This document shows positions 1 to 64,000 of a stretch of 64,000 nt of DNA, piece after piece. The DNA is from Candidatus Woesearchaeota archaeon (lineage in GTDB: Archaea > Nanobdellota > Nanobdellia > Pacearchaeales > GW2011-AR1), in contig CAYURQ010000001.1 in the NCBI GenBank assembly GCA_964447315.1, positions 27,351 to 91,350 of the forward strand, in the 5' to 3' direction. The position numbers and the translations under genes were made by a program. Positions within the stretch are counted from its first letter, which is position 1; every line of letters begins with the position of its first letter. The notes below the pieces were generated by a model. It did no database searches and had not been told where the DNA came from. It saw only the letters and a list, made by a program, of their open reading frames with translations.

Positions 1-72
1 ATAAAATATAATGCTTTTATTGATGTAAAAGATGAGGTTGCTCCAAAAAATAGAAAGAGTGTTAAAGAGAGG

Positions 73-372
73 ATGGATTGGAATAAAAAACCACTAAAAT
101 TATATCTTAATATCAATGATTTTAATATACAAACGAAGTCTAAAGGATTTTTTAAATCCAGAGAATTTACTCAATATTTTAGGAAAAGAATTTATCTTAG
201 TTTAAAGGGTAAAGAAGATGTTTGTCTCACATATAAATTTAAACTTAATCCTAGAAAAATGAAATTAAATATTTCTGGGGAATTTCAAGGACCTTTTAAT
301 TCAGAAAATTTACTTTATATGAATGATTTGGAAAAATTTATTTTAACTGGGGAAATCAATAAAAAAGATTGA
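73..372 (+). CDS. hypothetical protein (99 aa)
   Basis: Intact ORF upstream of the rpo operon. No recognisable motif. Confidence 0.3.
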   Translation: MDWNKKPLKLYLNINDFNIQTKSKGFFKSREFTQYFRKRIYLSLKGKEDVCLTYKFKLNPRKMKLNISGEFQGPFNSENLLYMNDLEKFILTGEINKKD

Positions 373-499
373 TTTTCATCATATATATCCTAAAATATAT
401 ATTAGCAGAATATAGAAACATTTAAAAAGCAATTTTTGGTATCTTTTATTATTAAGCAGTTATTAAAGTCATTTGCAAATATGCTATACCCTGTAAATT

Positions 500-715
500 G
501 TGTCTAAAATGAATATTCTTCAGCCTAAACAAACAAAGATGAGCGAAAAAGAAGCTCAAGAACTATTGGATAAGCTTAACATATCTAAATCTCAGTTGCC
601 AAAAATATTTTCTGATGATTCTTCACTTCCTGAGGGATGTGTTGTTGGAGATGTTATAAAAATTGAGAGAAAACAAGAAGATAAAGTAAATGTATATTAT
701 AGGGTGGTTGTTTAA
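500..715 (+). CDS. rpoH: DNA-directed RNA polymerase subunit H (Rpb5-like)
   Basis: 71 aa directly upstream of rpoB. C-terminal GDVIKIERK...VYYRVVV is typical of archaeal RpoH, and the operon position is the conserved one. Confidence 0.8.
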   Translation: MSKMNILQPKQTKMSEKEAQELLDKLNISKSQLPKIFSDDSSLPEGCVVGDVIKIERKQEDKVNVYYRVVV

Positions 716-720
716 AAAAG

Positions 721-3700
721 ATGGCAAGAAATAATCATTTAGTTATGAAGAATTACTTAAAGAATCATTCTTTAGTTGAATCTAATATTACTTCTTTTAA
801 TAATTTTATTGAAAAAAGACTTCAGGAAATTGTAGATGAAATACAAGCCACAATTGATAATGAAGATTTTGAGATTACTTTAGGAAAGATTGAAGTTGGA
901 AATCCAAAAGTTATTGAAGCAGATGGAAGTTATTCTTTTATTACTCCTTCTGAGGCTAGACTTAGAAACTTAACTTATGCTGCTCCTGTTACAATGGAAT
1001 TAACTGTTAAGAAAGATGGGCAAGTAGATTCAGAAGTTGTTGAAATTGGTAAAATGCCTGTTATGGTGAAAAGTAATGTTTGCAATACAAATGGCATGAA
1101 TAGTGATGAACTTGTTGAGAATTATGAAGATCCATTGAATCCTGGAGGGTATTTTATTATTAAAGGAAATGAAAGAGTTATGGTTATGGCTGAAGACTTA
1201 GCAGAAAATCAACCTTTTATTGAAGAAAATAAGAAAGGCGAATTAACTCTTAAAATGTTTTCTTTGAAAGGAACTTACAGAATTCCAGTTACCTTATCAG
1301 AAGATAAAGAAGGAATCTTGAATGTTTCTTTCAGTAGATTTAAGGATTTACCAATTGTTGTTATTCTTAAAGCATTAGGATTGACAAAAGAATCTGATAT
1401 TTCTAAATTAATTGGAAAAGAAACAGATAGTTTAATTGTTAATTTATATGAATTTGTTGATTTAGCAGATAGAGAAGATGCAATGATGTATATTGCTGAA
1501 AAGACAAATTTACAGGGAACAAAGAAAGAAATTTTAGATAGAGTAAAACAAAGAATTGATTCATATTTATTTCCTCATATTGGACAAACTAAAGAAGATA
1601 GAATCAAAAAAGCAACAACCCTTTGTAAATTATTAAAACAATTTTTGATTGCTAAAGATAAACCTGAACTTAGAACAGATAAAGACCATTATGCTAATAA
1701 AAGAGTTAGACTTTCTGGTGATTTACTTGCAACTTTATTTAGAGTTAATTTAGGAATTTTAATTAGAGATATTCAGTATTCCCTTCAAAAATCTTCTAAG
1801 CGTAAGAAATTTTTCTCAATAAAAGTTTTAGCTAAATCAACTTTATTTTCTCATAGAATAGAATCAGCAATTGCAACTGGTTCTTGGACTGGTGAGCGTT
1901 CTGGTATCACTCAAAATATGGATAAAACAAACTATTTAGCGACTATTTCTCAACTTCAGAGAGTTTCAAGTATGCTTCCTGGAGATCAAGAAAATTTTAT
2001 GGCAAGAACATTACATCCAACTCATTATGGAAGATTCTGTCCAATTGAAACTCCAGAAGGTACTGAAATCGGATTACGTAAAAATCTTTCAGTTCTTAGT
2101 AGGGTTTCAACTAGAATTGATATTGATGATGAAAAATTCATGAAAGAATTACATGAGTTGGGAATGGAAAGTGAATCAGATAATCTAGAAGGATACGATG
2201 TTTCACTAAATGGAAAATTTATTGGAACTGTTAAACAAGGAATTAATTTTGTTAAATCTCTTAGGGACAAGAGAAGAGATTCTGGATTGCCAGAGCAAAT
2301 GAATTTTAGACTTGATGAAGGTTTTAGAGTTGTTTCTATTTCAACTGAGCCTGGAAGAGTTTTAAGACCAATGATTATTGTTGATGAAGGAAATCCAAGA
2401 CTAAAGAACGAACATTTAGTTGAAATTGAGCAAGGAGAATTAAACTGGCAAGATTTAGTTAAACAAGGAATTATTGAATATTTAGATGCTTCTGAAGAAG
2501 AAAATTGCTTGATTTCATTATATGAAGAAGAATTAACACCAGAACATACTCATGTAGAAATTGATGTTACTGCTTTATTTGGAGCTGTTACAAGTTTAGT
2601 TCCTTATGGAAATCACGACCAGAGTTCAAGATTGAATAGAGGAAGTAAAACGCAAAAACAGGCACTTGGACTTTACGCTGCTAATTATTTGTGTAGATTA
2701 GATACAGATGTTTCTGTTTTACAATATCCTCAAAAACCAATTGTAAGAAGTTTTGTTTATGACACTTTGAATACCTATCCTGCTGGACAAAATTTAACTG
2801 TTGCAATTATGAGTTATGAAGGATATAATATGGAAGATGCTTTAATATTAAATAAAGGAAGTTTGGATAGGGGAGTGGGAAGAAGTTTTTATTTTAGACC
2901 TTATTCTGCTATTGAAATGAATTATGCTGGTGGATTAAAAGATGAAATTGCATTGCCTGAAAAAGATGCATCAGGTTATAGAACAGAAAAAAGTTATAGA
3001 TTATTAGAAGATGATGGTATTATTTATCCAGAAGCTAATGTTGATGAAGGAGATGTAATTATTGGTAAAATGTCTCCCCCTAAATTCTTGTCAGAAGCTA
3101 GAGAAATTTCAGTAAGAACAAAGAAAGAATCTAGTGTTACAATGAGGCAAGAAGAAAAAGGAATTATTGAATCTGTATTTATTACAGAAGACGATGAAGG
3201 CAATAAAATTGTTCAAGCTAAAACTCGTGATCAAAGAATTCCTGAATTAGGAGATAAATTTGCTACTTCACATGGTCAGAAAGGAGTTATTGGAGAAATT
3301 GTTCCTGAAGATGATGTTCCTTTTACTGCAAATGGGATTAAACCAGATATTATTTTCAATCCACATGGTTTACCAAGTCGTATGACAGTAGGATATTTAC
3401 TTGAATTACTTGCTGGTAAAGTTGGATGTGTTAAAGGAGAAGTTGTTGATGGAACTTCATTCTCTGGAGAAAGTAAATATAATTTAGAACAACAAATGGA
3501 GAAATTAGGATTTAGATTTGATGGTAAAGAAACAATGTATAATGGTATAACTGGAAAGAAAATGAAATCAAAGATTTTTGTTGGGAATTTGTATTATCTT
3601 AAGCTTAAATATATGGTTGGTAATAAGATGCATGGTAGAGCATCTGGTAAAGTTGCACTTTTAACAAGACAACCAATTGAAGGACGTTCTAGGGGTGGAG

Positions 3701-3981
3701 CTTTAAGATTAGGTGAAATGGAACAGCAAGCATTAGTTGCCCATGGTTCTTCATTATTACTTAAGGAAAGATATGATTCAGATAAAGTTGTATTACCAAT
3801 TTGTGCTAAATGCGGAGCAATGGCAGTAGAAGATAAAATACGTAAAAAAATATCTTGTCCAATTTGTGCAAGCGAAACAATAGAACCTGTTGAAGTATCA
3901 TATGCATTCAAGCTTCTTATAGAGGAGTTGCAAGGGTTACATGTAAATACAACTTTTGATTTAAAAAATAAATACGAATAA
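721..3981 (+). CDS. rpoB: DNA-directed RNA polymerase subunit B, single unsplit polypeptide
   Basis: 1086 aa with hallmark Rpb2/RpoB motifs (GDKFATSHGQKG, NPHGLPSRMTVG, C-terminal CxxC...CxxC zinc motif). It is one continuous ORF, not split into B'/B''. Confidence 0.92.
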   Translation: MARNNHLVMKNYLKNHSLVESNITSFNNFIEKRLQEIVDEIQATIDNEDFEITLGKIEVGNPKVIEADGSYSFITPSEARLRNLTYAAPVTMELTVKKDGQVDSEVVEIGKMPVMVKSNVCNTNGMNSDELVENYEDPLNPGGYFIIKGNERVMVMAEDLAENQPFIEENKKGELTLKMFSLKGTYRIPVTLSEDKEGILNVSFSRFKDLPIVVILKALGLTKESDISKLIGKETDSLIVNLYEFVDLADREDAMMYIAEKTNLQGTKKEILDRVKQRIDSYLFPHIGQTKEDRIKKATTLCKLLKQFLIAKDKPELRTDKDHYANKRVRLSGDLLATLFRVNLGILIRDIQYSLQKSSKRKKFFSIKVLAKSTLFSHRIESAIATGSWTGERSGITQNMDKTNYLATISQLQRVSSMLPGDQENFMARTLHPTHYGRFCPIETPEGTEIGLRKNLSVLSRVSTRIDIDDEKFMKELHELGMESESDNLEGYDVSLNGKFIGTVKQGINFVKSLRDKRRDSGLPEQMNFRLDEGFRVVSISTEPGRVLRPMIIVDEGNPRLKNEHLVEIEQGELNWQDLVKQGIIEYLDASEEENCLISLYEEELTPEHTHVEIDVTALFGAVTSLVPYGNHDQSSRLNRGSKTQKQALGLYAANYLCRLDTDVSVLQYPQKPIVRSFVYDTLNTYPAGQNLTVAIMSYEGYNMEDALILNKGSLDRGVGRSFYFRPYSAIEMNYAGGLKDEIALPEKDASGYRTEKSYRLLEDDGIIYPEANVDEGDVIIGKMSPPKFLSEAREISVRTKKESSVTMRQEEKGIIESVFITEDDEGNKIVQAKTRDQRIPELGDKFATSHGQKGVIGEIVPEDDVPFTANGIKPDIIFNPHGLPSRMTVGYLLELLAGKVGCVKGEVVDGTSFSGESKYNLEQQMEKLGFRFDGKETMYNGITGKKMKSKIFVGNLYYLKLKYMVGNKMHGRASGKVALLTRQPIEGRSRGGALRLGEMEQQALVAHGSSLLLKERYDSDKVVLPICAKCGAMAVEDKIRKKISCPICASETIEPVEVSYAFKLLIEELQGLHVNTTFDLKNKYE

Positions 3982-3982
3982 A

Positions 3983-6900
3983 ATGAACAAGCCAATAAGA
4001 AAAAGAATAAAGAGTTTGAATTTTAGCTTACTTAGCCCTGAGCAAGTTAAGAAATTAAGCTCAGCAAAAATAGTTACTCCTGAACTTTATGATATTGATG
4101 GTTATCCAGTTGATGGAGGGTTAATGGATTTAAGGTTAGGCGCTGTAGACCCTGGTGTTAGATGTAGAACTTGTGGTGGAAGAATTAAGGAATGTTTAGG
4201 ACATCCAGGAAGTATTGACATGGCAAGAGCTGTTATTCACTTGAAATATATTCCTTTAATTGAAATGTGCTTAAGATGTTTTTGCCAAGATTGTGGAAAA
4301 TTAATGCTATCTGAGAAAGATATGGAAAAATATAGTGCAAGTCAAAGAGCTAAGAAAGCAAAAGACTCAAAGAAATGTCCTCATTGTCAAGCTTCTCAGG
4401 AAAAAATGAAGTTAGATAAACCAACAAGTTTTTATAAAGGTAAAACAAGAATTTTTCCAACTGAAATTAGAGAGATGCTTGTTAATATTCCTAATGAAGA
4501 ATTAGAAAAAGTTGGAGTTAATTGTAAAACTTCAAGACCTGAGTGGGCTGTCATTACTTCATTATTAGTTCCGCCTGTAACAGTTAGGCCTAGTATTATC
4601 TTGGAAACAGGAGAACGTTCAGAGGATGATTTAACACATAAACTTTCAGATATTATTAGAGCTAATCAAAGACTTTGGGAAAATTTAAATGCTGGTGCTC
4701 CAGAAGTTATTATTGAGGATTTGTGGGATTTACTGCAATTTCATGTAACAACTTTCTTTGATAATACAGTTACTAGAATTCCACCTGCTAGGCACAGAAG
4801 TGGACAACCACTTAAGACTATAACTGAAAGAATTAAAGGTAAAGAAGGAAGAATTAGAAAAAATATTGCTGGTAAGAGAGTAAATTATTCTGGTAGAACA
4901 GTTATTTCTCCTGATCCATTTATTGGAATTAATGAAGTTGGAGTTCCTTATGAAATTGCAAAAGTAGTTACAGTTGCTGAAACAGTTAATGATTTAAACA
5001 TCAAAAAATTAAAAAAATTGATTCAAAAAGGTAGTGAATATCCTGGTTCTAGTTATGTTATTAGACCAGATGGAAAAAGAAAGAAAGTTACTGAAGAACT
5101 TAAAGAAGAGATAATTTCTGAATTGGCTCCGGGGTATAAAGTTGAAAGACATTTACAAGAAGGAGATGTTGTTTTATTTAATAGGCACCCAAGCCTTCAT
5201 AGAGGAAGTTTAATGGCTCATTTTGTTAGAGTTTTACCTGGTAGAACTTTCCGTATGCATCCTTCTGCTGCTGCACCATATAATGCTGATTACGATGGAG
5301 ATGAAATGAATATTCATAGCCCTCAAAATGAAGAAGCACGTGCAGAAGCTAAAATTTTACTTGATGTTAAAAAAAATTTAATGTCCCCAAAAAATAATAC
5401 TAACTTGGTTGGAAGTATTAAAGATTCTAACACTGGAAATTATTTATTAGGACTAGATGAATTTACTTCAGATGAAGCAAATCAATTATTTTATTATTCT
5501 GGAATTGATGCTTATGCATCAAAGAAACATATAACAGGATTTGAACTATTTTCAGAAATTTTTCCAAAAAGTGTTAATTTCAAGAATGATTCAATCACAA
5601 TAAAAGATGGGGTTGTTGAAAAAGGTGTTATTGATAAAACTACTTTTGGAGATGAAGATGGTGATTTAGTTAAGGTTTTAGATAATACTCTTGGTAGAGA
5701 TGAAACTTTCAAAATTTTAAAGAATGCTTTTGATTTAGGAAAGAATCATATTACTAATAGAGGAATTACAATTTCAGTTAATGATTTGGATTTAAGAAAA
5801 GATGTTATTGAAATGGGTGAAGAGATAATTAAGAAATCAGAAAAGAAAACTCAAGATTTAATTAATTCTTATAATGATGGAACTTTAGAAATTATTCCTG
5901 GTAAAACATTAGAGGAGTCTAGAGAGCTGAAAATTGTTCAGACATTGAATGAAGTAAGAACGAAGATTGGTGAAATTGTTAGGAGAGAATATCCTAAAAC
6001 TAATCCTGTAAATCATATGATTAGATCAGGTGGTGGAGGTAATATACTTAATGTAACTCAGATGGCTTCATGTGTTGGACAGCAAGCATTCATGGGGGGA
6101 AGAATCAATATTGGGTATAATGGAAGAACTTTATCATTATTCAAACCAGGAGATTTAAGTCCTGAAGCTCATGGATTTATTAAAAGTTCTTTTATTAAAG
6201 GATTAAGACCAGATGAATTCTTTTTCCAGGCTGTTACTGGAAGAGACTCACTTATGGATACTGGTTTAAGAACTCCAAAATCAGGCTATTTATATAGGAG
6301 ATTAGCAAATGCTCTTCAAGATTTAAGAGTGGAATATGACGGAACAATTAGAGACAGCAATAATAATATTATTGAATTCTTATTTGGAGATGATGGAATA
6401 GATGTTTCAAAAATGCATACTAAAGGAAAACTTGACAGTGGAGAAGCAATTGGAATTGTTACTGCTCAGAGTTTTGGTGAAAGTTCGACACAGATGGTTC
6501 TTAATACATTCCATATGGCTGGTGTAGCTGAAATGCAGGTTACTTCTGGTTTACCAAGATTAATTGAAATTTTTGATGCTAGAAAAACACCTTCTTCACC
6601 AAAAATGGAAATTTTCTTAAATAAAGAATATAATGATGAGAAAAATGCAAGAATATTTGCTGAAAAAATAAAAGAAATTACCCTTAAAGAAATTGCTTCT
6701 GAGATTAATTTAGATTTTGGAAATAAAAAAATTGAGATTGTTATTGATAAACAAGGATTAAGACAAACACATTCAAGTGTTAAAACAATTGTTGATAGAT
6801 TAAAGGATTTACACTTTAAAGCTAAGGATAAAGGGGATTTAATACAATTAGATGCAGGGGATATGAATTTCAGAGAAATTTATAAACTTAAAGAAAAACT

Positions 6901-7474
6901 TAAAGGCACTTTAATTTCAGGAATTAAAGGAGTAAAGCAAATATTAGTTGTAAAAAGAGATAGAGATTATGTTATTGTGACTCTTGGAACAAATTTAAAA
7001 GAAATTATTCAAATGAAAGAAGTTAATCCTAATAAGTTGATTTCAAATGATTTTTATGAAGTGGCAGATATTTTTGGTATTGAAGCTGCTCATTCTTTGA
7101 TTATCAAAGAAATTTTAGAAGTTCTTAAATCCCAGGGTATTGATATTGATATGAGACACTTAAAGCTTGTTGCAGATGCAATGACAAATACTGGAGAAGT
7201 TAAAGGAGTTACTAGAATGGGAATTATTGCACAAAAATCTTCAATCCTTGCAAGAGCAACATTTGAAACACCTGTTAAACAATTTGTTAATGCATCAATT
7301 AAAGGAAATAAAGATGAATTATCAAGTGTTATTGAAAATATAATTCTTAATCAACCAGTTCCAGTTGGAACAGGATTACCAGGACTTTTAGTTAAGGTAA
7401 CAGGGCCTTTAGTTAAAGATGAAAAAAACAAGAAAAAAGCTGATTCCAAGATTGTAGATATTGTTAATAATTAA
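3983..7474 (+). CDS. rpoA: DNA-directed RNA polymerase subunit A, fused A'+A''
   Basis: 1163 aa. N-terminal zinc motifs (CRTCGG, CxxC), the catalytic NADYDGDEMN loop, a bridge-helix region and an A''-type trigger-loop region (GEAIGIVTAQSFGESSTQMVLNTFHMAGV) are all present in one continuous frame. Confidence 0.88.
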   Translation: MNKPIRKRIKSLNFSLLSPEQVKKLSSAKIVTPELYDIDGYPVDGGLMDLRLGAVDPGVRCRTCGGRIKECLGHPGSIDMARAVIHLKYIPLIEMCLRCFCQDCGKLMLSEKDMEKYSASQRAKKAKDSKKCPHCQASQEKMKLDKPTSFYKGKTRIFPTEIREMLVNIPNEELEKVGVNCKTSRPEWAVITSLLVPPVTVRPSIILETGERSEDDLTHKLSDIIRANQRLWENLNAGAPEVIIEDLWDLLQFHVTTFFDNTVTRIPPARHRSGQPLKTITERIKGKEGRIRKNIAGKRVNYSGRTVISPDPFIGINEVGVPYEIAKVVTVAETVNDLNIKKLKKLIQKGSEYPGSSYVIRPDGKRKKVTEELKEEIISELAPGYKVERHLQEGDVVLFNRHPSLHRGSLMAHFVRVLPGRTFRMHPSAAAPYNADYDGDEMNIHSPQNEEARAEAKILLDVKKNLMSPKNNTNLVGSIKDSNTGNYLLGLDEFTSDEANQLFYYSGIDAYASKKHITGFELFSEIFPKSVNFKNDSITIKDGVVEKGVIDKTTFGDEDGDLVKVLDNTLGRDETFKILKNAFDLGKNHITNRGITISVNDLDLRKDVIEMGEEIIKKSEKKTQDLINSYNDGTLEIIPGKTLEESRELKIVQTLNEVRTKIGEIVRREYPKTNPVNHMIRSGGGGNILNVTQMASCVGQQAFMGGRINIGYNGRTLSLFKPGDLSPEAHGFIKSSFIKGLRPDEFFFQAVTGRDSLMDTGLRTPKSGYLYRRLANALQDLRVEYDGTIRDSNNNIIEFLFGDDGIDVSKMHTKGKLDSGEAIGIVTAQSFGESSTQMVLNTFHMAGVAEMQVTSGLPRLIEIFDARKTPSSPKMEIFLNKEYNDEKNARIFAEKIKEITLKEIASEINLDFGNKKIEIVIDKQGLRQTHSSVKTIVDRLKDLHFKAKDKGDLIQLDAGDMNFREIYKLKEKLKGTLISGIKGVKQILVVKRDRDYVIVTLGTNLKEIIQMKEVNPNKLISNDFYEVADIFGIEAAHSLIIKEILEVLKSQGIDIDMRHLKLVADAMTNTGEVKGVTRMGIIAQKSSILARATFETPVKQFVNASIKGNKDELSSVIENIILNQPVPVGTGLPGLLVKVTGPLVKDEKNKKKADSKIVDIVNN

Positions 7475-7588
7475 TTAAATTCTTTAAATAAAATTTTCAA
7501 TAAAAGTAGTAAATCCAAGCAAGAGAAATTTACCGTCGATAAAACTTAAAATTAAATAATGTAAAGGTTTAAAAACTAAATCCTTCTA

Positions 7589-8020
7589 ATGCTTTTATCT
7601 AAAATGGTTAATACAATTGACATGCAAGATTTGAGATACTTGAATTTATTTTCTAAAGTTACTAGAATTAGTACTAAATATTGTTTTATGTATAATAATG
7701 TTGTAGTTTTTGCTGTTCCTAAAGCACTTATTTCAAAAGCACTTGGAAAAGATGTTATTAACTTGAAAAAAATTAGTAATGTTCTTAAAAAAAGAGTTAA
7801 GGTTGTTGCAATTCCAGAAGGAATTAAAGACGCAAGAAAATTAATTGAAGCAATTGTTAGTCCAGTTACTTTTAAGGATTTGGAAATAACTGAAAATGAA
7901 ATAATTCTTAATGCAGGGCCTCAAAACAAAGCTGCTTTAATTGGTAGAAATAAAAGACGTTTAATGGAAATGCAAGAAATTGTAAAAGATTTTTTTCATA
8001 AAGAATTTAGGATTGTTTGA
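7589..8020 (+). CDS. nusA: NusA-like transcription elongation protein (two KH domains)
   Basis: 143 aa with KH-like segments (VVVFAVPKALISKALGKDVINLKKI, IILNAGPQNKAALIGRNKRRL) in the conserved position after rpoA. The true start may be an internal Met. Confidence 0.65.
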   Translation: MLLSKMVNTIDMQDLRYLNLFSKVTRISTKYCFMYNNVVVFAVPKALISKALGKDVINLKKISNVLKKRVKVVAIPEGIKDARKLIEAIVSPVTFKDLEITENEIILNAGPQNKAALIGRNKRRLMEMQEIVKDFFHKEFRIV

Positions 8021-8064
8021 ATTTTTTAATATATATTTTTTAAATTAATTATATTTATAAAAGA

Positions 8065-8655
8065 TTGATTGGTTTATTTTTTATGGATAAAGAAGATTTA
8101 CATATATATGAATTATTTGATGGGGAGCATTTATATTATAGCAGTCATACTTTAGAAATGTTGCATTCTAATGAGGATTATTTAAAATCTTATTATTCCA
8201 AAAATATTAAAAATGTTAATTTCAATGACATAAAAAAGATTCAAAATCATTTAGATGAATATACTCTTAATCCTTATTTAATGTTGACTGGCTTTGAAAG
8301 TTTCACTCAAGAAAATGAAATTTTTGAGAAACTACTTGACATTATTCCTTTATTCTGGCAAGAGGATTATCATATAAAGGATAAAAAAATATGGCGTTCT
8401 TCTGGGGAGACTCCCCTTGATAATTATATAAAAAGATTGGAAAATCCAGGAAGAGATATGAAATTTCTTGAGAGAATGTTAAATATGGTTACTTCAAATA
8501 ATAACCTAGGAAGATTTAGAGATGCAAAAAAAGCAGAAAAATTATTTATGCAATATTCTGATGAGGAATCAATTCCATTACTTATGGAAAAATTAAAACT
8601 TCATTCTAGTTTGTATAATAAATTTGGAAATTCCAGAGAAAGCATAGAAGATTAA
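8065..8655 (+). CDS. hypothetical protein (196 aa) inserted in the rpo/ribosomal operon
   Basis: Intact ORF between nusA and rps12. No known motif. It occupies the position where L30e is usually found but is not L30e-like. Confidence 0.35.
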   Translation: MIGLFFMDKEDLHIYELFDGEHLYYSSHTLEMLHSNEDYLKSYYSKNIKNVNFNDIKKIQNHLDEYTLNPYLMLTGFESFTQENEIFEKLLDIIPLFWQEDYHIKDKKIWRSSGETPLDNYIKRLENPGRDMKFLERMLNMVTSNNNLGRFRDAKKAEKLFMQYSDEESIPLLMEKLKLHSSLYNKFGNSRESIED

Positions 8656-8762
8656 TAATCTTTAAAAGACGTAGGATTTTCTATTGACAGCAAGCTTTAA
8701 AAACTAATTTTATTAAGGATAGTTGTTATAATCGTTGTATTATATTATATATTTCAAATAAA

Positions 8763-9185
8763 ATGGGATTAAAAAGCGCATCAAAAAAGCAAAAGGACAG
8801 GAAAAAGTTTAGGTGGAACTCTCGGGATTATAAAGTTAGAGTTCTTGATTTATATGCTAAGTCAGACCCTTTAGCAGGAGCTAATCAAGCAAAAGGGATT
8901 GTTTTATCTAAAGTTCAAAGAGAAGCAAAGCAGCCAAACTCAGCTATGAGGAAATGTTGCAAGGTTCAGTTAACAAAAAATGGAAGACAAGTAACTGCTT
9001 TTATTCCGGGTAATTTAGCTCAAAAATTTATTGATGAGCACGATGAAGTTATGATTGAAAGAATTGGTGGCAAGCAAGGAAGAAGTAAGGGAGATATTCC
9101 TGGTGTTAGATTTCAAGTGATTAAAGTGAATGATCAACCATTAGCTAGATTAGTTAAGGGTAAGATTGAGAAGGGTAGAAGATAA
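8763..9185 (+). CDS. rps12: 30S ribosomal protein S12 (uS12)
   Basis: 140 aa. The [16 protein letters not shown] and [15 protein letters not shown] motifs are diagnostic of uS12. Confidence 0.93.
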
Positions 9186-9188
9186 AAA

Positions 9189-9455
9189 ATGGAAATTAAC
9201 AAAAAAAACAACAAAATAATAATTAACTTAACTAAAAAAGATTATGATGAAAAAGTTTCGGGTTTTTTAGAAAAAAAATATTCTGAAAATATAGTTACTC
9301 AAAGAGGAAAGTATGCATTTATAGCATCTAATGAAAATAGTCAAGTAAATGTTGTTCCCTATCCTTTTGAAACTCCTAATAATCCAGAAACAGTTATGTT
9401 AGTTATTCCAGAAGGAAAAGGAAAATTAAAAAAAGAATTAGAGAGGTTATTATAA
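9189..9455 (+). CDS. hypothetical small protein (88 aa)
   Basis: ORF tightly packed between rps12 and rps7 with a Lys-rich N-terminus. No motif recognised. Confidence 0.3.
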   Translation: MEINKKNNKIIINLTKKDYDEKVSGFLEKKYSENIVTQRGKYAFIASNENSQVNVVPYPFETPNNPETVMLVIPEGKGKLKKELERLL

Positions 9456-9456
9456 A

Positions 9457-10083
9457 ATGTCAGAACAAATACAAAAACAATCAAATATACTAAATTTTAA
9501 AATTTTTGACAAATATGATTTATCAGAGGTTAAAGTAACTGATCCTGGTTTAAAGTCAGCGATAAATCTTGAACCAAAATTAATTTTAAAATCTCAAGGA
9601 AGAAATGTTGTTAAACATGGACAAGCAAAAGTTAATGTTGTTGAAAGATTAATGAACAAGTTATCTGTTGCAGGACACAGAAACAAAAAACATAGAATTG
9701 AGAAAGGTGATTCTACTGGAAAATATTCTAAAAATATGAAAATTGTTTTAGAAGCACTTGAATTAGTTGAAAAAAGAACTCATAAAAATCCAGTCCAGGT
9801 TTTAGTGAATGCAATTGAAAATGCTGCTCCAAGAGATGAAACAACTGTAATTGAATACGGAGGAGCAAGGTATCCTCAAGCGGTTGATGTTGCCCCTTTA
9901 AGAAGAGTAAATTTATCATTAAAACATCTTGTTCATGGTGCAAGTGATAAAGCTTTCAAAAAGAAAAAGAAACTTTCACAAGCTCTTGGAGAAGAAATAA
10001 TTATGGCTGCTGATAATAACGGAGATGGCATGTCAATTCGTAAGAAAAAAGAATCAGAAGCTCAAGCTGATTCTGCACGATAA
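9457..10083 (+). CDS. rps7: 30S ribosomal protein S7 (uS7)
   Basis: 208 aa. Conserved uS7 core (NAIENAAPRDETTVIEYGGARY) in the conserved position before EF-2. Confidence 0.9.
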   Translation: MSEQIQKQSNILNFKIFDKYDLSEVKVTDPGLKSAINLEPKLILKSQGRNVVKHGQAKVNVVERLMNKLSVAGHRNKKHRIEKGDSTGKYSKNMKIVLEALELVEKRTHKNPVQVLVNAIENAAPRDETTVIEYGGARYPQAVDVAPLRRVNLSLKHLVHGASDKAFKKKKKLSQALGEEIIMAADNNGDGMSIRKKKESEAQADSAR

Positions 10084-10098
10084 AGATATTTCATAATC

Positions 10099-10359
10099 AT
10101 GATTTTAGATAATCTTACTATAGAAGAAATTAATTTTTTAGGAAAAATTAATCAAGAATTTAAAAATAAGAATCTAAATGGAAATGTTTACTTAATTAAT
10201 GAAAAGATTAATGGAAAAATAAAAATACTTAATTTTATTGTTAATATGGTAAGTCATAAAGATATTATTTTAAATCTCAAAAAAGATGTAGAAAAATTTA
10301 TTCCTTGTGTTTATGTTTCTAATATATCAAAATATCATGCTTATTGCAAAATTTATTGA
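10099..10359 (+). CDS. hypothetical small protein (86 aa)
   Basis: ORF between rps7 and EF-2. No motif. Confidence 0.25.
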   Translation: MILDNLTIEEINFLGKINQEFKNKNLNGNVYLINEKINGKIKILNFIVNMVSHKDIILNLKKDVEKFIPCVYVSNISKYHAYCKIY

Positions 10360-10398
10360 TAGATAACTTTTTAAACTAATTTTTGTAAATGTATTGTT

Positions 10399-12558
10399 AT
10401 GGCTGAAAAAGTTGATTTTGTGAAATTAATGAAAAATCAAAATAGGATTAGAAATATAGCTATTGCTGCTCATATTGACCATGGTAAAACTACTTTCTCT
10501 GATAATTTGCTTGCTGGTGCTGGAATGCTTTCAGAAGAAACAGCTGGAAAGCAAAGAGCTTTAGATTTTCACGAAGATGAAGCTTCAAGAGGCATTACTA
10601 TTGATAGTGCAAGTGTTTCAATGTTGCATAATGTTGGAGGTCAGGAATATTTAATTAATTTAATTGACACTCCAGGACATGTTGATTTTGGAGGAGATGT
10701 TACAAGAGCTATGCGTGCTGTTGATGGATGTGTTATTTTAACATGTGCTGTTGAAGGAGTTATGCCTCAAACAGAAACAGTTGTGAGACAAGCTTTAAAA
10801 GAGCTGGTTAAACCAGTTTTATTTATCAATAAAGTTGATAGATTAATCAAAGAAGTTAAGTTAACTCCAGAAGAAATGCAAAAGAAGTTTATTGGAATTA
10901 TTGAACATGTTAATAGATTAATAGAGCAAATTGCACCAGAGGGATATAAAGAAAAATGGAAAGTAGGGGTTGGTGAAGGAACAGTAGCGTTTGGAAGTGC
11001 TTTTCATAACTGGGCTTTAAGTTTTGAGTACATGCAAGAAAAAGGAATTTCATTCAAAGATGTTATTGATGCTTATGAAAATGATAATTATAAGGAATTA
11101 GCTAAAAAAGCTCCTTTACATGAAGTTGTTTTAGGAATGTCTATTAAACATCACCCAGATCCAAAAACAGCTCAAAAGTATAGAATTCCAAAGATTTGGT
11201 ACGGGGATTCAGAAAGTGATATTGGAAAGGATTTGGTTAATTGTGATCCAAGCGGAGAACCTGTATTTGTTCCCACTAAAATTGTTGTTGATAAGCATGC
11301 TGGTGAAATTGCAGCAGGTAGATTATTTTCAGGAACAATTAAACAAGGAGATGAAGTGATGCTAATTCAGCATGGTACAAAAACAAGGGTTCAGCAAGTT
11401 TCTGTTTACAAAGGAGCTCAAAGAATTGTTTTAGATAGTGTTTCAGCTGGTAATATTGTTGGAATTGTTGGTTTAAGAGATATTGTTGCAGGAGAGACTG
11501 TTTCAAAAAATGAAATGGAACCTTTTGAAGCTATAACTCATTTATTTGACCCTGTTGTTACTAAATCAATTGAAGCTACAAAAGCAGCTGATTTGCCAAA
11601 ATTAATTGAAGTTTTAAGACAAGTTGGTAAAGAAGATCCTTCTATTAAAGTTCAAATTAATGATCAAACAGGTGAAAGTTTAATTTCTGGTATGGGTGAA
11701 TTACATTTAGAAATTATTGAAAATAGAATTAAAACAGAAAAAGGACTAGAAGTTAAAACTTCTCCTCCAATTATTGTTTATAGAGAAACAGTTACTAAAG
11801 AATCAAATGCTTCAGAAGGAAGAAGCCCTAATAAGCACAATATTTTTTACATGAAAGTTGAACCATTAGAAGATGAATTGTATCATGCTATTCATGAGGG
11901 AGTTTTACCTGAAGGACGTGTTAAGAAAAAAAGTCAAGCTGTTATTGATGGGCTAACAAATATGGATTGGTCAAGTGATGAAATTAGAAATGTTAAAGAT
12001 ATTTACAAAGGCAATATGTTTTTAGATGAAACTCGTGGAGAAGTTCATATTGGTGAAGTTATTGAAATGGTTATGGATGCTTTTGAAATGGTTATGGATG
12101 AAGGTCCTTTGGCAAGAGAACCATGTATGAAAATGAAAGTTACTCTTGTTGATATTAGGTTGCATGAAGATGCTATTCATAGAGGTCCTGCTCAAGTTTA
12201 TCCTGCTGTGAGAGATGCTGTTAAGCAATCAATGGCTAAAGCTGGTCCAGCTATTTTTGAACCATTACAGGTTCATGTCATTGAATGTCCTGATGAATTT
12301 ATGGGAACAATCACTAAATTAGTTGGAAGTAAGAGAGGACAAATGCTTGATATGGGGCAAGAAGGTTCATTATCACAGATTAAAGCTAAACTTCCAGTAG
12401 CTGAAATGATTGGATGGAGTAATGATTTAAGAAGTGCTACTGAAGGACGTGGGACAAGCTCAATCTTAGAACAGGAATTTGAAAGAGTTCCTCAATCATT
12501 ACAAGACGGAATTATCCAAAAGATTAGAGATAGAAAAGGTTTAGCTGAAAACCAGTAA
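10399..12558 (+). CDS. fusA: translation elongation factor 2 (aEF-2)
   Basis: 719 aa. Has the GTPase G1 (AHIDHGKTT) and G3 (DTPGHVDF) motifs and EF-2 domain IV/V signatures (e.g. the LHEDAIHRG region). Confidence 0.93.
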   Translation: MAEKVDFVKLMKNQNRIRNIAIAAHIDHGKTTFSDNLLAGAGMLSEETAGKQRALDFHEDEASRGITIDSASVSMLHNVGGQEYLINLIDTPGHVDFGGDVTRAMRAVDGCVILTCAVEGVMPQTETVVRQALKELVKPVLFINKVDRLIKEVKLTPEEMQKKFIGIIEHVNRLIEQIAPEGYKEKWKVGVGEGTVAFGSAFHNWALSFEYMQEKGISFKDVIDAYENDNYKELAKKAPLHEVVLGMSIKHHPDPKTAQKYRIPKIWYGDSESDIGKDLVNCDPSGEPVFVPTKIVVDKHAGEIAAGRLFSGTIKQGDEVMLIQHGTKTRVQQVSVYKGAQRIVLDSVSAGNIVGIVGLRDIVAGETVSKNEMEPFEAITHLFDPVVTKSIEATKAADLPKLIEVLRQVGKEDPSIKVQINDQTGESLISGMGELHLEIIENRIKTEKGLEVKTSPPIIVYRETVTKESNASEGRSPNKHNIFYMKVEPLEDELYHAIHEGVLPEGRVKKKSQAVIDGLTNMDWSSDEIRNVKDIYKGNMFLDETRGEVHIGEVIEMVMDAFEMVMDEGPLAREPCMKMKVTLVDIRLHEDAIHRGPAQVYPAVRDAVKQSMAKAGPAIFEPLQVHVIECPDEFMGTITKLVGSKRGQMLDMGQEGSLSQIKAKLPVAEMIGWSNDLRSATEGRGTSSILEQEFERVPQSLQDGIIQKIRDRKGLAENQ

Positions 12559-12587
12559 TTTCAATAAAATTCTAAAAATCAATTAAA

Positions 12588-12872
12588 ATGACTAATGAAA
12601 AATATTTAAACCATGTAACTGAAGCAAAATTAGTTGATACTTTGGAACATATTCAAGATCTTGAAGGAATCTTTTTGGATAATGGGAATCCTATTGATGG
12701 ATTTTTGTTGCTAAAGGAGTATTATGATTATATTGATTCTGGAAAAGAGGATTCTCTTTATGTCCACTTTTATGAAAGAATAAACGACATCATAAATTAT
12801 CTTTCTAGAAAAAAACATCACAGACCAAAATTATTGAGGAATTTCAATGAATATTGGAAGAAAAAAGATTAA
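12588..12872 (+). CDS. hypothetical protein (94 aa)
   Basis: First of four consecutive same-strand small ORFs between EF-2 and uppP. No motif. Confidence 0.3.
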   Translation: MTNEKYLNHVTEAKLVDTLEHIQDLEGIFLDNGNPIDGFLLLKEYYDYIDSGKEDSLYVHFYERINDIINYLSRKKHHRPKLLRNFNEYWKKKD

Positions 12873-12983
12873 TCAATCTTAGGGTCCCAATCATTATCCT
12901 CTAAAGTCTTTCACAAAGGTGGAAAAACCCAATATATAATAAATATTGATAATCTTTTTATACATCAGATTTTTTTTCTTGAT

Positions 12984-13247
12984 ATGAATGATGAAAGCAA
13001 ACTTGAAAAAGCTCTTAAAAAAATTAGTGAAAAAAGGGATTTGCTTTTAGAAGATTTTTCAAAAAAACGAGCTAGAAAATTAAGAAAAAAACTTCAAAAT
13101 TATGTTAATGATTTTAATATTCAAATGGATTTAAATGATATAAAAAAATATACTTCAGAGATATATAATCTAGAAAAATATATTGCACAAGAGACAACAA
13201 AACAACAAGCCATAAAATATTATGACAAAATGAACAATAATTCTTAA
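12984..13247 (+). CDS. hypothetical protein (87 aa), charged/coiled-coil-like
   Basis: ORF only. Confidence 0.3.
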   Translation: MNDESKLEKALKKISEKRDLLLEDFSKKRARKLRKKLQNYVNDFNIQMDLNDIKKYTSEIYNLEKYIAQETTKQQAIKYYDKMNNNS

Positions 13248-13270
13248 AAACCCATAAATTATACAATTTC

Positions 13271-13555
13271 ATGAAAAAGGAATATACTTTTAAAGAGTTA
13301 GAAGATTTTAATAAATTAGAGAATTATTTAAAAATTTTTCCTATGTTACAACAAAATTTTCTTAGAGACCCTAATGTTAAGAATGCAAGCATTTTTTCTA
13401 AAATATTAAATGAATATGAAAAAGTAGGTAGTCCTTATTTTAGTGAATTTGAAAATTCTTGGATTGACAAAATGCATGAAGGTATTAGAGATTATTTCAT
13501 GGATAAAATAAATACAAAATACTTAGGGATTTTTTGGGATGAAAGTGAATTATAA
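13271..13555 (+). CDS. hypothetical protein (94 aa)
   Basis: ORF only. Confidence 0.3.
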   Translation: MKKEYTFKELEDFNKLENYLKIFPMLQQNFLRDPNVKNASIFSKILNEYEKVGSPYFSEFENSWIDKMHEGIRDYFMDKINTKYLGIFWDESEL

Positions 13556-13590
13556 ATAAATTTTAAATACTTTAATAATAATATATTTTA

Positions 13591-13884
13591 ATGGAAGATT
13601 ATAAAGAATCTAACTTGAGGAAAGAAGTTATTAATTCTAAAAAAGCTTCTAAATTATCTGAAACAATTCATAAAAATATGCCTTCTGAAATTCGTGCTGA
13701 AGAAGCTATTAGACATTATAAAAGATATAAAAAAGCTACAAATAAATACATTAACAAAAAAATAAGATATTTGAGAAGATGTATAGCAGCAAAATATTTG
13801 CCTTGGACTGATTTATATCAAACAAGACACCCTAAACATCCAACTCCAAAAATTGAAAATGACTTAGAGTCTAAATTAGATTAA
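13591..13884 (+). CDS. hypothetical basic protein (97 aa)
   Basis: ORF only. Lys/Arg-rich. Confidence 0.3.
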   Translation: MEDYKESNLRKEVINSKKASKLSETIHKNMPSEIRAEEAIRHYKRYKKATNKYINKKIRYLRRCIAAKYLPWTDLYQTRHPKHPTPKIENDLESKLD

Positions 13885-13897
13885 TTTTTTTTAATCA

Positions 13898-14710
13898 TTA
13901 TATGAAAAAACTTGCAATCATTAACAGTGCAAAAATTAAAACAAACCATCCGAAATTAATCTTCTTTGAAAGTTTTATCAAAACATGAATTGTCAGTAAA
14001 CCAAAAATAAAACTTGTTATTAAAGATATTACTGAAAAAGCAGTAAAACTAAAGTCTGGTACGTTGAGAATTATATTTCCAAAGAAAACAATTGGAAGAC
14101 TCATTAAGAAACTCAAACGCAAGGCTGTTGTATCATTAAATTTACGGAGCATTAATGTTGAAACAGTTATTCCTGAACGTGAGAGTCCTGGTAGTGATGA
14201 AAGTCCCTGAGCAAAACCAAGCAATATTCCGTCGCTGAGTGTTAGATGTTTAATAGAACGTAATTTTGAATCATGATTTTTTTTAATTTTTAATTGCAAC
14301 AATCCTGTTATTAATAACAAGATTCCTACTGCAAGTGAAATAACTTTTCCTGTTACTGAAAATTTATCTTGATACATTCCTAGTCCTGTAATTAAAATAA
14401 ATCCAAGAATTCCTGATATTATTGTTGAGATAATTAAAAATTTTAATGTCTTTTTTGTTGGCTTATCAGACTTTTTATATTGGAATAAGGAAATAAATAA
14501 ATGTGCTACGTCTTTTCTAAAGTAAATTAATGCTGCAAAAAAAGTACCTAAGTGCAACCATAAAATATTTTGAATTATAACACTTAAGTCAGTTATTTGA
14601 AAAAAGTTTGCAAATACTAAAGCTAGAAAACCACTTGAGCTTATTGGAATCCATTCTGTGATTCCTTGAATAATTCCTACGAGAATTTGCTGCAGTATTG
14701 TTAAGTCCAT
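13898..14710 (-). CDS. uppP: undecaprenyl-diphosphatase (UppP/BacA family)
   Basis: 270 aa polytopic membrane protein. N-terminal GIIQGITEWIPISSSGF matches the UppP signature (QG..E.LPISSSGH) and a second conserved SRSG motif is present. Confidence 0.75.
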   Translation of the reverse strand: MDLTILQQILVGIIQGITEWIPISSSGFLALVFANFFQITDLSVIIQNILWLHLGTFFAALIYFRKDVAHLFISLFQYKKSDKPTKKTLKFLIISTIISGILGFILITGLGMYQDKFSVTGKVISLAVGILLLITGLLQLKIKKNHDSKLRSIKHLTLSDGILLGFAQGLSSLPGLSRSGITVSTLMLRKFNDTTALRLSFLMSLPIVFFGNIILNVPDFSFTAFSVISLITSFIFGLLTIHVLIKLSKKINFGWFVLIFALLMIASFFI

Positions 14711-14789
14711 AAATGCATTAATAAAAGAGGGATTAAATAATTATTGTCTTTAACATAATAATTATTAAATACTTGAAAAAATTAATTCA

Positions 14790-15032
14790 ATGATGAGTGA
14801 TGGAATATCAGAAGCATGGAGAGATAATGATTTATCTAAAATATATGAAAAAATAAGAAATATTGAAGATAAATTCAAGGAAAATGAATCTATTGATTTA
14901 GCTGAAGAAATTTTAAAAGAATTTGATGTTTTAAAGAGAATGAGAAGAGGATATTGGAAAACAATCAATCATAAAGCAATTGACGAGAAAATTTCTTATT
15001 ATAAAGAATATATAATTAAATATCGAATATAA
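14790..15032 (+). CDS. hypothetical small protein (80 aa)
   Basis: Preferred over the overlapping antisense ORF 14765..14968, which is low-complexity. Confidence 0.25.
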   Translation: MMSDGISEAWRDNDLSKIYEKIRNIEDKFKENESIDLAEEILKEFDVLKRMRRGYWKTINHKAIDEKISYYKEYIIKYRI

Positions 15033-15150
15033 AATAAAATAAAAATAATTATAAGACTATTTTCTAGGTTATAGAAAAGTTTATAAACTCAAATTTTTTA
15101 ACATAATCACTTAAACAAATCTAATTTAAGATTAAAAATATTAAGATAAA

Positions 15151-16437
15151 ATGGCAAAGGAAAAACCAAGCATGAATGTTGTGTTCGTTGGACACGTTGA
15201 CGCAGGAAAATCTACTTGTGTAGGTAGAATGTTTTTTGATGGTGGCGGTGTTTCAGAACAGGAAATGAAAAAACTTAAAGATGAAGCTGAAAAGCATGGT
15301 AAAGCTGGATTTGAATTTGCTTATGTAATGGATAATATTAAAGAAGAAAGAGAAAGAGGAGTTACTATTGATTTATCTTATAAGAAATTAGTTACTAATA
15401 AATTTGAAATCACAATTATTGATGCACCTGGTCACAAAGACTTTGTTAAGAATATGATTACTGGTGCTTCACAAGCTGATGCTGCTTTCTTAGTGATTGC
15501 TGCTCCTTCAGGAGTTCAACCACAAACCACTGAACATTTATGGTTATTAAGAACAATGGGTGTTAAGAACATTTCAGTTGCTATTAATAAAATGGATGCA
15601 GTTGACTATGATGAAGCTAAATTCAATAAAGTTAAAGAAGATGTTTCTACATTATTAAAACAAGTTGGAATTAACCCAGAAACTACACCTTTTTTAGCAG
15701 TTAGTGGATTAATGGGAGATAATGTTTTCAAGAAATCAGAGAAAATGCCTTGGTACAAAGGATCTACAATTCAAGAGCAAATTGATTCATTCCCAGCTCC
15801 TGAATTACCAACTAACTTACCTATGAGAATGCCTGTTCAAGATGTTTATGATATTACTGGAATTGGAACTGTTCCTGTAGGAAAGATTGAAACTGGTATT
15901 ATGAAAGTAGGACAAAAAGTTGTTGTTTTACCAGGTAGAACAGGAACTGGAATTTCTGGAGAAGTTAAAACTATTGAAGCTCACCATGAAACTTTAAAAG
16001 AAGCACCTGCTGGAGAAAATGTAGGGATTAATGTTAGAGGGGTTGGTAAAAAAGATATTACAAGAGGAGATGTTATTTGCGAAGCAAGTACACCAATACC
16101 AATTGTAGAAGAATTTATTGCTCAAATTGCAGTAATCAATCACCCAACTGTATTAGCTAAAGGATATACACCTGTATTCCATGTACACACAGCTCAGGTT
16201 CCTTGCCAATTCATTGAATTACTTGAACAAATTGATCCTAAGACTGGACAAGTTATTAAAGAAAATCCAGATTTCTTAAAGAACGGAGACGTAGCAAAAG
16301 TAAGAATTAAACCTGCTGGAAACTTATGTTTAGAAACAACTAAAGACAACCCATACATGGGAAGATTTGCAGTAAGAGATGCTGGTGCTACTGTTGCTGC
16401 TGGTATGTGCTTGGAAATTACCAAGAAAAAGAACTAA
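15151..16437 (+). CDS. tuf: translation elongation factor 1-alpha (aEF-1A)
   Basis: 428 aa. Has the GHVDAGKST, DAPGHKDF and NKMD GTPase motifs, with an EF-Tu-like domain 2/3. Confidence 0.95.
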   Translation: MAKEKPSMNVVFVGHVDAGKSTCVGRMFFDGGGVSEQEMKKLKDEAEKHGKAGFEFAYVMDNIKEERERGVTIDLSYKKLVTNKFEITIIDAPGHKDFVKNMITGASQADAAFLVIAAPSGVQPQTTEHLWLLRTMGVKNISVAINKMDAVDYDEAKFNKVKEDVSTLLKQVGINPETTPFLAVSGLMGDNVFKKSEKMPWYKGSTIQEQIDSFPAPELPTNLPMRMPVQDVYDITGIGTVPVGKIETGIMKVGQKVVVLPGRTGTGISGEVKTIEAHHETLKEAPAGENVGINVRGVGKKDITRGDVICEASTPIPIVEEFIAQIAVINHPTVLAKGYTPVFHVHTAQVPCQFIELLEQIDPKTGQVIKENPDFLKNGDVAKVRIKPAGNLCLETTKDNPYMGRFAVRDAGATVAAGMCLEITKKKN

Positions 16438-16542
16438 AATTCTTGTATTCTAGATATTACTCAAATTATTTAGTGAATGTTTTTTTCTCAATAGTAAAAA
16501 TATTGTGAAATAATTAGTTAGTTTTAAAAATAGATTATTTCT

Positions 16543-16863
16543 TTGGTTTTTATGTTTAAATTGAAACAAACACAAACTCATATTGGAAAGTTTATTTGCA
16601 AACATAGTGAAAATACAACTCCTACATGGATTCAAGAAAATGAGAAAGTTATCCCTGCTAAAAAAATGGAAGTTTATTTTATGAAAGACTCTAAAGGCAT
16701 GGATCTTATCAAAATTACTGATTTTTTAACAACAGAAGAAGATGGGATGGATTATGGCAAATTAAATGCTGCAATAGATAAATATTATGAAAGGTATGAT
16801 GGACAGAGGCTTCGTAGATGTCAGGTTTATGATAGTAATTTAGAAAAAGTTTTTTCAATGTAA
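16543..16863 (+). CDS. hypothetical protein (106 aa); not ribosomal S10
   Basis: ORF in the position where S10 is often found, but the sequence is not S10-like. Preceded by the AATAGTAAAAATATTGTGAAA motif. Confidence 0.3.
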   Translation: MVFMFKLKQTQTHIGKFICKHSENTTPTWIQENEKVIPAKKMEVYFMKDSKGMDLIKITDFLTTEEDGMDYGKLNAAIDKYYERYDGQRLRRCQVYDSNLEKVFSM

Positions 16864-16937
16864 TATCTTAAAAATAATTCTTAATAGTAAAAATATTGTG
16901 AAAAGACTTATAAACTGAATTCAATAGTAAACTTATT

Positions 16938-17324
16938 ATGAAGAAAAAAATTGAGGTAAATATTGAAAAGTATTCTGATGTTTATTTTGAAAATGTTCAA
17001 GATAGTGAATCAAGAGCTTATGAAAAAAACAAGAATATAGAAAACAATAAAGGAAAACCTTATTTTGGATATCAGATAACAATAAACTCTTCTAATCCTC
17101 AAATATTTGCTAGAAACTACATTGAAAAAATTAATGGACATTATATTTTTAAAGAAGGTGGTAATTTTAAAGAATCTAAAAATATTGATATTGCTCACAC
17201 TCTTGAAGAGGCATATAAAAAAGCATATGAACATATTTCTAAAAAACCAAAAGAAAAAATTGAAAAAATGATGGATGATTGTGGTCTTGAAAAAATAATT
17301 CATGATAAAGAATCTTATTATTAA
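16938..17324 (+). CDS. hypothetical protein (128 aa)
   Basis: ORF. Preceded by a second copy of the AATAGTAAAAATATTGTGAAA motif. Confidence 0.3.
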   Translation: MKKKIEVNIEKYSDVYFENVQDSESRAYEKNKNIENNKGKPYFGYQITINSSNPQIFARNYIEKINGHYIFKEGGNFKESKNIDIAHTLEEAYKKAYEHISKKPKEKIEKMMDDCGLEKIIHDKESYY

Positions 17325-17365
17325 ATTATAATAATCCTTATAAAGGGATATTTAGTTTTAAAAAA

Positions 17366-17656
17366 ATGGAAAACAACAATAGTAAAGAAAGTAATTTATA
17401 TGATAAGTTTAAAGTTGATTATGTTGTTAGCATTAGATCAAATGGAACAAAGGAAAAATTAAAGGAATCTGCTATTTTTGCTTGTGATAATATAAATAAA
17501 GTTTCTAATTTCATGAGAAAAATGTTGGGAGATGATTTAATTAAATTTCACATTAATAGAGTAAGTGAAAAATCATATTATAAAGGAGTTTTAAGAGATA
17601 CAAGTGGAAAAATCCCTTTTTATAGTGGGAATGAATTTGAACATTATTGCAGATAA
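17366..17656 (+). CDS. hypothetical protein (96 aa)
   Basis: ORF only. Confidence 0.3.
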   Translation: MENNNSKESNLYDKFKVDYVVSIRSNGTKEKLKESAIFACDNINKVSNFMRKMLGDDLIKFHINRVSEKSYYKGVLRDTSGKIPFYSGNEFEHYCR

Positions 17657-17688
17657 ATACTTAAAAACAATAAAATACTGTTTCAATA

Positions 17689-18243
17689 ATGTTATCTAAA
17701 GACATGTCAAAAGGGGAGATAGATAGAGAATTAGATGGAAAAGGGGATTATATTCAGATAGATTTGTTGAATAAATTTATTGAAGATAAGCCATCTATTT
17801 TAATGAAAAGATATGCTTATACTAAACTAGCTCAGATTTATCAAAGCAAAAAAATGTTTAAAGATGCTGCAAAAAATTATGAACATTTGGCTGTTTTATC
17901 TGTTGCATTTACTGACAAAGTAAAGTATTTTCTTATTGCAGCTGAATTTTATATAAAAGATGGGTCTTTTGAAGAAGCAGATTATTCAACTAAAAAAGCT
18001 ATGCAAGAAGGTAATTCTTATGAAAGTGGAGAAATTTATCATTCAATTAAACATACTTATAAAAAACAAGCCCAAGAATATGAATCTCAAGGAAAATGGA
18101 GTAAGTCAAGCCTTATTTATGAAAAATTACTTTCAATGAAAATAACTGAACAAGAAGAAAAAGATTTCAGAGCAAAACTTTTAGATATATATGAAAAACT
18201 TGGTAAATTTAAAGAGTATAAAATTTTAGATGAGAAAAAGTAA
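17689..18243 (+). CDS. hypothetical protein (184 aa), helical/TPR-like
   Basis: ORF. Helical repeat-like composition. Confidence 0.3.
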   Translation: MLSKDMSKGEIDRELDGKGDYIQIDLLNKFIEDKPSILMKRYAYTKLAQIYQSKKMFKDAAKNYEHLAVLSVAFTDKVKYFLIAAEFYIKDGSFEEADYSTKKAMQEGNSYESGEIYHSIKHTYKKQAQEYESQGKWSKSSLIYEKLLSMKITEQEEKDFRAKLLDIYEKLGKFKEYKILDEKK

Positions 18244-18514
18244 TTTAACTTCTAGTGTTATTTGGATTTAAATCTTTGGAAAATAAATTAATAAATTAAA
18301 AGAAACCTTTAAATAGGTATTTTATCTTTTTTAAGATAGTTAGAAGAATATCATTAGATTTTAATGTTTATTACTAATACACATCATATTCACATAAAGC
18401 AAAAAACCTAGATATTTTGGGAATTTTGTAAAAGAAAGTAAGTATTTTGATATTTTTCTAAGAAGTAAAATCATAAGATTTTACTGCAATTAAATATAAT
18501 AAGGAGAAACTAAA

Positions 18515-19693
18515 ATGGCTAAAGTAAGTCCAGTATCAATTAAATATATGATACATGCTAATTTCTCAGCTGAAGGTGCTTTAGAAAAACCTGATGTAAT
18601 CGGAGCTTTATTCGGACAAACAGAAGGTCTATTGGGCGCAGATTTAGAAATGCGTGAATTGCAGAAAGAAGGAAAAATTGGTAGGATTGAAGTTGAATTA
18701 GAAAGAAATGGTAAAAAAACAGTTGGAGTAATAAAAATTCCTACTGCTTTAGATCAATCTGAAACTACTTTAATTGCTGCTGCAATTGAAACTATTGAAA
18801 GAATTGGGCCTAGTGACTCTCAAATAGAAATTGAAAAGATTGAAGATGTCAGAGGAAGTAAAAGAGATTATATCTTGGAAAGAGCTAAAAAACTTATGAA
18901 AGATGTTCATGGTTCTGCTGATTCCAGAGATATTTCAAATCAGATAAAAGATTCTTCTAGAACTTCAATGATTGAAAAATACGGTAAAGAAGAACTTCCT
19001 TGTGGAAATTTATCAGGTGGAGAAGTAATAGTTGTTGAAGGCAGAGCAGATGTTGTTAACTTGTTGAAAGCAGGAGTAAATAATGTTATTGCTATGAATG
19101 GTACAAAACTTCCAGATGCTATCAAAGAATTAGGTAGGAATAAAGAGCTTACTCTTTTTGTTGATGGAGACCGTGGAGGTAAATTAATCATTCAAAATGC
19201 TACTGATAATGCAAATATTGCTTATATTGCTATTGCACCAGATGGAAAAGAAGTTGAAGAATTAACAGGAAAAGAGATTCTTATGAATTTAAGAAAAAAA
19301 GTTACTGTTAAGGAATTCTTCAGGAATGATTCAAGAAATAACTCTAGATATTCTTATCACCAAGAGAAAATATCTAAAGATGAATTAGATGAGGTTATTG
19401 AAGAAATTAAGATTGATGAAACTGAAAAAGTAAAGCTTAAAGGAATTTCAGATAAAATATCTGGAACTGGTAAAGCACTGCTTTTAGATTCAAATTTAGA
19501 AGAATACAAATCAACTTCTGCCCGAAGCATTTCAGGTTTATTGAGAAAACTTGATAAAAAACCAGTGGTAATTGTAATGGATGGAAGTGTTACATCTGGA
19601 ATAATTTCAGCTGCAGAAGAAGTAAAGTGTCAAGTTATTGTTGCAAATAATTTTAGTGCAACAAGTCCAAATATTCAGTTATTAAGTCTTTAA
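18515..19693 (+). CDS. dnaG: DnaG-type primase (archaeal DnaG, Toprim domain)
   Basis: 392 aa. Toprim signature (EGRADVVNLLKAGVNNVIAMNGT...FVDGDRGG). The N-terminal region is typical of archaeal DnaG. An AAGGAG Shine-Dalgarno-like motif lies 8 nt upstream of the ATG. Confidence 0.72.
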   Translation: MAKVSPVSIKYMIHANFSAEGALEKPDVIGALFGQTEGLLGADLEMRELQKEGKIGRIEVELERNGKKTVGVIKIPTALDQSETTLIAAAIETIERIGPSDSQIEIEKIEDVRGSKRDYILERAKKLMKDVHGSADSRDISNQIKDSSRTSMIEKYGKEELPCGNLSGGEVIVVEGRADVVNLLKAGVNNVIAMNGTKLPDAIKELGRNKELTLFVDGDRGGKLIIQNATDNANIAYIAIAPDGKEVEELTGKEILMNLRKKVTVKEFFRNDSRNNSRYSYHQEKISKDELDEVIEEIKIDETEKVKLKGISDKISGTGKALLLDSNLEEYKSTSARSISGLLRKLDKKPVVIVMDGSVTSGIISAAEEVKCQVIVANNFSATSPNIQLLSL

Positions 19694-19787
19694 TTTAAAT
19701 TAAAGGCTTAATTTTTTATTTTTTATTATTGTTATTATTTATTAGTTACAACATATAGAAAGATTTTTAAAGTAAAATTAATTGTAA

Positions 19788-20270
19788 ATGATTAAAATGA
19801 CAATTACAAAAAAAGTATTAGAGAATACATTTGACTTATATGATGAAGTTGGTAAGGATAGAAAGTTGTATCTTTATGCAGAACTAAAAGAAAATAAAGA
19901 AGTTCTTGAAAAAACAAGACAAAAGACAATTCAAAGAATTAATAATTATTTACATAATAAAGAATTAAAACCAGCTGAGAGAGATTATTTGGAAAGTTTA
20001 AAACAAGAATATTCAAAATTAAGACAAAAACCAACATTGAAAACAAAATTAATGGAATTAGATTTTGATGAAAAAATATTAGGAAAAATATGTGCTTTCT
20101 TAAATCAAAAGTATGAAACTAAATCAATAACTCCTGGAAATGTAACTTATTCATACTTAGAAAATATCAGTGAAAAAGAACTTTTAGAAACAAAAGGGTT
20201 TGGATTAAAAAGTGTTCATGAAATAAAGAATATTCTTGAAAAGCGTGGGTTTAAATTAAAGAAAGAATAA
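19788..20270 (+). CDS. hypothetical protein with C-terminal helix-hairpin-helix-like motif
   Basis: 160 aa. C-terminal LETKGFGLKSVHEIKNILEKRGF resembles an HhH nucleic-acid-binding motif. Confidence 0.35.
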   Translation: MIKMTITKKVLENTFDLYDEVGKDRKLYLYAELKENKEVLEKTRQKTIQRINNYLHNKELKPAERDYLESLKQEYSKLRQKPTLKTKLMELDFDEKILGKICAFLNQKYETKSITPGNVTYSYLENISEKELLETKGFGLKSVHEIKNILEKRGFKLKKE

Positions 20271-20271
20271 A

Positions 20272-20820
20272 ATGGTAAAATCAGACAGGAATTATAGTTT
20301 AACTAATGCAAGAAAAACCCTAGGTTTAACTCAGGCACAATTATCTAGTAGATTAGGAATAAAACCAGAAGTATATAACACTTATGAAACTGGGAGTTAT
20401 ATTCCTTCATTAGATACTCAAGTTAGAATAAGTAATTACTTTGTTGATAATGGAGTTCCAGTTATTGAAAGTGATTTGTTTCCTGAAAAAGAAAGAAGCT
20501 TTGAAAAAGAAAAATTCTATGATAAATTTTTTGATGAAAATCTTGCTTTAGATTTTGAAAACAAAGATCATTTTGATAGTTGTCTTGAAAGAATATTAAC
20601 TCCAAGAGCAGGTGTTAAACCCAGGCAAATAGATATTTTAAAAAGATTTTATGGTATTGGTTGTAATCCAGAATCTGTAGAAGAGATTGCAAAAACAGCA
20701 GGAAAAAATGGGCAGAGCATGAGTAAAGCAAGGGTTTACCAAATGATGCAATCTGCAGTTAATAAAATAAGGAGAGATGTTCTCACTGATAAAAAAAAGC
20801 ATTATTTAATTGAGTTTTAA
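20272..20820 (+). CDS. DNA-binding protein: N-terminal XRE-type HTH plus C-terminal sigma-70 region-4-like HTH
   Basis: 182 aa. N-terminal LGLTQAQLSSRLGIKPEVYNTYETG is an XRE HTH. The C-terminal segment (ILKRFYGIGCNPESVEEIAKTAGKNGQSMSKARVYQMMQSAVNKIRR) follows the sigma-70 region-4 / LuxR-type HTH pattern. Confidence 0.45.
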   Translation: MVKSDRNYSLTNARKTLGLTQAQLSSRLGIKPEVYNTYETGSYIPSLDTQVRISNYFVDNGVPVIESDLFPEKERSFEKEKFYDKFFDENLALDFENKDHFDSCLERILTPRAGVKPRQIDILKRFYGIGCNPESVEEIAKTAGKNGQSMSKARVYQMMQSAVNKIRRDVLTDKKKHYLIEF

Positions 20821-21032
20821 AAGATGTTTTTACCTTGGATAAAATTAAAAATGATAAGATATGCCTATTTGTTTAGACATTTAGTTACATATTATGAAAA
20901 TTATTCACTATGTGTTAAAACACATAGTATATATGATGTCATTATAAAGTTACACTAATAGTAAGATTTATAAATGAAATTTACTCTCAATAAGTATCAG
21001 AAAACAAAGTTTTTCTGAAGAATTAAATAAAA

Positions 21033-22262
21033 ATGTCGACAAACAAAAACACGAAAATGAACACAAAAAACCTTATGGTTTCTTTATGTGCAATTGTAGT
21101 TGCAATGTTTTTAGTGGTTACTGTTGCTGCTGCTGACGTAACATCAAGTATTTCTATTGAAGTAGATGATATTGACGTAGCTGACAATCCATCAGTTGTT
21201 GCTGGTGAATCTGTCGCTATTGAAGTTAAATTTACTGCTGATGTAGATGCTTCAGATGTTAGAGTTAAAGCAGAAATTGAAGGCGACAAAGTTGATGTAT
21301 ATGTAATGTCTAGACCATTTGATGTGGAAGCTGGTCACACATATAAGAAAACTTTATCTGTGAAAGTTCCTTTTGAACTTAAAGATGAAATTTCAGAAGA
21401 TATTCACTTAAATGTGAAAATCTGGAATGGAGACTATAAAACAGAAGTTGAAAACTTAGTATTAAGAGTTCAAAGACCTTCATATAACCCTGTTATCAAG
21501 TCTGTAAGTGTTTCTCAAAATATTGAAGCTGGTGAAACTTTCCCAGTGGATATTGTTTTAAAGAACATGGGATACAATGACTTAGATGACATCTATGTAA
21601 CAGTTAGTGTTCCAGAATTAGGAGTTAAGAAAACTTCTTATTTCGGAGACTTAGTTCCAATTGAAACTTGTAATGAAGACTGTGAAGAAGAAGACACTGT
21701 TAGTGGGAGACTTTATTTAGAAGTTCCTTACGAAGCAGAAGCTGGTGTTTACGAATTAGAAGTTAACGTTAAAACTGATGATGTTGATAGCACTGTTTCA
21801 GAACAATTTGCTATTAAAAATGACTTCACTTCAAACGTTATTGTAACTTCTGAAAGTAAAACAGCTAACGTGGGTCAAGATGCTGAATACAGCTTGTTAC
21901 TTGTAAACCCAACAAACAGTTTAAAAGTATACAGAGTTGTTACAGAATCTAGCGGTGAATTAAGCACAGGTGTTGATGAATCTGTTGTTGCTGTTCCAGC
22001 TGGATCAAGCAAGACAGTTACTGTAATGGCTAAAGCTTCTGAAGCTGGTGAGTACAATTTTAATGTACACATCTTTTCAGGAGAAAAATTAACTGATACA
22101 GTTTCTCTTTCATTAACTGCAGAAGATAACGCTGCTACAAACCCAATTGTAGTCTTAACAGTTGTTTTAGCAATTATCTTTTTAGTACTTTTAATTGTAT
22201 TAATTGTACTATTAGGAAAGAAACCTAGAAAACAAGAAGAATTCGGAGAAAGTTATTACTAA
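21033..22262 (+). CDS. secreted cell-surface protein with C-terminal transmembrane anchor
   Basis: 409 aa. N-terminal signal peptide (LMVSLCAIVVAMFLVVTVAAA), Thr/Val/Asp-rich beta-type extracellular region, then a C-terminal hydrophobic anchor (IVVLTVVLAIIFLVLLIVLIVLLGKKPRK). This layout is like archaeal S-layer/surface proteins. Confidence 0.6.
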   Translation: MSTNKNTKMNTKNLMVSLCAIVVAMFLVVTVAAADVTSSISIEVDDIDVADNPSVVAGESVAIEVKFTADVDASDVRVKAEIEGDKVDVYVMSRPFDVEAGHTYKKTLSVKVPFELKDEISEDIHLNVKIWNGDYKTEVENLVLRVQRPSYNPVIKSVSVSQNIEAGETFPVDIVLKNMGYNDLDDIYVTVSVPELGVKKTSYFGDLVPIETCNEDCEEEDTVSGRLYLEVPYEAEAGVYELEVNVKTDDVDSTVSEQFAIKNDFTSNVIVTSESKTANVGQDAEYSLLLVNPTNSLKVYRVVTESSGELSTGVDESVVAVPAGSSKTVTVMAKASEAGEYNFNVHIFSGEKLTDTVSLSLTAEDNAATNPIVVLTVVLAIIFLVLLIVLIVLLGKKPRKQEEFGESYY

Positions 22263-22298
22263 CTTTTAATGTAAATTTTTTATTTTTATTTTTTAACT

Positions 22299-22326
22299 TT
22301 CTCTTTTCTTTTTTTAGAAAAGAGAA
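22299..22326 (+). terminator. hairpin (TTCTCTTTTC / GAAAAGAGAA, T-rich loop) downstream of the surface protein gene
   Basis: Perfect 10-bp inverted repeat embedded in T-runs, 37 nt after the stop codon. Confidence 0.3.
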
Positions 22327-22385
22327 TATTCTTCTTTTTGATATGATAGAAAAAATTAATAAAGAAAATATCTTAAATTAATAAA

Positions 22386-22694
22386 ATGCCCAACAATAAT
22401 ATAATAAGAAAATATTATTTTGCTCTTAAAAAGAATCAAAATATTGGTGGAAATTTTAATGATATATTAAAAGAAAAATACCAAAATACCCCTAATTTTA
22501 TTGAATTTAACCAATTAAAAGATTTTTATATTGTTCATGATAATTCATGTACTGTAATTAGTTATTTAATGGAGCCAGATGATATAGTTGAGATAACTGG
22601 CACTAATAAAAAAATAAAAGAAACCAGGCAAATATTAGAGGAAAAATTAGAGAACTGGAAACTTAAGAGATTTGATGAAAAAGAAGATGAATGA
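22386..22694 (+). CDS. hypothetical protein (102 aa)
   Basis: ORF only. Confidence 0.25.
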   Translation: MPNNNIIRKYYFALKKNQNIGGNFNDILKEKYQNTPNFIEFNQLKDFYIVHDNSCTVISYLMEPDDIVEITGTNKKIKETRQILEEKLENWKLKRFDEKEDE

Positions 22695-22956
22695 AAAAGA
22701 AAAAATTGAGAATCTTAGAAATAGTTCAATATTTCAGGAAAAAATAAAATATCAAAGTAGCATTTTCTTTAGTTCATTAATAATAGCAGGATTACTTGAG
22801 ATTAATATTAATGAGTATAAAAAATATAAATTTATTGATAATATTGTTAATTCATATATTCAAGAAATTCAAACAAGAAATGATTCTATTAATCAAGCCA
22901 ATAAAAACTGGAAATTTTATGAACATAAACTAGAATTAGAAGATATTATTAAATAA
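22672..22956 (+). CDS. hypothetical protein (94 aa)
   Basis: ORF overlapping the previous one by 23 nt. Start uncertain. Confidence 0.2.
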   Translation: MMKKKMNEKEKIENLRNSSIFQEKIKYQSSIFFSSLIIAGLLEININEYKKYKFIDNIVNSYIQEIQTRNDSINQANKNWKFYEHKLELEDIIK

Positions 22957-22973
22957 GTTCTTTGAGGAAAAAT

Positions 22974-25832
22974 CTAAACTTTCAAACTCACAATCTTGCT
23001 AACTCCGTCATGCATACTTACTCCAAATAAATTAGTTGCATTAGTAATTATTTCATCGTTGTGAGTTATAACAAGATATTGTCCTTTTCTCATGAATTTT
23101 TGAAGAAGTCCTGCAAGTCTGCCTGAATTACGCTTGTCTAATGCAGCATCTATCTCATCAAGTATGTAAAAGCAGTAAGGATTTAATTCCTGGATTGCAA
23201 ATATCAGTGAAAGTGCAACCATTGTTTGTTCACCCCCACTTAAAGATGTAACGTCAAAATATTTACCATGCCCTGTTTTAACTACAATTCCAACTCCTCC
23301 ATCAAATGGATCTTTTTTATTTTCTAGTTCTAAAAATACTTGTCCTTTTTCTGAAATAGAAGCAAAATTTCTAGAAAATATTGTATTAAGTTCCTCAAAA
23401 GTTTTCATGAAGGATTTTTTCTTTTTAATATCAATCTCATGAATAATTCTTAAGATGCTATTTTTTTCTTTTTCAATAATCTCTACACGACTTTGAACTG
23501 CTTGGTATTCTTTTTTAATTTCATCGTAAACTTCTAAAGAACGCATATTAACATTACCCATATTATTTAGAGTTGCTTGAGTTTTATTGAATCTTTCTTG
23601 AAGAACCTCTCTGGATTGTTTTATTATTTCAACATTTGGAAATTCCAACAATTCTGTTTCAAAATTTTCAATCTCAGCACTAAAACGTGCTTTTTCAACT
23701 TTAAAATTATTTATCTCTTGTTCAATGTTATAAATTATATTTTTCTTGATTGAAAATTGTTGTTCGTTTTCACGTATTTTTTGATTGCAGAAATCTTTAT
23801 CTTTTAACATGGTATGGTGTTTCCTTGTTAATTCTTCGTCTTGTTTTCTTTTTTCATTTAATTTTCTTTGTTTTTCATTAAAAGATTCTTTTAATTTTTC
23901 TAATTCTTCTGTTATATCTTGAACTTCACGGGCATTTTGTTTTATTGATATTTTTGCACGTTCAAGTTCTCTTTGTTTAAAGGATATTTCTGAATTGATA
24001 TTTTCTGTTGTACGCATTGAAATTTCTTGCATTTCAATTGAAAATTTATCATATTTTTCTTCAACTCCTGAATAATTTTCAAAATCTTTTTCAAGCTTTT
24101 GTTTAATCTTTTCTAGTCCTTGTAATTCTCCTTGTGCAAGATTAATTTTTTCTTGAAGAGCTTTAATCTGTGATTTTTTTTCATTAATACTTGATATTTT
24201 ATTTAAATCATTTTCACGTTTTGATATTTCTTGAGATATTTTTTCAATTTCTTGTTTAAGCATATCTCTATTTGTTTGAATTGTAGTTAAATCTGAGTCA
24301 GAAATAGAAATCTTATCTTCAAGTTTTTTCACTTCTGAATTCACTTCTGAATGAATTGTACTTATATGGTCTTTTGTTATTTTACTTTTACATAAAGGAC
24401 AAATATCCATTTTAGATATTTTTTCAATCATCTTTCTTTGCTTTTCAATTTCTGCTTCATTTGCAAATGAAATTTTATCTAATTCACGTTCTTTTAATAT
24501 TAAATCTTCAAAAAATTCTTTTTTTTGTGCTAATTCAATTCTTAAATTATCAAGAATTTCAATAGAAGTTTTTTTATCAAATAAATCATTAACTGCAGAA
24601 TCAATTTGCTTTATTAAAAAATCTGATTCATTTTTATAATTTTGTAAAATAGATCTTTTATCATCGAACCTTTCACGTATTGATTTTAATTCAGAACGTG
24701 TTGTATAAAATTTCTTTCTTTGTTCTTCTAATTCATCTAATTTTTGTTTTTTTGTTTTAAGCTCTTTTTCTTTTTTAGCAAGGCTTGGAGATTCTTTTTG
24801 AAGTGTTTTTAATTCTAACTCGTTATCACGAATTGAATTTTCTAATTCAACTTTTGATTTTTTCAAGGAATTTAACTTTGTTTCATTATTTTCAATTCTT
24901 ACTTTAAGGCCTTCTAAATCTGCCCTAAGTGTTGCAATTTCTGAATTAAGTTTTTCTTGTTCTAATCCTGTTGATTCTGTTATCTTTGAATCTATTGTTT
25001 TTACTTTTTCTTCAAGATTTTTAATAACTGCTTGGATATTTACAATTGTTTTTTTAACTTTTTCAATTTCTTTGTTTTTCTTTTCAATATTATCATCAAT
25101 TGAAGAAGCGTGTTTTTGTTTTTTATTTAAATCATGAGTTAATATGCTGGCTTTAAATTTTTTAATATCTTCCTGATATTTTTTATAACGTAGAGCTTGT
25201 TCTCTTTCTTTTTCAAGATTATTTAAGTAAGATGTTCTTTCACGAAGTATGGATAATACATCTTTTAACTTGTTTTCAGTCCTGTTTAATTCTTTTAGTG
25301 ATTTTTCTTTCCTAGATTCATAGATTGAGATTCCAGATACTTCTTCAATAATTTTACGTCTTTCTTCAGTATGCATTCTTACAAAGTTTTGAATTTCACC
25401 TTGCAAGATTATATTGAATCCATTTGGATCAATTCCTGCTTGGGCAAGTAAACCAAGTATTTCTTGTCTTGTTTTTGTTTGATTATTTATTTTGTATATG
25501 CTTTGTCCGTTTCTACGTACAATACGTTTAATTGATATTTCTTTATCATTTATTGAAAAAGCATTGTCTGAATTATCAAAAATCATTTCAACTGATGCTT
25601 CTTTTGCAGGTGAAGCAGCTTTTGTTCCCATGAAAATAAGATTTTTGGCTTTTGCAGCACGCATTGATTTAACACTTAATCTACCTAAAACAAAGCATAA
25701 TGCATCTGAAACATTACTCTTACCAGAACCATTAGGACCTAAAATTACATTAATTCCTGAAGTAAATGGAATTTCTGTTTTTCTAGGGAAACTTTTGAAA
25801 CCATGCATCACCAGTTTTTTAATATAAGCCAT
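22974..25832 (-). CDS. smc: SMC-family ATPase with SMC-type head motifs and a central CxxC zinc-hook-like motif
   Basis: 952 aa. Walker A (GPNGSGKSN), ABC signature (LSGGEQT) and an SMC-type D-loop (LDEIDAALD). It has a long coiled coil but no recognisable hinge. Mid-protein it has DICPLCKSKI instead. At 952 aa it is shorter than canonical SMC. Confidence 0.75.
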   Translation of the reverse strand: MAYIKKLVMHGFKSFPRKTEIPFTSGINVILGPNGSGKSNVSDALCFVLGRLSVKSMRAAKAKNLIFMGTKAASPAKEASVEMIFDNSDNAFSINDKEISIKRIVRRNGQSIYKINNQTKTRQEILGLLAQAGIDPNGFNIILQGEIQNFVRMHTEERRKIIEEVSGISIYESRKEKSLKELNRTENKLKDVLSILRERTSYLNNLEKEREQALRYKKYQEDIKKFKASILTHDLNKKQKHASSIDDNIEKKNKEIEKVKKTIVNIQAVIKNLEEKVKTIDSKITESTGLEQEKLNSEIATLRADLEGLKVRIENNETKLNSLKKSKVELENSIRDNELELKTLQKESPSLAKKEKELKTKKQKLDELEEQRKKFYTTRSELKSIRERFDDKRSILQNYKNESDFLIKQIDSAVNDLFDKKTSIEILDNLRIELAQKKEFFEDLILKERELDKISFANEAEIEKQRKMIEKISKMDICPLCKSKITKDHISTIHSEVNSEVKKLEDKISISDSDLTTIQTNRDMLKQEIEKISQEISKRENDLNKISSINEKKSQIKALQEKINLAQGELQGLEKIKQKLEKDFENYSGVEEKYDKFSIEMQEISMRTTENINSEISFKQRELERAKISIKQNAREVQDITEELEKLKESFNEKQRKLNEKRKQDEELTRKHHTMLKDKDFCNQKIRENEQQFSIKKNIIYNIEQEINNFKVEKARFSAEIENFETELLEFPNVEIIKQSREVLQERFNKTQATLNNMGNVNMRSLEVYDEIKKEYQAVQSRVEIIEKEKNSILRIIHEIDIKKKKSFMKTFEELNTIFSRNFASISEKGQVFLELENKKDPFDGGVGIVVKTGHGKYFDVTSLSGGEQTMVALSLIFAIQELNPYCFYILDEIDAALDKRNSGRLAGLLQKFMRKGQYLVITHNDEIITNATNLFGVSMHDGVSKIVSLKV

Positions 25833-25881
25833 TTTATCTAATATTTATAAAAGAAATAAGGGTTTTTAAGATTTTATTGGA

Positions 25882-26550
25882 TTACAACCTTCTTTGAGCT
25901 AATTTTTCAAATGCTTTTTTCCAGGTTTCCCAGGTTTTTCTAAATATTCCTGCATTTTGCTGTTTTTCTGCATTTTTTTCAAGATACATTATTGTTAAAG
26001 GGTCTGAAGTGTATCCTGAGCCAATTTCTTTTCCATATTTTTCACGTATTTTATCCATTTCTTTTTCACGCACACATTTTGCGAGAATTGAAGCAGCAGA
26101 TACAGCAATATGGTTTTTATCTGCTTTGTGCTCGCAGATTAATTCAATTGTACTCATATCTTTAACTAAACTTCTTACAACATCTTTCCACTTTTCTATA
26201 CTAACAGAAGGGCAATCAATAACAATTTTTATTTTTTTATAACCTTTATTTATTTTATTAATTATATCTGAAGTCATTTTAGCTTCTAATTTATTAAGAT
26301 TTTTTCCATTCTTTAATGCATTGTCAATTTCAAGAGGATTTGCAAGAACTATTTCAAAGGTTTCTGCTTTTTCTTTTATTATTTTAGAAAAGTGTTCACG
26401 TCTTTTATTTGTTAGTTGTTTTGAATCTTTAATTCCTATTCTACGAAACTCTTTTTCAGTTTCTTTTGTTACTAAACATCCTGCAAGAACCATTGGGCCT
26501 ATAACTGGACCACGACCAGCATCATCAATTCCTAAAATAAATTCTGTCAT
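25882..26550 (-). CDS. rnhB: ribonuclease HII
   Basis: 222 aa. N-terminal ILGIDDAGRGPVIGPMVLAGC is the RNase HII active-site motif. Confidence 0.85.
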   Translation of the reverse strand: MTEFILGIDDAGRGPVIGPMVLAGCLVTKETEKEFRRIGIKDSKQLTNKRREHFSKIIKEKAETFEIVLANPLEIDNALKNGKNLNKLEAKMTSDIINKINKGYKKIKIVIDCPSVSIEKWKDVVRSLVKDMSTIELICEHKADKNHIAVSAASILAKCVREKEMDKIREKYGKEIGSGYTSDPLTIMYLEKNAEKQQNAGIFRKTWETWKKAFEKLAQRRL

Positions 26551-26596
26551 AATAGTCTCAAATGGATTGTGTTTTATAAGTATTGTTGTCTAGTGA

Positions 26597-27004
26597 TTAT
26601 TTCTTTTTATTTTTTCTTTTCTTTAAAATTAGTAATAAAATACAAATAACTATTATTCCTAATATTGTTAAAAAACTATTCATTAAGTTTATTGCCAAAC
26701 CAATTAAATTCAAGTAAAATACAACTAATGGAACAATTGCAATACTTAGTCCAAAGCTTAAAGCAATTCTTTCAAGCCAGTTTATAGTTCCTTTTTTATT
26801 GTCTTCATTTTTGGTTGTTTCAAGGAAAAAAACATAACTTAGTATAAATCCTGGAAGGAATAAAACATAAACACTTCCAAATACAATTCTGAAACTTGTT
26901 GATAATTCAATCATGCTGAACATTGCAATAGCTAAACTAATAAAAGCAAGAATAAAAACAACTCCTCCTGCACTCCAGAACCATTTTTTAATATCTTTAT
27001 TCAT
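26597..27004 (-). CDS. small membrane protein (135 aa); ORF-track N-terminal extension rejected
   Basis: The 264-aa ORF-track ORF overlaps the convergent 27057..27740 ORF. Its internal Met (MNKDIKKWFW..., four predicted TM helices) gives a non-overlapping gene. Confidence 0.4.
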   Translation of the reverse strand: MNKDIKKWFWSAGGVVFILAFISLAIAMFSMIELSTSFRIVFGSVYVLFLPGFILSYVFFLETTKNEDNKKGTINWLERIALSFGLSIAIVPLVVFYLNLIGLAINLMNSFLTILGIIVICILLLILKKRKNKKK

Positions 27005-27056
27005 AAATATAAGTAGGTGAAAATATTTATAAACATTATGATATAATTTATTTGTT

Positions 27057-27740
27057 ATGGTTAAAAAGAGGAAGCACAAATATAAGAGGAAAGCTAAGAA
27101 AAATGGAAAACCCCGTATGAATTCTACAACTAAATGGTTGATTTTTGGAGTTATTATGGGATTATTTATTATTGCTGTATTAGGTGCTATATTTGTTTTA
27201 CAACCTGAGATATTAGATGAGATATCTGCAAAATTTTTTAATAATGCAGAAGTTAATTTAGGGGCAACTTCTAATGTAAAAGAAAATAGCTCTTTAAGTT
27301 TTTCTGGACAATCTGTTCCTAATCCAAGCAAAAGTAATTCAGGAGTAGGAGCTGTGGTTTCATTATCAGCTCCGAGTGTTGATAATTCCATTTATTATTC
27401 AGGTTTAGCAAGCATGTTAAGTGAAACTCCAATGGTTCAGGATATTCCTAAAGGAGAAACAATTTTACTACGATTTTACAACTTTAATACTGGATACAGA
27501 GAGTTTGAAGAATCATTTATCTTAACAAAAGGAGCTGTAAAACCTGGGTATACAGAAGATGTTGAAATAACAATAGTAATGCATAGTAAATATCTTCCTG
27601 AATTAAGTAAGGATAATCTTTGCAGTACAATTACAAAGGCAAATGAGAATGGAGATGTTGGGATTTACACTGATTTGTCAACAACAAAAATAATTATGAA
27701 ATTTAATAGTATGATGGAGTATAAAGATTGTTTGATGTGA
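27057..27740 (+). CDS. membrane-anchored extracellular protein (227 aa)
   Basis: Basic N-terminus, one TM helix (WLIFGVIMGLFIIAVLGAIFVL), then a Ser/Asn-rich extracellular domain. Confidence 0.4.
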   Translation: MVKKRKHKYKRKAKKNGKPRMNSTTKWLIFGVIMGLFIIAVLGAIFVLQPEILDEISAKFFNNAEVNLGATSNVKENSSLSFSGQSVPNPSKSNSGVGAVVSLSAPSVDNSIYYSGLASMLSETPMVQDIPKGETILLRFYNFNTGYREFEESFILTKGAVKPGYTEDVEITIVMHSKYLPELSKDNLCSTITKANENGDVGIYTDLSTTKIIMKFNSMMEYKDCLM

Positions 27741-27910
27741 AAATAGCAAAGCGTATTTTTTTAAATTATATATTAGAATATTTCATATAAAACTAATGTT
27801 TTTTATTCTTCATAAGGGAGTGTTGGAATAAAGAAAAGTTTATATAATATTAGAACATTAAAATATAGAGGTGATGGAACCTCAAGATTCCCAATTCTTG
27901 AAAAAATACT

Positions 27911-29068
27911 ATGGCGCAAGTTAAAATGCAAGCACCATTATTAGAAAATATTTTAGATGTTTCTAACTCATTTTACTTAGATACTTTAGGATATAAACCT
28001 GAGAGAACTTCTTTGCAAGAACTTCCTAAAGAAAGTTGGAGTAATCTTGCTAATGAAAGAGGTCTAAACACAAATTCATCTGGAGTATATTTTCCAAGAA
28101 ACCAATTAGCAGTAATAAAACAAGAGAATCCCTTGAGTTTATTTCATGAGTATTTTGGACATGGATTATATTGCGAACAAAGCTTAGATGGAAGAAAATT
28201 AGTTGAATTAGAAAAAAAGCTTTTAGAAAAAGAAAAAAACAGATTTAATGGATATGAATTTACTTTAAAGGAATTGCAGGAGTTTAGGATAGAAAATCCT
28301 ACATTTCAAGAATTAAATAGATTTAAAGAAGAAAACTTAGGAAAATATGAATTATTTGCCTTATGGACAGAATATTTATTGTCAAAAGAGAATAATATGC
28401 TTGGAGATTTTGAAAGAAGATATGATAATTTTTCAAGGAAAGATAAAGAAGTTATTGATTCTACAATAAACTTTTCAGAAAGTTATGGTAATTTAGCTGC
28501 TTTTTATGCTCAAGGAATGAGCAAAATAATGACCAAAGATAGAGTGACAAAATTAATCAAAGATATTTATAAAAAAGATTTAGATAAGATAAAATTTGCA
28601 TTAGTTTATGGTTCTAAAAAACCTTTTAGTGATATTGATGTATTTATGGTTGGCAAGGGAGCTCCTATTGAATCTCATACAGATTGGTTAGATGCAAAAT
28701 ACAAGAATACTGTAGAATTTCAAAATGGATTAAGAAATTTTGATGTAAGAATAAGTGTTCCTTTAATGAATGGGGAATTTTTATTTGGAGATGAAGAATA
28801 TTTCGAAAAATCAAAACAAAAAATACTCTCTCAACCTATTACTGAAAAATCGATAAAATACAATCTGAGATGGTCTTCTAGAATGCAAAGATTGAAAGAA
28901 GAAAATCAAGAAAATGAATTTTTAAGAAAAAAATTTAAAGGATACAGTCTTACTTATATTAATAATGCATTGGCTTTAAGAAAAGGAAAAAGAATCTTTA
29001 CTAAAGAAGGTTTGCTTTCATATTCGCCTAGCGAAAGTAACACAGAATTAAAAGGAGGAAAAGCATAA
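27911..29068 (+). CDS. nucleotidyltransferase-domain protein (385 aa)
   Basis: Central YGSKKPFSDIDVFMVG matches the polymerase-beta-like nucleotidyltransferase GS...DxD motif. Rest unknown. First gene of a tightly coupled three-gene operon. Confidence 0.4.
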   Translation: MAQVKMQAPLLENILDVSNSFYLDTLGYKPERTSLQELPKESWSNLANERGLNTNSSGVYFPRNQLAVIKQENPLSLFHEYFGHGLYCEQSLDGRKLVELEKKLLEKEKNRFNGYEFTLKELQEFRIENPTFQELNRFKEENLGKYELFALWTEYLLSKENNMLGDFERRYDNFSRKDKEVIDSTINFSESYGNLAAFYAQGMSKIMTKDRVTKLIKDIYKKDLDKIKFALVYGSKKPFSDIDVFMVGKGAPIESHTDWLDAKYKNTVEFQNGLRNFDVRISVPLMNGEFLFGDEEYFEKSKQKILSQPITEKSIKYNLRWSSRMQRLKEENQENEFLRKKFKGYSLTYINNALALRKGKRIFTKEGLLSYSPSESNTELKGGKA

Positions 29069-29368
29069 ATGAAACTTGAACAAATGACTGGAGAAATTTC
29101 ACAAGCATCTCAAGGAAGGAGCAAATACTTCGTGGTTGGAGATTTAAGTTACTTGTCTGGATCTCATTTATATATGGCTGATGAACTATATATAAAGAAT
29201 TTTAGAGATGGAAGTATACTCCACATTCATGAAGTAGATGGTAGAATCACTGGTGCTAATATTAGGGGCACTAATGATTTAAGAGGGACTCCAATTAGCA
29301 ACTATCAAGCAACAATGTTAGATGTCTTGCCTGGAAGCTCTAGAACAATCATAAAAAACGGATCATAA
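29069..29368 (+). CDS. hypothetical protein (99 aa)
   Basis: Its start abuts the previous stop. No motif. Confidence 0.3.
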   Translation: MKLEQMTGEISQASQGRSKYFVVGDLSYLSGSHLYMADELYIKNFRDGSILHIHEVDGRITGANIRGTNDLRGTPISNYQATMLDVLPGSSRTIIKNGS

Positions 29369-29369
29369 A

Positions 29370-29612
29370 ATGGTTTCAGAAAAGCAGATTAAGCACGAGC
29401 TTATAGCCATATATTCTAATTATCTTTCCAGTAAAGAGGATAAAAAGAATAGAGAAAAAGGGTATAAGCTTTATACAAAGTATTTCAATGGTGCAGAAAC
29501 TCTTTTTAGAGAAAATGTGAGTACTGCAATTTGGCAAGCCTTTAATCTGTACGAAGGCAAACTAAAAGAATCCAATGCAAAAAAGATTCTTGAAGATCTT
29601 CGCAAGACTTAA
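29370..29612 (+). CDS. hypothetical protein (80 aa)
   Basis: Tightly coupled to the previous gene. No motif. Confidence 0.3.
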   Translation: MVSEKQIKHELIAIYSNYLSSKEDKKNREKGYKLYTKYFNGAETLFRENVSTAIWQAFNLYEGKLKESNAKKILEDLRKT

Positions 29613-29661
29613 TTTTTATTTTATTTTTTATTTTTAGATAATAAAATTCATATTTAGAAAA

Positions 29662-30147
29662 ATGAAAAAACAAGAAATACTAGAAGAACTTAAAAAACAA
29701 TTTGAATTAACAAAGAAAAAACTTAATTTCAAAGCTAGTTATGATGAAATAAATAACATGTCCTATATTGAGGATATGGCTTTAAGCCAGGGTTTTGTTA
29801 GTAACCAATTCCCAAGGCAGATGATTAACAGAATTGTTGAAACCTTTTATGGATGGGTTGGAGAGATTTATTCCTGGATTTATACCCCGCAAATGGACCT
29901 TATTCATGGGCATGAGGGAAAAAGACTTTCTGAACAAGAAAAAAAAGAATTACTTAATATGATTGATAGAATTATGTATTTAGTTAGAAAAAATAAAAGA
30001 ATTGCTTTTCAAGGTTTAATTGAAAAACAAGAAGGAGAATTTGTTGATGAATTAGTTGAATTTGATAAAAAATACTTTAATCCTTTTATGTTAAAATATC
30101 ATAAAAAATTTGAGAATATCTGGAAACAAGAAATAGATAAAAATTAA
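29662..30147 (+). CDS. hypothetical protein (161 aa)
   Basis: ORF only. Confidence 0.3.
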   Translation: MKKQEILEELKKQFELTKKKLNFKASYDEINNMSYIEDMALSQGFVSNQFPRQMINRIVETFYGWVGEIYSWIYTPQMDLIHGHEGKRLSEQEKKELLNMIDRIMYLVRKNKRIAFQGLIEKQEGEFVDELVEFDKKYFNPFMLKYHKKFENIWKQEIDKN

Positions 30148-30158
30148 ATATTTTTCAA

Positions 30159-30467
30159 TTAATAAGGTATCTTTTCACCTTCCCTAGAGCAATGCGTGCA
30201 ATTGCCTTCAAGACCACATTCTCCTCCAGAAAGCCTTAATCCTTGTCCAGGAGCATTATAATTTCCTTGATAATATCTACATCTTGGTTCAATAAGAAAT
30301 TCTTGCCATCCTCCTGAAGATCCAAGAGTGCTACGTCTAGATACTTTCATTCCCCCTCGAACTTCAACATCTTTTTCTTTAGAAGTGCAAGTGAATGGAT
30401 GATCATACTTTTCTCTTAAATTTTCCATTACTTCTTTAAGAACTGAATTTGAATATTCATAACTCAT
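30159..30467 (-). CDS. Cys/Gly-rich small protein, 'YDHPF' family, paralog 2 (103 aa from internal Met)
   Basis: The ORF-track ORF 30159..30590 overlaps paralog 1. Met42 (MSYEYSNS...KYDHPF) gives a protein co-linear with the upstream paralog. Conserved KYDHPFxC, FxIEPxCxYYxGxY and C-terminal CxxC. Confidence 0.45.
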   Translation of the reverse strand: MSYEYSNSVLKEVMENLREKYDHPFTCTSKEKDVEVRGGMKVSRRSTLGSSGGWQEFLIEPRCRYYQGNYNAPGQGLRLSGGECGLEGNCTHCSREGEKIPY

Positions 30468-30474
30468 TTTTAAA

Positions 30475-30783
30475 TTATACATTTCCTCCATCTGTTTCAC
30501 AGGCTCTGCAAACACTTTTTCCTGGTTTTCCACAAATTCCAGTGTCTCCTCCTGTATATCCTCCCCTATAATAACTACATTTTGGTTCAATAAAGAATTT
30601 TTGATATCCGCTATTACTAGGAGCTGATCCAGGATACCACCTAACAGTCATCCCTCTAACCCGCACCCCTATCTCCTGCGCTTTTTTACTCCCTCCCTTT
30701 GCAAGAATATTTAGATACCCACAAATAAACGGATGATCATATTTTTTTTCCAGATCCTTTTTTATTTCATTAACATCTGACAT
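30475..30783 (-). CDS. Cys/Gly-rich small protein, 'YDHPF' family, paralog 1 (102 aa)
   Basis: Paralogous to 30159..30467, with conserved motifs in the same order. Arranged in tandem on the same strand. Confidence 0.45.
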   Translation of the reverse strand: MSDVNEIKKDLEKKYDHPFICGYLNILAKGGSKKAQEIGVRVRGMTVRWYPGSAPSNSGYQKFFIEPKCSYYRGGYTGGDTGICGKPGKSVCRACETDGGNV

Positions 30784-30939
30784 TAAAAAATAATGCTCTT
30801 AATATTTAAATAAATTATTGTACTGAAAAATACTCTTCCTCTAAAACAGTAAACTAAGTAAAACAGATAATACTTCTGTAAAAGACGAAAGATTTAAATA
30901 GTAATATCAATTGATATTATCATAAAAATAGGAGTTAAA

Positions 30940-31218
30940 ATGCCATTATTACAAAAAAGAAATCCAAATGCAAGGTCACCAACATTACAAACAGTATTGA
31001 TGGTTGAAAAATTCATTGAAGAAAATAGTGGAGAGTATAAAAAAACAGAATTGTTCAAAAAACTTCCTAGAAAAGTAATGTGGCAAACATTTCAAATAAT
31101 AGTGCAATATCTTGAAGAAAATTATAAAATAATTATTGGAAAGGATGGAATAGTAACCTACATATGGAATCCAAATTTCTATGAAAAAATTAAAGATAGG
31201 CCAGAGATAAAAATATGA
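30940..31218 (+). CDS. small conserved protein (92 aa), paralog of 59574..59861
   Basis: Shares SPTLxTVxMVE..IxENSGExKKT...KLPxKxMW...YLxE..KII...DG..TYIWNP with the 95-aa protein at 59574. Its stop overlaps the next start by 4 nt. Confidence 0.45.
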   Translation: MPLLQKRNPNARSPTLQTVLMVEKFIEENSGEYKKTELFKKLPRKVMWQTFQIIVQYLEENYKIIIGKDGIVTYIWNPNFYEKIKDRPEIKI

Positions 31219-31535
31219 AATCAAAGGTTGTTTTTGTTGATAATAGCCTAGAAAAAGCGTTTAATTCTCTTGATGAATCAGACCCTATTAAAAAAGCATT
31301 AATTAGGGCAATAAAAAATATTCAACAAGATCCAAAAGCTGGAAGGAGTGTTATAAAAAGAATGATTCCAGAGAGACTAATTAAGAAATATGGGATAAAT
31401 AACTTGATGATTTACAATTTGCCAAATGCATGGAGAATGTTATATTCAGTAACTACTTCTGGAGATATAGAATTGGTGGCTGTAATACTTGATTGGATGA
31501 ATCACAAGGACTATGAGAGATTATTCAAGTTTTAA
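31215..31535 (+). CDS. RelE/ParE (or YoeB)-like toxin candidate (106 aa)
   Basis: C-terminal WRMLYSVTTSGDIELVAVILDWMNHKDYERLF follows the RelE/YoeB pattern ([WY]R..Y.V....V.V..I..H..Y). Translationally coupled to the upstream small gene. Confidence 0.4.
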   Translation: MKSKVVFVDNSLEKAFNSLDESDPIKKALIRAIKNIQQDPKAGRSVIKRMIPERLIKKYGINNLMIYNLPNAWRMLYSVTTSGDIELVAVILDWMNHKDYERLFKF

Positions 31536-31832
31536 TTATTCTTCATCTTCCTCAAGAACTAGTAAACTAAGTAAAACAATTAATACTCCTGCTATTATAG
31601 AAATTACCCAGCTTAGCCAACCTAACTCTAGAGTCTTAAACTTAATTATTAAAAAACCTGCAATACCAAGCAATCCTATGAATATATAATCTTTTCGTAT
31701 TTTTTCTTTGATAATTGGGGCGTGTTCTGAAAATACATCAAGAATTCCAGTAACAATTACAACAACCAATAATATATTTAAGTTAAGATAAGTGCTAACA
31801 AGTCCTGCCCATATTTGTTCAATCAATAACAA
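31536..31832 (-). CDS. small 3-TM membrane protein, family A (98 aa)
   Basis: Three hydrophobic helices and an acidic C-terminus (LEEDEE). About 90% identical to 33542..33844 and to its copies in repeat 2. The last ~9 codons lie outside the repeat. Confidence 0.5.
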   Translation of the reverse strand: MLLIEQIWAGLVSTYLNLNILLVVVIVTGILDVFSEHAPIIKEKIRKDYIFIGLLGIAGFLIIKFKTLELGWLSWVISIIAGVLIVLLSLLVLEEDEE

Positions 31833-31937
31833 TATTAGATAAGTTACTAAGACTGTTTGAAAGATGTGATTTACTAGGGATGCGTTGTGTCTGTGGAAAA
31901 GGGAAAAGTTTATAGAATTTTAAATTATTATTAAAAC

Positions 31938-32324
31938 ATGGAAGAAAGAGATGTAATAATTAAGATTTATGATAAAAAAGAAGAAATTAATAAAATAATT
32001 AAAGAATTAAAAAAATATTCATTTGAAGATTACATTAAAACTGGCCATTATGAAATTTCTTTATTAACTAAAGGAACAGATGAAGATAAATTGAGAGAGA
32101 TTTATCCTAAATTTGATATTATAGAATTAATAGCATTGAGGAGGCATAAAAATGGTTATGAGAATTATGATGTTTATTATGAACTTGAAAAAGGAAATTA
32201 TGCTTTGTTTGCCATAAATCTAGAAGGTAAAAAACCTAAAATAGATAATGCATTTATAGCTAATAGAATATTCAAAAATTTCTTAAAATCTATGGTAAAA
32301 AGATATGGTAATAAAATGGTTTAA
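31938..32324 (+). CDS. hypothetical protein B (128 aa)
   Basis: Divergent from family-A gene, with a TATA-like TTTATAG about 30 nt upstream. No motif. Its stop overlaps the convergent DUF2283-like gene by 4 nt. Confidence 0.4.
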   Translation: MEERDVIIKIYDKKEEINKIIKELKKYSFEDYIKTGHYEISLLTKGTDEDKLREIYPKFDIIELIALRRHKNGYENYDVYYELEKGNYALFAINLEGKKPKIDNAFIANRIFKNFLKSMVKRYGNKMV

Positions 32325-32656
32325 TTAGTCATGCATTGCATAGGTATATTTGCTATAGGAATTTGTTTTATTCCTGCTTTTTCATCTTCTAATCCCACCC
32401 CAATAAATAATTGATCTCTGCTTGGTTTTACAATAAGATTTAATTTTTCAAAGTCTTTTATTTGTTGTATATTAAACCCTATTGCCTCAAGAAAATTAGA
32501 AAACTCTCTTACTTCTAAACTAACTACTTTTCCGTTTCCAGTAGTGCTAATAATAAAATCTCCAAAGCTAAAATTCTTCTTAACTTTCTCATTATCTTGA
32601 ATAGAAGCCACAATTAAGCTGTCTGTATTCTCATCATATTTAGAGACTTTTATCAT
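32321..32656 (-). CDS. DUF2283-like small protein (111 aa)
   Basis: N-terminal MIKVSKYDENTDSLIV...GKVVSLEV matches the DUF2283 pattern (M.i.YD.e.D.lyi...G.ivGiEi). Confidence 0.4.
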   Translation of the reverse strand: MIKVSKYDENTDSLIVASIQDNEKVKKNFSFGDFIISTTGNGKVVSLEVREFSNFLEAIGFNIQQIKDFEKLNLIVKPSRDQLFIGVGLEDEKAGIKQIPIANIPMQCMTN

Positions 32657-32756
32657 ATTTTATAATAATATTTTGTTTATTTATACCTTTCTATTCATCT
32701 TCTAGAGGCAAGTAAAACATATAAATCTTAATAAATAATTAAAACTCCTTTTCTTA

Positions 32757-33545
32757 ATGGGAATTGATTCATCTGAAGCAAATCAAATAATAAACGCTAT
32801 TGATTTTGTAAATCATCATTATGGAGGTTCTGCAAAAGTTACTGGAGAATTCTTTTGTAAAGACTGTAATGAGAAATTTCCTTCTGGAGAATTTCGTTAT
32901 GATAAAGGAGGGTATATTCCAGGGCCAGGTTTAATTAATTTGTCTTCTGAAAGGGCTGCATTTCCCCTTCATGAGTTTCATACTGTTCTTGCTTTAAAAG
33001 ATTCTGATGAGATCTATGAAAAAAGAGTGATTTTAGACTTATTTAATAAATCAAGAAACTGGAATTTTTATGATGTTCCAGAAAGATGCTTTGAGGATTA
33101 TATGAAAATAATGAAAACAAGCTCACTAATTTCTATTGCTAGTCTAGAAGCTAATCATTGGTGTTATTCACTTCATTCAACACCAGATTTTACAGAAGAA
33201 GAAATGCTGGAGGATCCTATTAAAAGGGATATTCTAGAAATGGATAGGAAGATTAATCTTAGGCCAAATAAATTAGAAAATGAGGTTAAACCAGAAATAA
33301 ATCGGGTTTTCAAAGACATAATTGGTAATAGAGAAATTCCAATAATTTATATTATTCCAGAAGAATTTAGAGGAGATTTTGGAGAGGAATATTATAAAAG
33401 GGATTTTATTGAAGCAACATACAATACTTTTAAAGCAAAGAACATACTTTTTCCAGATGAAAAAAGAAATTCTGTTATTAAAATAATTGATTCTTACTTT
33501 AAAGAAGCAGAATTAAAGCATGAAAGACACCCTTCTCCTTTTTAG
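32757..33545 (+). CDS. hypothetical protein D (262 aa)
   Basis: ORF. N-terminal CKDCNEKF and later Cys/His residues. No recognised domain. Confidence 0.4.
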   Translation: MGIDSSEANQIINAIDFVNHHYGGSAKVTGEFFCKDCNEKFPSGEFRYDKGGYIPGPGLINLSSERAAFPLHEFHTVLALKDSDEIYEKRVILDLFNKSRNWNFYDVPERCFEDYMKIMKTSSLISIASLEANHWCYSLHSTPDFTEEEMLEDPIKRDILEMDRKINLRPNKLENEVKPEINRVFKDIIGNREIPIIYIIPEEFRGDFGEEYYKRDFIEATYNTFKAKNILFPDEKRNSVIKIIDSYFKEAELKHERHPSPF

Positions 33546-33844
33546 GATTCTTCATCCTCTTCTAAAACAAGTAAACTAAGTAAAACAATTAATACTCCTG
33601 CAACAAGAGATATTACCCATGACAACCATCCTAATTCTAGTGTTTTAAACTTGATTATCAGGAAACCTGCAATACCAAGCAATCCTATAAATATGTAATC
33701 TTTAGGTTTTATTTTTTCTTTAATAATTGGAGCGTGTTCTGAAAATACATCAAGAATTCCAGTAACAATTACAACAACTAATAAGATATTTAAGTTAAGA
33801 TAAGTGCTAACAAGTCCTGCCCATATTTGCTCAATTAATAACAA
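33542..33844 (-). CDS. small 3-TM membrane protein, family A' (100 aa)
   Basis: Paralog of 31536..31832 within the same repeat copy. Upstream region also similar. Confidence 0.5.
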   Translation of the reverse strand: MLLIEQIWAGLVSTYLNLNILLVVVIVTGILDVFSEHAPIIKEKIKPKDYIFIGLLGIAGFLIIKFKTLELGWLSWVISLVAGVLIVLLSLLVLEEDEES

Positions 33845-33960
33845 TATTAGATAAGTTACTAAGACTGTTTGAAAGGTGTGATTTACTAGGGATGTGTTGT
33901 GTCCACGGAATAGGAGGTGTTGGAGTGAGGGTTTGGGAATGTTGATAGGATTATTTTAAT

Positions 33961-34602
33961 TTATATAGAAGAATTAATATCTCCATGCACTACTAATGAT
34001 TGATAATTTTCAAATAAGAAAGGGGCATAAAATTGGGCTTCTGGAAAATCTTTAGTTGTACTTAGATACCAAATATTCTCTTCCATTTTATCTTTAGCTC
34101 TTTCAACTGACTTTTCTATAGTAGAACCTTCTATTAATGCTTTAACAAGGATATTTGAGGGTTCTAAAAATAATTTTGCTATTTTATCTCTTCTTGGAGA
34201 TGCCTCCTGATTAGGATCTTTCCCAAGATTAAAATCTCTCTCATATCCAATAAAACAAATGGCTCCTTTAGTAACTATTATCTTCCCTAGTTTTTGTCCT
34301 GATGAACAAGTTAGGGAATAAACAACCATGCCTGAAAGAACTTTTGCATTTTCTTTAGAGATTATTATCTCATTTTTATGCCCAGCAATCAAATCAGGAT
34401 TACCATGCCCATTAAACATAATAAAATCTGGTTTTTGCTTTTTTATAATTTTTAAGATTTCTTTTTTATTTGCTTTTTCTCTTTCCCTATTTATTGTTTT
34501 GTTTCCTCTTTCTTTCGAATATTTAACTAATTCTTTACTATAATAATATAAATAAGAGAGGGTCCCATCATGCTCGGGTCTGGAAAAAATAATATTACTC
34601 AT
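33961..34602 (-). CDS. putative minimal caspase/hemoglobinase-fold protease-like protein (His/Cys dyad)
   Basis: 213 aa. FIMFNGHGNPDLIAGH (His followed by Gly, like the caspase SHG motif), then about 33 residues later YSLTCSSGQ (Cys followed by small residues, like QACRG / DACHSG). An N-terminal beta-strand IIFSRPEHDG. Last gene of the operon G-F-E. Confidence 0.3.
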   Translation of the reverse strand: MSNIIFSRPEHDGTLSYLYYYSKELVKYSKERGNKTINREREKANKKEILKIIKKQKPDFIMFNGHGNPDLIAGHKNEIIISKENAKVLSGMVVYSLTCSSGQKLGKIIVTKGAICFIGYERDFNLGKDPNQEASPRRDKIAKLFLEPSNILVKALIEGSTIEKSVERAKDKMEENIWYLSTTKDFPEAQFYAPFLFENYQSLVVHGDINSSI

Positions 34603-34604
34603 AA

Positions 34605-34841
34605 TTATTGTTTTACTAAAAAACCTCTTTTGAAAGCTTTAAGATAGTTTAATTGGATTTCAACTATTCTATTTCCAATATCTGTATTATCTTCTATGTT
34701 TTTTATCAACTCATCTCTTTTCATAAATTTTCCATCAGACATTCCAAATGAAACACTTACATTTGGGGAAGCCTGCCTAATTCTTTCTATGACTATTTCT
34801 TTCTTTAACTGATCTATATTCTCTTGTTTATTTTCTTTCAT
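34605..34841 (-). CDS. hypothetical protein F (78 aa)
   Basis: Middle gene of the operon. Overlaps the upstream gene by 4 nt (ATGA). Confidence 0.35.
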   Translation of the reverse strand: MKENKQENIDQLKKEIVIERIRQASPNVSVSFGMSDGKFMKRDELIKNIEDNTDIGNRIVEIQLNYLKAFKRGFLVKQ

Positions 34842-35020
34842 ATTATTTCTAACTCTTTTAGTATTTTTAATATTTTCTCTCCATTTTCTGTCTTATTCTT
34901 TATTTCTTGGTAAGCAAGATTCCAACTTATTGGATTTTTATCTATAATTACTATTGTATTGTTTCTTTCTTTTATAGGCACTCCAGAATAAACTTTAAAG
35001 AAATCTTCTTCATTTACCAT
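34838..35020 (-). CDS. hypothetical protein G (60 aa)
   Basis: First gene of the G-F-E operon. Confidence 0.3.
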   Translation of the reverse strand: MVNEEDFFKVYSGVPIKERNNTIVIIDKNPISWNLAYQEIKNKTENGEKILKILKELEII

Positions 35021-35203
35021 TATTAAATTAGTAAATTAATCTTTTTAATTTTTGTCATTTCTTTTTCCTCGGCTTATTCCAATAAGGACTTTGGGGTTTC
35101 ATGAAACACTGAAGAGAAAAGGATATTTAAATGCTGTTTTTTGGAGTGTGGGTAAAACAATTCATCTTAATCTATATATTTTTTAATTAATGATTCTATA
35201 ATT

Positions 35204-35464
35204 TTAATTATACACTTTATCTCTTTTATCAATTTTTACTATCAAAATTATTTTCTGAGCTTCTTTAATTTTATATAATGCTCTAAAGTACCCAATTCTA
35301 TACCTAAAAACCATCTCATTATTATCTCTCCCAATAAACTTTGAATCACTTGGTACAGGAGTATTTTCAAGGTTTTTTAATCTCTTTTCAATCCTTTCTC
35401 TTTCTTTGGTATCTAATTTGTTTAAAAAATCCTGGGCTTTAACAGACAGCTCTACAGAATACAT
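35204..35464 (-). CDS. RelE/ParE-family toxin (86 aa)
   Basis: MVFRYRIGYFRALYKI...IILIVKIDKRDKVY is the classic RelE/ParE C-terminal signature. Confidence 0.6.
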   Translation of the reverse strand: MYSVELSVKAQDFLNKLDTKERERIEKRLKNLENTPVPSDSKFIGRDNNEMVFRYRIGYFRALYKIKEAQKIILIVKIDKRDKVYN

Positions 35465-35465
35465 T

Positions 35466-35627
35466 TTACAGTCTCTTTGTTCTGCCTTCTTTTAAATCTT
35501 CTTCAGCTTGATTTAAAGAGTTTATGTCGTCTTGGGTTAGAGTTACATCTATTATGTGCTCCTTTAAAGAATCCATATCTTTTTTTAAATTGTCTAGTTT
35601 ACTTATGATTAATTCTTCGTTTTCCAT
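35466..35627 (-). CDS. putative antitoxin (53 aa), not in ORF track
   Basis: My reverse-complement translation gives MENEELIISKLDNLKKDMDSLKEHIIDVTLTQDDINSLNQAEEDLKEGRTKRL. Its stop lies 2 nt before the RelE ATG, the typical antitoxin-toxin arrangement. Confidence 0.45.
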   Translation of the reverse strand: MENEELIISKLDNLKKDMDSLKEHIIDVTLTQDDINSLNQAEEDLKEGRTKRL

Positions 35628-35781
35628 ATCTTCCAATATAAAAATAACTATATAATCTTTTCGTATTTTTTATTTTTCATAAGGGGTGTTGGTTGGAGCA
35701 TTTTAGGGAGTATTGTAAATTAAAAAAAAAGAAATAATTAGCAGAACAATCAAAAAAAATTAGAAAAGATATGGAAAGAAT

Positions 35782-36189
35782 CTACAAAATTTCTTTTAAA
35801 TAATTAGATAAATTTAAATCCCTAATTTCTTGTTTTCTTAACCATTTATAATCTTCATGTTCTTTACTTAACTTAACATTCTCTGGTTTTTCATGAGTTT
35901 TTAATATATATATTATTCTTAAAAGATGAACTTTTTTCCCTTGTTTCTCATATTCTTTACTTAATATTCTATAGATTGAAACTATTTCTGTATCGAGACT
36001 TGTTTCTTCCTTAACTTCTCTAAGTACAGCTTCAGAAGGATCTTCTCCAAATTCAACTCTTCCTCCAGGAATTTCCCATTCTCGAGAACCATCTACTTCT
36101 TTTGAATTTCTTTTAAGAAAAAGAAACTTATCTTGTATCTGAATCAATCCATTTGCTAAAATATTTGTTTTTTTCTTAATTTCTGACAT
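35782..36189 (-). CDS. NUDIX hydrolase
   Basis: 135 aa. Nudix box GGRVEFGEDPSEAVLREVKEETSL (Gx5Ex7REVxEExG). Sits in the unique 544-bp spacer between the two repeat copies. Confidence 0.8.
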   Translation of the reverse strand: MSEIKKKTNILANGLIQIQDKFLFLKRNSKEVDGSREWEIPGGRVEFGEDPSEAVLREVKEETSLDTEIVSIYRILSKEYEKQGKKVHLLRIIYILKTHEKPENVKLSKEHEDYKWLRKQEIRDLNLSNYLKEIL

Positions 36190-36224
36190 GTTTTAATAAA
36201 AGAATACATTTTATTTAAGGTTTT

Positions 36225-36527
36225 CTAATCTTGTTGTTCACCTTCTTCTAAAACAAGCAAACTAAGTAAAACAATTAATACTCCTGCTATTATAGAAATT
36301 ACCCAGCTTAGCCAACCTAACTCTAGAGTCTTAAACTTAATTATTAAAAAACCTGCAATACCAAGCAATCCTATGAATATATAATCTTTTCGTATTTTTT
36401 CTTTGATAATTGGGGCGTGTTCTGAAAATACATCAAGAATTCCAGTAACAATTACAACAACCAATAATATATTTAAGTTAAGATAAGTGCTAACAAGTCC
36501 TGCCCATATTTGTTCAATCAATAACAA
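36225..36527 (-). CDS. small 3-TM membrane protein, family A (copy 2; C-terminus differs outside the repeat)
   Basis: Identical to 31536..31832 except for the last residues (EEGEQQD). Confidence 0.5.
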   Translation of the reverse strand: MLLIEQIWAGLVSTYLNLNILLVVVIVTGILDVFSEHAPIIKEKIRKDYIFIGLLGIAGFLIIKFKTLELGWLSWVISIIAGVLIVLLSLLVLEEGEQQD

Positions 36528-36632
36528 TATTAGATAAGTTACTAAGACTGTTTGAAAGATGTGATTTACTAGGGATGCGTTGTGTCTGTGGAAAAGGGAA
36601 AAGTTTATAGAATTTTAAATTATTATTAAAAC

Positions 36633-37019
36633 ATGGAAGAAAGAGATGTAATAATTAAGATTTATGATAAAAAAGAAGAAATTAATAAAATAATTAAAGA
36701 ATTAAAAAAATATTCATTTGAAGATTACATTAAAACTGGCCATTATGAAATTTCTTTATTAACTAAAGGAACAGATGAAGATAAATTGAGAGAGATTTAT
36801 CCTAAATTTGATATTATAGAATTAATAGCATTGAGGAGGCATAAAAATGGTTATGAGAATTATGATGTTTATTATGAACTTGAAAAAGGAAATTATGCTT
36901 TGTTTGCCATAAATCTAGAAGGTAAAAAACCTAAAATAGATAATGCATTTATAGCTAATAGAATATTCAAAAATTTCTTAAAATCTATGGTAAAAAGATA
37001 TGGTAATAAAATGGTTTAA
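36633..37019 (+). CDS. hypothetical protein B (copy 2)
   Basis: Identical to 31938..32324. Confidence 0.4.
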   Translation: MEERDVIIKIYDKKEEINKIIKELKKYSFEDYIKTGHYEISLLTKGTDEDKLREIYPKFDIIELIALRRHKNGYENYDVYYELEKGNYALFAINLEGKKPKIDNAFIANRIFKNFLKSMVKRYGNKMV

Positions 37020-37351
37020 TTAGTCATGCATTGCATAGGTATATTTGCTATAGGAATTTGTTTTATTCCTGCTTTTTCATCTTCTAATCCCACCCCAATA
37101 AATAATTGATCTCTGCTTGGTTTTACAATAAGATTTAATTTTTCAAAGTCTTTTATTTGTTGTATATTAAACCCTATTGCCTCAAGAAAATTAGAAAACT
37201 CTCTTACTTCTAAACTAACTACTTTTCCGTTTCCAGTAGTGCTAATAATAAAATCTCCAAAGCTAAAATTCTTCTTAACTTTCTCATTATCTTGAATAGA
37301 AGCCACAATTAAGCTGTCTGTATTCTCATCATATTTAGAGACTTTTATCAT
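37016..37351 (-). CDS. DUF2283-like protein (copy 2)
   Basis: Identical to 32321..32656. Confidence 0.4.
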   Translation of the reverse strand: MIKVSKYDENTDSLIVASIQDNEKVKKNFSFGDFIISTTGNGKVVSLEVREFSNFLEAIGFNIQQIKDFEKLNLIVKPSRDQLFIGVGLEDEKAGIKQIPIANIPMQCMTN

Positions 37352-37451
37352 ATTTTATAATAATATTTTGTTTATTTATACCTTTCTATTCATCTTCTAG
37401 AGGCAAGTAAAACATATAAATCTTAATAAATAATTAAAACTCCTTTTCTTA

Positions 37452-38240
37452 ATGGGAATTGATTCATCTGAAGCAAATCAAATAATAAACGCTATTGATT
37501 TTGTAAATCATCATTATGGAGGTTCTGCAAAAGTTACTGGAGAATTCTTTTGTAAAGACTGTAATGAGAAATTTCCTTCTGGAGAATTTCGTTATGATAA
37601 AGGAGGGTATATTCCAGGGCCAGGTTTAATTAATTTGTCTTCTGAAAGGGCTGCATTTCCCCTTCATGAGTTTCATACTGTTCTTGCTTTAAAAGATTCT
37701 GATGAGATCTATGAAAAAAGAGTGATTTTAGACTTATTTAATAAATCAAGAAACTGGAATTTTTATGATGTTCCAGAAAGATGCTTTGAGGATTATATGA
37801 AAATAATGAAAACAAGCTCACTAATTTCTATTGCTAGTCTAGAAGCTAATCATTGGTGTTATTCACTTCATTCAACACCAGATTTTACAGAAGAAGAAAT
37901 GCTGGAGGATCCTATTAAAAGGGATATTCTAGAAATGGATAGGAAGATTAATCTTAGGCCAAATAAATTAGAAAATGAGGTTAAACCAGAAATAAATCGG
38001 GTTTTCAAAGACATAATTGGTAATAGAGAAATTCCAATAATTTATATTATTCCAGAAGAATTTAGAGGAGATTTTGGAGAGGAATATTATAAAAGGGATT
38101 TTATTGAAGCAACATACAATACTTTTAAAGCAAAGAACATACTTTTTCCAGATGAAAAAAGAAATTCTGTTATTAAAATAATTGATTCTTACTTTAAAGA
38201 AGCAGAATTAAAGCATGAAAGACACCCTTCTCCTTTTTAG
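37452..38240 (+). CDS. hypothetical protein D (copy 2)
   Basis: Identical to 32757..33545. Confidence 0.4.
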   Translation: MGIDSSEANQIINAIDFVNHHYGGSAKVTGEFFCKDCNEKFPSGEFRYDKGGYIPGPGLINLSSERAAFPLHEFHTVLALKDSDEIYEKRVILDLFNKSRNWNFYDVPERCFEDYMKIMKTSSLISIASLEANHWCYSLHSTPDFTEEEMLEDPIKRDILEMDRKINLRPNKLENEVKPEINRVFKDIIGNREIPIIYIIPEEFRGDFGEEYYKRDFIEATYNTFKAKNILFPDEKRNSVIKIIDSYFKEAELKHERHPSPF

Positions 38241-38539
38241 GATTCTTCATCCTCTTCTAAAACAAGTAAACTAAGTAAAACAATTAATACTCCTGCAACA
38301 AGAGATATTACCCATGACAACCATCCTAATTCTAGTGTTTTAAACTTGATTATCAGGAAACCTGCAATACCAAGCAATCCTATAAATATGTAATCTTTAG
38401 GTTTTATTTTTTCTTTAATAATTGGAGCGTGTTCTGAAAATACATCAAGAATTCCAGTAACAATTACAACAACTAATAAGATATTTAAGTTAAGATAAGT
38501 GCTAACAAGTCCTGCCCATATTTGCTCAATTAATAACAA
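38237..38539 (-). CDS. small 3-TM membrane protein A' (copy 2)
   Basis: Identical to 33542..33844. Confidence 0.5.
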   Translation of the reverse strand: MLLIEQIWAGLVSTYLNLNILLVVVIVTGILDVFSEHAPIIKEKIKPKDYIFIGLLGIAGFLIIKFKTLELGWLSWVISLVAGVLIVLLSLLVLEEDEES

Positions 38540-38655
38540 TATTAGATAAGTTACTAAGACTGTTTGAAAGGTGTGATTTACTAGGGATGTGTTGTGTCCA
38601 CGGAATAGGAGGTGTTGGAGTGAGGGTTTGGGAATGTTGATAGGATTATTTTAAT

Positions 38656-39297
38656 TTATATAGAAGAATTAATATCTCCATGCACTACTAATGATTGATA
38701 ATTTTCAAATAAGAAAGGGGCATAAAATTGGGCTTCTGGAAAATCTTTAGTTGTACTTAGATACCAAATATTCTCTTCCATTTTATCTTTAGCTCTTTCA
38801 ACTGACTTTTCTATAGTAGAACCTTCTATTAATGCTTTAACAAGGATATTTGAGGGTTCTAAAAATAATTTTGCTATTTTATCTCTTCTTGGAGATGCCT
38901 CCTGATTAGGATCTTTCCCAAGATTAAAATCTCTCTCATATCCAATAAAACAAATGGCTCCTTTAGTAACTATTATCTTCCCTAGTTTTTGTCCTGATGA
39001 ACAAGTTAGGGAATAAACAACCATGCCTGAAAGAACTTTTGCATTTTCTTTAGAGATTATTATCTCATTTTTATGCCCAGCAATCAAATCAGGATTACCA
39101 TGCCCATTAAACATAATAAAATCTGGTTTTTGCTTTTTTATAATTTTTAAGATTTCTTTTTTATTTGCTTTTTCTCTTTCCCTATTTATTGTTTTGTTTC
39201 CTCTTTCTTTCGAATATTTAACTAATTCTTTACTATAATAATATAAATAAGAGAGGGTCCCATCATGCTCGGGTCTGGAAAAAATAATATTACTCAT
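38656..39297 (-). CDS. putative caspase-fold His/Cys protein (copy 2)
   Basis: Identical to 33961..34602. Confidence 0.3.
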   Translation of the reverse strand: MSNIIFSRPEHDGTLSYLYYYSKELVKYSKERGNKTINREREKANKKEILKIIKKQKPDFIMFNGHGNPDLIAGHKNEIIISKENAKVLSGMVVYSLTCSSGQKLGKIIVTKGAICFIGYERDFNLGKDPNQEASPRRDKIAKLFLEPSNILVKALIEGSTIEKSVERAKDKMEENIWYLSTTKDFPEAQFYAPFLFENYQSLVVHGDINSSI

Positions 39298-39299
39298 AA

Positions 39300-39536
39300 T
39301 TATTGTTTTACTAAAAAACCTCTTTTGAAAGCTTTAAGATAGTTTAATTGGATTTCAACTATTCTATTTCCAATATCTGTATTATCTTCTATGTTTTTTA
39401 TCAACTCATCTCTTTTCATAAATTTTCCATCAGACATTCCAAATGAAACACTTACATTTGGGGAAGCCTGCCTAATTCTTTCTATGACTATTTCTTTCTT
39501 TAACTGATCTATATTCTCTTGTTTATTTTCTTTCAT
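39300..39536 (-). CDS. hypothetical protein F (copy 2)
   Basis: Identical to 34605..34841. Confidence 0.35.
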   Translation of the reverse strand: MKENKQENIDQLKKEIVIERIRQASPNVSVSFGMSDGKFMKRDELIKNIEDNTDIGNRIVEIQLNYLKAFKRGFLVKQ

Positions 39537-39715
39537 ATTATTTCTAACTCTTTTAGTATTTTTAATATTTTCTCTCCATTTTCTGTCTTATTCTTTATTT
39601 CTTGGTAAGCAAGATTCCAACTTATTGGATTTTTATCTATAATTACTATTGTATTGTTTCTTTCTTTTATAGGCACTCCAGAATAAACTTTAAAGAAATC
39701 TTCTTCATTTACCAT
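39533..39715 (-). CDS. hypothetical protein G (copy 2)
   Basis: Identical to 34838..35020. Confidence 0.3.
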   Translation of the reverse strand: MVNEEDFFKVYSGVPIKERNNTIVIIDKNPISWNLAYQEIKNKTENGEKILKILKELEII

Positions 39716-39898
39716 TATTAAATTAGTAAATTAATCTTTTTAATTTTTGTCATTTCTTTTTCCTCGGCTTATTCCAATAAGGACTTTGGGGTTTCATGAA
39801 ACACTGAAGAGAAAAGGATATTTAAATGCTGTTTTTTGGAGTGTGGGTAAAACAATTCATCTTAATCTATATATTTTTTAATTAATGATTCTATAATT

Positions 39899-40159
39899 TT
39901 AATTATACACTTTATCTCTTTTATCAATTTTTACTATCAAAATTATTTTCTGAGCTTCTTTAATTTTATATAATGCTCTAAAGTACCCAATTCTATACCT
40001 AAAAACCATCTCATTATTATCTCTCCCAATAAACTTTGAATCACTTGGTACAGGAGTATTTTCAAGGTTTTTTAATCTCTTTTCAATCCTTTCTCTTTCT
40101 TTGGTATCTAATTTGTTTAAAAAATCCTGGGCTTTAACAGACAGCTCTACAGAATACAT
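39899..40159 (-). CDS. RelE/ParE-family toxin (copy 2)
   Basis: Identical to 35204..35464. Confidence 0.6.
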   Translation of the reverse strand: MYSVELSVKAQDFLNKLDTKERERIEKRLKNLENTPVPSDSKFIGRDNNEMVFRYRIGYFRALYKIKEAQKIILIVKIDKRDKVYN

Positions 40160-40160
40160 T

Positions 40161-40322
40161 TTACAGTCTCTTTGTTCTGCCTTCTTTTAAATCTTCTTCA
40201 GCTTGATTTAAAGAGTTTATGTCGTCTTGGGTTAGAGTTACATCTATTATGTGCTCCTTTAAAGAATCCATATCTTTTTTTAAATTGTCTAGTTTACTTA
40301 TGATTAATTCTTCGTTTTCCAT
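40161..40322 (-). CDS. putative antitoxin (copy 2)
   Basis: Identical to 35466..35627. Confidence 0.45.
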   Translation of the reverse strand: MENEELIISKLDNLKKDMDSLKEHIIDVTLTQDDINSLNQAEEDLKEGRTKRL

Positions 40323-40591
40323 ATCTTCCAATATAAAAATAACTATATAATCTTTTCGTATTTTTTATTTTTCATAAGGGGTGTTGGTTGGAGCATTTTA
40401 GGGAGTATTGGGGGAGGAAGGGAAAAGTAGATAAATATTCATTAAACAATAATATCACAATGAGAAAAAGTTTATATATCCCGCATTGTTTGATAAATTA
40501 TGAGAGTAAAATGGGGGGTGAATGTATTTTCTGAAAGATAGTTTTATAAATATAATTAAATCTCTCTTTTATAAAGATTTTAAGTAAAAAA

Positions 40592-40846
40592 ATGGAACAG
40601 CAATTTATGACAAATAATTCAGATAATTTGCAAGAACTCTTTGATTCTAAAAAAAATGAAGTTGTTTCTCTTTGTAAGGAAGTTGCTGAAAATGAATTTG
40701 ACTTATTTGAATTTAATCTTTTCTTAGCTTCTATGGGGAAGAAAAAATTAGATGAATCTACTAAGAAAGTAAGAGAACTTAGAAAGAAAGTAGATAAAGG
40801 AAAGATTGATTTAACAAAAGACGAAGATATGTTGGATGATTATTAA
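40592..40846 (+). CDS. hypothetical acidic protein (84 aa)
   Basis: ORF. Convergent 4-nt overlap with the next gene. Confidence 0.3.
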   Translation: MEQQFMTNNSDNLQELFDSKKNEVVSLCKEVAENEFDLFEFNLFLASMGKKKLDESTKKVRELRKKVDKGKIDLTKDEDMLDDY

Positions 40847-41429
40847 TGCCTTTTCTTTTTATTAGAATGTTTATTTTTTGAAAAATTTCTTAACATCTTA
40901 TTTACCTCTTGTTCTGATCCAGGTTCTATAATTGTTGGTACATCCAAATCAATATTTAAATAATTACAAGGATCTTGAAAATCTCTTCTATTATTTGTTG
41001 AGATGCAATTTATTCCAGCAATACAATATACAGATATTATTCTTAAATCATTATCCCCTGCCTTCCAATTATTGTCTTTTCTTTCTGTTTTTAGTTTGTC
41101 AAAAAGTGCATTTACCTTGGCTTGATTTACATCTTTCTTTTTTATGGGTTTTATCCTATTTCTTCTTAAAAAATTAAAGATTTCTCTTTTATTTAATTCT
41201 TTATCTGGATTCTTTTTAGATAACAGATTTAATAATTCACTAAAAACAATATAATTTGTATGAAGAAAATTGCCTCTTTTTGCAATTCTAGGCCTATATC
41301 CCCAAGTTCCTTTTTCATTTTCCATCCAAGAAAAAGAGTTATCTGTATCTAAACCAATTTTTCTTAAAATTTTATTTCTTGCTACAACTCTTTCCATATG
41401 AATAACCTTCTTTTTCTTATTATCCATTA
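40843..41429 (-). CDS. hypothetical protein (195 aa from internal Met MDNKKKK)
   Basis: The ORF-track N-terminal extension would translate through the G-rich intergenic element. The trimmed start has TATA-like CTATATATTTTTAAA about 25 nt upstream. Confidence 0.35.
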
Positions 41430-41575
41430 TTTGTTTAATCAAACTAAATTTAAAAATATATAGCAAGATTAAAGAATTTTTTATTTTCCATAGGGGGTGT
41501 TGGTTGGAGCATTTGGGGGAGTGTTTGGAGGGAGAGAGGGAAAAGTAGATAAATGTTAAAACAATCTCTTTTTTT

Positions 41576-42445
41576 ATGGAGATTGCATCAGTTATAGAAA
41601 TAGGAAGCAAGTTTTTATCCTATGTTCTTGGGTTTTCAAGCATAGAATCAAATGAGATGGTGTTATACAGAATTCTTGCAGTATTTATTCTTGGTTGGTT
41701 GTGCTTATTTGGTTTTTTAATCATAAGAAAATCAAAATCCTTAAAACATTGGAGAATTCCCCATTTAGTTAGTATTAGTGCCATAATCTTAGTAAGTTCA
41801 GTTGGATTTTTTATTAGTTATATTCTCATATTAAATTTTAATATGTTAATTATTATAACAGAAAATATAAATGAACCAATAAACTTTCTAACAGTACTCT
41901 TTTTTATGATTTTTTACATTTCATTTGGTCTTGATTCAATAAATAAAAAATTAGGGAATGGGGAAAACTCTGAAGAATTAATTCCAAAAGAGGTGGGAAT
42001 CTTTGTCTGGAGATCAATTATGCTTGGATTTGGATTGCTAGTTGTTGTATTGTCCCAATTATTTCTATTAAAATATCTAGGGAGACTTCCTTTTGACTTA
42101 AATGTTTCTCCATCTCCTCCTTGGTTTTATTTAGCTGCGTTTCTTTTCTTTTTTTTAGCTGGAATTCTCCTTTGTTATTTTTCACTTGCAAGAAAAAAAT
42201 CTACTGAATTTTTTAATAAAATGGACAAATTTATGGAAAATAATCTTAGAGTGCCATTCATTTTTATGTTTGTTATTTTCATAATAATATTAATAGATAA
42301 AATAATAAGAAAAGATTCTGATAATTTAATACGTTCAGCTTTTATAAGCGCAGTTTTCTTAGTTATTTCTATTTTTATTAAAAAAATAAATAAGTGGGTA
42401 GTAGATTTTTTGAAAAATCTGGGTACTTTGGAAAAGAAAAAGTAA
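41576..42445 (+). CDS. polytopic membrane protein (289 aa)
   Basis: Six or more hydrophobic helices. Divergent from the previous gene, across the G-rich element. Confidence 0.4.
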   Translation: MEIASVIEIGSKFLSYVLGFSSIESNEMVLYRILAVFILGWLCLFGFLIIRKSKSLKHWRIPHLVSISAIILVSSVGFFISYILILNFNMLIIITENINEPINFLTVLFFMIFYISFGLDSINKKLGNGENSEELIPKEVGIFVWRSIMLGFGLLVVVLSQLFLLKYLGRLPFDLNVSPSPPWFYLAAFLFFFLAGILLCYFSLARKKSTEFFNKMDKFMENNLRVPFIFMFVIFIIILIDKIIRKDSDNLIRSAFISAVFLVISIFIKKINKWVVDFLKNLGTLEKKK

Positions 42446-42730
42446 TTAAACTTAAAAGCTTCTTTAAAAATATGAAAGATTATATTGAAAATGCCGAAGT
42501 TGTTATAGAAGATGAAATGACTGTCAAAGGTTCTGTAGAGATTGATGAAGATGGAACAGTCACAATAATCAGGGGTGATGGCAGATATAGAGGAAAAAGA
42601 GTTTTAACCCATATTTCTAAGTGCATTATAAAAGAATTATCTTGATTTAGTTTCTCCACAAATTACTAATCTCCCTGAATGAATTTATAAGAAAAGTGAA
42701 TTATTTAAATCCTATTCTATATAAGGAAGT

Positions 42731-44074
42731 ATGAAAAAACTCCACACAATTCTTCTAATAGGGTTTATCCTATTAGCTGTAATACTTAATTTTTTACCTA
42801 GGTTGGATTATAATTATCCAATACATGTAGATGAGTATGTTCATATTCAGTATGGGAATCACTTATCTGGTGGGGCTCCCCTTTATTTTGGAGGAGAGTA
42901 TAATAGTCTGGAAGCAGGGTTTCATTATTTAATTGCTACTCTTAATTCTATTGGGGTTCCATATTTGACTATGTTTCAGTTTTTTGCTTCAATAATAACT
43001 ATTCTTATTTGTTTAGGAGTATTTATTTTGGCTAGGAGATTATTTAATGAAAGAGCAGGAGTATATGCTGTTTTATTTATTGCTGTTTTAAAATCAACAA
43101 CAATGATTTTAGGGCCTATGTTCTTTGTTCCAATGGCTATTGGAATGTTTTTTATTGCAATGATTTTGTTTTTAATTGAAATAGGTAGTAAAGCCTGGAT
43201 ACTTTTCCTTGCAGGAATTTTAATGATTCATCCTCCAACTGCAACTGCAATTTTATTGTTAATTAATATTAGGTTTATTTTCTTAAAGAAAAATTATATA
43301 AAGAACTTAGGTTATCAGGCAATTGCAGGATTAATTGCCCTGCCAATGTATATTCCTCACTTCATAAGCAAAGGAGTAGAAACAATTAATTCTCTATCTT
43401 TTACTCCAATAGTAAGTGCATTATTTATTCCGAGATTTTTAACTTATTTTGTAATATTAATAGTAATTGCAGGAATTTATTTTACAGCAGAGAAAAAGAA
43501 GTATTCAATAATAACTTATGCTATTTCATTGCTGATATTTATATTTATATTTTATAAATTTAGAATAGAAGTGTTTATTCCATATCCAAGAGCATTAATG
43601 TATCTTTTTGTTGTATTTGCTCTTTTGTTTGGATATGGGTCTTCAGAATTAATTAAACTTTCAAAGAATAAAAAAATACAAGCAGTAATTCTTATTTTAA
43701 TAATAGCTTTGACATTAATATTTGCACTCCCTTCAAAAATAACTTCTACAAAAGAGCATTTTCAGATAATGGATGATAAAGATTATCAGGCATTTAATTA
43801 TATTAAAGAAAACACTCTTGAAAATTCAATAATTCTTGCAGATCCCTGGAAAGCAAATGCAATAACTCCTTTTGCTGAAAGAGTAGTTTACACTAGGATA
43901 GTTCAGGGGCCTAATGAAGAAAGTGAAATAAAAAACCAAGAATCTTATGATTTTTTTAAAAACAATTGTGAGGATATTAATTTCCTTGTTAATAATCAGA
44001 TAAATGTTGTGTATGGGGAGTGTGGGAATTCTTCTTTGGAGATGGTTTATGAGAATGTTTATTTTCTTAGATAA
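42731..44074 (+). CDS. GT-C-fold membrane glycosyltransferase-like protein (ArnT/PMT-like)
   Basis: 447 aa, about 11 TM helices. The first extracytoplasmic loop has PIHVDEYVHIQYG, which resembles the acidic DE motif of GT-C transferases. Confidence 0.35.
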   Translation: MKKLHTILLIGFILLAVILNFLPRLDYNYPIHVDEYVHIQYGNHLSGGAPLYFGGEYNSLEAGFHYLIATLNSIGVPYLTMFQFFASIITILICLGVFILARRLFNERAGVYAVLFIAVLKSTTMILGPMFFVPMAIGMFFIAMILFLIEIGSKAWILFLAGILMIHPPTATAILLLINIRFIFLKKNYIKNLGYQAIAGLIALPMYIPHFISKGVETINSLSFTPIVSALFIPRFLTYFVILIVIAGIYFTAEKKKYSIITYAISLLIFIFIFYKFRIEVFIPYPRALMYLFVVFALLFGYGSSELIKLSKNKKIQAVILILIIALTLIFALPSKITSTKEHFQIMDDKDYQAFNYIKENTLENSIILADPWKANAITPFAERVVYTRIVQGPNEESEIKNQESYDFFKNNCEDINFLVNNQINVVYGECGNSSLEMVYENVYFLR

Positions 44075-44149
44075 ACAAATAAAGTATTAAGTAACCCTAT
44101 AATTAAAGTAATCAAACCCTTATATTCTTTTTTTATAATGTTTATTTGA

Positions 44150-44632
44150 CTAAGAATAATGAGATATCCTATTTCTATCTTCTATTGAATAATCCCTTTC
44201 TTCTTGAGGTGGTTCATAGTGAGATTCATTTTTATTTTCAGGCTCGTCTTTTTCAGTAAGAACCATCCAGCTTAATAAAATAATAATTAATCCTCCTAGT
44301 ATTGCAATTGCATAACCAATCCAACCTAAATCTTTTAACTTAAGATAAATAATTCCTGCTCCTAATATTCCTAAAATAATTATGAAAACTTTGTCTTTCC
44401 ATGTTATTGGCTTTTCTTTTTGTTTCTTTATTTTTGGAGGAAAAATAATGCTTATTGCTCCAACAATGATTACTGCAAACATGAACCAATTAATATTAAT
44501 CAAGGAATCAATTGTTGTTTGATAAAATTCTCTTAATAACAAGGTAATTAAAAACAAGAACAACAATATTTGAAATGTTGTGTGAAATATGTGCTTCACA
44601 TGTTCTATTATTATTTTTTGTTTTCTGTTCAT
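44150..44632 (-). CDS. membrane protein related to the family-A small membrane proteins
   Basis: 160 aa. The C-terminal half (LGILGAGIIYLKLKDLGWIGYAIAILGGLIIILLSWMVLTEKDE) parallels family A (LLGIAGFLIIKFKTLELGWLSWVISIIAGVLIVLLSLLVLEEDEE). Confidence 0.4.
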   Translation of the reverse strand: MNRKQKIIIEHVKHIFHTTFQILLFLFLITLLLREFYQTTIDSLININWFMFAVIIVGAISIIFPPKIKKQKEKPITWKDKVFIIILGILGAGIIYLKLKDLGWIGYAIAILGGLIIILLSWMVLTEKDEPENKNESHYEPPQEERDYSIEDRNRISHYS

Positions 44633-45132
44633 TCTACCTTAACCTTCTTTAATTTATCTGCAAGAGCTTTTAATTCTTCATCTGAAGCTCTTGGACCTTC
44701 AATAGAAGTTATATATCCTGGATATTCTTTGAAAAAAACTTCTAAATCATCTAAATATTGTTTCCATTCCCCTTTTTTAAGATGTTCTGTTTTATGCATA
44801 GGAAAAAGCTTAGTATGGGTATGATCTATTCCCATTCCTTCTGCCATAAGTCCAACTCTTCCAACATCCTTGAAATGTTTTTTTAATATTTTAGATACTT
44901 TTTTTGATGCAATTATAAGTTCTTTTAAATTGTTATCTTGTAAATCAAGAACATCGCTTTTTAGATGTTTTTTAGTTATAACTACTGTTGAACCCTCTGT
45001 ACTTGGAAAAGGAGATAAAAATGCCATGTGTTTTTTATCTTCCCAGAATAATCCATGAAGAGGAATGTTTCCTTTAACTATTTCACAGAAAATGCATTTT
45101 CCCTCTTTTGTTTTTGAATCATAGTTTGCCAT
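44629..45132 (-). CDS. HIT (histidine triad) family protein
   Basis: 167 aa. N-terminal CIFCEIVKG and the HIT motif region GIDHTHTKLFPMH. Confidence 0.65.
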   Translation of the reverse strand: MANYDSKTKEGKCIFCEIVKGNIPLHGLFWEDKKHMAFLSPFPSTEGSTVVITKKHLKSDVLDLQDNNLKELIIASKKVSKILKKHFKDVGRVGLMAEGMGIDHTHTKLFPMHKTEHLKKGEWKQYLDDLEVFFKEYPGYITSIEGPRASDEELKALADKLKKVKVE

Positions 45133-46274
45133 TATCCAAACAACCCCTTAAAATTTACATAATCATTAATATTAAACTTTTCTGCATTACCACTATCTAT
45201 TTCCCATACAACATGATAAATATAATCCATAATATATCCTTCATATTTCTTTGAATCAACATACCAATCTCCTTGCTGTGAATCATAACTTAATTCTGGT
45301 TGTTCTAAAACAATTACATACAATGGAGGATATTTCCCTTCCCCTAAATGTGGGACATAAATCCAATGAACATTCCAGTAAAATGAATTCTTGAAATACA
45401 ATGTATTCGGAGCATAAAATATAATTCCTAGTTTTTTATCTTCATTATAAAATATTTCATATTTTGAATTGTTTATTTCGTGGGTAGAGCCTTGTCGGAT
45501 TGTTACTAATTTATTTGTATCAACAATTTCTGAAACACTCTCACGAAGTTCTTGTGAAATATTTGTTGTTTGAGTTCCATTTTCCCTTAATATTATATCT
45601 ATTGTTTGGTTTGTTTCTGTTAAGCTATAATCATTATTGTAAATCTCTAATTTATCTGTGTAAATATCATATCCAGAAAGAATTAATCCATATGCAAAGT
45701 TGCCAAGCTCTGAATTATCATTTGAAGAAGCTGAAAATTCTATCTTGAAATAAGGTTTTTGTTTGAATAAATAATAATCAAACCCTGAATTTAAGTTTTC
45801 AGAGTATAAATCAACTGAAACTTCTTTTATCCTTTTTTCATTAGTTTCTGAAACTGAAGTTTGGTTTGGATTTGTAAACCATCCTATTTTGGTTACTTGT
45901 TCGGGGTCTGTTGTCAAAGAATCAATAATAATTCCATTTGAAGTAGATAAGGTAGTATAATTTGTTCCATTATAAGTTATTATTTGTCTATAACTTTCTT
46001 TTCCAAATAATCTATCTTCATTATTATTTAGATTTAGTTTAGACTCCCATCCACTTAAAAGAAATGTGTTTGAATTTTTGTAATAATTGTAAGAAGTTAT
46101 TCCAGTTGAATTTGAATTTCTTATACTCATTAAATCGGCATTTTTAGAGGGTTCTGCAAACATGAAGATTCCAACAAAAACTAAAATAATCAATAGGATT
46201 GCTCCAAATAAAACCCAATGGTGTTTTATCTCGTATTCTATTTCTTCAATTAAATTATGTTCGTGTTCAGGCAT
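45132..46274 (-). CDS. membrane-anchored extracellular protein (about 380 aa from MPEHEHN)
   Basis: One TM helix (HWVLFGAILLIILVFVGIFMF) followed by an Asn/Ser/Thr/Tyr-rich extracellular domain. The ORF-track start lies in another frame of the upstream zinc-ribbon gene. Confidence 0.45.
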   Translation of the reverse strand: MPEHEHNLIEEIEYEIKHHWVLFGAILLIILVFVGIFMFAEPSKNADLMSIRNSNSTGITSYNYYKNSNTFLLSGWESKLNLNNNEDRLFGKESYRQIITYNGTNYTTLSTSNGIIIDSLTTDPEQVTKIGWFTNPNQTSVSETNEKRIKEVSVDLYSENLNSGFDYYLFKQKPYFKIEFSASSNDNSELGNFAYGLILSGYDIYTDKLEIYNNDYSLTETNQTIDIILRENGTQTTNISQELRESVSEIVDTNKLVTIRQGSTHEINNSKYEIFYNEDKKLGIIFYAPNTLYFKNSFYWNVHWIYVPHLGEGKYPPLYVIVLEQPELSYDSQQGDWYVDSKKYEGYIMDYIYHVVWEIDSGNAEKFNINDYVNFKGLFG

Positions 46275-46275
46275 T

Positions 46276-46413
46276 TTATTTTTTCTTAGGCTTATTCCAA
46301 TAAGGACTTTTACATTTAGGGCAAACCATAGGCAACTCATTAGAACGAGTTATCCAAGAATGATTACATCTCTCACATTTACATTCAAAAACCTTAATCT
46401 CTTTCTTAGACAT
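46276..46413 (-). CDS. small zinc-ribbon protein (45 aa), not in ORF track
   Basis: My reverse-complement translation gives MSKKEIKVFECKCERCNHSWITRSNELPMVCPKCKSPYWNKPKKK, with CxCxxC...CxxC. Its stop lies 1 nt from the downstream gene start. Confidence 0.35.
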   Translation of the reverse strand: MSKKEIKVFECKCERCNHSWITRSNELPMVCPKCKSPYWNKPKKK

Positions 46414-46718
46414 AATTATCAAAACCATTCCAAGTTTAAATGTATTACTATGATAATATACTCACATAAATTTATAAACTATATATATCTATAATATATT
46501 ACTATGAGTAACTACAAACCCAAAACAAGATATTGTTCTAAGTGCCTTCAGAGTATAGATGAAACCAAAGATGATTATGTTATGTTAATTAGTAAAACAG
46601 GGCAAAAAATTAAAGAATTTTTTATTTTCCATAGGGGGTGTTGGTTGGAGCATTTTAGGGAGTATTATCAATTAAACAAAAAGAAATAATTTAAATAGAA
46701 TATTTAGTATCTCTTATT

Positions 46719-47783
46719 ATGGCTAGCATGATTAAAAATAGTACAATTGTTGTTGCTGGAATAATAATCAGTAATTTATTGGCTTATGTATTTCACATTT
46801 ATGTTGGTAGGAGTTTAGGTCCTGCTGAATATGGGGTTTTTGGTGTATTAATGGCATTGCTTACAATAATCTCCTTGCCTGCAGGAGCAATAAGCAGTTC
46901 TTCTACAAAATATATTGCTAAATATAATGTTCAAAAAAAACAAGGGCAAATTGGATTATTAAGAAGAAATTTAAGTATAAAGATAATAACTTATTCCCTA
47001 ATAGTTTTTCTATTAATAATCCTATTAAGTAAACCAATTGCTAATTATCTTAATATAGAATCACAGATTTCAGTTGTTATTGTTGGATTAGCTTCTATTT
47101 TTGCATTAATGCTTCCTATTAATAGAGGAGTTTTACAAGGAATGAAGAAGTTTAAAGCTTATAGCATGAATACAATATTAGAATCAACAATAAGATTAGT
47201 TTTAGTGGTGTTATTTATTTACGCTGGATTAAAATCAGAAGGAGCAATATTAGCTTATGGATTAGCATACTTTTTTGCATTCTTGCTAATCTTTCCATTA
47301 ACAAAAGAAGTAAATTCTCATGACAAAAATGAAAAACTTATTTCTCCTAATTTCTTGAAATTTGCAATCTTGGTTTTAATAGTGAATTTAATAATACAAG
47401 GAATAATTAATATCCCCACAATATTTATTAAACATTATTTAACAGCAGAGTTTACAGGATTATGGACAGCAGCATTAACTTTAGCTAGAATTAGCTTATT
47501 TGTGGTTGGAGGAATAATTTTAGTTATGTTTCCAGAAGTAGCTGAAAAATCAAACCATAAAGATAAAAGAGCTGTGTTAAAGAAGGCATTCATATTAACA
47601 CTTATCTGCTCATTTGGCATTGCATTAATTTTCTGGATAATTCCTGAACCATTTATTAATATTTTATATGGCTCAGAATTCCTTGGAGCAGTTCCAATAT
47701 TAAAATGGATGAGTATTGCAATGATTGGAATAGCCTCACTTCAGCTTAGTTTGAATTATTGGTTGGCGGGGAAGAAAGAATAA
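46719..47783 (+). CDS. polysaccharide/oligosaccharide flippase-like membrane protein (Wzx/MATE-like)
   Basis: 354 aa, about 10 TM helices. Sits in the glycosylation cluster. Confidence 0.5.
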   Translation: MASMIKNSTIVVAGIIISNLLAYVFHIYVGRSLGPAEYGVFGVLMALLTIISLPAGAISSSSTKYIAKYNVQKKQGQIGLLRRNLSIKIITYSLIVFLLIILLSKPIANYLNIESQISVVIVGLASIFALMLPINRGVLQGMKKFKAYSMNTILESTIRLVLVVLFIYAGLKSEGAILAYGLAYFFAFLLIFPLTKEVNSHDKNEKLISPNFLKFAILVLIVNLIIQGIINIPTIFIKHYLTAEFTGLWTAALTLARISLFVVGGIILVMFPEVAEKSNHKDKRAVLKKAFILTLICSFGIALIFWIIPEPFINILYGSEFLGAVPILKWMSIAMIGIASLQLSLNYWLAGKKE

Positions 47784-47824
47784 AAAACAAAAATTTTAAA
47801 TAAACTTAATAATTCTAAAAAAAA

Positions 47825-48547
47825 ATGGTTAAGAAGATATTAGATTTTGGATGTGGGAAAGGAATAATAAGCAATTACCTAACTAAAAAAAATAAAAATT
47901 CCTATATATATGGAATAGACATCTCTAAAGAAAACATTAAAGAATGTAAAAAAAATAAAATATCAGAAAACCAATATTTTAAAATTAACGTAGGCAATAA
48001 AACTCATTTCAAAGATGATTATTTTGATGAAGTACATTGTTATGAAGTTTTAGAACATGTAAAAAATGTAAAAAAAACTTTATCTGAAATAAAGAGAGTA
48101 TTAAAAAATGGTGGGAGATTATATTTGTCGGTTCCTTTAGAAAAGAGTGAAAAGATACTCCAAAAGTATAATAAAAAATATATGAATCAAATAGGCCACA
48201 AGAGAACCTTCAGTAAAAATAAAATAATTCAAACACTAAACGAAAGAGATTTTGCGATAATCAATTACAAGCAAATTAACTCTATAAAACATTTATATTG
48301 GAGATTTCTTTTTAGGAATAAAATAGAAATATTGGACCAAAATGCAAAAATCAAATCAAAAAAATTAGCATTTTTTAAGTTAATCAATGTATTTCTTTCT
48401 AGAGGGTCCTATGCTCTTTATCTTGGAGAAAAATCTCAAAAAAGATTCATTTATTTAATTTGTATTCTTGGAACGCCTTTTGGAATTATTTTAGATTTAT
48501 TTTTAATAAAAAAACAACAAAAAATAACATCCATAAATATAAAGTAG
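47825..48547 (+). CDS. class I SAM-dependent methyltransferase
   Basis: Motif I ILDFGCGKGIIS, and the post-I/II pattern (GIDIS...LKNGGRLYLSVP). Confidence 0.65.
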   Translation: MVKKILDFGCGKGIISNYLTKKNKNSYIYGIDISKENIKECKKNKISENQYFKINVGNKTHFKDDYFDEVHCYEVLEHVKNVKKTLSEIKRVLKNGGRLYLSVPLEKSEKILQKYNKKYMNQIGHKRTFSKNKIIQTLNERDFAIINYKQINSIKHLYWRFLFRNKIEILDQNAKIKSKKLAFFKLINVFLSRGSYALYLGEKSQKRFIYLICILGTPFGIILDLFLIKKQQKITSINIK

Positions 48548-48560
48548 AGTTTAGACTAAT

Positions 48561-50684
48561 TTAAATTTCAAAAGGAACTCCTGGTTCTGGATTTACTCCA
48601 AAGATATAAATTTCATTCTCAGAATCTTCATAAATTTTTTTAAAATATTCTTTGTCTTCAAATTTATCCATAACCCCCACGTATGATTTAATATCATACT
48701 TTGTTGTTATTATTATCTTTTTTGAATTTATTACTTTCTCCTCCATAGCATCACATCTTCCATCCCTATAAAGATACTGATGAGGATTTATTCCGCAAAA
48801 ATAAAATGTGCAAGAACCAGATTCATTATTTGAAAGATTTTTAATTTTTTCATATGCTGTATATGAATCATTTAGTAAAAATATTTCTTTTATACAATCA
48901 GGGGTTTCAAATGGGTCCTCTGTAGAGTTTCTTGCAAAAACGTGGTAACTTCTACTTCTTTGGGCTATTCCTCTATAATCCCAATCTAAAGAAAGAGAAA
49001 TAATTTGATTGTCAAATGTATCTTCTCTGTCCAAGCTATCAGAAGCTAGATTAAAATACTCCGGAGAGCAAGAAAAAATATTCCTTTCTTCATTTGAATT
49101 ATTAAGTTGAATATACGAATTACTAAAGATTAAAAATGAAATTAAAACTATGAAAATTACTTTAATAAATATTCTTTTTCTGAAAAATAAATTGAGAACA
49201 TTAAATAATCCAAAAGCAGAGATTATAGCTACTAAAGGATTTAAATAACCTATCAATCTGTTCATCATAGGAAATGGAAGGAATAATAAAAAAATTCCTA
49301 TAAGAGTTATAAAAAATATTGATCCGTATTTTTGATTATTTTTATTTTTCATAAGTGAGAATAATCCTATAAAAAAGAATATAATAATAGAAAGATTATA
49401 CATATTCATAAAGGAATTAATAATATTTATTAATCCATCAACTTTCAAATCCCAATTTTCGGACCAAAGAAATAATAATTTTGGATTCCAAAATAAAGAA
49501 ATTAAAAACAAAAATAATGTAGAAATTGATAAAATAATTATGATTACCTTTTTTAGCTTCTCATTATTAGATATGAACCTTTCATAGATTAAATAAGAAA
49601 AAATAAAAATTGCGATTAAAGATCCCATCAGTGTGTGAACTAAAATACCAAGATAAATTATGGGTAGAGATAGAAACAAGTATCTTCTAATATTTTTCTT
49701 AAATAAAAATCGCATTAAAGGGAGGGAGATAATTAAAAATAAGGGCAAGATTATTCCTATGGAGTCTACAAAAGAAAATACCCTTTGAGAAGAATAAGTT
49801 AAATACAATAATAAAAAGAAAAATAGTGTAAAAGTAAATAACAAAATTAAAAATTTTGAAAAGTCAGATTTATTCAAATTCTTAAGATTTTCATTTTCAC
49901 ATACATTATAAAAATAGGAAAGAATTATAGGAAATAGTACCAATATGATTGTTCTTGGAGAAATTTCATATAGTGATATTGGAACAAAATTATATGTTAA
50001 AGTAAAAATTCCTATAAGTGAGGATATCAAAGAAATTCCTTTATTTTTAGTAAAAAGATATGAAAGATTGTATATTCCAAAAGAATATGTGGCGAATAAG
50101 AGAATTTCTAAACAAAAAAGCAAAATATTCTCATATCCTATTAAATTAGAAAAGAAAATTCCAAATGAAGTTAAAAGATGTATACTATTTAGATAGTCTC
50201 CATTGAAATAGAAAAAATTATCTAAAGTTATAAGATTAATTATGTGTCTATGAGTGTTACTATCACATCCAGATAGAATTCCCACCTTAGTAAATCCCAG
50301 GATTAATATAAATGCTACCAAACCTATAAAAACGGATAAGAAAATAGGAGAAATTTTTAATGAAATATTAAACTTTCTATTTAAAATATCTTCTTTAGAT
50401 TTAATAATTGTTCCTAATATAGAGAATAATAATATTAAAATTGAATAAAAAGTAAGATTAAATATTTTAAAGTAATTCATTAAATATCCTAAAACTACTA
50501 AAAAAGTAAACCCAATGCTCCAGTATAAAATAAATTTATTAAAGAAGCTAATCTTTTCTAATTTCAAAGATAATAACCTTATTAATCCAAAAGTTATCGA
50601 ACTACCCACTAAATAAGGAACTATTAGAAATACTGGCAAAACAAATATTGCTTTTAGGATATTATGTATCTGGATGGCATTCAA
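48561..50684 (-). CDS. large polytopic membrane protein with C-terminal soluble domain (glycosylation-related?)
   Basis: 707 aa. More than 12 TM helices in the N-terminal ~470 aa, then a soluble C-terminal domain. No WWDYG AglB motif seen, so the function is only assumed from context. Confidence 0.3.
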   Translation of the reverse strand: MNAIQIHNILKAIFVLPVFLIVPYLVGSSITFGLIRLLSLKLEKISFFNKFILYWSIGFTFLVVLGYLMNYFKIFNLTFYSILILLFSILGTIIKSKEDILNRKFNISLKISPIFLSVFIGLVAFILILGFTKVGILSGCDSNTHRHIINLITLDNFFYFNGDYLNSIHLLTSFGIFFSNLIGYENILLFCLEILLFATYSFGIYNLSYLFTKNKGISLISSLIGIFTLTYNFVPISLYEISPRTIILVLFPIILSYFYNVCENENLKNLNKSDFSKFLILLFTFTLFFFLLLYLTYSSQRVFSFVDSIGIILPLFLIISLPLMRFLFKKNIRRYLFLSLPIIYLGILVHTLMGSLIAIFIFSYLIYERFISNNEKLKKVIIIILSISTLFLFLISLFWNPKLLFLWSENWDLKVDGLINIINSFMNMYNLSIIIFFFIGLFSLMKNKNNQKYGSIFFITLIGIFLLFLPFPMMNRLIGYLNPLVAIISAFGLFNVLNLFFRKRIFIKVIFIVLISFLIFSNSYIQLNNSNEERNIFSCSPEYFNLASDSLDREDTFDNQIISLSLDWDYRGIAQRSRSYHVFARNSTEDPFETPDCIKEIFLLNDSYTAYEKIKNLSNNESGSCTFYFCGINPHQYLYRDGRCDAMEEKVINSKKIIITTKYDIKSYVGVMDKFEDKEYFKKIYEDSENEIYIFGVNPEPGVPFEI

Positions 50685-50764
50685 TATAAAAAATGCCTAC
50701 ATCAAATATATTAAAAAAATTGTTTCTAAAGAAAATATTTTACTCTTAAATTTCATTTTAATAA

Positions 50765-51805
50765 TCACACCATATTTATTACAGATTTAATTGTTTCCTT
50801 TATGCTTTTAAAAAACCCAAGAGATATTCCTTTTTTATAAATTTCTTTGTCAGAAAATATTCTTTTTGATTGTATTTTCTTTCTTTCTATCTTATTCTTC
50901 TTAAGATCTCTAAAAAAAGAAAAGTTTGCCTTACATATTGAAAAAGCATTAGAAAATTTTCCTTTAAAGCAAAATAAAACTATTGATCCAAAACTATATA
51001 TTAGAGAATAGAAAAATATATTTGAGAACACAGAAATTTTTTTCTGAGGATATTTAAAAAGATTAGACAATCTGTTTTTCCATAAGTTAAATAAATAAAA
51101 ATCTGAACGTTCGCTTTTTTTTGAAGATCCCCTTACTTTATGCCAATAAATAGAAGATGGAATTGAAATTATATTATATCCTTTAGTCCAAGCATTCCAT
51201 CCTAAAGACATATCTTCACCATACATAAAGTAATTCTCATCAAAACCTTTTAACTTTAGAAAGATAGTTTTTTTTATGAACATTCCTGCTCCTGAAGGGT
51301 GGAATGTAAATTTTATTTCTTTATCCATCTTATAAATTTTTTTTCCAGAATCTTCTGAAATAAAAGATCCAAATGAAGTTTTTTTTAGATTATTCACTAA
51401 AACTTTATCTTTATTATAATAATCTAACATCAAAGAGGATCCGATAAATAATTTTTTTTCTAGCAAAACATTTATTGCCCCAGAAACCCAATCTTTATCT
51501 ACGGAAGTATCTGAATTAAGAAATGCTAAATATTCTCCTTTAGCAAATCTTGCTCCCTTATTATTTCCTCTTGCAAAACCATAATTTTTCTTAAGTTCCA
51601 ATATTTTTATCCAAGGATATTTATTTTTTGTGTATTCAACAGAATTATCTTGAGAATTATTATCAACCATGATAACTTCATAATTGGATTTTGGATAATT
51701 TATTTTCTTTAGAGAATCAAAACATTCTTTGATATGTTGTTTTCCATTATAATTAAGAACAATTATGCTTACTTTAGGGTAATTTATTTTACTTTTTCTT
51801 TTCAT
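50765..51805 (-). CDS. family 2 glycosyltransferase
   Basis: VSIIVLNYNGKQHIKECFDSL...VIMVDNNSQDNS is the GT2 (GT-A) N-terminal signature. Confidence 0.75.
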   Translation of the reverse strand: MKRKSKINYPKVSIIVLNYNGKQHIKECFDSLKKINYPKSNYEVIMVDNNSQDNSVEYTKNKYPWIKILELKKNYGFARGNNKGARFAKGEYLAFLNSDTSVDKDWVSGAINVLLEKKLFIGSSLMLDYYNKDKVLVNNLKKTSFGSFISEDSGKKIYKMDKEIKFTFHPSGAGMFIKKTIFLKLKGFDENYFMYGEDMSLGWNAWTKGYNIISIPSSIYWHKVRGSSKKSERSDFYLFNLWKNRLSNLFKYPQKKISVFSNIFFYSLIYSFGSIVLFCFKGKFSNAFSICKANFSFFRDLKKNKIERKKIQSKRIFSDKEIYKKGISLGFFKSIKETIKSVINMV

Positions 51806-52988
51806 ATATCTCTTTCATTTTCTCATTTATTTTCTTTGCTATTTTCTCTCTATTAAAATTTTCCTCTGCAAATTTTCTTCCTTCTACTGACATTTCTTTG
51901 ATTTGAATTTCTTTTAAATTATTAATTACATTTGCTAATTCTTTAGGGTTATTTTTGCAAAGGATTCCTGATTTTGATTCATTTATAACATTTTTTATTT
52001 CTCCTTTTCCTGTAGCTATAAATGGTAACCCACAAGACATATACTCATAAACTTTTGTTGGAACAGCATAAACTAAAGAAGGAAGATCTGCTAAAGGGGC
52101 AAATCCAATAAGAGATTTATTTAATATCTCTGGTATTTTTTCTCTTGGAATTGATTCTTTTATTTTTACTTTATTTTCTAATTTTAAATCTTTTATTAAA
52201 TTCTTTAATTTTTCTTTTTCTTCTCCATCACCTACAATTAGCAATTTATAATCTTTAATTTCCTTCATAGCTAAAATTATGTTCTCTATTTTTTGGGCAT
52301 AACCCAATCTACCTGTATAAATAATTATTTTTTCTTTATTAATTTTTAATTCTGGTTTAAATAAATCCATATCAGAACCATTATAAATTACTTCTATTTT
52401 CTTAGAATCCAAATAAGGATGGCTTTTTAACAATAAACTTTTTTGTTTTTTAGAAGTAACTCTTGTAAATTTAGACTTTGATATTAGAAATTTTTCAATC
52501 CATCTTGAAAATTTTTCATTAAAACTTCCTTTTTTTATAAAACCTAAATCTATTCCTGCATCAATCCACAAGTCTCCATAATCTAAAATTGTATCCGTTC
52601 CTTTTATTTTATTAATATATCCTACAAATCCTGTAAACAATGGAGGGGCTATAGCTATGCAAAAATTATATTTTTTTAAAAACAATAAAGAATAAAATGT
52701 TGTGTTAAAAGGGAAGATAAGGTAATAAAGTAATCTTGAGAAAAAAGAAGGTTCTTGTTTTTTTGGTTGCCACGTCCAAATACTAAAAACATTGAACCCA
52801 TATTTTTCTTTCCTTTTATCTATAAAATTCCATTTCCTTTTATATTTCCCAAAAGGATAAGTTGGGTGAGGACAAAAAACATCTACATCATTTCCCAATT
52901 TTGATAAATATTTTGCTAAATCATAAGCTCTAGATGCTCCCCCTCCAAGTTCTGGAGAAAAATTTTGAGAAAGAATCATTATTCTCAT
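51789..52988 (-). CDS. family 4 (GT-B) glycosyltransferase
   Basis: N-terminal MRIMILSQNFSPELGGGASRAYDLAKYL and C-terminal EYMSCGLPFIATGKGEIKNVI are typical GT4 motifs. Confidence 0.75.
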   Translation of the reverse strand: MRIMILSQNFSPELGGGASRAYDLAKYLSKLGNDVDVFCPHPTYPFGKYKRKWNFIDKRKEKYGFNVFSIWTWQPKKQEPSFFSRLLYYLIFPFNTTFYSLLFLKKYNFCIAIAPPLFTGFVGYINKIKGTDTILDYGDLWIDAGIDLGFIKKGSFNEKFSRWIEKFLISKSKFTRVTSKKQKSLLLKSHPYLDSKKIEVIYNGSDMDLFKPELKINKEKIIIYTGRLGYAQKIENIILAMKEIKDYKLLIVGDGEEKEKLKNLIKDLKLENKVKIKESIPREKIPEILNKSLIGFAPLADLPSLVYAVPTKVYEYMSCGLPFIATGKGEIKNVINESKSGILCKNNPKELANVINNLKEIQIKEMSVEGRKFAEENFNREKIAKKINEKMKEIYEKKK

Positions 52989-54070
52989 TTTATCAAAACC
53001 TCCACAATCCTTTTAGAAGTATTTCCATCCCAAAATTCTGGAATTTTTCCTTTTTTGTTTTTTCCTTCTAGAATGTCATTCACAGAGGAAATTATCAATG
53101 ATTTATCTAATCCCGTTAGAATATTCGTTCCTTCTTCTATTGTTATTGGTCTTTCGGTATTTTCTCTTAAGGTTATACAAGGAACACCAAGATAAGTTGT
53201 TTCTTCTTGTATACCTCCTGAATCTGTTAAAATAAGTTTTGAATTTACTACAAGATTCATAAAATTTAGATAATCTAAGGGTTCTGTTATAATTAAATTC
53301 TTCATCTCTTCTAATTCTTTATTCAAACTAAATTTTTCAATATTATTTTTTGTTCTTGGATGTATTGGAAATATTAATTTCTTGTTTTCCTGGACTTTTT
53401 TAATTATATTTAAAAGATTTGATAGGCTTTCCTTATTGTCTACATTACTCGGCCTATGAAGTGTTAATAGTATGTAGTCTTTTTCTTTTAATTTATATTT
53501 TTTGAAAGTATCTTTTTTATTTATCTTATCTAAAAGAAATTTTAAAGTATCAATCATCACATTACCAACAAAAAATATATTTTCTTCTGAAAAGCCTTCT
53601 TTTTTTAAATTTTCTATTCCTGATTTTTCTGTTATAAATAGGTAATTAGATATTCTATCTGTTAATATCCTATTTATTTCTTCCGGCATATTTTTATCAA
53701 AACTTCTCAATCCTGCTTCGACATGAGCAACTTTTATTCCTAATTTTACAGCTACTAAAGAACAAGCAATTGTTGAATTAACATCTCCAACAACTAAAAC
53801 TAAATCTGGTTTTTCTTTGATACAAATCTTTTCAAACTCAATCATTATCTTAGCTGTTTGTTCTGTATGGCTTCCACTTCCAACACCTAAATTATAATCT
53901 GGTTTTGGAATTTCTAAATCTATAAAAAAACTCTCACTCATATTTTTATCATAGTGTTGTCCTGTATGAACCAAAATAGGTTTTATATTAGAATGATTCT
54001 TATATTCTCTCATTAATGGAGCAATCTTCATAAAATTTGGTCTAGCTCCAACGACATTAATAATTTTCAT
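52985..54070 (-). CDS. wecB: UDP-N-acetylglucosamine 2-epimerase (non-hydrolysing)
   Basis: MKIINVVGARPNFMKIAPLMRE...HTGQHYD is diagnostic. 361 aa. Confidence 0.85.
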   Translation of the reverse strand: MKIINVVGARPNFMKIAPLMREYKNHSNIKPILVHTGQHYDKNMSESFFIDLEIPKPDYNLGVGSGSHTEQTAKIMIEFEKICIKEKPDLVLVVGDVNSTIACSLVAVKLGIKVAHVEAGLRSFDKNMPEEINRILTDRISNYLFITEKSGIENLKKEGFSEENIFFVGNVMIDTLKFLLDKINKKDTFKKYKLKEKDYILLTLHRPSNVDNKESLSNLLNIIKKVQENKKLIFPIHPRTKNNIEKFSLNKELEEMKNLIITEPLDYLNFMNLVVNSKLILTDSGGIQEETTYLGVPCITLRENTERPITIEEGTNILTGLDKSLIISSVNDILEGKNKKGKIPEFWDGNTSKRIVEVLIK

Positions 54071-54073
54071 CCC

Positions 54074-54469
54074 TTAAATCCTCCGGGATTTCTTTTTTTC
54101 TTGCTTTTGTTCTTGCTTTTGCTCTTTTTTTTGTTTCTCTAACTCCAAAGGTTTCAATGCAACAATCCTGGTTAATTTTTCTAATCTGTCTTCTGTTTTT
54201 CTGTTTCGTATTGTTAAATAAAAAATAACTATGAACAAAAACATAAATGCTAAAATCATGTATAAATCCATTACACGAATTATGTTTAATGGGTCAAGTA
54301 TTTTGTTAACTTGATTGTGGAGAACCACTAAGAGTATTCCTATAAACCAAATAATATTCCAAAACCATAATCCAACTTTTGTTAAACTTTTTCTTTGATA
54401 TTGCAACATTGTAAAGTAAAACATTGCTAAGATGAATACAATCCCTATAACTTCAAATGCATATACCAT
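54074..54469 (-). CDS. small membrane protein (131 aa, 3-4 TM, Lys/Glu-rich tail)
   Basis: Hydrophobic helices. Position between wecB and the GT2 suggests a GT2-associated membrane partner. Confidence 0.35.
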   Translation of the reverse strand: MVYAFEVIGIVFILAMFYFTMLQYQRKSLTKVGLWFWNIIWFIGILLVVLHNQVNKILDPLNIIRVMDLYMILAFMFLFIVIFYLTIRNRKTEDRLEKLTRIVALKPLELEKQKKEQKQEQKQEKKKSRRI

Positions 54470-54491
54470 TTTATTTTATTTATTATTTTAT

Positions 54492-55184
54492 TTATTTGTT
54501 GAACTTTAAATTTAACATTTTATTTGCTATTTTAATACCATCTATGATGGTTGTTCCTTTTTGATTTTCAAAGTAAATTGTTCTTACTTCTTGAGGAACA
54601 TATCTTATTTTATGTGTTTCAGCATTTATTAACATTTCTGAAGCAACTGCATAATCTCTTGATTTCCATCTTATTTTTCTATATGCATCTGCTGTAAATA
54701 ATCTATATCCTGTTTGAGTATCTCTTACTTTAATTCCAAAAATATATTTTGAAAATACATTAAAGAATTTATTACCCATTTTCTTTACAAAAGGCATTGT
54801 TTTATTAAATGGCCTTTCTCCAAAAACAGCATCACATTTATTTTTTATTAGTGCATTAATTAACTTTGGTATTTCATGAGGGTCGTGCTGTCCATCTCCA
54901 TCTAATGTTATTAATATGTCTGCTCCAAGAATTAAACCAGCATCACATCCTGTTTTAAGTGTTCCACCTAAACCTAAATTTATCTCATGTCGGAGAGCAA
55001 TTGCTCCTGCTTTTCTTGCTAATTCTTGTGTATTGTCAGTGCTTGCATCATCCACAACAATTACTTTGTCAACATACTTTTTTGTGTCTTCAACAACTTT
55101 GCTAATATATTTAGATTCATTATGTGCAGGAATAACAGCAATTATTGTTTTCCCATTCATACCATTATATTGTTTTCTTATCAT
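54492..55184 (-). CDS. family 2 glycosyltransferase, dolichyl-phosphate sugar synthase (DPM1/GtrB)-like
   Basis: IIAVIPAHNESKYISKVVED...VIVVDDASTDNT, with a DxD-type region (ITLDGDGQHD). 230 aa. Confidence 0.8.
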   Translation of the reverse strand: MIRKQYNGMNGKTIIAVIPAHNESKYISKVVEDTKKYVDKVIVVDDASTDNTQELARKAGAIALRHEINLGLGGTLKTGCDAGLILGADILITLDGDGQHDPHEIPKLINALIKNKCDAVFGERPFNKTMPFVKKMGNKFFNVFSKYIFGIKVRDTQTGYRLFTADAYRKIRWKSRDYAVASEMLINAETHKIRYVPQEVRTIYFENQKGTTIIDGIKIANKMLNLKFNK

Positions 55185-55188
55185 TTAA

Positions 55189-55318
55189 ATTTATCCTTTG
55201 ATTTAGTTTGTTTATTATTTATCCTTTGATTTAGTTTGTTTGGTTTGTTTAGTTTCTTTATCTTTTATCATGTTTTTGTTTGGGTTGTTTGGTTGTTTGG
55301 TTTGTTTAGTTTGTTTAT
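55189..55318. repeat. intergenic tandem repeat: 25-nt unit ATTTATCCTTTGATTTAGTTTGTTT x2, then GGTTTGTTT/GTTTAGTTT microsatellite-like run
   Basis: Direct inspection: 55189..55213 and 55217..55241 are identical, then degenerate GTTTG-type repeats run to about 55318. Confidence 0.8.
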
Positions 55319-55321
55319 CAT

Positions 55322-56056
55322 TTATTCTATTGTTTCTGTTACATTCCAGGAATCATCCTGGAATTCGTATTTTTTAATTGAAGAATCTATAATTAAATCT
55401 TGAAGAGCATAAACATGTCTTTTCCTTTCTCTGAGTTTTGGGTTGTTTAAGTATGCAGATATTCCTTTAACGTGTGCTTGTCCAATAAAATAAGGTACTT
55501 TTCCCTGGAATTGCACTTTTTTAGTTAATTTGTCTATGTTTGCTGCACTGACCAAATTTCTATAATCATGGATTACTCCATATTTTAAAGCATCATCAAT
55601 AATTATATGTTCATTTCTTTTTGGGCTTTCAAGAAATATTGATAAAGGAGATCCTAACATCAAATATAAACCAGCAAGTCCTTTTCCTGATTTTTTTAAA
55701 AAATCCCTTCTTGAGAAATCTTTTTTTGGCTTTCCAAAAGAATTTGCAAAAAGAGAAATTCCTATTGTCAATTGAACTGCGTCTGGAAGCAAATAAGAAG
55801 TTTTTGAAGTATCTGGAATATAAATGGGTTTTCCTGCTTCTTGTGCAAATTTTGCTATCTCTCCATAAAAACCATTTTCAATTGATCTGCCCCTTTCACC
55901 ATCTTCAATAAATATTGCTGGTGCATTATCTGCATTTTCTTTAAGAAGATTTTTATTTTTATTGAAAAATTCTTTATTATGTATAACTCCAACTAAATCT
56001 ATATCTATTCCATTAACTTTTTCTTGTAAAATTATTGGTAATTTTTGTTTTTTCAT
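55322..56056 (-). CDS. hypothetical protein (244 aa)
   Basis: ORF only. No motif recognised. Confidence 0.35.
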   Translation of the reverse strand: MKKQKLPIILQEKVNGIDIDLVGVIHNKEFFNKNKNLLKENADNAPAIFIEDGERGRSIENGFYGEIAKFAQEAGKPIYIPDTSKTSYLLPDAVQLTIGISLFANSFGKPKKDFSRRDFLKKSGKGLAGLYLMLGSPLSIFLESPKRNEHIIIDDALKYGVIHDYRNLVSAANIDKLTKKVQFQGKVPYFIGQAHVKGISAYLNNPKLRERKRHVYALQDLIIDSSIKKYEFQDDSWNVTETIE

Positions 56057-56063
56057 TTAAACT

Positions 56064-56450
56064 TTACTCCTTATTGCCTATTGGTCCTTTAAAAATATCT
56101 TTAATTTCTTGAATGGCGAATTGAAGTTTTCCTTGGTGGCTTGGATCTTTGCTATCTAGGTAGTAACTAAGCATTTGGTATCTGTGCTTTGCAGCATTAA
56201 TTACATAATTAACTCCTGCACTTCCTCCATCTTTGAAGTATAAATCAAATATTTGTTCTTCAGGATTACTTGGGGTCGGGATATTGTATCTTTGGAAGAA
56301 TAAAGGGTCTTTTTGCACTATTTCACTTGTTTCTTTTTTAATTATATAAGATAATGAAGGGGTTTTTTCATCAAATACTTGAAATCCTGCTTGTTTAAGT
56401 CTTTCATTAACTTGTTTCATAAATTCTTTTCTTTGTTCTGGGTTTGTCAT
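56064..56450 (-). CDS. small protein (128 aa), paralog of 57971..58318
   Basis: Shares an identical core (VNERLKQAGFQVFDEKTPSLSYIIKKETSEIVQKDPLFFQR) with the 115-aa ORF at 57971. Confidence 0.45.
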   Translation of the reverse strand: MTNPEQRKEFMKQVNERLKQAGFQVFDEKTPSLSYIIKKETSEIVQKDPLFFQRYNIPTPSNPEEQIFDLYFKDGGSAGVNYVINAAKHRYQMLSYYLDSKDPSHQGKLQFAIQEIKDIFKGPIGNKE

Positions 56451-56551
56451 GTAAATATATTCTTAATTTATGTATATAAATGTTATGTTTTGTTGTAATT
56501 TAGAAGTGGTGGTATTATGGTAAGGTTTAATCTTATTTAATAGGGGAATTA

Positions 56552-56612
56552 AAAACTTTCCTTCTGAAAAGGAAAGTTTTATATAAAGTTTCCTTCTTAA
56601 AAGGAAAGTTTT
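56552..56612. promoter_or_regulatory. two tandem palindromes (AAAACTTTCCTT-CTGAA-AAGGAAAGTTTT and TTTCCTT-CTTAA-AAGGAAA), each overlapping a TTTTATATA TATA-like box
   Basis: Perfect 12-bp inverted repeat at 56552..56580 and a 7-bp-arm version at 56589..56607. They lie in the divergent region between 56450(-) and 56640(+); the second TATA-like box is about 25 nt upstream of the 56640 ATG. Confidence 0.5.
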
Positions 56613-56639
56613 ATATATATTAATTGTGTTAAAAAAAGC

Positions 56640-57914
56640 ATGATAAGTCGAGAAATTTTGAAAGATATCTTACTTGAAAAACCAAGACACAAAAAGATAA
56701 TTAAAAGAGACATAAACTTGGTAGATATTGATAAGATTTTTTCTATAATAGGTCCAAGAAGAGCAGGTAAAACTTATTTTCTATTTCAAATAATTGAAAA
56801 TTTAATTGAAAAAGGTGTGGAAGAATCTCAAATTTTATACATTAATTTTGAAGATGATAGATTAAGTGATATTGAAAAGGAGGATTTGCAATTGATACTT
56901 GATACTTTTTATGAGCTTTTTCCAGAAAATAGAAATAAAAAAATTTATTTTATGTTTGATGAGGTACAAAATGTTCCCTCTTGGTCAAAATTTATCAGAA
57001 GATTGCAAGATAAAGAAAATTGCAAAATATATCTTACAGGAAGTTCAGCAAAATTACTTAGCAAAGAGATAGCAACAGAATTAAGAGGAAGAACTTGGTC
57101 GTATTACATTTACCCTTTCTCATTCAAAGAATATCTTTTGAAAAAAGAGATTAATTTAAATAAAAATACAATCTATACAAAAGATAAACATCTTATAATA
57201 AATTATTTTAATAAATATCTAGAACAAGGAGGTTTTCCAGAAACAATTGAGTTAGGAGAAAGAGAAAGAATTATTCTCCATCAAAATTATTATGATAGTG
57301 TTCTTTTTAGAGACATTATAGAAAGATATAATCCCTCTAATGTAGACATTATTAGAGAATTATTTAAAAGTTTAATAAACAATTTTGCTAGATCCTTTTC
57401 TGTTCATAAATTTTATAACAATCTAAAATCTCAAAACAGGGCAATTAGTAAAGATTATCTTTATCCATTAGTTAATTATCTAGAAGATACAATGTATTTC
57501 TTTTTTGTCCCAATATATTCGGAATCCCAAAATATTAGAACAACTAATCCCAAGAAAGTTTATCTCGTGGATAATGGATTAATAAAAAGCATAATTTCTA
57601 AACCAGAGGAAGAAGGATGGCTTTATGAAAACCTAGTGGCAATAGAATTATTAAGGCAGGGAAAAGAGATATCTTATTTTAAAGGTAAAGGAGAATGTGA
57701 TTTTATCTCTATAGATAAAATTAAGAAAATATCTATGCCCATCCAAGTTACTTTAGAGCCTGATTCAGAAAGAGAAATCCAAGGTTTATTAGAAGCAATG
57801 AACAGAATTAATGTAAACCAAGGAACCATTATAACAAAAGCTGAAGATAAGACTATTGAAAAAGAAGGCAAAAAAATAATCATAATTCCTCTTTGGAAAT
57901 GGTTATTAATTTAA
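56640..57914 (+). CDS. COG1373-type AAA+ ATPase
   Basis: 424 aa. Walker A (GPRRAGKTY) and Walker B (IYFMFDEVQ), with the typical COG1373 architecture and a C-terminal restriction-endonuclease-like region. Confidence 0.65.
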   Translation: MISREILKDILLEKPRHKKIIKRDINLVDIDKIFSIIGPRRAGKTYFLFQIIENLIEKGVEESQILYINFEDDRLSDIEKEDLQLILDTFYELFPENRNKKIYFMFDEVQNVPSWSKFIRRLQDKENCKIYLTGSSAKLLSKEIATELRGRTWSYYIYPFSFKEYLLKKEINLNKNTIYTKDKHLIINYFNKYLEQGGFPETIELGERERIILHQNYYDSVLFRDIIERYNPSNVDIIRELFKSLINNFARSFSVHKFYNNLKSQNRAISKDYLYPLVNYLEDTMYFFFVPIYSESQNIRTTNPKKVYLVDNGLIKSIISKPEEEGWLYENLVAIELLRQGKEISYFKGKGECDFISIDKIKKISMPIQVTLEPDSEREIQGLLEAMNRINVNQGTIITKAEDKTIEKEGKKIIIIPLWKWLLI

Positions 57915-57970
57915 GAATTTAATTCCATAAACAAAATTAGCTACACCAATATATACAGAAACTCTCTTTT

Positions 57971-58318
57971 TTATTTTAATAAAAAGAATCCGGCATTACA
58001 TAGGTATTTTGTTACTTTTCCATAATCTGGGTAGTATAAATCAAATATTTTTTCTTCTGGGTTGTTTGGAATGCTTAAATTATGTCTTTGGAAGAATAAA
58101 GGGTCTTTTTGCACTATTTCACTTGTTTCTTTTTTAATTATATAAGATAATGAAGGGGTTTTTTCATCAAATACTTGAAATCCTGCTTGTTTAAGTCTTT
58201 CATTAACTTTTTTCATATATTTTTCTTTTTCTTGTTGTTTCATGTAAATATATGCTTGATTTATGTATTTAAATGTTATGTTTTTGTTGTAATTTAGTAG
58301 TGACAAGTTTATCTCCAT
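57971..58318 (-). CDS. small protein (115 aa), diverged/truncated paralog of 56064..56450
   Basis: Identical central 43 aa, with different N- and C-termini. Confidence 0.35.
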   Translation of the reverse strand: MEINLSLLNYNKNITFKYINQAYIYMKQQEKEKYMKKVNERLKQAGFQVFDEKTPSLSYIIKKETSEIVQKDPLFFQRHNLSIPNNPEEKIFDLYYPDYGKVTKYLCNAGFFLLK

Positions 58319-58477
58319 GTGGTTGGAATATTTTAAGAGAATTAGAGGTTGTTGGAGTTAATTGTGGGTTGGAATATGTTGATAGGATGTTTTGGGATTG
58401 TTGGGGGTGTTTTATGTGGATTTATTTTACCCCTACAAAATAGGAAGATTTATAAATATGTGGGGGTAAATATATTT

Positions 58478-59428
58478 ATGTATAAAAAAATTAAAAAAAT
58501 AAATAATAAAGAGTATGAATACTTAGTGGAATCATTTAGGTTGCCTGATGGAAAACTGAAAAAAGCAGAAGTATTGGTTAAGAGTATGGGTAGAGAAAAA
58601 GATAAAAAAACTCTCTCTAGGAAAATTCTTGAAAAAAAGAAAAAGGAATTCCTTAAATATATGTTAAGCACTTATGAAACAGATGCCATCTTTAGTGAAG
58701 AGGAATTTGAAAAAATAGAAAATATTAGAGTTGAGTATATTAATTTATTAAAAAATGTTCCTAATCAAGCTAAAAAAGACTTATTTGACAGATTTACTGC
58801 TAATTTCACTTATGAAAGCAATTCTCTGGAAGGAAATTCCCTGACTTTAAAAGATGTTAATATAATTATGTTTGAAAACATTTCTATAAAAGGAAAAGAT
58901 CTCAGGGAGATATATGAAACCAGAAACTCCAGAGAAGTAGTTGAAAAAATAATTAAGGGAAAATTTAAAGTTACTGAAAAAGACATAATAGAAATGCATA
59001 AAATCCTTTGCAGAGACTTAGATATTTCATTAGGATATAAAAAATTTCCAAATGTGTTAATTGGAAAAAAGATAGAATTAACCCCTCCTGAAAAGGTTGA
59101 AAGTGAAATGAGAAAATTAATTGCATGGTATAATGAAAACAAGTCAAAGATTCATCCACTAAAGTTAGCTTCTTTATTTCATGGGAAATTTCAGCAAATA
59201 CATCCTTTTGAAGATGGAAATGGGAGAGTTGGAAGATTCATAATAAACGTTATTTTAACAGAAAATAAGTATCCTCCTTTAATCATAAGAAAATCTCAAA
59301 GAATATCTTATCTTACTGCTTTAGAAAAATTTGATAAAAAATATCCTACTTCTTTAGAAAGATTTATTCTGGAAAAATTCAAAGAAACATACAGGAATTT
59401 CTTTGAAATTTATGTTAGATATTTGTAG
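58478..59428 (+). CDS. Fic/Doc family protein (start trimmed to MYKKIKK)
   Basis: Fic motif HPFEDGNGRVGRF. The ORF-track start at 58349 would translate through the G/T-rich intergenic element. Confidence 0.75.
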   Translation: MYKKIKKINNKEYEYLVESFRLPDGKLKKAEVLVKSMGREKDKKTLSRKILEKKKKEFLKYMLSTYETDAIFSEEEFEKIENIRVEYINLLKNVPNQAKKDLFDRFTANFTYESNSLEGNSLTLKDVNIIMFENISIKGKDLREIYETRNSREVVEKIIKGKFKVTEKDIIEMHKILCRDLDISLGYKKFPNVLIGKKIELTPPEKVESEMRKLIAWYNENKSKIHPLKLASLFHGKFQQIHPFEDGNGRVGRFIINVILTENKYPPLIIRKSQRISYLTALEKFDKKYPTSLERFILEKFKETYRNFFEIYVRYL

Positions 59429-59573
59429 TTAATATTGATTTTTGTTATTATTTTATATTTACAAGATTATAGAGGATTAGGGTTGTTAGGGTTAATTTGG
59501 GGTTGGAATATGTTGAGAGGATGGTACATTTTGTAATACAAATATTTATAAACCTATCAATTGATATGTATAT

Positions 59574-59861
59574 ATGGAATTAAAATCAATTAATAGAAAT
59601 AAGAAAGTTGCAAAAATATTTAGATCTCCTACTTTAGAAACTGTAAAAATGGTAGAGAGAACAATAAAAGAAAATAGTGGAGAATTTAAGAAAACCCAAA
59701 TTTGGGAGAAATTACCAAAAAAAATAATGTGGCCGACTTATTTAACTATTTTAAATTATCTTCAAGAGATAAATAAAATAATAATGGAAGAAGACGGAGA
59801 GATTACTTATATTTGGAACCCAGAATTGTTAAAGAAAGTAATGAACCGAAAAAGATATTAA
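59574..59861 (+). CDS. small conserved protein (95 aa), paralog of 30940..31218
   Basis: Conserved blocks shared with the 92-aa protein at 30940. Preceded by a G/T-rich element. Confidence 0.45.
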   Translation: MELKSINRNKKVAKIFRSPTLETVKMVERTIKENSGEFKKTQIWEKLPKKIMWPTYLTILNYLQEINKIIMEEDGEITYIWNPELLKKVMNRKRY

Positions 59862-60409
59862 CTATTCTCAAGTATTTCTTTTGTTTTGTTCACAAAAGAA
59901 ATTGTTTTTGTTTGCAGTTCTTTTGCTTGTTCTTGATTATGCTTTTCTATTCCATATGAAGCTTGCTCTCTTCTGGCTTTTGCTTCTACAAAATAACTAA
60001 TCTCCTGTTTTTCCATGGAACTCTTTATTATTAATTCAATGTCTTTTTTATTGAGTTTATTGGATTCTTTTTGTTCTCCTTCATATGAATAATACAAATA
60101 AATTAATGCGCAAAGTGTTGCTAAATGATTCTTTGAAGAGTATCCTTTAACAGATAATAATGATAATGAAGAATGATAAATAGCATAATAACACCCCACA
60201 ATTGTCCAATCATAGAATCTCTTTTCTTTTAACAAATGATTAATGAAATCAATATTGTTATCTGCTTTATTAATATGGGATTTGCTCAAATAATATTTTT
60301 CTGATTCTTTTTTAATTGTGTTATTCTTTAAATACAACTTGAATGATTTTTTTGCTCTAGACTTATTTTGCATCCAAATTTCCCAAATTGTTTTTTTTAT
60401 TCTTCCCAT
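59858..60409 (-). CDS. HEPN-domain protein (putative partner of the upstream nucleotidyltransferase)
   Basis: 183 aa. YYAIYHSSLSLLSVKGYSSKNHLATL matches the HEPN helix-2 pattern, and there is a downstream RREQASY motif. Overlaps the upstream nucleotidyltransferase gene by 13 nt. Confidence 0.45.
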   Translation of the reverse strand: MGRIKKTIWEIWMQNKSRAKKSFKLYLKNNTIKKESEKYYLSKSHINKADNNIDFINHLLKEKRFYDWTIVGCYYAIYHSSLSLLSVKGYSSKNHLATLCALIYLYYSYEGEQKESNKLNKKDIELIIKSSMEKQEISYFVEAKARREQASYGIEKHNQEQAKELQTKTISFVNKTKEILENS

Positions 60410-60981
60410 TTTATTTCACTAAGTTTTTTATAAAAATAAATACTTCCTGTTAGGGGGTATCCTGTAAGAAACATGTGGTTTATTGATTCATTCTTCTTAC
60501 TTAATTGATTGAAATCTATTTCCATTATTGATGCTCTTATCCCGTATTTTTCTGAAATCTCTTCATATTCTATTTTAGGAAGTTTGTCATAAACAAAAAG
60601 AAGATCTATGTCGCTTTTGTTATTTGAGGTTTCTTTTGCTACTGATCCAAATAATACTGCCACTGTTGGTTTAAGAAACTCTATATATTCTTCAATTGCT
60701 TTTCTTCTTGCAAAAGGCATTTTTTGGAATTTTATTTTATTAATTAAGTCTAGTAAAGCAATGGAGATATTATTTTCATAATTGACTGAATAAAAAGTGT
60801 TGCTCTTATTCTTTTCTTTCTTTAATACATTTATCTCTACAAGATTATTTAAATTTTTTAACAAATTATTTTTACTTTTTATTTTTGTTCTTTCTTGTAT
60901 TTGATTGAAGTAATATTTATTTTTGCCTAAAGTCTCAACTATTTTTAGAGCATTCTTATTTATTAATTCTTTATAGTCCAT
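60397..60981 (-). CDS. nucleotidyltransferase (MNT-type) protein
   Basis: VLFGSVAKETSNNKSDIDLLFVYD is the GS...DxD minimal nucleotidyltransferase motif. 194 aa. Confidence 0.65.
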   Translation of the reverse strand: MDYKELINKNALKIVETLGKNKYYFNQIQERTKIKSKNNLLKNLNNLVEINVLKKEKNKSNTFYSVNYENNISIALLDLINKIKFQKMPFARRKAIEEYIEFLKPTVAVLFGSVAKETSNNKSDIDLLFVYDKLPKIEYEEISEKYGIRASIMEIDFNQLSKKNESINHMFLTGYPLTGSIYFYKKLSEIKWEE

Positions 60982-61034
60982 TTTTAATACTAATTAGTAT
61001 TAATTTGATACTTTATATATTTTTTGGTTGTTAA

Positions 61035-61460
61035 TCATATCTTAGGCATTCTTGGCCTAATAGAATGTTCCTTAGGAGGATAAACCAAAGGAGTTAAAAC
61101 ATCTTCTATGTTTGGAGTTAAAGTATATGTCCACTCTTCATTAAATTCCGCTTTAAGTTTAGTAGCTAATTTATTTGCTTTGTCAAGATATTTTTCATTT
61201 GAAACATCTACATGATTTAGGTATAAATTTATGGCTCCAAATTCTTGATAACCTGAAAAAAATCTATTTGTATGAACACTTAAAATATTATTTGGAAGAT
61301 TTCCCTTATCTACTTCTGGTGAAAGAACCATAGTATCAATTAATCTTGTTAATTTTGATTTTCTTATTACTTTTTCTGTTATTTCTCTTACTTTTTCTTT
61401 TTTAAATTGAAGTTCTGTTGGAGTTTTTCCAACTTTTTTAGCCCAATAAAATTCACTCAT
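61035..61460 (-). CDS. hypothetical protein (141 aa)
   Basis: ORF. TATA-like TTATATAC about 25 nt upstream. Confidence 0.3.
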   Translation of the reverse strand: MSEFYWAKKVGKTPTELQFKKEKVREITEKVIRKSKLTRLIDTMVLSPEVDKGNLPNNILSVHTNRFFSGYQEFGAINLYLNHVDVSNEKYLDKANKLATKLKAEFNEEWTYTLTPNIEDVLTPLVYPPKEHSIRPRMPKI

Positions 61461-61491
61461 GGTTTTTCAAGAAATAAATTGTATATAAGAA

Positions 61492-61902
61492 TTATTGTGA
61501 TAAAGTATCAGCAGGACCTAATAAATCCAAAACTTCTCCAAGAGTGTTTCTTCTGTTTACATATTTATTGAAAAACCAAGGGGATAAATCATTATGAAAT
61601 CCCACAGCGTAAACAATTGGTTTACTATTTAACTTAAAAGGCATTATTGCGCTCCCAAATTCCATTGGCAATGTTGTTCCTTTATCTTTTTCTGTTAAGT
61701 AAATAAAAACATCTGAATTTGCAATTCCCTCCAACTCATTTTCAGAATACTCTTTTGCATAATCTTGATTTTCCACATAGGGTTTTATTGGTTTGTGTGT
61801 TGTCCAATCATAAGAAACCTCATGCCCCATTTATTTAAGTTTTTTGTATGCTTCAAGAACAAGTTCTTTTTTCTCAAACTTGGCAGCAATATATATTTTC
61901 AT
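61492..61902 (-). pseudogene. nucleoside 2-deoxyribosyltransferase-like gene interrupted by an in-frame TAA
   Basis: 61834..61902 encodes MKIYIAAKFEKKELVLEAYKKLK, then TAA, then immediately in frame ATG and the 112-aa ORF. That ORF has DVFIYL...TTLPMEFGSAIMPF...KPIVY, resembling the deoxyribosyltransferase catalytic-Glu region. Confidence 0.4.
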
Positions 61903-61943
61903 AAGATTTCAATTGAAAAATTGTATATAAGGATTATTGTGGT

Positions 61944-62804
61944 TTATTTCTTAATTCTTTTTTTATGGATTGCTAAATATCTTCTTAAAAAATAATCTAA
62001 AAATCCTTCTTGGTTTTTTGTAAATGCTTTGTAGTAAGAACTTCTTTTTTTGTATTCAATTATAATCATTGGATATCCTGCATGCCATAGTATAAAATTC
62101 ATTAGTAATCTCCCAACCCTTCCATTTCCATCTCCAAAAGGGTGGATGCTCTCAAATATATAATGTGCTCTTCCTGCAAGTTCTACAGGATTCATCTCTT
62201 TGCTCTCTTTCTCTATAAAATCTATAAGCTTATTCATTAATGGCTTTACTTCTTGCCAATCTGGGGCCAAATAAGGTCCAACCCTTACAAGATAATCTCT
62301 AAATTTTCCTGCAATATCTGGTTTGGTTTCTTTGAAAGTTTCTTTATGCCAATTTAATAAAAGTTTATTAGTAACTTTTTCTTTTTTATTTAACATTTTA
62401 AGAAATACTCTATTATGTGCTTCTGTTTCTTTAACATCTCTTAAAGGTTTGTTAGGAGATATTTTATCATGAATAATTTCTCTTGCTTCTTCTAGAGTTA
62501 TCGTAGATCCTTCAATGGCATTTGTATTGTATGTAAAAGCAATAGAAATCTCTTCTTTTTGTTTTTCTTTAGCAGATTTGGGAAGTCTCTTCCATTCTTC
62601 TTGAAAATCTTTTTTAATATTCTCTAATTTTTTATATAAATCTGATTTTAATTCCCTCATAAATTCACTTTTTATCTTATCTATATCTTTTGGAATTTCA
62701 GTTCCAAGATATTTTTCTTTTTTTATTATTTTATTTCCATTTCTAACACTATGCTCAAGATAAAAATATTTCTTAGTTCCTTTTATTCTTCTTCTAATTA
62801 TCAT
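61944..62804 (-). CDS. Fic/Doc family protein
   Basis: Fic motif HPFGDGNGRVGRLLMNFIL. 286 aa. Confidence 0.75.
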   Translation of the reverse strand: MIIRRRIKGTKKYFYLEHSVRNGNKIIKKEKYLGTEIPKDIDKIKSEFMRELKSDLYKKLENIKKDFQEEWKRLPKSAKEKQKEEISIAFTYNTNAIEGSTITLEEAREIIHDKISPNKPLRDVKETEAHNRVFLKMLNKKEKVTNKLLLNWHKETFKETKPDIAGKFRDYLVRVGPYLAPDWQEVKPLMNKLIDFIEKESKEMNPVELAGRAHYIFESIHPFGDGNGRVGRLLMNFILWHAGYPMIIIEYKKRSSYYKAFTKNQEGFLDYFLRRYLAIHKKRIKK

Positions 62805-62934
62805 TATAATAATGTACCCCTACAAGTTTATATACTTTTTGTTTTTATTATATAATGTAGGGGTATATAATATTTTCTATTGTAGGGTCTACATTTTCAA
62901 TATTTTGTAGTCATCTAACTAAAATTATTGTGGT

Positions 62935-63276
62935 TTATTTTAATCCACTTGGTCCTAGATTATGTAATACGCTTCTTATTTCCTCTATTGTTTTTTGTTG
63001 GGATTTTTTATCTGACATTCTTACAAATCTTAATAATAAATCTGTTAAAGTTTTTTCATCGAATAATTTTAATTTATCTCCTTCAACAATAAAATAAAAT
63101 CTAAATGATTTATATCTTATTTCCTTAATTAAAATTCCTGCAACAACCCCCAAAGTTTTTCCTTTTTTTGGATTTTCTTCTAAAGTTCTTAACAAAGAAA
63201 TAATTTCATGTGTTTCCCCTTTGAATTTTTTCTTAATCTCTTTTGCCAGTGAATCGACTATTTCGACTTTGGCCAT
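62935..63276 (-). CDS. hypothetical protein (113 aa), possible toxin of a two-gene module
   Basis: Overlaps the upstream 70-aa gene by 19 nt. FRFYFIVEGDKLKLFD is weakly RelE/ParE-like. Confidence 0.3.
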   Translation of the reverse strand: MAKVEIVDSLAKEIKKKFKGETHEIISLLRTLEENPKKGKTLGVVAGILIKEIRYKSFRFYFIVEGDKLKLFDEKTLTDLLLRFVRMSDKKSQQKTIEEIRSVLHNLGPSGLK

Positions 63277-63470
63277 TCTTTTTCAACCTCTTTTTCAAAT
63301 TCATCAAGAGAAATTGTATTTTTAGAGGACATTAGAAAATCTCTAAGTTGTTCTTTGACAGCAAAATCATAAATCCTATTAATAATTTTGTCGTAGCTTT
63401 CTCCTTTTGTTCCAAAAGTACTTATTTTTTCTTTTGTTTCTTTACTTAATTGAATTGTTGTTATTTCCAT
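63258..63470 (-). CDS. hypothetical protein (70 aa), possible antitoxin
   Basis: Small upstream partner of the 113-aa gene. No clear motif. Confidence 0.3.
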   Translation of the reverse strand: MEITTIQLSKETKEKISTFGTKGESYDKIINRIYDFAVKEQLRDFLMSSKNTISLDEFEKEVEKEWPKSK

Positions 63471-63513
63471 TTTAATCTATAACAACTATAGTGGCTATAG
63501 TTTATAAATGTTT

Positions 63514-63927
63514 TTATTCATCTAAATGTTTTCTTAATTCTTGAATTATTTCAGGAATTTCTTTTAATGCATTTTTTACTGTTGAAATATCTATGTCATC
63601 TCCATAGTAATTTATTCCATGTCTTAGCTTTCTGTATCTGTCAAATTTCATTGAGATTTTTTCTTGTTTAAGAACATCTTTTAGGAAATAAGTAATTACT
63701 TCATGTGAATTGAATTTATATCCTTTTGAGAAACCAATTGCCTCACAATATTGCCTAAGGCCCTCATATAATTCTCTAAATACAGATTTTATAGTTACTT
63801 CATTTAAAGGTATTAGTTTTGCTGTTTTTACTGCTTGTTCTGCTGATTTTGCAATACTCTTGGCTCTGATTGGATTTTTAATTCTTTTTTGAGCATATCC
63901 TTTTTTAATGCTATTTTCAAAGTTCAT
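63514..63927 (-). CDS. HEPN-domain protein
   Basis: 137 aa. C-terminal DRYRKLRHGINYYG gives the Rx4-6H HEPN motif. Confidence 0.5.
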   Translation of the reverse strand: MNFENSIKKGYAQKRIKNPIRAKSIAKSAEQAVKTAKLIPLNEVTIKSVFRELYEGLRQYCEAIGFSKGYKFNSHEVITYFLKDVLKQEKISMKFDRYRKLRHGINYYGDDIDISTVKNALKEIPEIIQELRKHLDE

Positions 63928-63928
63928 T

Positions 63929-64000
63929 ATAAAACCTCTAAATTTCCATTTACTGTAATTCCATTAATTATGTTATTTAGCAATTCTTTATTTTTTTCTT
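63929..64000 (-). CDS. partial ORF (C-terminus only), possible nucleotidyltransferase partner of the HEPN gene
   Basis: A frame is open to the window edge, and its stop overlaps the HEPN ATG (TAATG). Identity is inferred from context only. Confidence 0.2.

Follow-up and report, generated by a model that had tools for sequence, protein, structure and literature searches.

Two adjacent genes on the minus strand of a 64,000-nucleotide stretch of DNA (hereafter the window, meaning this whole stretch at its full length) are best read as tandem duplicates, specific to their lineage, of an orphan gene that is rare and evolves fast. We observed that the family to which they belong is rare, uncharacterised, undescribed in every library searched and so far found only in DPANN (Pacearchaeota/Nanoarchaeota-type) archaea. 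Judging from their sequences, the two genes encode orphan cytoplasmic proteins that carry a set of four invariant cysteines, are predicted to be of the alpha+beta type and probably bind a metal.

Organisation and paralogy of the gene pair

A preliminary description of this locus had given the coordinates and the strand of the pair, and both agreed with the ORF listing. The features used below are the following:

30475..30783, minus strand: upstream paralog P0001, 102 aa, ATG start (ORF listing)
30159..30467, minus strand: downstream paralog, 102 aa from ATG 30467 (ORF listing and homologue alignment)
30468..30590, minus strand: spurious 5′ extension of the downstream ORF; the homologue N-termini support none of its starts
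30803..30810, minus strand: TATA-box-like TTTAAATA, 20-27 nt upstream of the upstream-gene ATG (30783)
30257..30311, minus strand: DNA segment encoding W-Q-E-F-L-I-E-P-R-C-R-Y-Y-Q-G-N-Y in the downstream copy (repeat comparison)

The downstream ORF as listed (30159..30590, minus strand) is 143 aa long from a TTG and overlaps the upstream gene by 116 nt in a different frame. Its 5′ extension offers alternative starts at TTG 30590, GTG 30533, ATG 30491 and ATG 30482; the public call, P0002, is 124 aa from GTG 30533 and is also too long. In an alignment of eight sequences, all six homologues from other organisms start within a few residues of Met42 of the 143-aa ORF. As the homologue N-termini begin there, we placed the downstream start at the corresponding ATG 30467, which sits 7 nt past the stop of the upstream gene. 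The earlier proposal that this ORF is over-extended and has to be trimmed to the co-linear Met was thus correct, and the resulting correction of the public gene call is of practical value.

A single bicistronic, near-leaderless mRNA, started from one TATA promoter, probably covers both genes. This reading is consistent with the TATA-like element preceding the upstream gene only, in a window where such motifs have a density of ~1.2 per kb per strand. No TATA-like element was found within 60 nt of the downstream start, which is located within the upstream coding region or directly behind it. At its 3′ end the pair stops 11 nt from the stop of a convergent 161-aa gene, and a six-frame HMM search of the whole window detected no third copy.

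Next, we compared the two proteins. BLASTP aligned them with 32% identity over 107 columns (E 7e-16), which bore out their description as tandem, same-strand, divergent paralogs; MAFFT gave 40% identity over 88 ungapped columns, 35 of the columns being identical. The latter include KYDHPF-x-C, V-x-V-R-G, I-E-P-x-C-x-Y-Y-x-G-x-Y, C-G and C-x-x-C, and the motifs KYDHPF[IT]C, F[FL]IEP[KR]C[SR]YY[RQ]G[GN]Y and C[RT][AH]C occur in both paralogs. At the DNA level, the segment at 30257..30311 is 76% identical over 55 nt to 30555-30609 of the upstream copy, and the segment around IEPxCxYY is the most conserved core of the duplication.

Each paralog has five cysteines, where six or more had been counted earlier. 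All five align, and the common cysteine framework that had been described is indeed present in both. Cys makes up 4.9% of the residues in the pair against 0.8% in the window's long ORFs, a six-fold enrichment; the corresponding values are 13-16% against 5.8% for Gly and 6.9% against 3.7% for Tyr. The N-termini of both proteins are hydrophilic (GRAVY −0.6 and −0.9), and neither has a transmembrane segment. Upstream of the first ATG of P0001 there are five in-frame codons and then a stop, so no N-terminal extension is possible there. These properties are consistent with the earlier statement that a signal peptide is lacking. Hydropathy likewise indicated hydrophilic N-termini, with no N-terminal export signal or leader, in 8/8 members of the family described below.

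The downstream paralog carries the conserved residues F25, C27, V36, E60-P61, C63, Y66, G68, C84, C90 and C93, and those of P0001 are F19, C21, V42, G44, E66-P67, C69, Y72, G74, C84, C92 and C95. P0001 differs by a 12-aa insert (GYLNILAKGGSK) after the first Cys and by a 6-aa deletion before the third Cys. As every invariant residue is kept despite this insertion and deletion, the upstream copy appears to be a functional, sub- or neo-functionalised duplicate. With the family HMM, the upstream paralog scored 95 bits and the downstream one 150 bits, the latter being the member nearest to the family consensus.

Family members, genomic context and history of the duplication

An exhaustive HMMER scan of 1.84 billion 50%-identity representative proteins with the two-sequence profile (E < 1e-3) returned seven proteins, namely the two from the window and P0003-P0007. 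A word-index search with the seven-sequence profile added one more, P0008, so that the family comprises eight clusters in total, with members of 101-124 aa as called, all of them stand-alone. When the upstream protein was used as the query of a word index covering 5.8 billion clusters, it matched itself only. We found no relatives in the GTDB species representatives (scanned twice), in IMG/VR viral contigs or, by tblastn, in GenBank phages and PLSDB plasmids; JGI metagenome contigs, also scanned twice, yielded one already-known contig only. None of the eight members matched anything below E 0.07 in Pfam, NCBIfam, PHROGs, PADLOC or the PDB sequences. The best Pfam E-value was ~0.1, each weak Pfam family being matched by a single member, and the family profile gave one match among the PDB sequences (IRC4, E 0.074). 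The family had been put forward as unfamiliar, and none of these curated resources holds a relative; a ribosomal or zinc-ribbon housekeeping family, which would have spoken against this view, was not among the matches in the curated libraries.

The window is a segment of an archaeal chromosome with 27% G+C that carries RpoB, RpoA′/RpoA″, aEF-2, EF-1alpha, S7, SMC and RNase HII. The organism is taken to be a DPANN archaeon because of its unsplit RpoB and RpoA and its aEF-2, and because public sources name a neighbouring gene family Candidatus Pacearchaeota / Nanoarchaeota. RNA polymerase subunit A is encoded here by one ORF of 1163 aa (3983-7474, plus strand), which matches the A′ model with residues 4-820 and the A″ model with residues 808-1132; subunit B is unsplit (721-3981, plus strand; 1086 aa). 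A′ and A″ are separate genes in most archaea, and the fusion may be a sequencing or frame artefact or a lineage trait.

Five independent contexts were read for members from other organisms:

P0004 (L004-L006): flanked by an RtcB-like gene (assigned by eye from a GAGNHF...HCGSRGLGH motif) and a convergent 160-aa gene
P0003 (L002): between a basic 169-aa gene and a convergent operon (peptidase S66, radical-SAM/SPASM, aaRS-like, methyltransferase)
P0005 (L008 and a 58-kb JGI contig): transcribed away from topoisomerase I; Nre, Rpo11 and a RadA-like ATPase in the same block
P0007 (L012): arranged like P0005, with topoisomerase I divergent and with Nre, Rpo11 and a RadA-like ATPase in the block
P0006 (L018): same strand as an LMW-phosphatase/ArsC-type gene and 50 nt downstream of it

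The gene is single-copy in all five, with no room for a second copy, which answers in the negative the question, raised earlier, of whether homologues always occur as tandem pairs. In two lineages its neighbours, topoisomerase I, Rpo11, a RadA-like ATPase and Nre, belong to the core genome, and no conserved neighbour of the family gives a functional hint. The operon facing P0003 (L002 7649-13185, minus strand) encodes two class-II aaRS-like proteins (tRNA-synt_2), a methyltransferase, a radical-SAM/SPASM protein and a peptidase S66 (MccF-like), and it could be a cluster for a peptide or aminoacyl natural product in an archaeon of DPANN type. Two other unusual proteins of low complexity are encoded nearby in relatives, both unrelated to the family of the pair. 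One is a Cys-rich protein of 176 aa (L004 4441-4971, minus strand; …GGNCPLCGECTG…). The other is a low-complexity protein of 299 aa (L022 6973-7872, minus strand) with a GYGYSYGYDNSYGYGYGY repeat, a C-terminal Cys-rich stretch and hydrophobic segments near both ends, the N-terminal one possibly being a signal sequence.

The contig L004 is syntenic with the window. Its 379-aa gene is 43% identical to the window gene at 27911-29068 (385 aa), and its 160-aa gene is 70% identical to that at 29662-30147 (161 aa). P0004, from the same contig, is 40% identical to the downstream paralog (E 5e-20) and 31% identical to the upstream one. Because of this synteny and the better match, we consider the downstream copy as the positional orthologue of P0004 and the upstream copy as the extra one. 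In a neighbour-joining tree, the clade consisting of the upstream and downstream paralogs, P0003 and P0004 had 100% bootstrap support, with the upstream copy as its most divergent member and its longest and most basal branch. The branching order within this clade was poorly supported (24-50%), and the duplication may therefore be recent with subsequent acceleration, or somewhat older.

The proteins diverge faster than their surroundings. The topoisomerases I beside P0005 and P0007 are 70% identical, whereas the Cys proteins there are 31% identical; between the window and L004, the neighbouring gene is 70% and the Cys protein 40% identical. It follows from these figures that about a dozen residues are rigidly kept while the rest of the protein diverges fast.

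The gene convergent to the pair belongs to a four-gene operon that is conserved in Pacearchaeota-type archaea (window 27911-30147, plus strand; L004 1351-4308; L022 4167-6498). It starts with a gene for a 385-aa protein having an HExxH-like motif (FHEYFGHG) and, at the C-terminus, a minimal nucleotidyltransferase motif (GSKKPFSDIDVF; Pfam Polbeta E 0.008). The genes that follow encode, in order, one or two small 'MKLEQ...' proteins, a protein of 80-114 aa and a very conserved 161-aa protein; the family of the last comprises at least 57 clusters with 58-79% identity and lacks a Pfam domain. A functional coupling of the Cys genes to this convergent operon (385-99-80-161 aa in the window) was considered and rejected: the 161-aa family has the at least 57 clusters just mentioned, in L022 an unrelated 138-aa gene lies opposite the operon, and in L020 the 161-aa homologue occurs by itself.

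The pair had been placed at the left edge of an accessory island. A variable region does adjoin the pair; however, the downstream copy is syntenic with the backbone of a relative (L004), and the variable region thus begins just beyond the pair and not with it. Just upstream of the pair (30843-30881) lies a 39-nt remnant of the 3′ region of the membrane-protein genes described below. It is followed by a two-gene module (30940-31535, plus strand), divergent from the Cys-rich genes and having an overlapping stop/start at 31215-31218, that encodes a 92-aa protein and then a 106-aa protein with a weak match to ParE/RelE toxins (Pfam E 0.019). From its sequence this module is probably a type II toxin-antitoxin pair.

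Beyond this module, 31536-35715 and 36231-40410 are direct copies of a 4180-bp segment that are 99.8% identical (8 mismatches, no gaps) and separated by 515 bp holding a NUDIX gene (35782-36189). Each copy contains two diverged genes for membrane proteins of 98-100 aa (~89% DNA identity over ~357 bp) as well as unannotated genes of 128, 111, 262 and 213 aa. This arrangement in the variable region looks like either a segmental duplication of recent date or a repeat created in assembly. A G-rich intergenic motif of ~80 nt (…GGGGTGTTGGTTGGAGCATTT…GGGAAAAGTAGATAAAT) is present at 40360-40439, at 41476-41557 and also at 35665-35717, being repeated two to three times around a PIN-domain gene (40843-41610). 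A promoter/leader or a small RNA is a possible reading of this motif; Rfam gave no match in the window. Further along, an AAA_14/DUF4143 ATPase (56640-57914) and a Fic/DOC-domain protein (58349-59428) are encoded near a glycosyltransferase/epimerase cluster (50765-54070), and the AAA_14/DUF4143 type of gene is also found near the conserved four-gene operon in L022.

The cysteine framework and its possible function

In the eight-sequence alignment, the invariant residues are M1, L17, F25, C27, V36, E60, P61, C63, Y66, G68, C84 and C90 (downstream numbering), and G38 is nearly invariant; His23 of KYDHPF is not conserved across the family. Four of the five cysteines are therefore invariant in 8/8 members, with the spacing C-x36-47-C-x14-20-C-x5-7-C, so the loss of the framework in homologues, named beforehand as an argument against its significance, was not seen. 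The fifth (C93) is the second Cys of the only CxxC knuckle of the family, which is degenerate in 3/8 members: it is Cys in five (CPYC, CPHC, CTHC, CTKC, CRAC) and Thr or Ser in three (CPYT, CGYS, CPHS). The eight sequences gave no co-variation signal.

AlphaFold2 reached a pLDDT of 39 with two sequences and of 58.7 (pTM 0.50), still a weak model, with eight. In the latter, a helix (residues 3-21) precedes seven strands, and confidence is lowest, with pLDDT below 50, in the Cys/Gly-rich stretch 64-86, as expected if an organising cofactor were missing from the model. A Foldseek search of this weak model against the PDB and BFVD found no fold match (best E 0.18, TM ~0.2-0.3). A cystatin-like fold was rejected, since stefin/cystatin chains appeared only at E ≥1.8 and TM ~0.2, where TM > 0.5 was required; in the light of the model, this scatter would reflect only the helix-plus-meander topology.

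The reading that we prefer, in line with the earlier suggestion of a metal-binding miniprotein, though with a confidence a little short of an even chance, is that the four invariant cysteines bind one metal centre, which would organise the Gly/Tyr-rich loops. Three considerations argue for it: the cytoplasmic location speaks against disulfides, the four cysteines are strictly invariant in a fast-evolving protein, and the Cys/Gly region is the least confident part of a model computed without metal. If there is such a centre, structural Zn(Cys)4 is most likely and an Fe-S cluster less likely. Caution is called for because the Cys spacing matches no known zinc-finger, zinc-ribbon or Fe-S signature, because the only CxxC knuckle is degenerate in 3/8 members, and because Cys motifs alone predict zinc binding unreliably: zinc is not always bound even by archaeal proteins with canonical C(P)XCG motifs (PMC11241148).

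According to this proposal, each paralog would be a cytoplasmic protein of ~11 kDa in which an N-terminal helix leads into a beta-meander and then into a Gly/Tyr-rich C-terminal loop region. The invariant cysteines would come from distant parts of the chain, one from just after the helix, one from E-P-x-C and two from GGxC-x5-7-C, and would converge on one metal centre. This centre may brace the otherwise low-complexity loops onto the sheet, and the braced loops may create a variable binding surface for a putative partner. The downstream copy would retain the ancestral position and the consensus-like sequence, and the upstream copy is possibly its partner in a hetero-oligomer.

The main rival, a different use of the cysteines, has a minor but real share of our confidence. 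The C-terminal CxxC may be the catalytic dithiol/monothiol motif of a novel oxidoreductase or thiol relay of non-thioredoxin fold, the other cysteines being structural or resolving. Variation from CxxC to CxxS/T is the classic pattern of thiol-disulfide oxidoreductases, CPYC is the glutaredoxin motif and CPHC that of DsbA. The family agrees with this in that the first Cys of CxxC is invariant and the second is Cys in five members and Ser/Thr in three, and the L018 homologue lies 50 nt downstream of an LMW phosphatase/ArsC-type gene on the same strand. However, CPxC is equally typical of zinc knuckles, and the ArsC-type neighbour was seen once only. No member matched a thioredoxin-, glutaredoxin- or DsbA-type Pfam profile at E-values up to 10. 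In the low-confidence model, the motif is predicted between loops and the terminal strand and not at the N-terminus of the helix after beta1; Pfam, the predicted topology and Foldseek, the last two depending on that model, all failed to show a thioredoxin fold in which CxxC would open helix 1.

Other explanations fare much worse. One is that the genes form a toxin/immunity or bacteriocin-like module, or a pair of secreted disulfide-knot effectors; a disulfide-knot miniprotein pair, possibly of the toxin/immunity or bacteriocin-like kind, had been suggested at the outset. The genes are adjacent, co-oriented and beside a variable region with the RelE/ParE-like module at 30940-31535, and a rigid Cys framework combined with fast evolution (31-40% identity, against 70% for the neighbours) is as in toxin-like miniproteins. 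Against this, the two components share a common ancestry, which is not typical of a toxin and the partner that confers immunity to it; two non-homologous components conserved as a pair were not observed, and the relatives, in 5/5 contexts, carry a single gene, which two lineages keep next to topoisomerase I in a core neighbourhood. The proteins are without signal peptide or transmembrane segment, and searches of PADLOC, PHROGs, phages, plasmids and IMG/VR gave no match. We consequently regard this explanation as very unlikely, the disulfide knot being unlikely for a leaderless cytoplasmic protein.

We give just as little credence to the idea that the proteins are RiPP precursors, with a radical-SAM/SPASM maturase cross-linking the Cys-rich C-terminal half. 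P0003 (L002) is convergent to the operon with radical-SAM/SPASM, peptidase S66, methyltransferase and two class-II aaRS-like genes, and the P0005 contig has two radical-SAM genes within 3.5 kb. A maturase is, however, not conserved with the gene, being adjacent in 1/5 homologue contexts and nearby in a second. Radical-SAM genes are absent from L004, L012 and L018 and, by Pfam, from the 42 window ORFs scanned, which include all those near the pair. The proteins, moreover, have a predicted folded, beta-rich body of ~100 aa that is conserved over its whole length, and not a leader plus core.

Least credible of all is a degenerate PCNA-derived subdomain acting in DNA replication or repair: residues 6-79 of P0001 align with the C-terminal 58 residues of yeast PCNA (E 0.24-1.1), with the P0001-specific insert opposite a PCNA helix and FFIEPK opposite FFLAPK, and some homologues neighbour topoisomerase I, a RadA-like gene and Nre, but the E-value is not significant, all three matches are to one and the same protein from yeast, none of the other members matches PCNA, and the family profile matches neither PDB nor Pfam PCNA models. 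A PCNA-like identity was rejected at the family level by hhalign, which gave a probability of 0.2% for the family against a PCNA alignment of manually entered sequences.

Should the Cys4 centre be real, a new small fold for metal binding or redox chemistry would be defined, and the large part of DPANN archaeal genomes that lacks annotation would gain one annotated family. A bolder version is that the family represents a new DPANN-confined metal/redox-cofactor fold, combining a centre of four distant cysteines with a variable CxxC/CxxS thiol on a fast-evolving scaffold. We consider it improbable; if true, it would be a new small redox or Fe-S protein, or a diversifying symbiont-host binding module, and the tandem copies would form a heteromer. 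As the family is rare (eight clusters) and without a conserved genomic partner, it is unlikely to bear on a major open question. On the practical side, it is flagged here as a compact, easily expressed target for structural genomics.

Comparison with known systems

Among the closest known systems are the small archaeal C(P)XCG zinc-finger proteins, such as Haloferax volcanii HVO_0758 and related mu-proteins and Halobacterium Brz (PMC10716476, PMC6562870, PMC11241148, PMC2253796). A stand-alone small Cys4 protein is a familiar kind of object (PMC6562870, PMC10716476). Like the present family, the C(P)XCG proteins are small, cytoplasmic and stand-alone, have four cysteines as their main conserved feature, and are often lineage-restricted and of unknown partner; several members of our family also have one CPxC-type knuckle. 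The two groups differ in that the C(P)XCG proteins are under 70 aa and contain two C(P)XCG knuckles, whereas the present proteins are of ~100 aa with a predicted body of helix and beta-sheet. Their four invariant cysteines are spread over 60-70 residues, and in place of two CxxC(G) knuckles there is a single CxxC, which is not conserved, its second Cys being Ser/Thr in 3/8. We found no sequence or profile similarity between the family and the C(P)XCG proteins, nor any match to the zinc-ribbon Pfam models, the best being Zn_ribbon_IFT122_C at E 2.9 for one member.

The family shares its tetrapeptides with Grx (CPYC), DsbA (CPHC) and the monothiol CGFS/CPYS proteins, and it resembles the thiol-disulfide oxidoreductases in having an invariant first Cys with the second replaced by Ser/Thr in some members. 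Unlike in those enzymes, the motif is close to the C-terminus (9-12 residues away), where a loop and a strand are predicted, and the three further invariant cysteines have no counterpart there.

Archaeal genomes, those of DPANN above all, normally contain small hypothetical proteins restricted to a lineage (PMC6393860, PMC9258230). The present family resembles the 'dark matter' families of DPANN (PMC6393860, PMC9258230) in being small, unannotated, narrowly distributed and known almost only from metagenome assemblies. It is, however, much rarer than is typical of them, with eight clusters against at least 57 for the neighbouring 161-aa family, and its invariant Cys framework sets it apart.

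Follow-up and report, generated by a model that had tools for sequence, protein, structure and literature searches.

Overall organization of the repeated locus

The DNA analyzed here (the window) is a stretch of 64,000 nucleotides with a GC content of 27% and no N characters, taken from a contig of 104 kb that belongs to a metagenome-assembled genome (MAG) at NCBI. Direct string comparison revealed that positions 31564-35715 were identical to positions 36259-40410, with 0 mismatches over 4,152 bp at an offset of 4,695. A preliminary description of this DNA had reported two perfect copies of 4151 bp, each with nine to ten genes of identical translation, around a unique 544-bp spacer encoding a NUDIX protein. 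The perfect identity was borne out over one base more, ten ORFs with identical translations were counted in each copy, and the spacer was indeed unique and carried the NUDIX gene; only its size had to be corrected, to 543 bp. An exact repeat of 4 kb within 64 kb of such composition cannot have arisen by chance. The GC content of the block equaled that of its surroundings.

31564-35715, no strand: copy 1 of the exact repeat, defined by string identity; presumed donor
36259-40410, no strand: copy 2 of the exact repeat, defined by string identity; presumed recipient, both ends hybrid
35716-36258, no strand: unique spacer, 543 bp, with no 31-mers in common with the rest of the window
35782-36189, minus strand: NUDIX hydrolase gene, 135 aa, the sole ORF of the spacer

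The spacer protein matched Pfam NUDIX (PF00293, E 1e-17, 64.8 bits) and phrog_1198 (6e-22), as well as the PADLOC candidate model PDC-S07 (2e-19). Its Nudix box, read directly in the sequence as GRVEFGEDPSEAVLREVKEETSL, was near-canonical and corresponded to GX5EX7REVXEEXSL, in which the final Gly is replaced by Ser.

Gene content of the block

The genes of the block, with their second copies in brackets, were as follows.

31536-31832, minus strand: three-transmembrane (3TM) miniprotein A1, crossed by the left edge of copy 1 at 28 nt from its 3' end
31938-32324, plus strand: orphan gene g128, 128 aa, no family above threshold (36633-37019)
32321-32656, minus strand: DUF2283-like gene, 111 aa, by transitive homology only (37016-37351)
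32757-33545, plus strand: g262, 262-aa protein, function unassigned (37452-38240)
33542-33844, minus strand: 3TM miniprotein B (38237-38539)
33961-34602, minus strand: g213, candidate minimal clan CD (gingipain/CHAT/caspase-fold) cysteine peptidase (38656-39297)
34605-34841, minus strand: g78, small helical partner, middle gene of the operon (39300-39536)
34838-35020, minus strand: g60, small partner that opens the operon, with a 4-nt overlap with g78 (39533-39715)
35204-35464, minus strand: RelE/ParE-family toxin, 86 aa (39899-40159)
35466-35636, minus strand: putative antitoxin, 53-56 aa, by position and size only (40161-40331)
36225-36527, minus strand: 3TM miniprotein A2, chimeric, with a body identical to that of A1 and a C-terminal tail of its own (..EEGEQQD)

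Rather than a conserved cassette, the block is a patchwork of small modules independent of one another: it comprises a RelE/ParE pair, two 3TM genes, a DUF2283-like gene, two orphans and a three-gene protease operon. The earlier view of the cassette as a unit was not upheld, as only the protease operon recurred among 33 related loci. When the whole block was sought in relatives, it was absent and the three-gene operon alone was found again; none of the related genomes compared had a two-cassette arrangement. Additionally, the synteny differed in a JGI contig encoding a HIT protein of 90% identity.

The toxin passed the Pfam threshold for ParE_toxin (PF05016, E 6e-7, 30.3 bits against a cut-off of 23) and matched the RelE-like phrog_1213 (5e-14), in agreement with the proposed RelE toxin, which is preceded by a small partner gene. 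The putative antitoxin ORF lies 1 nt upstream of the toxin on the same strand and was without a family match. The label DUF2283-like, in contrast, is weak. In particular, BLASTP linked the 111-aa protein to a Pacearchaeota protein (L016:2412-2846, E 6e-10) that belongs to DUF2283 with a score of 25.4 bits (cut-off 23), whereas a direct Pfam search with the 111-aa protein gave no DUF2283 (PF10049) match even at E<=10. The orphan g128 was not found in related loci, and g262, searched against 5.8 billion proteins, gave only 4 homologues, in unrelated contexts.

The two 3TM miniproteins of each copy were paralogous, as had been proposed, with three hydrophobic segments each. A1 and B shared 96% protein identity and about 90% DNA identity, and A and B differed by 22 synonymous and 3 nonsynonymous codons. 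The differences between A and B followed a conversion-like pattern, with 94.5% identity in the 5' half and upstream region and 83% in the 3' half. In the window this family had five members; besides A1, B, A2 and B', the C-terminus of g160 belongs to it.

The three-gene operon of the candidate protease

The most interesting by-product of the analysis is the operon g60-g78-g213. g213 was assigned to the caspase-haemoglobinase fold, with a caspase/gingipain fold confidently predicted, and its H66 (in the motif FNGHG) and C99 were placed after the consecutive core strands 60-64 and 93-97, respectively. Both residues were invariant in 38 sequences. On the basis of the modeled fold and the His/Cys arrangement, g213 is a candidate clan CD cysteine peptidase with predicted proteolytic activity. 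The match of g213 to Pfam Peptidase_C25 (16.6 bits) was below the gathering cut-off of 23, and the family profile had no match among PDB sequences. When clustered at 50% identity, the g213 family had about 1,900 representatives; their length was uniform at ~215 aa, and no Pfam model covers them.

The operon spans the DPANN lineages, occurring in Woese-, Pace-, Nano-, Micr- and Iainarchaeota. It was single-copy in 33/33 related loci, in which its conservation equaled that of RpoA' and EF-1alpha. g213 was always encoded after the two tiny genes g60 and g78, which gave no BLASTP alignment with each other that would indicate paralogy. Our literature search found nothing relevant on DPANN caspases or on gingipains in Woesearchaeota. 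One speculative reading, which we regard as rather unlikely, is that g60-g78-g213 would form an undescribed, DPANN-wide three-component protease switch resembling toxin-antitoxin or abortive-infection systems, in which the tiny, co-translated proteins control the minimal, stand-alone protease or are cleaved by it; on this view, the duplication would be genuine and a sign of recent dosage selection in an otherwise DNA-shedding genome.

Edges of the repeat

Both edges of the repeat were located inside repeat families. On the left, the boundary falls within the 3'-terminal part of a gene of the multi-copy 3TM family, and to the left of each copy ~28 nt, corresponding to the C-terminal tail of the 3TM gene, were still roughly 70% alike. 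The A2 tail was closer to the B tail than to the A1 tail, and the flanks were thus homologous but diverged past the left edge. The right boundary falls within D3, an intergenic repeat of ~52 nt that was present in four copies.

35663-35714, plus strand: D3 at the right edge of copy 1, L1 with alpha flank
40358-40409, plus strand: D3 at the right edge of copy 2, L1 with beta flank, hybrid
41474-41525, plus strand: independent D3, L2 with beta, between a PIN-like gene and g289
46615-46666, plus strand: independent D3, L2 with alpha, between g402 and a polysaccharide-synthesis gene

Since the left and right halves of D3 occurred in all four combinations over the four copies, D3 is a recombinant family. 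Exact sharing extended over 32-47 nt between the independent D3 copies and over ~21 nt between the copy-1-type and the independent beta-type D3. D3 was also considered as an RNA gene and rejected, with no Rfam match and fold energies no better than those of shuffled sequence on both strands; neither was it a widespread element, its core being missing from all loci retrieved as well as from IMG/VR and the JGI metagenome contigs. At a guess, D3 may act between divergent genes as a promoter or regulatory sequence. With about 50 nt, D3 would be a short homology arm, a point against recombination.

The two copies differed in how they ended. In copy 1, the left 3TM tail and the right D3 flank (alpha type) were each continuous with their own family type. 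In copy 2, the 3TM tail at 36225-36258 was of a third type, nearer to paralog B, and the copy-1-type D3 core was joined to a beta-type flank. The alpha core and alpha flank of copy 1 were seen again at the independent D3 copy at 46615, and therefore the arrangement of copy 1 appears to be native and that of copy 2 hybrid.

Mobile-element, phage and defense searches

The block genes were compared with Pfam, NCBIfam and PHROGs, and the flank genes with Pfam and PADLOC. No integrase or transposase was present among the proteins scanned, from about 26.6 to 48.5 kb, consistent with the preliminary description. Inverted matches at the block ends were AT-rich and at chance level, with no terminal inverted repeats among them; no target-site duplication was visible at the edges, where the flanks differ, and no tRNA gene was found as an attachment target. 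A blastn search of plasmid and phage collections gave no match, and no relative was found in IMG/VR. The PHROGs matches were limited to the RelE and NUDIX proteins.

The proposal of a defense or abortive-infection island was not supported: all block proteins together gave 0 matches in PADLOC-DB 2.0, and the only link was that of the generic spacer NUDIX to the candidate model PDC-S07. The PADLOC matches of the flank proteins had E values of about 0.003-0.004.

Origin of the two copies

The preliminary description had offered recent duplication, ongoing gene conversion and an assembly artefact as options, and each of them retains some probability. The location of both edges inside repeats, together with the hybrid ends of copy 2, points to homologous recombination into a pre-existing site, and the anatomy of the edges favors recombination. 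We consider that the locus probably arose by a recent, non-tandem segmental duplication in a variable region of a DPANN (Woesearchaeota/Pacearchaeota-like) genome, through homologous recombination and without a mobile-element enzyme. The recipient site would have contained a 3TM paralogue at the left and a beta-type D3 at the right. Copy 1 would have been the donor and may have been pasted into this nearby site by double crossover or gene conversion; an unequal crossover followed by a deletion would be an alternative route. Because a 543-bp spacer separates the copies, the process would have required a double crossover or conversion, unless it took place in two successive steps. Copy 2 would thereby have gained a chimeric 3TM gene at one end and a chimeric D3 at the other, and the NUDIX gene would have remained in the interval between the two copies. 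Our literature search found nothing relevant on segmental duplication in DPANN.

That the second copy is present in the cell, and not only in the assembly, is likewise a matter of probability. The main competing explanation, less probable than a true duplication but with appreciable weight, is an assembly artefact in which the block is single or otherwise arranged and its path was doubled by false connections at 3TM and D3 or by a loop in the short-read graph. The contig was identical base for base to the Logan short-read contigs of SRR7048221, with the exception of one popped paralogue bubble; therefore, the assembly is probably based on short reads, which cannot span 4.15 kb. The Logan contigs end precisely where the 3TM and D3 repeats lie, and the multi-copy sequence at both edges is what a graph mis-join would give. 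Re-use of one graph edge would yield 100% identity across 4 kb, and a loop-resolving assembler would output the path U-C-N-C-D (upstream, block, NUDIX spacer, block, downstream) from topology alone. The occurrence of the protease operon only once in each related locus also fits a single block.

Against this explanation, D3 had four different right flanks (NUDIX, g84, g289 and the polysaccharide gene), so four left partners are needed, and a single-copy block would leave one missing. The exact sharing among D3 copies is too short to mislead assemblers with k>=55, and the path requires the spacer to be joined to the block at both ends in real k-mers. In addition, the assembler correctly kept apart the ~90%-identical paralogues A and B, and it is therefore unlikely that the 100% identity of A2 and A1 came from collapsing similar paralogues. 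The Logan contigs L001 and L002 were exactly the unitigs expected between repeats, and L003 crossed the predicted branch points because paralogue bubbles had been popped. The copy number could not be inferred from the Logan contigs, which break at repeats and contain popped bubbles. The spacer NUDIX protein was recorded only from the NCBI contig and was absent from the Logan assembly, but EF-2 and further unique genes were missing there as well, so this absence carries no information.

We consider it quite unlikely that the two copies are old paralogous cassettes, long diverged, which were homogenised by a recent gene conversion tract of 4.15 kb. The diverged homology past the left edge, the conversion-like identity gradient between A and B and the mosaic of the D3 family all agree with such a history. 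However, no remnant of an older second cassette was found, two cassettes occurred in no related genome, and only the ~28-nt 3TM tail and the D3 flank were homologous outside the tract; therefore, the recipient may have been a lone 3TM gene plus D3. What was overwritten is the only point on which this alternative departs from the preferred explanation.

A mobile or episomal element, either a block inserted twice or a 4,695-bp circle (block plus NUDIX) present through a single crossover or alongside a chromosomal copy, would give the block-spacer-block topology expected in the graph from Campbell-type integration or from a circle together with a chromosomal copy, and would suit both the toxin-antitoxin pair, which is typical of plasmids, and the D3 direct repeats that bracket the spacer and copy 2 unit, but it is highly improbable given a block whose genes do not co-occur as a group in other genomes and which had no integrase, transposase or recognizable replication protein, no inverted terminal repeats, visible target-site duplication or tRNA target, and no likeness to the plasmid, phage or viral collections.

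Implications

Overall, the event is of an ordinary kind and involves no new principle. If the duplication is real, it would help in understanding genome plasticity in DPANN symbionts: even very small DPANN genomes would acquire recent multi-gene duplications via short dispersed repeats, and recombination hot spots in their variable regions would be provided by a miniprotein gene family and by an intergenic repeat of ~52 nt that is specific to the lineage. If it is an artefact, it would serve as a warning for gene-copy counts based on MAGs. Of more lasting value may be the Pfam-less g213 family with its two obligate tiny partner genes, which offers a concrete experimental target.

Comparison with known systems

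The toxin-antitoxin pair shares with type II RelE/ParE modules a profile-passing 86-aa toxin located 1 nt downstream of a same-strand gene of ~55 aa. The differences are that the antitoxin here is without a known family and that the pair is a mere passenger of the duplicated block.

Compared with its clan CD relatives, namely gingipains (MEROPS C25), SAVED-CHAT, TPR-CHAT/Csx29, separase and metacaspases, the candidate peptidase g213 is only ~213 aa long and is without a sensor, pro-, Ig-like or TPR domain. Its tiny partners g60 and g78 resemble no known partner of clan CD peptidases.

Composite transposons and integrative elements likewise have direct repeats around gene blocks in a variable region, as do the D3 copies and 3TM genes here, whereas the present locus is without a transposase, an integrase, inverted repeats, a target-site duplication and a tRNA attachment site. 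The locus also differs from a simple tandem duplication, as a unique 543-bp spacer separates its copies. With recombination-mediated segmental duplications, it shares a 100%-identical multi-gene direct repeat, breakpoints in pre-existing homology, hybrid junctions and the lack of mobility genes; compared with the usual rearrangements between low-copy repeats in prokaryotes, it is distinguished by its small DPANN host and by one homology arm of only about 50 nt.

Comparison of the two copies and their genomic setting

The intervals 31564-35715 (copy 1) and 36259-40410 (copy 2) were compared directly, which revealed 4,152 identical positions out of 4,152 at an offset of 4,695. The two perfect direct repeats reported in the preliminary description were confirmed, with a length one base above the figure given there, and the exact repeat cannot be due to chance. 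Each copy of the repeated block contained ten ORFs, with the same translations in both copies. The spacer between the copies (35716-36258, 543 bp) had no 31-mer in common with the rest of the window and contained the following sole gene, for which the earlier NUDIX assignment holds:

35782-36189, minus strand, NUDIX gene (Pfam NUDIX, E 1e-17; Nudix box near-canonical)

Genes for archaeal RNA polymerase, EF-2 and EF-1alpha lie at the start of the window, whose GC content is ~27%; the nearest relatives of its genes were found in metagenome-assembled genomes (MAGs) labelled Woesearchaeota, Pacearchaeota or Nanoarchaeota, and the composition of the block was the same as that of its surroundings. 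A variable region rich in orphan and toxin-antitoxin genes (26.6-46.7 kb) adjoins the RNase HII and SMC genes. On the minus strand at 30159-30783, the overlapping ORFs g143 and g102 encode Cys/Gly-rich paralogues (32% identical) with no family match. At 27911-29612, g385 weakly matched the Polbeta nucleotidyltransferase (E 0.008) and the adjoining g80 weakly matched a CARF_HEPN model (E 0.004); the two may be a degenerate MNT/HEPN-like pair.

Repeats at the edges of the block

The left edge of the repeat lay within a gene encoding a protein of ~100 residues with three hydrophobic segments, 28 nt inside its 3' end; the gene belongs to the following family.

Members of the three-transmembrane miniprotein (3TM) family
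31536-31832, 3TM A1
33542-33844, 3TM B
36225-36527, 3TM A2
38237-38539, 3TM B'
44150-44632, g160, the C-terminal half of which is a distant (about 33-35%) 3TM relative

With the C-terminal half of g160 included, at least five family members lie within 13 kb. Comparison of A1 with B revealed 22 synonymous and 3 nonsynonymous codon differences, and this synonymous excess indicated that the 3TM copies are real genes under selection, so that the miniproteins proposed earlier stand. The identity between A1 and B was 94.5% in the 5' halves and upstream regions and 83% in the 3' halves, a conversion-like gradient. Beyond the exact repeat on the left, A1 and A2 were still homologous but diverged (..LEEDEE and ..LEEGEQQD before the stop, respectively). 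The A2 tail resembled that of B more closely than that of A1, which indicated that A2 is chimeric, with its own tail and the body of A1.

The right edge of the repeat lay within a ~52-nt element, D3 (consensus GAATTTTTTATTTTYCATARGGGGTGTTGGTTGGAGCATTTKRGGGAGTRTT), in which a T-rich stretch is followed by a G/T-rich core. Four copies were present within 11 kb, all on the plus strand, where none would be expected by chance.

Copies of the D3 element
35663-35714, plus strand, left half L1, right flank alpha (35716)
40358-40409, plus strand, left half L1, right flank beta (40411)
41474-41525, plus strand, left half L2, right flank beta (41527)
46615-46666, plus strand, left half L2, right flank alpha (46668)

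All four possible combinations of left and right half types were thus present, and the alpha core and alpha flank of copy 1 were also seen at the independent D3 at 46615. D3 is a lineage-specific intergenic repeat that had neither an Rfam match nor a stable fold, and it was not found in the JGI metagenome, IMG/VR or related loci; it may be a promoter or regulatory element shared between divergent genes.

Other short dispersed direct repeats, 85-88% identical, were observed at 56222-56491 versus 58018-58284 and at 58347-58389 versus 59481-59523. These spanned small genes of the minus strand at their 5' ends, together with the sequence upstream; a 43-nt G/T-rich repeat was present as well. Small paralogous repeats are generally abundant in this part of the genome.

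Duplication or assembly product

We consider the duplication to be probably real in the genome. Its serious rival, to which we give a rather low probability, is an artefact produced by a loop in a short-read assembly graph. The assembly is probably short-read based, 4.15 kb is beyond the span of short reads, and the arrangement flank-block-spacer-block-flank is what a loop-resolving assembler would output from graph topology alone. Three Logan contigs (short-read contigs of run SRR7048221) were identical to the window apart from 31818 and 31824, two positions at which the paralogous 3TM gene's variant was present in the Logan contig, i.e., a popped bubble; this near-exact match indicated that the MAG and SRR7048221 hold the same strain. 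The ends of these contigs were exactly those predicted by the window's own 31-mer graph (3TM paralogues and D3), and one contig crossed predicted branch points with its bubbles popped, so the Logan contigs are uninformative on copy number. Against a loop, D3 precedes four distinct right flanks, for which four left partners are needed, and independent D3 copies share exactly only 32-47 nt (about 21 nt between the copy-1-type and the independent beta-type D3), which is too short to mislead assemblers with k of at least 55. In addition, A and B, which are ~90% identical, were kept separate by the assembler, and the joins between spacer and block are needed in real k-mers at both ends of the spacer.

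Probable origin of the second copy

Both ends of copy 1 were native. Copy 2 was hybrid at both ends, because A2 is chimeric and the D3 ending copy 2 consists of a copy-1-type core joined to a beta flank. These junctions suggest that copy 1 was the donor and that a beta-type D3 and a 3TM paralogue would already have been present at the recipient site. The second copy could have arisen by a double crossover or gene conversion in which the 3TM gene and D3 served as homology arms; alternatively, it could reflect an unequal crossover between 3TM paralogues and a later deletion between D3 copies. We regard a recent copy-paste by homologous recombination between dispersed repeats, in a variable region of a DPANN genome, as the most likely origin of the repeat; such an event is nothing unusual.

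Simple tandem duplication was ruled out, since a period of 4,695 demands a matching 543 bp after each copy and no match was present. Nothing pointed to an enzyme-driven mobile element: no transposase, integrase or replication protein was found among the proteins scanned (about 26.6-48.5 kb), in agreement with the earlier report that integrase and transposase are absent; neither terminal inverted repeats nor a tRNA gene was found; plasmid, phage and viral collections revealed no similarity; and the composition of the block does not set it apart from its surroundings.

Gene content of the block

The block is a mosaic and not a conserved cassette, and contained the following genes in addition to those described above:

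32321-32656, g111, linked to DUF2283 only via an intermediate homologue
33961-35020 (and 38656-39715), minus strand, g60-g78-g213 operon, first gene from 35020 down
35204-35464, RelE/ParE toxin (Pfam 6e-7, above threshold; phrog RelE-like 5e-14)

The two matches of the toxin bear out the RelE call of the preliminary description; an ORF of 53-56 residues located 1 nt upstream had no family match. The DUF2283-like call for g111 was retained transitively, through a Pacearchaeota protein that passes the DUF2283 threshold (BLASTP E 6e-10, 28% over 87 residues), but not directly, as g111 itself did not match DUF2283 even at E ≤ 10. The block genes g128 and g262 are orphans, and g262 had four homologues in 5.8 billion proteins, in unrelated contexts. 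The description of the block as a cassette was not borne out, since none of the other block genes was found beside the g213 operon in 33 related loci, and the label of a defence or abortive-infection island was likewise not upheld, with PADLOC models matching none of the block genes.

Directly upstream of copy 1, g92 and g106 (30940-31535) overlap by 4 nt; with a weak ParE match for g106 (E 0.019), they are a probable toxin-antitoxin pair. This pair also adjoins the protease operon in three other DPANN genomes (L018, L020 and L034), twice in L018, and a g92 paralogue (57% identical) was observed at 59622-59849.

A conserved operon with a predicted clan-CD protease

Translational coupling links g60, g78 and g213, whose successive junctions are a 4-nt overlap and a 2-nt gap. 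We found 192 homologues of g213 with uniform length, with identities of 47-78% among the 120 listed, and a profile search of 50%-identity cluster representatives retrieved 1,893 at E ≤ 1e-3, and 243 at E ≤ 1e-30. No Pfam family was assigned to g213, and Peptidase_C25 matched only below threshold. The AlphaFold2 model (pLDDT 95.8) was of high confidence and gingipain/CHAT-like, and His66 (FNGHG) and Cys99, located after consecutive core strands, were invariant. The caspase-fold candidate noted earlier is accordingly kept, and g213 is a predicted clan-CD protease of ~213 residues. Both of its partners, g60 and g78, are conserved, and g78 is a small helical protein for which no structural neighbour was informative.

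The 33 related loci covered Woese-, Pace-, Nano-, Micr- and Iainarchaeota. In every one of them, g213 occurred once, with the small partner genes preceding it in a constant order. We detected both partners in 31 loci; g78 was undetectable in one locus and g60 in another. The operon was 71-80% identical to those of two relatives, which is the level of RpoA' (75%) and EF-1alpha (71%) and above that of SMC (48%), RNase HII (46%) and primase (55%). Its neighbours were heterogeneous: the commonest were minimal nucleotidyltransferases (6 of 143), and the others included wHTH regulators, RadC, NYN, HEPN and DUF2283 proteins, as well as housekeeping genes. Taken with the conservation, these neighbours indicated that the operon lies in variable, toxin-antitoxin-rich neighbourhoods yet is an ancient, strongly constrained DPANN module. 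In the relative L008, the operon was observed between SMC and primase, i.e., on the opposite side of SMC, so its position is not syntenic, although the two genomes share the neighbouring housekeeping genes. This uncharacterised three-gene operon across DPANN, with its predicted clan-CD protease, is worth following up. In analogy to defence proteases of the CHAT and caspase-like types, we hypothesize that the block may have a role in defence or abortive infection.

Follow-up and report, generated by a model that had tools for sequence, protein, structure and literature searches.

Introduction

Proteases with a caspase fold are increasingly recognised as central effectors of immunity in prokaryotes, with Craspase, SAVED-CHAT and a TIR-activated caspase-like system as examples, and in these enzymes a fused sensor explains activation. 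In Craspase, the small partners Csx30 and Csx31, which serve as substrates or regulators, are encoded with the protease. Proteases of other classes, Lon-like or metallo, cleave co-encoded small regulators to flip a switch in the CalpL-CalpT-CalpS and ImmA-ImmR systems.

Here we describe a three-gene module from an archaeal window (the whole stretch of DNA analysed, 64,000 nucleotides), in which a predicted caspase-type catalytic domain stands alone, accompanied consistently by nothing but two proteins of 60-80 aa. Should the small proteins regulate the protease, they would represent a new mode of control for a caspase-type enzyme, and the module would be a compact biochemical system. SAVED-CHAT (8tl0; bioRxiv 10.1101/2023.06.23.546230) and the TPR-CHAT protein Csx29 of Craspase (7y84) are likewise cytoplasmic prokaryotic proteins with a caspase fold and a His/Cys dyad, and small partner proteins are encoded alongside them, as here. 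However, these systems carry a SAVED or TPR sensor, whereas the 213-aa protein of our module is without any sensor domain. The partners here are unrelated to theirs, and neither CRISPR nor cyclic-nucleotide synthase genes occur in the conserved neighbourhood of the module. The logic of CalpL-CalpT-CalpS and ImmA-ImmR is similar, but their proteases belong to different classes from the 213-aa protein, and their partners can be recognised as sigma, anti-sigma or HTH proteins, whereas those described here have no recognisable DNA-binding fold.

The module is encoded twice in the window

At positions 33961-35020, three tightly packed minus-strand genes encode proteins of 60, 78 and 213 aa, as read from the list of open reading frames and the sequence. 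Gene 1 (34838-35020, minus strand) and gene 2 (34605-34841, minus strand) are ORFs for small soluble proteins of 60 and 78 aa, respectively. Gene 3 (33961-34602, minus strand) encodes the 213-aa protein, which its ORF and AlphaFold2 (AF2) model predict to be a stand-alone clan-CD-like cysteine peptidase. An ATGA stop/start overlap at 34838-34841 joins the end of the 60-aa gene to the start of the 78-aa gene, and 2 bases separate the stop of the 78-aa gene from the start of the 213-aa gene. The first-pass annotation had reported this three-gene operon at exactly this place, together with its ATGA overlap.

The same annotation had placed the operon in a duplicated cassette beside a RelE toxin-antitoxin pair, and both features are real. 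The cassette is a 4.16-kb direct repeat, 31557-35718 being the same as 36252-40413, perfect except for 2 mismatches at each edge. The neighbouring pair, at 35204-35636, consists of a ParE/RelE-family toxin (PF05016, E 6e-7) and a 56-aa upstream partner. Because the repeat spans the module, the window contains a second, identical operon copy (38656-39715, minus strand), which is seen in the ORFs, the repeat identity and HMM matches. Its genes, all on the minus strand, lie at 38656-39297 (213 aa), 39300-39536 (78 aa) and 39533-39715 (60 aa).

In the 213-aa protein, FIMFNGHGNPDLIAG comprises residues 60-74 and holds His66 within FNGHG, and YSLTCSSG comprises residues 95-102 and holds Cys99 within LTCSS. 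The proposed general base, His66, is encoded by the codon cat at 34405-34407 (minus strand) and lies in the N-G-H-G motif at the C-terminal end of β3. The proposed nucleophile, Cys99, is encoded by tgt at 34306-34308 (minus strand) and lies at the C-terminal end of β4. The spacing between the two is 33 positions, the same as between His211 and Cys244 of the gingipain RgpB.

The window is archaeal, encoding an Rpb1/Rpb2-type RNA polymerase, aEF-2 and an eEF1A-type factor. Rfam gave zero matches over its whole length. A scan for sigma-70 promoters and terminators stayed below shuffle expectation, and sigma-70 models are not relevant to an archaeon.

The 213-aa protein is predicted to adopt a clan CD fold

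Clan CD peptidases are defined by a central six-stranded sheet and five major helices in the order β1-α1-β2-α2-β3-(small β section on L3)-α3-β4-α4-β5-...-β6 (PMC4357240). The AF2 model of the 213-aa protein (pLDDT 95.9, pTM 0.92) follows that order along the chain, as β1-α1-β2-α2-β3-(small β section)-α3-β4-α4-β5-helices-β6. DSSP assigns the elements of the model (E, strand; H, helix) as E3-8, H13-31, E35-40, H46-56, E60-64, E71-73/E79-82, H83-89, E93-97, H105-111, E116-120, helices at 140-202 and E203-207. In particular, His66-Gly67 follows strand E60-64 (β3) and Cys99 follows E93-97 (β4), the placement expected for a clan CD dyad.

Structural neighbours point the same way. Clan CD enzymes account for seven of the ten top Foldseek matches in the PDB, and other families of the clan appear lower. 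The best match is SAVED-CHAT (8tl0; E 9e-7, TM-score 0.56-0.62) and the second is gingipain RgpB (4ief; E 1.4e-4, TM-score 0.60); others are TPR-CHAT of Craspase (7y84), caspase-11, legumain/butelase, separase, C11 and MALT1. Among viral folds (BFVD), the model matches a 200-aa 'Caspase domain protein' of a giant virus (E 2.9e-5) as well as clostripain-like proteins. The claim that the protein is a minimal caspase fold with a His/Cys dyad therefore held up in the structure prediction at the level of element order and fold matches: the element order is of the caspase type, the best PDB matches are mostly clan CD, and no confident match to an unrelated family emerged.

CheY-like receivers, Spo0F and others, also appear among the Foldseek matches (E ~1e-4), as would be the case if the H-G...C pattern were fortuitous on a flavodoxin/CheY-like α/β domain. 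This explanation, or an ORF that is not real, would also be consistent with PDB sequence searches in which the single protein, a close-family profile and a wide DPANN+CPR profile gave only chance matches (aspartate aminotransferase, E 0.03). However, the receivers cover only ~120 of the 213 residues with a query-normalised TM-score of ~0.35, compared to 220-240 columns for the clan CD matches at TM-scores that are themselves only 0.55-0.62. Together with the hundreds of constant-length homologues and the invariance of the dyad described below, this effectively refutes a chance motif or a non-enzyme.

Sequence profiles give a fainter signal. The first-pass annotation had suggested a search with Peptidase_C14 and CHAT, and neither Pfam model matches: both are absent at E <= 1 for the window protein and absent from the 25 families commonest among 40 homologues. 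The sole Pfam family with a recurrent match is Peptidase_C25 (PF01364), that of the gingipains. It scores 16.6 bits against the window protein (E 0.0048), under the 23-bit gathering threshold, and recurs in 7 of the 40 members (best E 4.4e-4), where the match spans residues 32-103 and includes both His and Cys. Because no model in Pfam, NCBIfam or PADLOC reaches threshold and only this sub-threshold match recurs, we treat the proteins as a new clan-CD-like family. In hhalign comparisons with caspase-3 and an RgpB fragment, each local alignment pairs H66 with the catalytic His, at a probability of <1%, which makes this no more than a lead.

The 213-aa protein differs from its best-known relatives in architecture as well. 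Gingipains such as RgpB are secreted, multi-domain proteins of >400 residues. The 213-aa protein lacks their prodomain, their Ig-like domain and their C-terminal domain for type IX secretion, and it has no signal peptide, transmembrane segment or accessory domain (maximum Kyte-Doolittle(19) of 0.99). Caspases, metacaspases and paracaspases (C14) share the element order and a dyad on L3 and L4, and two of the fold matches above, caspase-11 and MALT1, are of this group. However, C14 enzymes have a Q-A-C-x-G pentapeptide where the 213-aa family has (S/A)-(L/R)-(S/T)-C and no obvious inter-subunit linker. Bacterial caspase-like immune effectors, for instance the TIR-activated caspase-like system (bioRxiv 10.1101/2024.10.24.620036), stand beside the C14 group in this comparison, and the Peptidase_C14 model does not match the 213-aa family. 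The assignment to clan CD is made on predicted structure at modest TM-scores, with no known-peptidase profile at threshold. We consider the 213-aa protein very probably to be a pared-down cysteine protease of the caspase/gingipain type, from a family not yet described.

Invariant residues suggest a dyad and a substrate pocket

We aligned 78 full-length homologues of the protease from DPANN archaea and CPR/Patescibacteria, with a mean pairwise identity of ~38%. N64, H66, G67, C99, G106, D139, S149 and N150 are invariant in all 78. The L1 segment R8-P9-x-H11-D12 is near-invariant, with P9 in 77/78 and D12 in 75/78. Because the His/Cys motif does not vary between archaea and bacteria at this level of identity, it is more than a chance pattern. 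The family also has an invariant D139 and an A-K-x-F-L-E-P-S-N motif of its own, for which no counterpart can be mapped to the known clan CD S1 pockets.

This unmapped D139...A-K-x-F-L-E-P-S-N element would fit an enzyme with the caspase fold that is not an endopeptidase, either a transamidase/ligase (like GPI8 or legumains of the butelase type) or some other enzyme of Cys/His acyl transfer, with the two small proteins or a non-protein molecule as substrate. Such a reading also agrees with the presence of butelase-1, a legumain-type ligase, among the fold matches and with the lack of a peptidase Pfam model above threshold. We consider it improbable, since all experimentally characterised clan CD members use the His/Cys dyad for peptide-bond chemistry (PMC4357240). 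[quoted passage not shown]

The family spans two domains of life as a conserved module

The protease family comprises 1,878 clusters at 50% identity and hundreds of full-length homologues, whose length is always ~215 aa. Domain fusions were not seen; apparent ones, such as the long ORFs in two loci (L054, L072) and others, are artefacts of stop-to-stop read-through. A genome scan confirmed at least 86 relatives among 185,579 GTDB species representatives, an undercount given the search patterns used. The relatives span most DPANN and many CPR lineages, and within the reach of the genome scan the family is confined to these two groups. The protein had been proposed as a minimal archaeal caspase, and an archaeal member is indeed present, but the family is not specifically archaeal: CPR bacteria contribute roughly half of the members recovered. 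We found no description of this DPANN/CPR protease family in the literature. A family of ~1,900 clusters thus has no model in Pfam, NCBIfam, PADLOC or PHROGs, and a family model would annotate thousands of 'hypothetical proteins'. Gene content common to the ultra-small symbionts of DPANN and CPR also bears on their evolution and gene exchange, and the biology of these organisms is mostly obscure.

The protease had been described as the last gene of its operon, and this arrangement is general: 79 of 82 loci share the order 60→78→213, and in 79 the 60-aa gene is directly upstream of the 78-aa gene. Intergenic gaps are near zero, within about +/-25 nt in nearly all of the 79 loci by extrapolation. 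The three proteins also co-evolve, as judged by their pairwise identities, which correlate at 0.67-0.74. Because gene order is kept, the proteins co-evolve and the flanking genes differ between loci, we regard the three genes as an autonomous module. The organization is like that of type II toxin-antitoxin systems, in that small upstream genes are translationally coupled to a larger effector and the whole forms an autonomous unit in variable contexts.

The two small partner proteins are probable paralogues

The 60-aa protein has 56 homologues, all of ~60 aa, with the consensus F-x-K-x-Y-x-x-L-P-x-x-x-R ... P-x-(S/T)-W ... E-I-x-N-x-T-x-x-G-x-K-I-L ... L-x-I-I. Searches of Pfam, NCBIfam, PADLOC and PDB sequences found nothing for it. 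Conservation in the module is highest in this protein, with a mean pairwise identity of 44% compared to 38% for the protease; antitoxins and simple inhibitors do not typically show such constraint. The 78-aa protein has 38 homologues and a variable C-terminus. An E-I/V-x-N-x-T-x-x-G-x-K-I motif is common to both small proteins (hhalign E 5e-4, probability 32%), which are probably paralogues, and each has an invariant E-R pair.

The AF2 model of the 78-aa protein (pLDDT 85.7) consists of a long N-terminal helix (H2-23), a β-hairpin and two further helices (H42-50 and H54-77). Compared with PDB folds, it gave nothing significant; the best match, prefoldin β, has an E-value of ~1, which is not evidence for a prefoldin-like topology. 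Sequence matches had suggested a winged helix (Trans_reg_C, CadC; E 0.005-0.03), a lead that we dropped because the helix/hairpin/helix/helix topology of the model differs and has no significant structural neighbour.

A proteolytic switch is the favoured reading

We propose that the module is a clan CD peptidase in a three-protein unit acting as a conflict- or addiction-type proteolytic switch, a reading to which we assign a probability of about 0.6. The 213-aa protein would be a catalytically competent cytoplasmic cysteine peptidase with the caspase/haemoglobinase fold, reduced to a bare catalytic domain, whose dyad would pair His66, from loop L3, with Cys99, from loop L4. R8-P9-x-H11-D12 on L1, together with D139 and S149-N150, probably forms the S1 pocket. 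If R8, D12 and D139 shape this pocket, cleavage after a basic residue is suggested, and the invariant E-R pair of each small protein would be a candidate cleavage site.

The 60-aa and 78-aa proteins, predicted to be α/β and made from translationally coupled genes, are most likely in a complex with the protease. They may act as trans-acting regulators, either inhibitor or activator, and/or as dedicated substrates, and protease activity, once released, would lead to the cleavage of cellular or invader proteins. A more specific version, in which the bare protease is restrained in trans by a heterodimer of the two paralogues and fires on infection or stress against cellular or invader targets, is possible, and we put it forward only tentatively. 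If true, archaea and bacteria would share by exchange a minimal caspase-type system for immunity or suicide, possibly ancestral in style.

Genomic context and mobility

The first-pass annotation had pointed to cell-suicide effectors of prokaryotic defence islands. Such a defence or addiction role is plausible, but it must be weighed against routine use of the same clan CD peptidase in CPR and DPANN cells, as a maturation protease for partner processing or regulated turnover. Many neighbours of the module are housekeeping genes (FtsZ, YceG, glycosyltransferases), and known defence systems offer no match: in PADLOC-DB v2, the 213-aa and 60-aa proteins are unmatched at E <= 1 and the 78-aa protein matches only at chance level (E ~0.01). 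NCBIfam and PHROGs likewise gave nothing meaningful for any of the three. A housekeeping or regulatory function would also suit the size and breadth of the family, with 1,878 clusters across most DPANN and many CPR lineages, and the stronger constraint on the 60-aa partner than on the enzyme.

The flanks argue otherwise. They are wholly unconserved, even between close relatives, and as many as 139 Pfam families are represented among the 150 immediate neighbours; the RelE/ParE neighbour of the window, for example, is not kept in other loci. In several loci, toxin-antitoxin, defence or integrase genes adjoin the module. The toxin-antitoxin or defence types are MNT-like nucleotidyltransferases, AbiEi, a type IIG restriction-modification enzyme, PDC candidates and, in the window, ParE. 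This is a raw listing against no random-gene baseline, and enrichment in defence islands is not demonstrated. The count of at least 86 confirmed relatives in the GTDB representatives, even as an undercount, also speaks against a housekeeping role.

In a tree of the family, the bacterial sequences largely group apart from the archaeal ones, which also fits old, mostly vertical inheritance and thus a long residence as a housekeeping enzyme. However, 3 archaeal sequences are nested inside the bacterial clade, and this transfer between domains, like the viral homologue noted below, counts against that reading, which we regard as rather unlikely. Under the proteolytic-switch reading, the three genes would travel together among DPANN archaea and CPR bacteria. 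The two identical copies in the window, products of a recent 4.16-kb duplication, also speak for mobility. A scan of IMG/VR viral contigs and plasmids found no relatives. A distant homologue is present in an archaeal virus, and in one locus (L054) what looks like the remnant of an integrase is found upstream of the module.

Gene trio and duplication in the window

The window is archaeal chromosome, with a G+C content of 24-32% along its length, and encodes an Rpb2/Rpb1-type RNA polymerase, aEF-2, an eEF1A-type factor and a DnaG-like Toprim protein. The three-gene operon that a first-pass annotation had proposed at 33961-35020 is present on the minus strand as ORFs of 60 aa (34838-35020), 78 aa (34605-34841) and 213 aa (33961-34602), the first two joined by an ATGA overlap and the last two spaced by 2 bases. 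The 213-aa protein carries both motifs that had been read as a His/Cys dyad, FIMFNGHGNPDLIAG (residues 60-74) and YSLTCSSG (residues 95-102), which place His66 and Cys99 33 residues apart. A low-complexity, hydrophobic 71-aa plus-strand ORF lying antisense within the protease gene (34328-34543) is most likely spurious.

The cassette had also been described as duplicated, and it is: a 4.16-kb direct repeat (31557-35718 = 36252-40413), whose sole differences are two mismatches per edge, contains the gene trio, so that a second identical operon lies at 38656-39715. Each repeat copy holds two 100-aa membrane ORFs, unknown genes of 128, 111 and 262 aa, the three-gene module and, directly upstream of the module, the toxin pair previously noted as RelE. 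This pair consists of an 86-aa ParE/RelE-family toxin (PF05016, E 6e-7; Gp49, E 9e-6) and a 56-aa partner upstream on the same strand (35204-35636 and 39899-40331, minus); among the loci inspected, its association with the module occurs only in this genome and an identical Logan contig. The repeat may reflect a genuine, recent duplication or the tandem joining of heterogeneous strains by the assembler. One Logan contig (L007; 1,867 nt, SRR7048221) appears to stop at an edge of the repeat, as a fork in the assembly graph at that point would predict.

The ~100-aa ORF occurs four times on the minus strand (31536-31832, 33542-33844, 36225-36527 and 38237-38539), in two sequence types of ~63% DNA identity that flank the 128/111/262-aa block in both repeat copies; it resembles a two-helix membrane protein and has no Pfam match. 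A NUDIX hydrolase gene (35782-36189, minus; PF00293, E 1e-17) occupies the ~540-bp unique spacer separating the copies.

Predicted fold of the 213-aa protein

Pfam returned Peptidase_C25 alone for the 213-aa protein, at 16.6 bits (threshold 23 bits) over residues 32-103, and this sub-threshold match recurs in 7 of 40 homologues (best E 4.4e-4). Membership tests for Peptidase_C14 and CHAT, the profiles named in the first-pass annotation, failed, and searches of PADLOC, NCBIfam, PHROGs and PDB sequences gave no match. Because it fails all three Pfam tests, we leave the protein outside the C25, C14 and CHAT families.

The AlphaFold2 model, computed from an alignment of 40 homologues (pLDDT 95.9, pTM 0.92), runs through β1 (3-8), α1 (13-31), β2 (35-40), α2 (46-56), β3 (60-64), a small beta section (71-73 and 79-82), α3 (83-89), β4 (93-97), α4 (105-111), β5 (116-120), a loop, three helices (140-202) and β6 (203-207). 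[quoted passage not shown] The element order of the model is the clan CD arrangement, with His66 and Cys99 at those two strand ends. Foldseek likewise bore out the suspected caspase-like fold, matching SAVED-CHAT (8tl0; E 9e-7, TM-score 0.56-0.62), RgpB gingipain (4ief; E 1.4e-4), Craspase TPR-CHAT (7y84) and, further, caspase-11, butelase-1, separase, C11 proteases and MALT1. The matches also included CheY-like receivers, which covered only ~120 residues and were set aside. When the 213-aa protein was compared with viral structure models, a 200-aa giant-virus 'Caspase domain protein' was among the top matches (E 2.9e-5), and clostripain-like proteins appeared at E ~0.03-0.06, well short of significance. 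On the strength of this model, the protein very probably has a caspase-type fold with its dyad in the canonical positions; in the features compared, its predicted structure agrees with the structural definition of clan CD, and it would resemble a clan CD peptidase in its working.

A conserved module with two small partners

The gene trio is a real, conserved, autonomous and co-evolving module. A profile HMM for each protein was searched against the six-frame ORFs from every locus. In 79 of 82 non-redundant loci all three genes lie on the same strand in the order 60, 78 and 213 aa, with extrapolated intergenic gaps of about ±25 nt or less in nearly all of these 79. The remaining three loci are missing one or both small genes, in two cases through truncation at the end of the contig, with the third case unexplained. 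Pairwise identities of the three proteins correlate with one another (r = 0.67-0.74). Mean pairwise identity rises from 33% in the 78-aa protein through 38% in the protease to 44% in the 60-aa protein, which makes the last the most constrained of the trio. All three are soluble as judged from sequence, and no domain fusions were seen.

A search for conserved flanks across the loci found none, the most widespread neighbour cluster occurring in only 6 loci. The 150 immediate neighbours spread over 139 Pfam families, most often MNT-type nucleotidyltransferases (6) and RadC (5), with FtsZ, YceG and glycosyltransferases also present; a minority match PADLOC entries (PDC-M05A, PDC-S09, AbiEi, a type IIG restriction-modification enzyme and CARF/CasR-like proteins). 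In a Micrarchaeia MAG (L054, 2577-3749), a tyrosine-recombinase-like stretch, …LRIGEAIRVNIKDINL…, occurs in the open frame preceding the 60-aa gene and suggests an integrase remnant adjoining the module.

Both small proteins are strongly conserved in alignments, and profile searches gave no family match for either. Both contain E-(I/V)-x-N-x-T-x-x-G-x-K-I-(I/L), which follows a beta-hairpin and an invariant E-R pair. They are probably paralogous, although hhalign gives a probability of only 32% over 17 columns (E 5e-4), and such paralogy would make a heterodimer likely. The AlphaFold2 model of the 78-aa protein (pLDDT 85.7) opens with a long helix at the N-terminus, continues through a hairpin into two further helices, and has no significant structural neighbour; a weak winged-helix lead was dropped on that basis.

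The nearest functional analogues are CHAT-protease defence systems and protease/regulator switches, but the 213-aa protein has no sensor domain and its small partners are unrelated to theirs. Within the searchable literature we found no published account of the protease family or of its three-gene module. In our reading the protease is of an enzyme kind already known but differs from it at family level, the strictly conserved three-gene architecture is new, and its DPANN and CPR distribution is unusual.

Distribution and proposed role

A word-indexed search found 192 relatives of the protease, all of ~213-215 aa and unannotated. Of the 1,878 clusters that an exhaustive representative search gave at E <= 1e-3, 241 reach E <= 1e-30, and the best 150 are stand-alone proteins of ~205-220 aa or their fragments. 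Scanning the species representatives of GTDB yielded 80 loci. The hosts are DPANN (Woese-, Pace-, Nano-, Micr-, Aenigm-, Alti- and Nanohaloarchaeota, Iainarchaeum) and CPR/Patescibacteria (Davies-, Shapiro-, Woyke-, Gottesman-, Collier-, Levy-, Woese- and Saccharibacteria, Paceibacterota, Microgenomates). MAGs titled 'uncultured Gammaproteobacteria', 'Pseudomonadales' or 'Methanosarcinales' also appear (L022-L024, L031, L034, L047-L050, L062, L076, L087); these MAG/TPA labels are probably wrong, since the module sequences group tightly with CPR or Nanoarchaeota, that of L031 being almost identical to Daviesbacteria/Microgenomates copies. Across 78 full-length proteases, N64, H66, G67, C99, G106, D139, S149 and N150 are invariant, and P9 (77/78), D12 (75/78) and R8 (63/78) nearly so.

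We favour, at a probability of roughly 0.6, a partner-controlled protease module. The 213-aa enzyme would be an active cytoplasmic cysteine peptidase, and the co-translated 60-aa and 78-aa partners may bind it as regulators, dedicated substrates or both. A preference for a basic P1 residue is suggested by two conserved acidic positions, D12 (on L1) and D139, and candidate cleavage sites are the invariant Arg of each partner, R19 (60-aa) and R20 (78-aa).

What such a module would do is more tentative. The main rival explanation, a CPR/DPANN-specific housekeeping maturation system, draws on the large family size, the strong constraint on the 60-aa protein and a neighbour-joining tree mostly split by domain of life. 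The archaeal sequences L033, L036 and L042 are the exceptions in that tree, nested among CPR, and indicate at least one inter-domain transfer. This transfer, together with the variable context, neighbours that are occasionally of toxin-antitoxin, defence or integrase type, the recent duplication in the window and a viral homologue, leads us to suggest a conflict or addiction-type switch as a possible role.

The viral homologue was the one match in a tblastn search of GenBank phages, the archaeal virus Caudoviricetes sp. vir519 (BK063666.1; predicted host Methanofastidiosa). Its 248-aa protein, encoded with a preceding 66-aa gene at 4600-5543, can be regarded from profile alignment as a true distant homologue of the protease (hhalign 98.5%, E 2e-15, 198 columns). 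In this protein GHG and SC are both retained, the R-P-x-H-D and F-L-E-P-S-N motifs are absent, and the C-terminus has a hydrophobic stretch resembling a membrane anchor. The 66-aa gene overlaps it and contains EEITAETDFGKHI, which is like the small-partner motif, but not significantly so. 

Other features of the window

In a related archaeal MAG (L001), AAA_14/DUF4143 ATPase genes (6801-7952 and 9590-10855) lie immediately downstream of the module, and the window has one at 56640-57914 (+). Rpb1 domains 1-5 are matched by a single 1,163-aa ORF (3983-7474, +). Most archaea carry this largest RNA polymerase subunit as two parts, A' and A''; in this genome it may be unsplit. At 30159-30783 (minus), partly overlapping ORFs of 143 and 102 aa have a common Cys-rich pattern, KYDHPF-x-C … F-x-IEP-x-C-x-YY-x-G-x-Y, and may be paralogous small Cys-rich proteins or one frameshifted gene.

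Follow-up and report, generated by a model that had tools for sequence, protein, structure and literature searches.

What is a conspicuous G-rich sequence, present in several closely similar copies, doing between the genes of an AT-rich archaeal genome? The sequence lies in a 64-kb stretch of DNA, all of which was analysed and which is referred to below as the window; the window has a GC content of ~27%, and its archaeal nature is indicated by genes for Rpb2- and Rpb1-type RNA polymerase subunits, S12, S7, EF-2 and EF-1alpha. As the window is archaeal, a sigma-70 promoter and terminator scan of it was uninformative; no tRNA genes were found in it. A first reading, made from the letters alone, had described the repeat as an intergenic element, and had offered for it a transcription-factor site or upstream activating sequence (UAS) defining a regulon, a recombination or att-like site, and part of a small RNA. 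We conclude that the element is an ordinary gene relic of a known kind, and no new regulatory or mobile element: the apparent intergenic repeat consists of coding sequence and the relics of that coding sequence, and a short open reading frame that had been dismissed as an artefact is the actual gene.

Copies and extents of the G-rich repeat

Exact matches to GGTGTTGGWTGGAG are present in the 64-kb window at 35685, 40380, 41496 and 46637, all on the plus strand, and allowing up to two mismatches gives nine matches compared with 0.22 expected. The repeat is thus real, with at least four copies. The ~50-nt core (35665-35714, 40360-40409, 41476-41525 and 46617-46666) has a chance expectation of none, and a search with 20 nt taken from its left half recovered all five sites in the window, again with none expected. 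The additional site is a degenerate copy (copy 0; the copies are numbered from left to right in Table 1), in which 27799-27826 reads TTTTTTATTCTTCATAAGGGAGTGTTGG and for which the local-alignment score was unmatched by any shuffle. This copy had been placed at 27811..27850; it is real, with its start at 27799.

Repeat finding and self-BLAST were used to compare the copies with one another. Copies 1 and 4 (35665-35739 vs 46617-46691) are 93% identical over 75 nt, and for copies 2 and 3 (40360-40439 vs 41476-41557) the identity is 87% over 82 nt. Copies 3 and 4 (41465-41525 vs 46606-46666) match at 93% over 61 nt, including an extra 11-nt prefix, ATTAAAGAATT, in agreement with the longer shared prefix that had been noticed for the copies at 41468 and 46609; the first 49 nt of copy 3 are identical to copy 4. 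Identity among the cores in the window is 94-100%, compared with only ~75% in the tails that follow them, and the flanks are unrelated. The proposal that all copies lie 50-130 nt upstream of gene starts does not hold, as the distances from core to ATG are not uniform: 38 nt (antitoxin ATG 35627), 35-46 nt (ATG 41430 of the PIN-like gene), 51 nt (ATG 41576) and 183 nt (ATG 40592).

Table 1. Positions in the window of the repeat copies, the gene that they match and the features of the surrounding island
Feature	Position	Strand	Description	Relation or evidence
Copy 0	27799..27850	+	putative degenerate relic; left edge of the island	local alignment
Repeat block A	31536..35715		4180 bp; right end inside copy 1	99.8% to 36231-40410
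R1b	33539..33914	-	one of four ~376-bp R1 repeats	self-BLAST
Relic of the 402-aa gene	35062..35092 (also 39757-39787)		putative relic, 31 nt, of the 5' region	94% to 46280-46310
RelE/ParE toxin with upstream antitoxin	35204..35627	-	toxin at 35204..35464	duplicate at 39899-40322
Copy 1	35665..35739	+	putative 5'-truncated relic; core and tail A, ending in FFIFHKGCWLEHFREYCKLKKKK and a stop codon	93% to copy 4
Unique spacer between A and A'	35716..36230	-	515 bp; NUDIX gene 35782..36189	self-BLAST
Repeat block A'	36231..40410		4180 bp; right end inside copy 2	
Copy 2	40360..40439	+	core identical to copy 1, decayed tail B beginning EYWGRKGKVDKY	self-BLAST
PIN-like gene	40843..41430	-	195 aa	PIN-like domain fits the 195-aa form
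Copy 3	41465..41557	+	putative 5'-truncated relic; decayed tail B', ending in HLGECLEGEREK and a stop codon	self-BLAST
Intact zinc-finger gene	46504..46689	+	61-aa predicted zinc-finger protein, MSNYKPKTRYCSKCLQSIDETKDDYVMLISKTGQKIKEFFIFHRGCWLEHFREYYQLNKKK, then a stop codon	source of the repeated element
Copy 4	46606..46691	+	multi-copy part of the zinc-finger gene	repeat finding, self-BLAST
Oligosaccharide flippase gene	46719..47783	+	directly 3' of the zinc-finger gene	Pfam-type scan

The intact gene and its protein family

Copy 4 lies inside ORF 46504..46689 (ATG at 46504, TAA at 46687, 61 codons), a conserved gene, and the description of the element as intergenic therefore fails. The core of this copy, 46617-46666, is FFIFHRGCWLEHFREY, and its tail (tail A, 46667-46691) consists of the codons for YQLNKKK, the stop codon and 2 nt. 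Read in the frame of the ORF, the element TTTTCCATAGGGGGTGTTGGTTGGAGCATTTTAGGGAGTAT encodes F-H-R-G-C-W-L-E-H-F-R-E-Y, and its G-richness is explained by the codons AGG GGG TGT TGG TTG GAG CAT TTT AGG GAG, which specify R-G-C-W-L-E-H-F-R-E. The multi-copy segment thus corresponds to the 3' coding third of the gene, from about codon 36 through the stop codon, and it encodes two of the four predicted zinc ligands (H43 and C46) and the near-invariant W47. The sequence-only reading had taken two ORFs for artefactual translations of the element: the N-terminus of ORF 40843..41610 is indeed spurious (the 195-aa form starts at 41430), but ORF 46504..46689 is a real gene.

Relatives of this gene are present on six metagenome contigs and on a contig of a Candidatus Diapherotrites MAG (L003). 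They include the Logan contigs L001 and L002 with P0001, a 71-aa protein 68% identical to the 61-aa product, the JGI metagenome contigs L004-L006, and the loci L007 and L008, both with intact zinc-finger genes; the only named relatives carry Candidatus Diapherotrites or Candidatus Pacearchaeota labels (both DPANN archaea). Nucleotide alignment of the gene between genomes reveals changes of the synonymous type (TGT/TGC, TCT/TCC, CAA/CAG and GAA/GAG), and the differences at codon positions 1/2/3 in a 44-codon ungapped block number 5/5/15, 7/5/18 and 9/8/20, with a range of 12-20 at the third position compared with 5-9 at positions 1 and 2. The dN/dS ratio against the relatives is 0.09-0.16. These substitution patterns indicate purifying selection and, together with the relatives and with the protein family and predicted fold described next, they establish that ORF 46504..46689 is a real gene that has been conserved.

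A HMMER profile search of 1.8 billion representatives returned 17 clusters of ~45-90-aa proteins at E ≤ 1e-3. Across an 18-sequence alignment, six residues are invariant (C11, C14, I18, K31, H43 and C46) and four almost invariant (M27, I29, F39 and W47), giving a family pattern of an invariant C-x2-C...H-x2-C(W) in proteins of ~60 aa. The AlphaFold2 model of the 61-aa protein (pLDDT 88.3) contains a CxxC zinc knuckle, a beta-hairpin at residues 25-43 and a helix at residues 44-59 that starts at the HxxC motif, and the product is accordingly described here as a predicted zinc-finger protein with predicted metal ligands. It has neither a signal peptide nor a membrane segment. No sequence match to it was found among the Pfam and NCBIfam models or the PDB chains, and a Foldseek comparison with solved structures gave nothing significant, the best match being to the zinc finger of PARP-1 (E=0.39). 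A by-product of the analysis of the repeat is thus a micro-protein family without annotation, made up of small CxxC...HxxCW predicted zinc-finger proteins of ~60 aa. The protein collection contains the adjacent flippase at 100% identity and lacks the exact 61-aa product, so that gene calling in the source record probably overlooked the zinc-finger gene. The genes of the family often have toxin-antitoxin or small DNA-binding genes as neighbours, or stand first in a glycan cluster; the contigs that carry them are of the DPANN archaeal type, two of them with DPANN source labels.

The literature found comprised only general DPANN reviews and papers on Haloferax micro-proteins. The C(P)XCG proteins of Haloferax volcanii are archaeal zinc-finger micro-proteins (PMC11241148, PMC10716476), defined by two C(P)XCG motifs in a protein of under 70 aa (PMC11241148). 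Like them, the 61-aa protein is shorter than 70 aa, is archaeal, has a single predicted zinc-binding domain and lacks an annotated function; unlike them, it carries the motifs CSKCL and HRGCW (C-S-K-C and H-x-x-C-W). It falls within the size range of the C(P)XCG class but, without the two C(P)XCG motifs, is not a member of that class.

Head-less copies and the accessory island

Copies 1-4 alike encode FFIFH[KR]GCWLEH in the frame of the gene. In copies 1-3, the frame is closed by in-frame stops a few codons upstream, and no ATG, GTG or TTG is available. For copy 1, the upstream stop is at 35645-35647 and the start codon is absent; the copy adjoins the BRE/TATA elements of the minus-strand antitoxin-RelE/ParE operon. 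Copy 2 reads ...FFIFHKGCWLEHFREYWGRKGKVDKY... in the gene frame and has lost its stop codon, and its core forms the end of repeat block A'. Copy 3, which in the gene frame ends in KIKEFFIFHRGCWLEHLGECLEGEREK and a stop codon, is flanked by the minus-strand PIN-like gene, which starts at 41430, and by a 289-aa membrane gene (start 41576); its tail carries GGGAAAAGTAGATAAAT, a BRE/TATA-like sequence ~30 nt before the ATG at 41576, which likewise precedes a methyltransferase gene in L008. In copy 0, the left half of the core is kept and carries an insertion of 1 nt; the 3' half has been lost or replaced, and the copy runs into a BRE/TATA-like sequence, AAAGAAAAGTTTATATAAT, upstream of the gene at 27911..29068. 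Copies 0-3 are thus in-frame fragments truncated at the 5' end, and can be read as promoterless pseudogene relics. The 5' 113 nt of the gene and the N-terminal peptide have no second occurrence anywhere in the window, and this lack of 5' remnants argues, within the window, against the simple insertion of cassettes into intact paralogues.

Two types of tail follow the cores. Tail A (copies 1 and 4) encodes Y/C-Q/K-L-N/K-KKK and a stop codon; in copies 2 and 3, tail B has decayed, through indels and loss of the stop codon, from the functional sequence EYWE[LM]EGK and stop that the intact L008 and L007 genes carry. The cores of copies 1-3 have hardly decayed, unlike these tails.

The island in which the relics lie contains a 4.18-kb duplication, blocks A and A', the identity of which stops at 35715/40410, exactly where tail A and tail B diverge. 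The element consequently does mark the right boundary of the duplicated cassette, as had been claimed from the letters; the repeat is not strictly tandem, because the 515-bp NUDIX segment separates the two blocks. The left ends of both blocks are at the edge of an R1 repeat. The four copies of R1 (R1b, together with 31530-31902, 36234-36597 and 38234-38609) are 88% identical, with a 3' remnant at 30834-30885, and R1 is paralogous to the C-terminal region of the 160-aa membrane gene at 44150..44632. Three relics in block A match the main locus around the intact gene in the same order and orientation: 33548-33901 in R1b corresponds to 44243-44602, 35062-35092 to 46280-46310, and copy 1 to 46617-46691. 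Together, they identify the right half of block A as a decayed, paralogous copy of the main locus. In this copy, the RelE/ParE-antitoxin pair takes up exactly the space expected for the beginning of the 402-aa gene, for the divergent promoters and for the 5' half of the zinc-finger gene. The junction beside copy 1 contains a 27-nt piece of R1 coding sequence, joined via ATTTTTT microhomology. The order of the relics points to segmental duplication followed by replacement and decay, and not to the spread of an autonomous element.

The island neighbours a surface-glycan gene cluster and holds, besides the duplicated RelE/ParE-antitoxin pair, the PIN-like gene, the NUDIX gene, a weak match to a nucleotidyltransferase and many ORFans. 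Matches of defence type were limited to ParE/RelE and the weak PIN; Fic, HEPN and AAA_14 matches lie elsewhere in the window. No recombinase or viral genes were found among the ~50 ORFs of the island and its flanks with Pfam, NCBIfam, PHROGs and PADLOC, and many of the island ORFs have no match at all in these four collections, so that a novel recombinase could be among them.

The locus was compared with one close relative (L008) and a few short contigs. L008 is syntenic with 42731-47778 of the window at 79-88% nucleotide identity, with a common order of a 447-aa membrane gene, a 160/152-aa gene, a 402/377-aa gene, the zinc-finger gene and the flippase gene. At the 3' end of this array, L008 has an intact zinc-finger gene with tail B, the methyltransferase gene, a 5'-truncated core with tail A (RIGVFFIFHKICWMEHFEEYYQLNKKK, then stop) and the flippase gene; in the corresponding part of the window, the flippase gene immediately follows the intact gene, which has tail A, and TATA-like TTTAAATA starts at the zinc-finger stop codon, ~25 nt ahead of the flippase ATG. 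In the more distant L011/L012 (flippase 63% identical), a DUF1616 gene is followed directly by a 450-aa gene, and a 348-aa gene directly by the flippase gene, with neither the island nor the zinc-finger gene present. This order implies that ~27.8-42.7 kb of the window (~15 kb) is accessory, as is the zinc-finger gene. Copy 0 is at the left edge of the island, and copy 3 is near its right edge.

Between genomes, the DNA of the motif is not retained: relatives have AAGAAGTGCTGGATGGAGC or AAAATATGCTGGATGGAAC in place of AGGGGGTGTTGGTTGGAGC in the window, and GGTGTTGGTTGGAG is replaced by GTGCTGGATGGAG or ATGCTGGATGGAA, the changes being synonymous and the encoded peptide conserved. The truncated fragment in L008 differs from copy 4 at 17/48 core positions, yet identity is complete over ~40 nt of the tail and promoter beside it. 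Variants of the core are specific to the genome, with TTGGAGCAT in all of the window copies and ATGGAACACTTTGA in both L008 copies. Genome-specific cores beside more diverged tails suggest concerted evolution, which would have occurred by gene conversion.

Origin of the repeated element

The explanation that we favour, with a probability of about 0.8, is that the element is the 3' end of the zinc-finger gene, accompanied by head-less relics that act as passive patches of homology in a variable island. The locus from the 160-aa membrane gene to the 402-aa gene, with the divergent zinc-finger gene and the gene downstream of it, would have been duplicated segmentally, and in the older copies the 5' half of the zinc-finger gene would then have been removed by toxin-antitoxin modules and deletions. 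The 3' end would be kept preferentially when the downstream genes are duplicated or moved, since the promoter of the next gene appears to begin at or inside the zinc-finger tail. Today, the relics would serve as short patches of high homology at which homologous recombination or gene conversion starts and ends; blocks A and A' may have resulted from a non-allelic homologous exchange, or from gene conversion, with its end points in two pre-existing patches. Passive homology of this kind would explain the right junction of the 4.18-kb repeat, the exchange of tails A and B and the near-identical cores. Neutral relics are expected to decay evenly, so that cores 94-100% identical require a recent origin or gene conversion, both of which are assumed here, or selection at the DNA level.

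Gene relics, in the sense of truncated pseudogene fragments, arise from segmental duplication and non-allelic homologous recombination, and are found in variable islands, for example around surface-polysaccharide loci. The copies described here resemble them in being in frame, 5'-truncated and promoterless, in the co-located relics of one locus that keep the same order, in rearrangement junctions that fall in conserved patches and in the absence of the island from a relative. They differ from the usual gene relics in the contrast between the cores and the decayed tails, and in the retention of only the 3' third of the gene. We know of no described example of gene relics of such kind in a DPANN archaeon. 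The region documents how duplicated copies of a single locus, as they decay, make up an accessory island in a reduced DPANN genome, the rearrangement junctions lying in short gene remnants that have stayed conserved.

The core could instead be att-like: a site-specific recombinase would use the 3' end of the zinc-finger gene to insert or exchange cassettes that bring a promoter with them, in an integron-like manner or by tandem integration, and the fragments would be duplicated att copies. In favour of this reading, the methyltransferase cassette in L008 is bracketed in direct orientation by the intact gene with tail B and the truncated core with tail A, and the window has the same gene with tail A and without the cassette. 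As at att sites of integrative elements that target the 3' ends of genes and bring a replacement 3' end, direct repeats of the 3' part flank the inserted DNA in L008, and the incoming copy there supplies a different functional tail. Also in its favour are the single orientation of all copies, the location of copies 0 and 3 close to the left and right edges of the island, the clustering of the fragments' 5' ends within ~14 nt and the frequent breaks of homologue contigs at the gene. However, no integrase was detected with the four collections in the island and its flanks, nor among the called genes of L008, and the L008 insert is a single gene of the housekeeping type, not a mobile element. The topology in the window is also wrong, because conserved backbone genes (447 aa to 402 aa) separate the intact gene from the fragments, which are all upstream of it. 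Moreover, the crossover point is not fixed: in register, the left ends at 41465 and 35665 are 11 nt apart, and at one junction there is the ATTTTTT microhomology with a piece of R1. Neither inverted repeats nor an attC-like structure is present in the core, and viral contigs gave no match to either the DNA pattern or the protein patterns. The suggestion of a recombination site is therefore retained only in so far as junctions do fall in the core, and an att-like site proper we regard as improbable. A shade less probable still is a broader version, in which the core would be a preferred recombination site of DPANN archaea where promoter-bearing cassettes (methyltransferase, membrane protein, toxin-antitoxin) are inserted, swapped and deleted, exchanging tails and leaving head-less copies behind, either integron-like with an unrecognised recombinase or driven by very short homology.

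The case for a shared transcription-factor site or UAS defining a regulon of accessory genes comes from the positions of copies 1-3 directly upstream of the BRE/TATA-like boxes of divergent genes, and from cores that are better conserved than their flanks within the genome. Such a regulon is quite unlikely, given that relatives conserve only the peptide and vary at synonymous sites, the outcome that the sequence-only reading had itself named as evidence against it, and that the L008 fragment combines a diverged core with an unchanged tail and promoter. Copy 4 forms part of a coding region, half of the motif is missing from copy 0, and the distance and orientation relative to the neighbouring genes are inconsistent, copy 1 having no gene downstream on its (plus) strand. 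Highly unlikely, in turn, is the use of the truncated copies as silent donor cassettes, as in pilS/pilE or vls, that alter the C-terminal tail of the expressed gene or the gene downstream. Promoterless, 5'-truncated, G-rich copies upstream of the expressed copy and in the same orientation, and two alternative tails, with tail B in the intact gene of L008 and tail A silent, are what such a system would have; but a small zinc finger with neither signal peptide nor membrane segment is no surface antigen, decay has affected the silent tails (frameshift, stop loss), only 6-9 residues differ, and recombination between direct repeats would delete the intervening DNA and not switch it reversibly. Almost no weight can be given to a small non-coding RNA, for which only the repetition and the conspicuous composition speak: no Rfam family reached the gathering threshold anywhere in the window, the fold energies of all four copies on both strands do not stand out from those of shuffles (z about -1.0 to +0.75), and the substitution pattern is that of a coding sequence.

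Against the explanation by passive homology patches, the 5' truncations of copies 1/2, of copy 3 and of the L008 fragment, three independent events, all lie within ~14 nt, a clustering with p about 0.03 under uniform breakpoints by a rough estimate, which hints at a preferred breakpoint. Finally, individual relics may have been co-opted, for example as upstream sequence of the adjacent toxin-antitoxin promoters.

The zinc-finger gene in a close relative and in sequence databases

In the syntenic close relative L008 (3764-4930), an intact zinc-finger gene with an alternative tail (EYWELEGK*) is followed by a methyltransferase gene, a second, head-less copy of the zinc-finger gene and the flippase gene, in that order. 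The tail of the head-less copy is of the type found in the window, and the ~40 nt comprising tail A (one of the two alternative 3' ends of the zinc-finger gene) and the flippase promoter are identical in L008 and the window, despite saturated synonymous sites in the neighbouring genes.

The 61-aa zinc-finger ORF (46504-46689) has no entry in a collection of 15 billion proteins, and no Pfam or NCBIfam model describes the family; the adjacent flippase from the same genome is present in that collection with a 100% match (NCBI, 104-kb contig). The zinc-finger gene was apparently overlooked when genes were called for the source record. The contigs that carry its homologues (L003, L006, L007, L009) are short and often end inside the gene or a few tens of nucleotides away; such breaks would fit with repeats or strain variation at the locus in the source communities.

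R1 repeats, the 31-nt patch and the PIN-like gene

The R1 repeats, at one edge of which the 4.18-kb repeat block has its left end, code for a membrane ORF of ~100 aa that is paralogous to the C-terminal portion of the 160-aa gene (44150..44632), itself a weak match to Polysacc_synt. Their right ends are G-rich and show a weak likeness to two parts of the zinc-finger gene: ATAGGAGGTGTTGGAGTGAGGGTTTGGG is similar to the core (the repeated part of its 3' coding third), with an equally good match in 1/500 shuffles, and AGGGAAAAGTTTATAGAAT to tail B, its other 3' end, with none as good in 500 shuffles. The G-rich ends may be relics of even greater age.

Repeated features in the window
Feature	Coordinates	Length and identity
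R1 repeats	31530-31902, 33539-33914, 36234-36597, 38234-38609	~376 bp, 88% identical
R1 3' remnant	30834-30885	
G-rich R1 right ends	33905-33945, 38600-38640; 31893-31920, 36588-36615	
31-nt patch	35062-35092, 39757-39787, 46280-46310	94% conserved, main vs relic locus
Dispersed repeat pair	56229-56508 vs 58025-58302	89% over 280 nt
Dispersed repeat pair	30905-31196 vs 59555-59844	67% over 297 nt

The 31-nt patch includes the inverted repeat CTTATT-CC-AATAAG and could be an operator. It sits between the 402-aa gene and the zinc-finger gene, in the former's 5' region.

The 255-aa ORF at 40843-41610 (minus strand) is over-extended. The PIN-like domain matches a 195-aa form whose ATG is at 41430, with a TATA-like box ~30 nt upstream of it. 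The longer ORF reads, in its first 60 codons, the opposite strand of copy 3, a head-less zinc-finger relic.

Accessory regions

The more distant relative L011 (1-2200) has its DUF1616 gene (26597..27391 in the window) right next to the 447-aa membrane gene (42731.. in the window) and lacks everything that separates them here, 27800-42700; this segment is therefore an accessory island of ~15 kb. It contains toxin-antitoxin genes and ORFans as well as a NUDIX gene, and no integrase could be detected in it. The further dispersed repeats listed above connect it with another accessory region, located at 56-63 kb, which carries AAA_14/DUF4143, two Fic/DOC genes and one HEPN gene.
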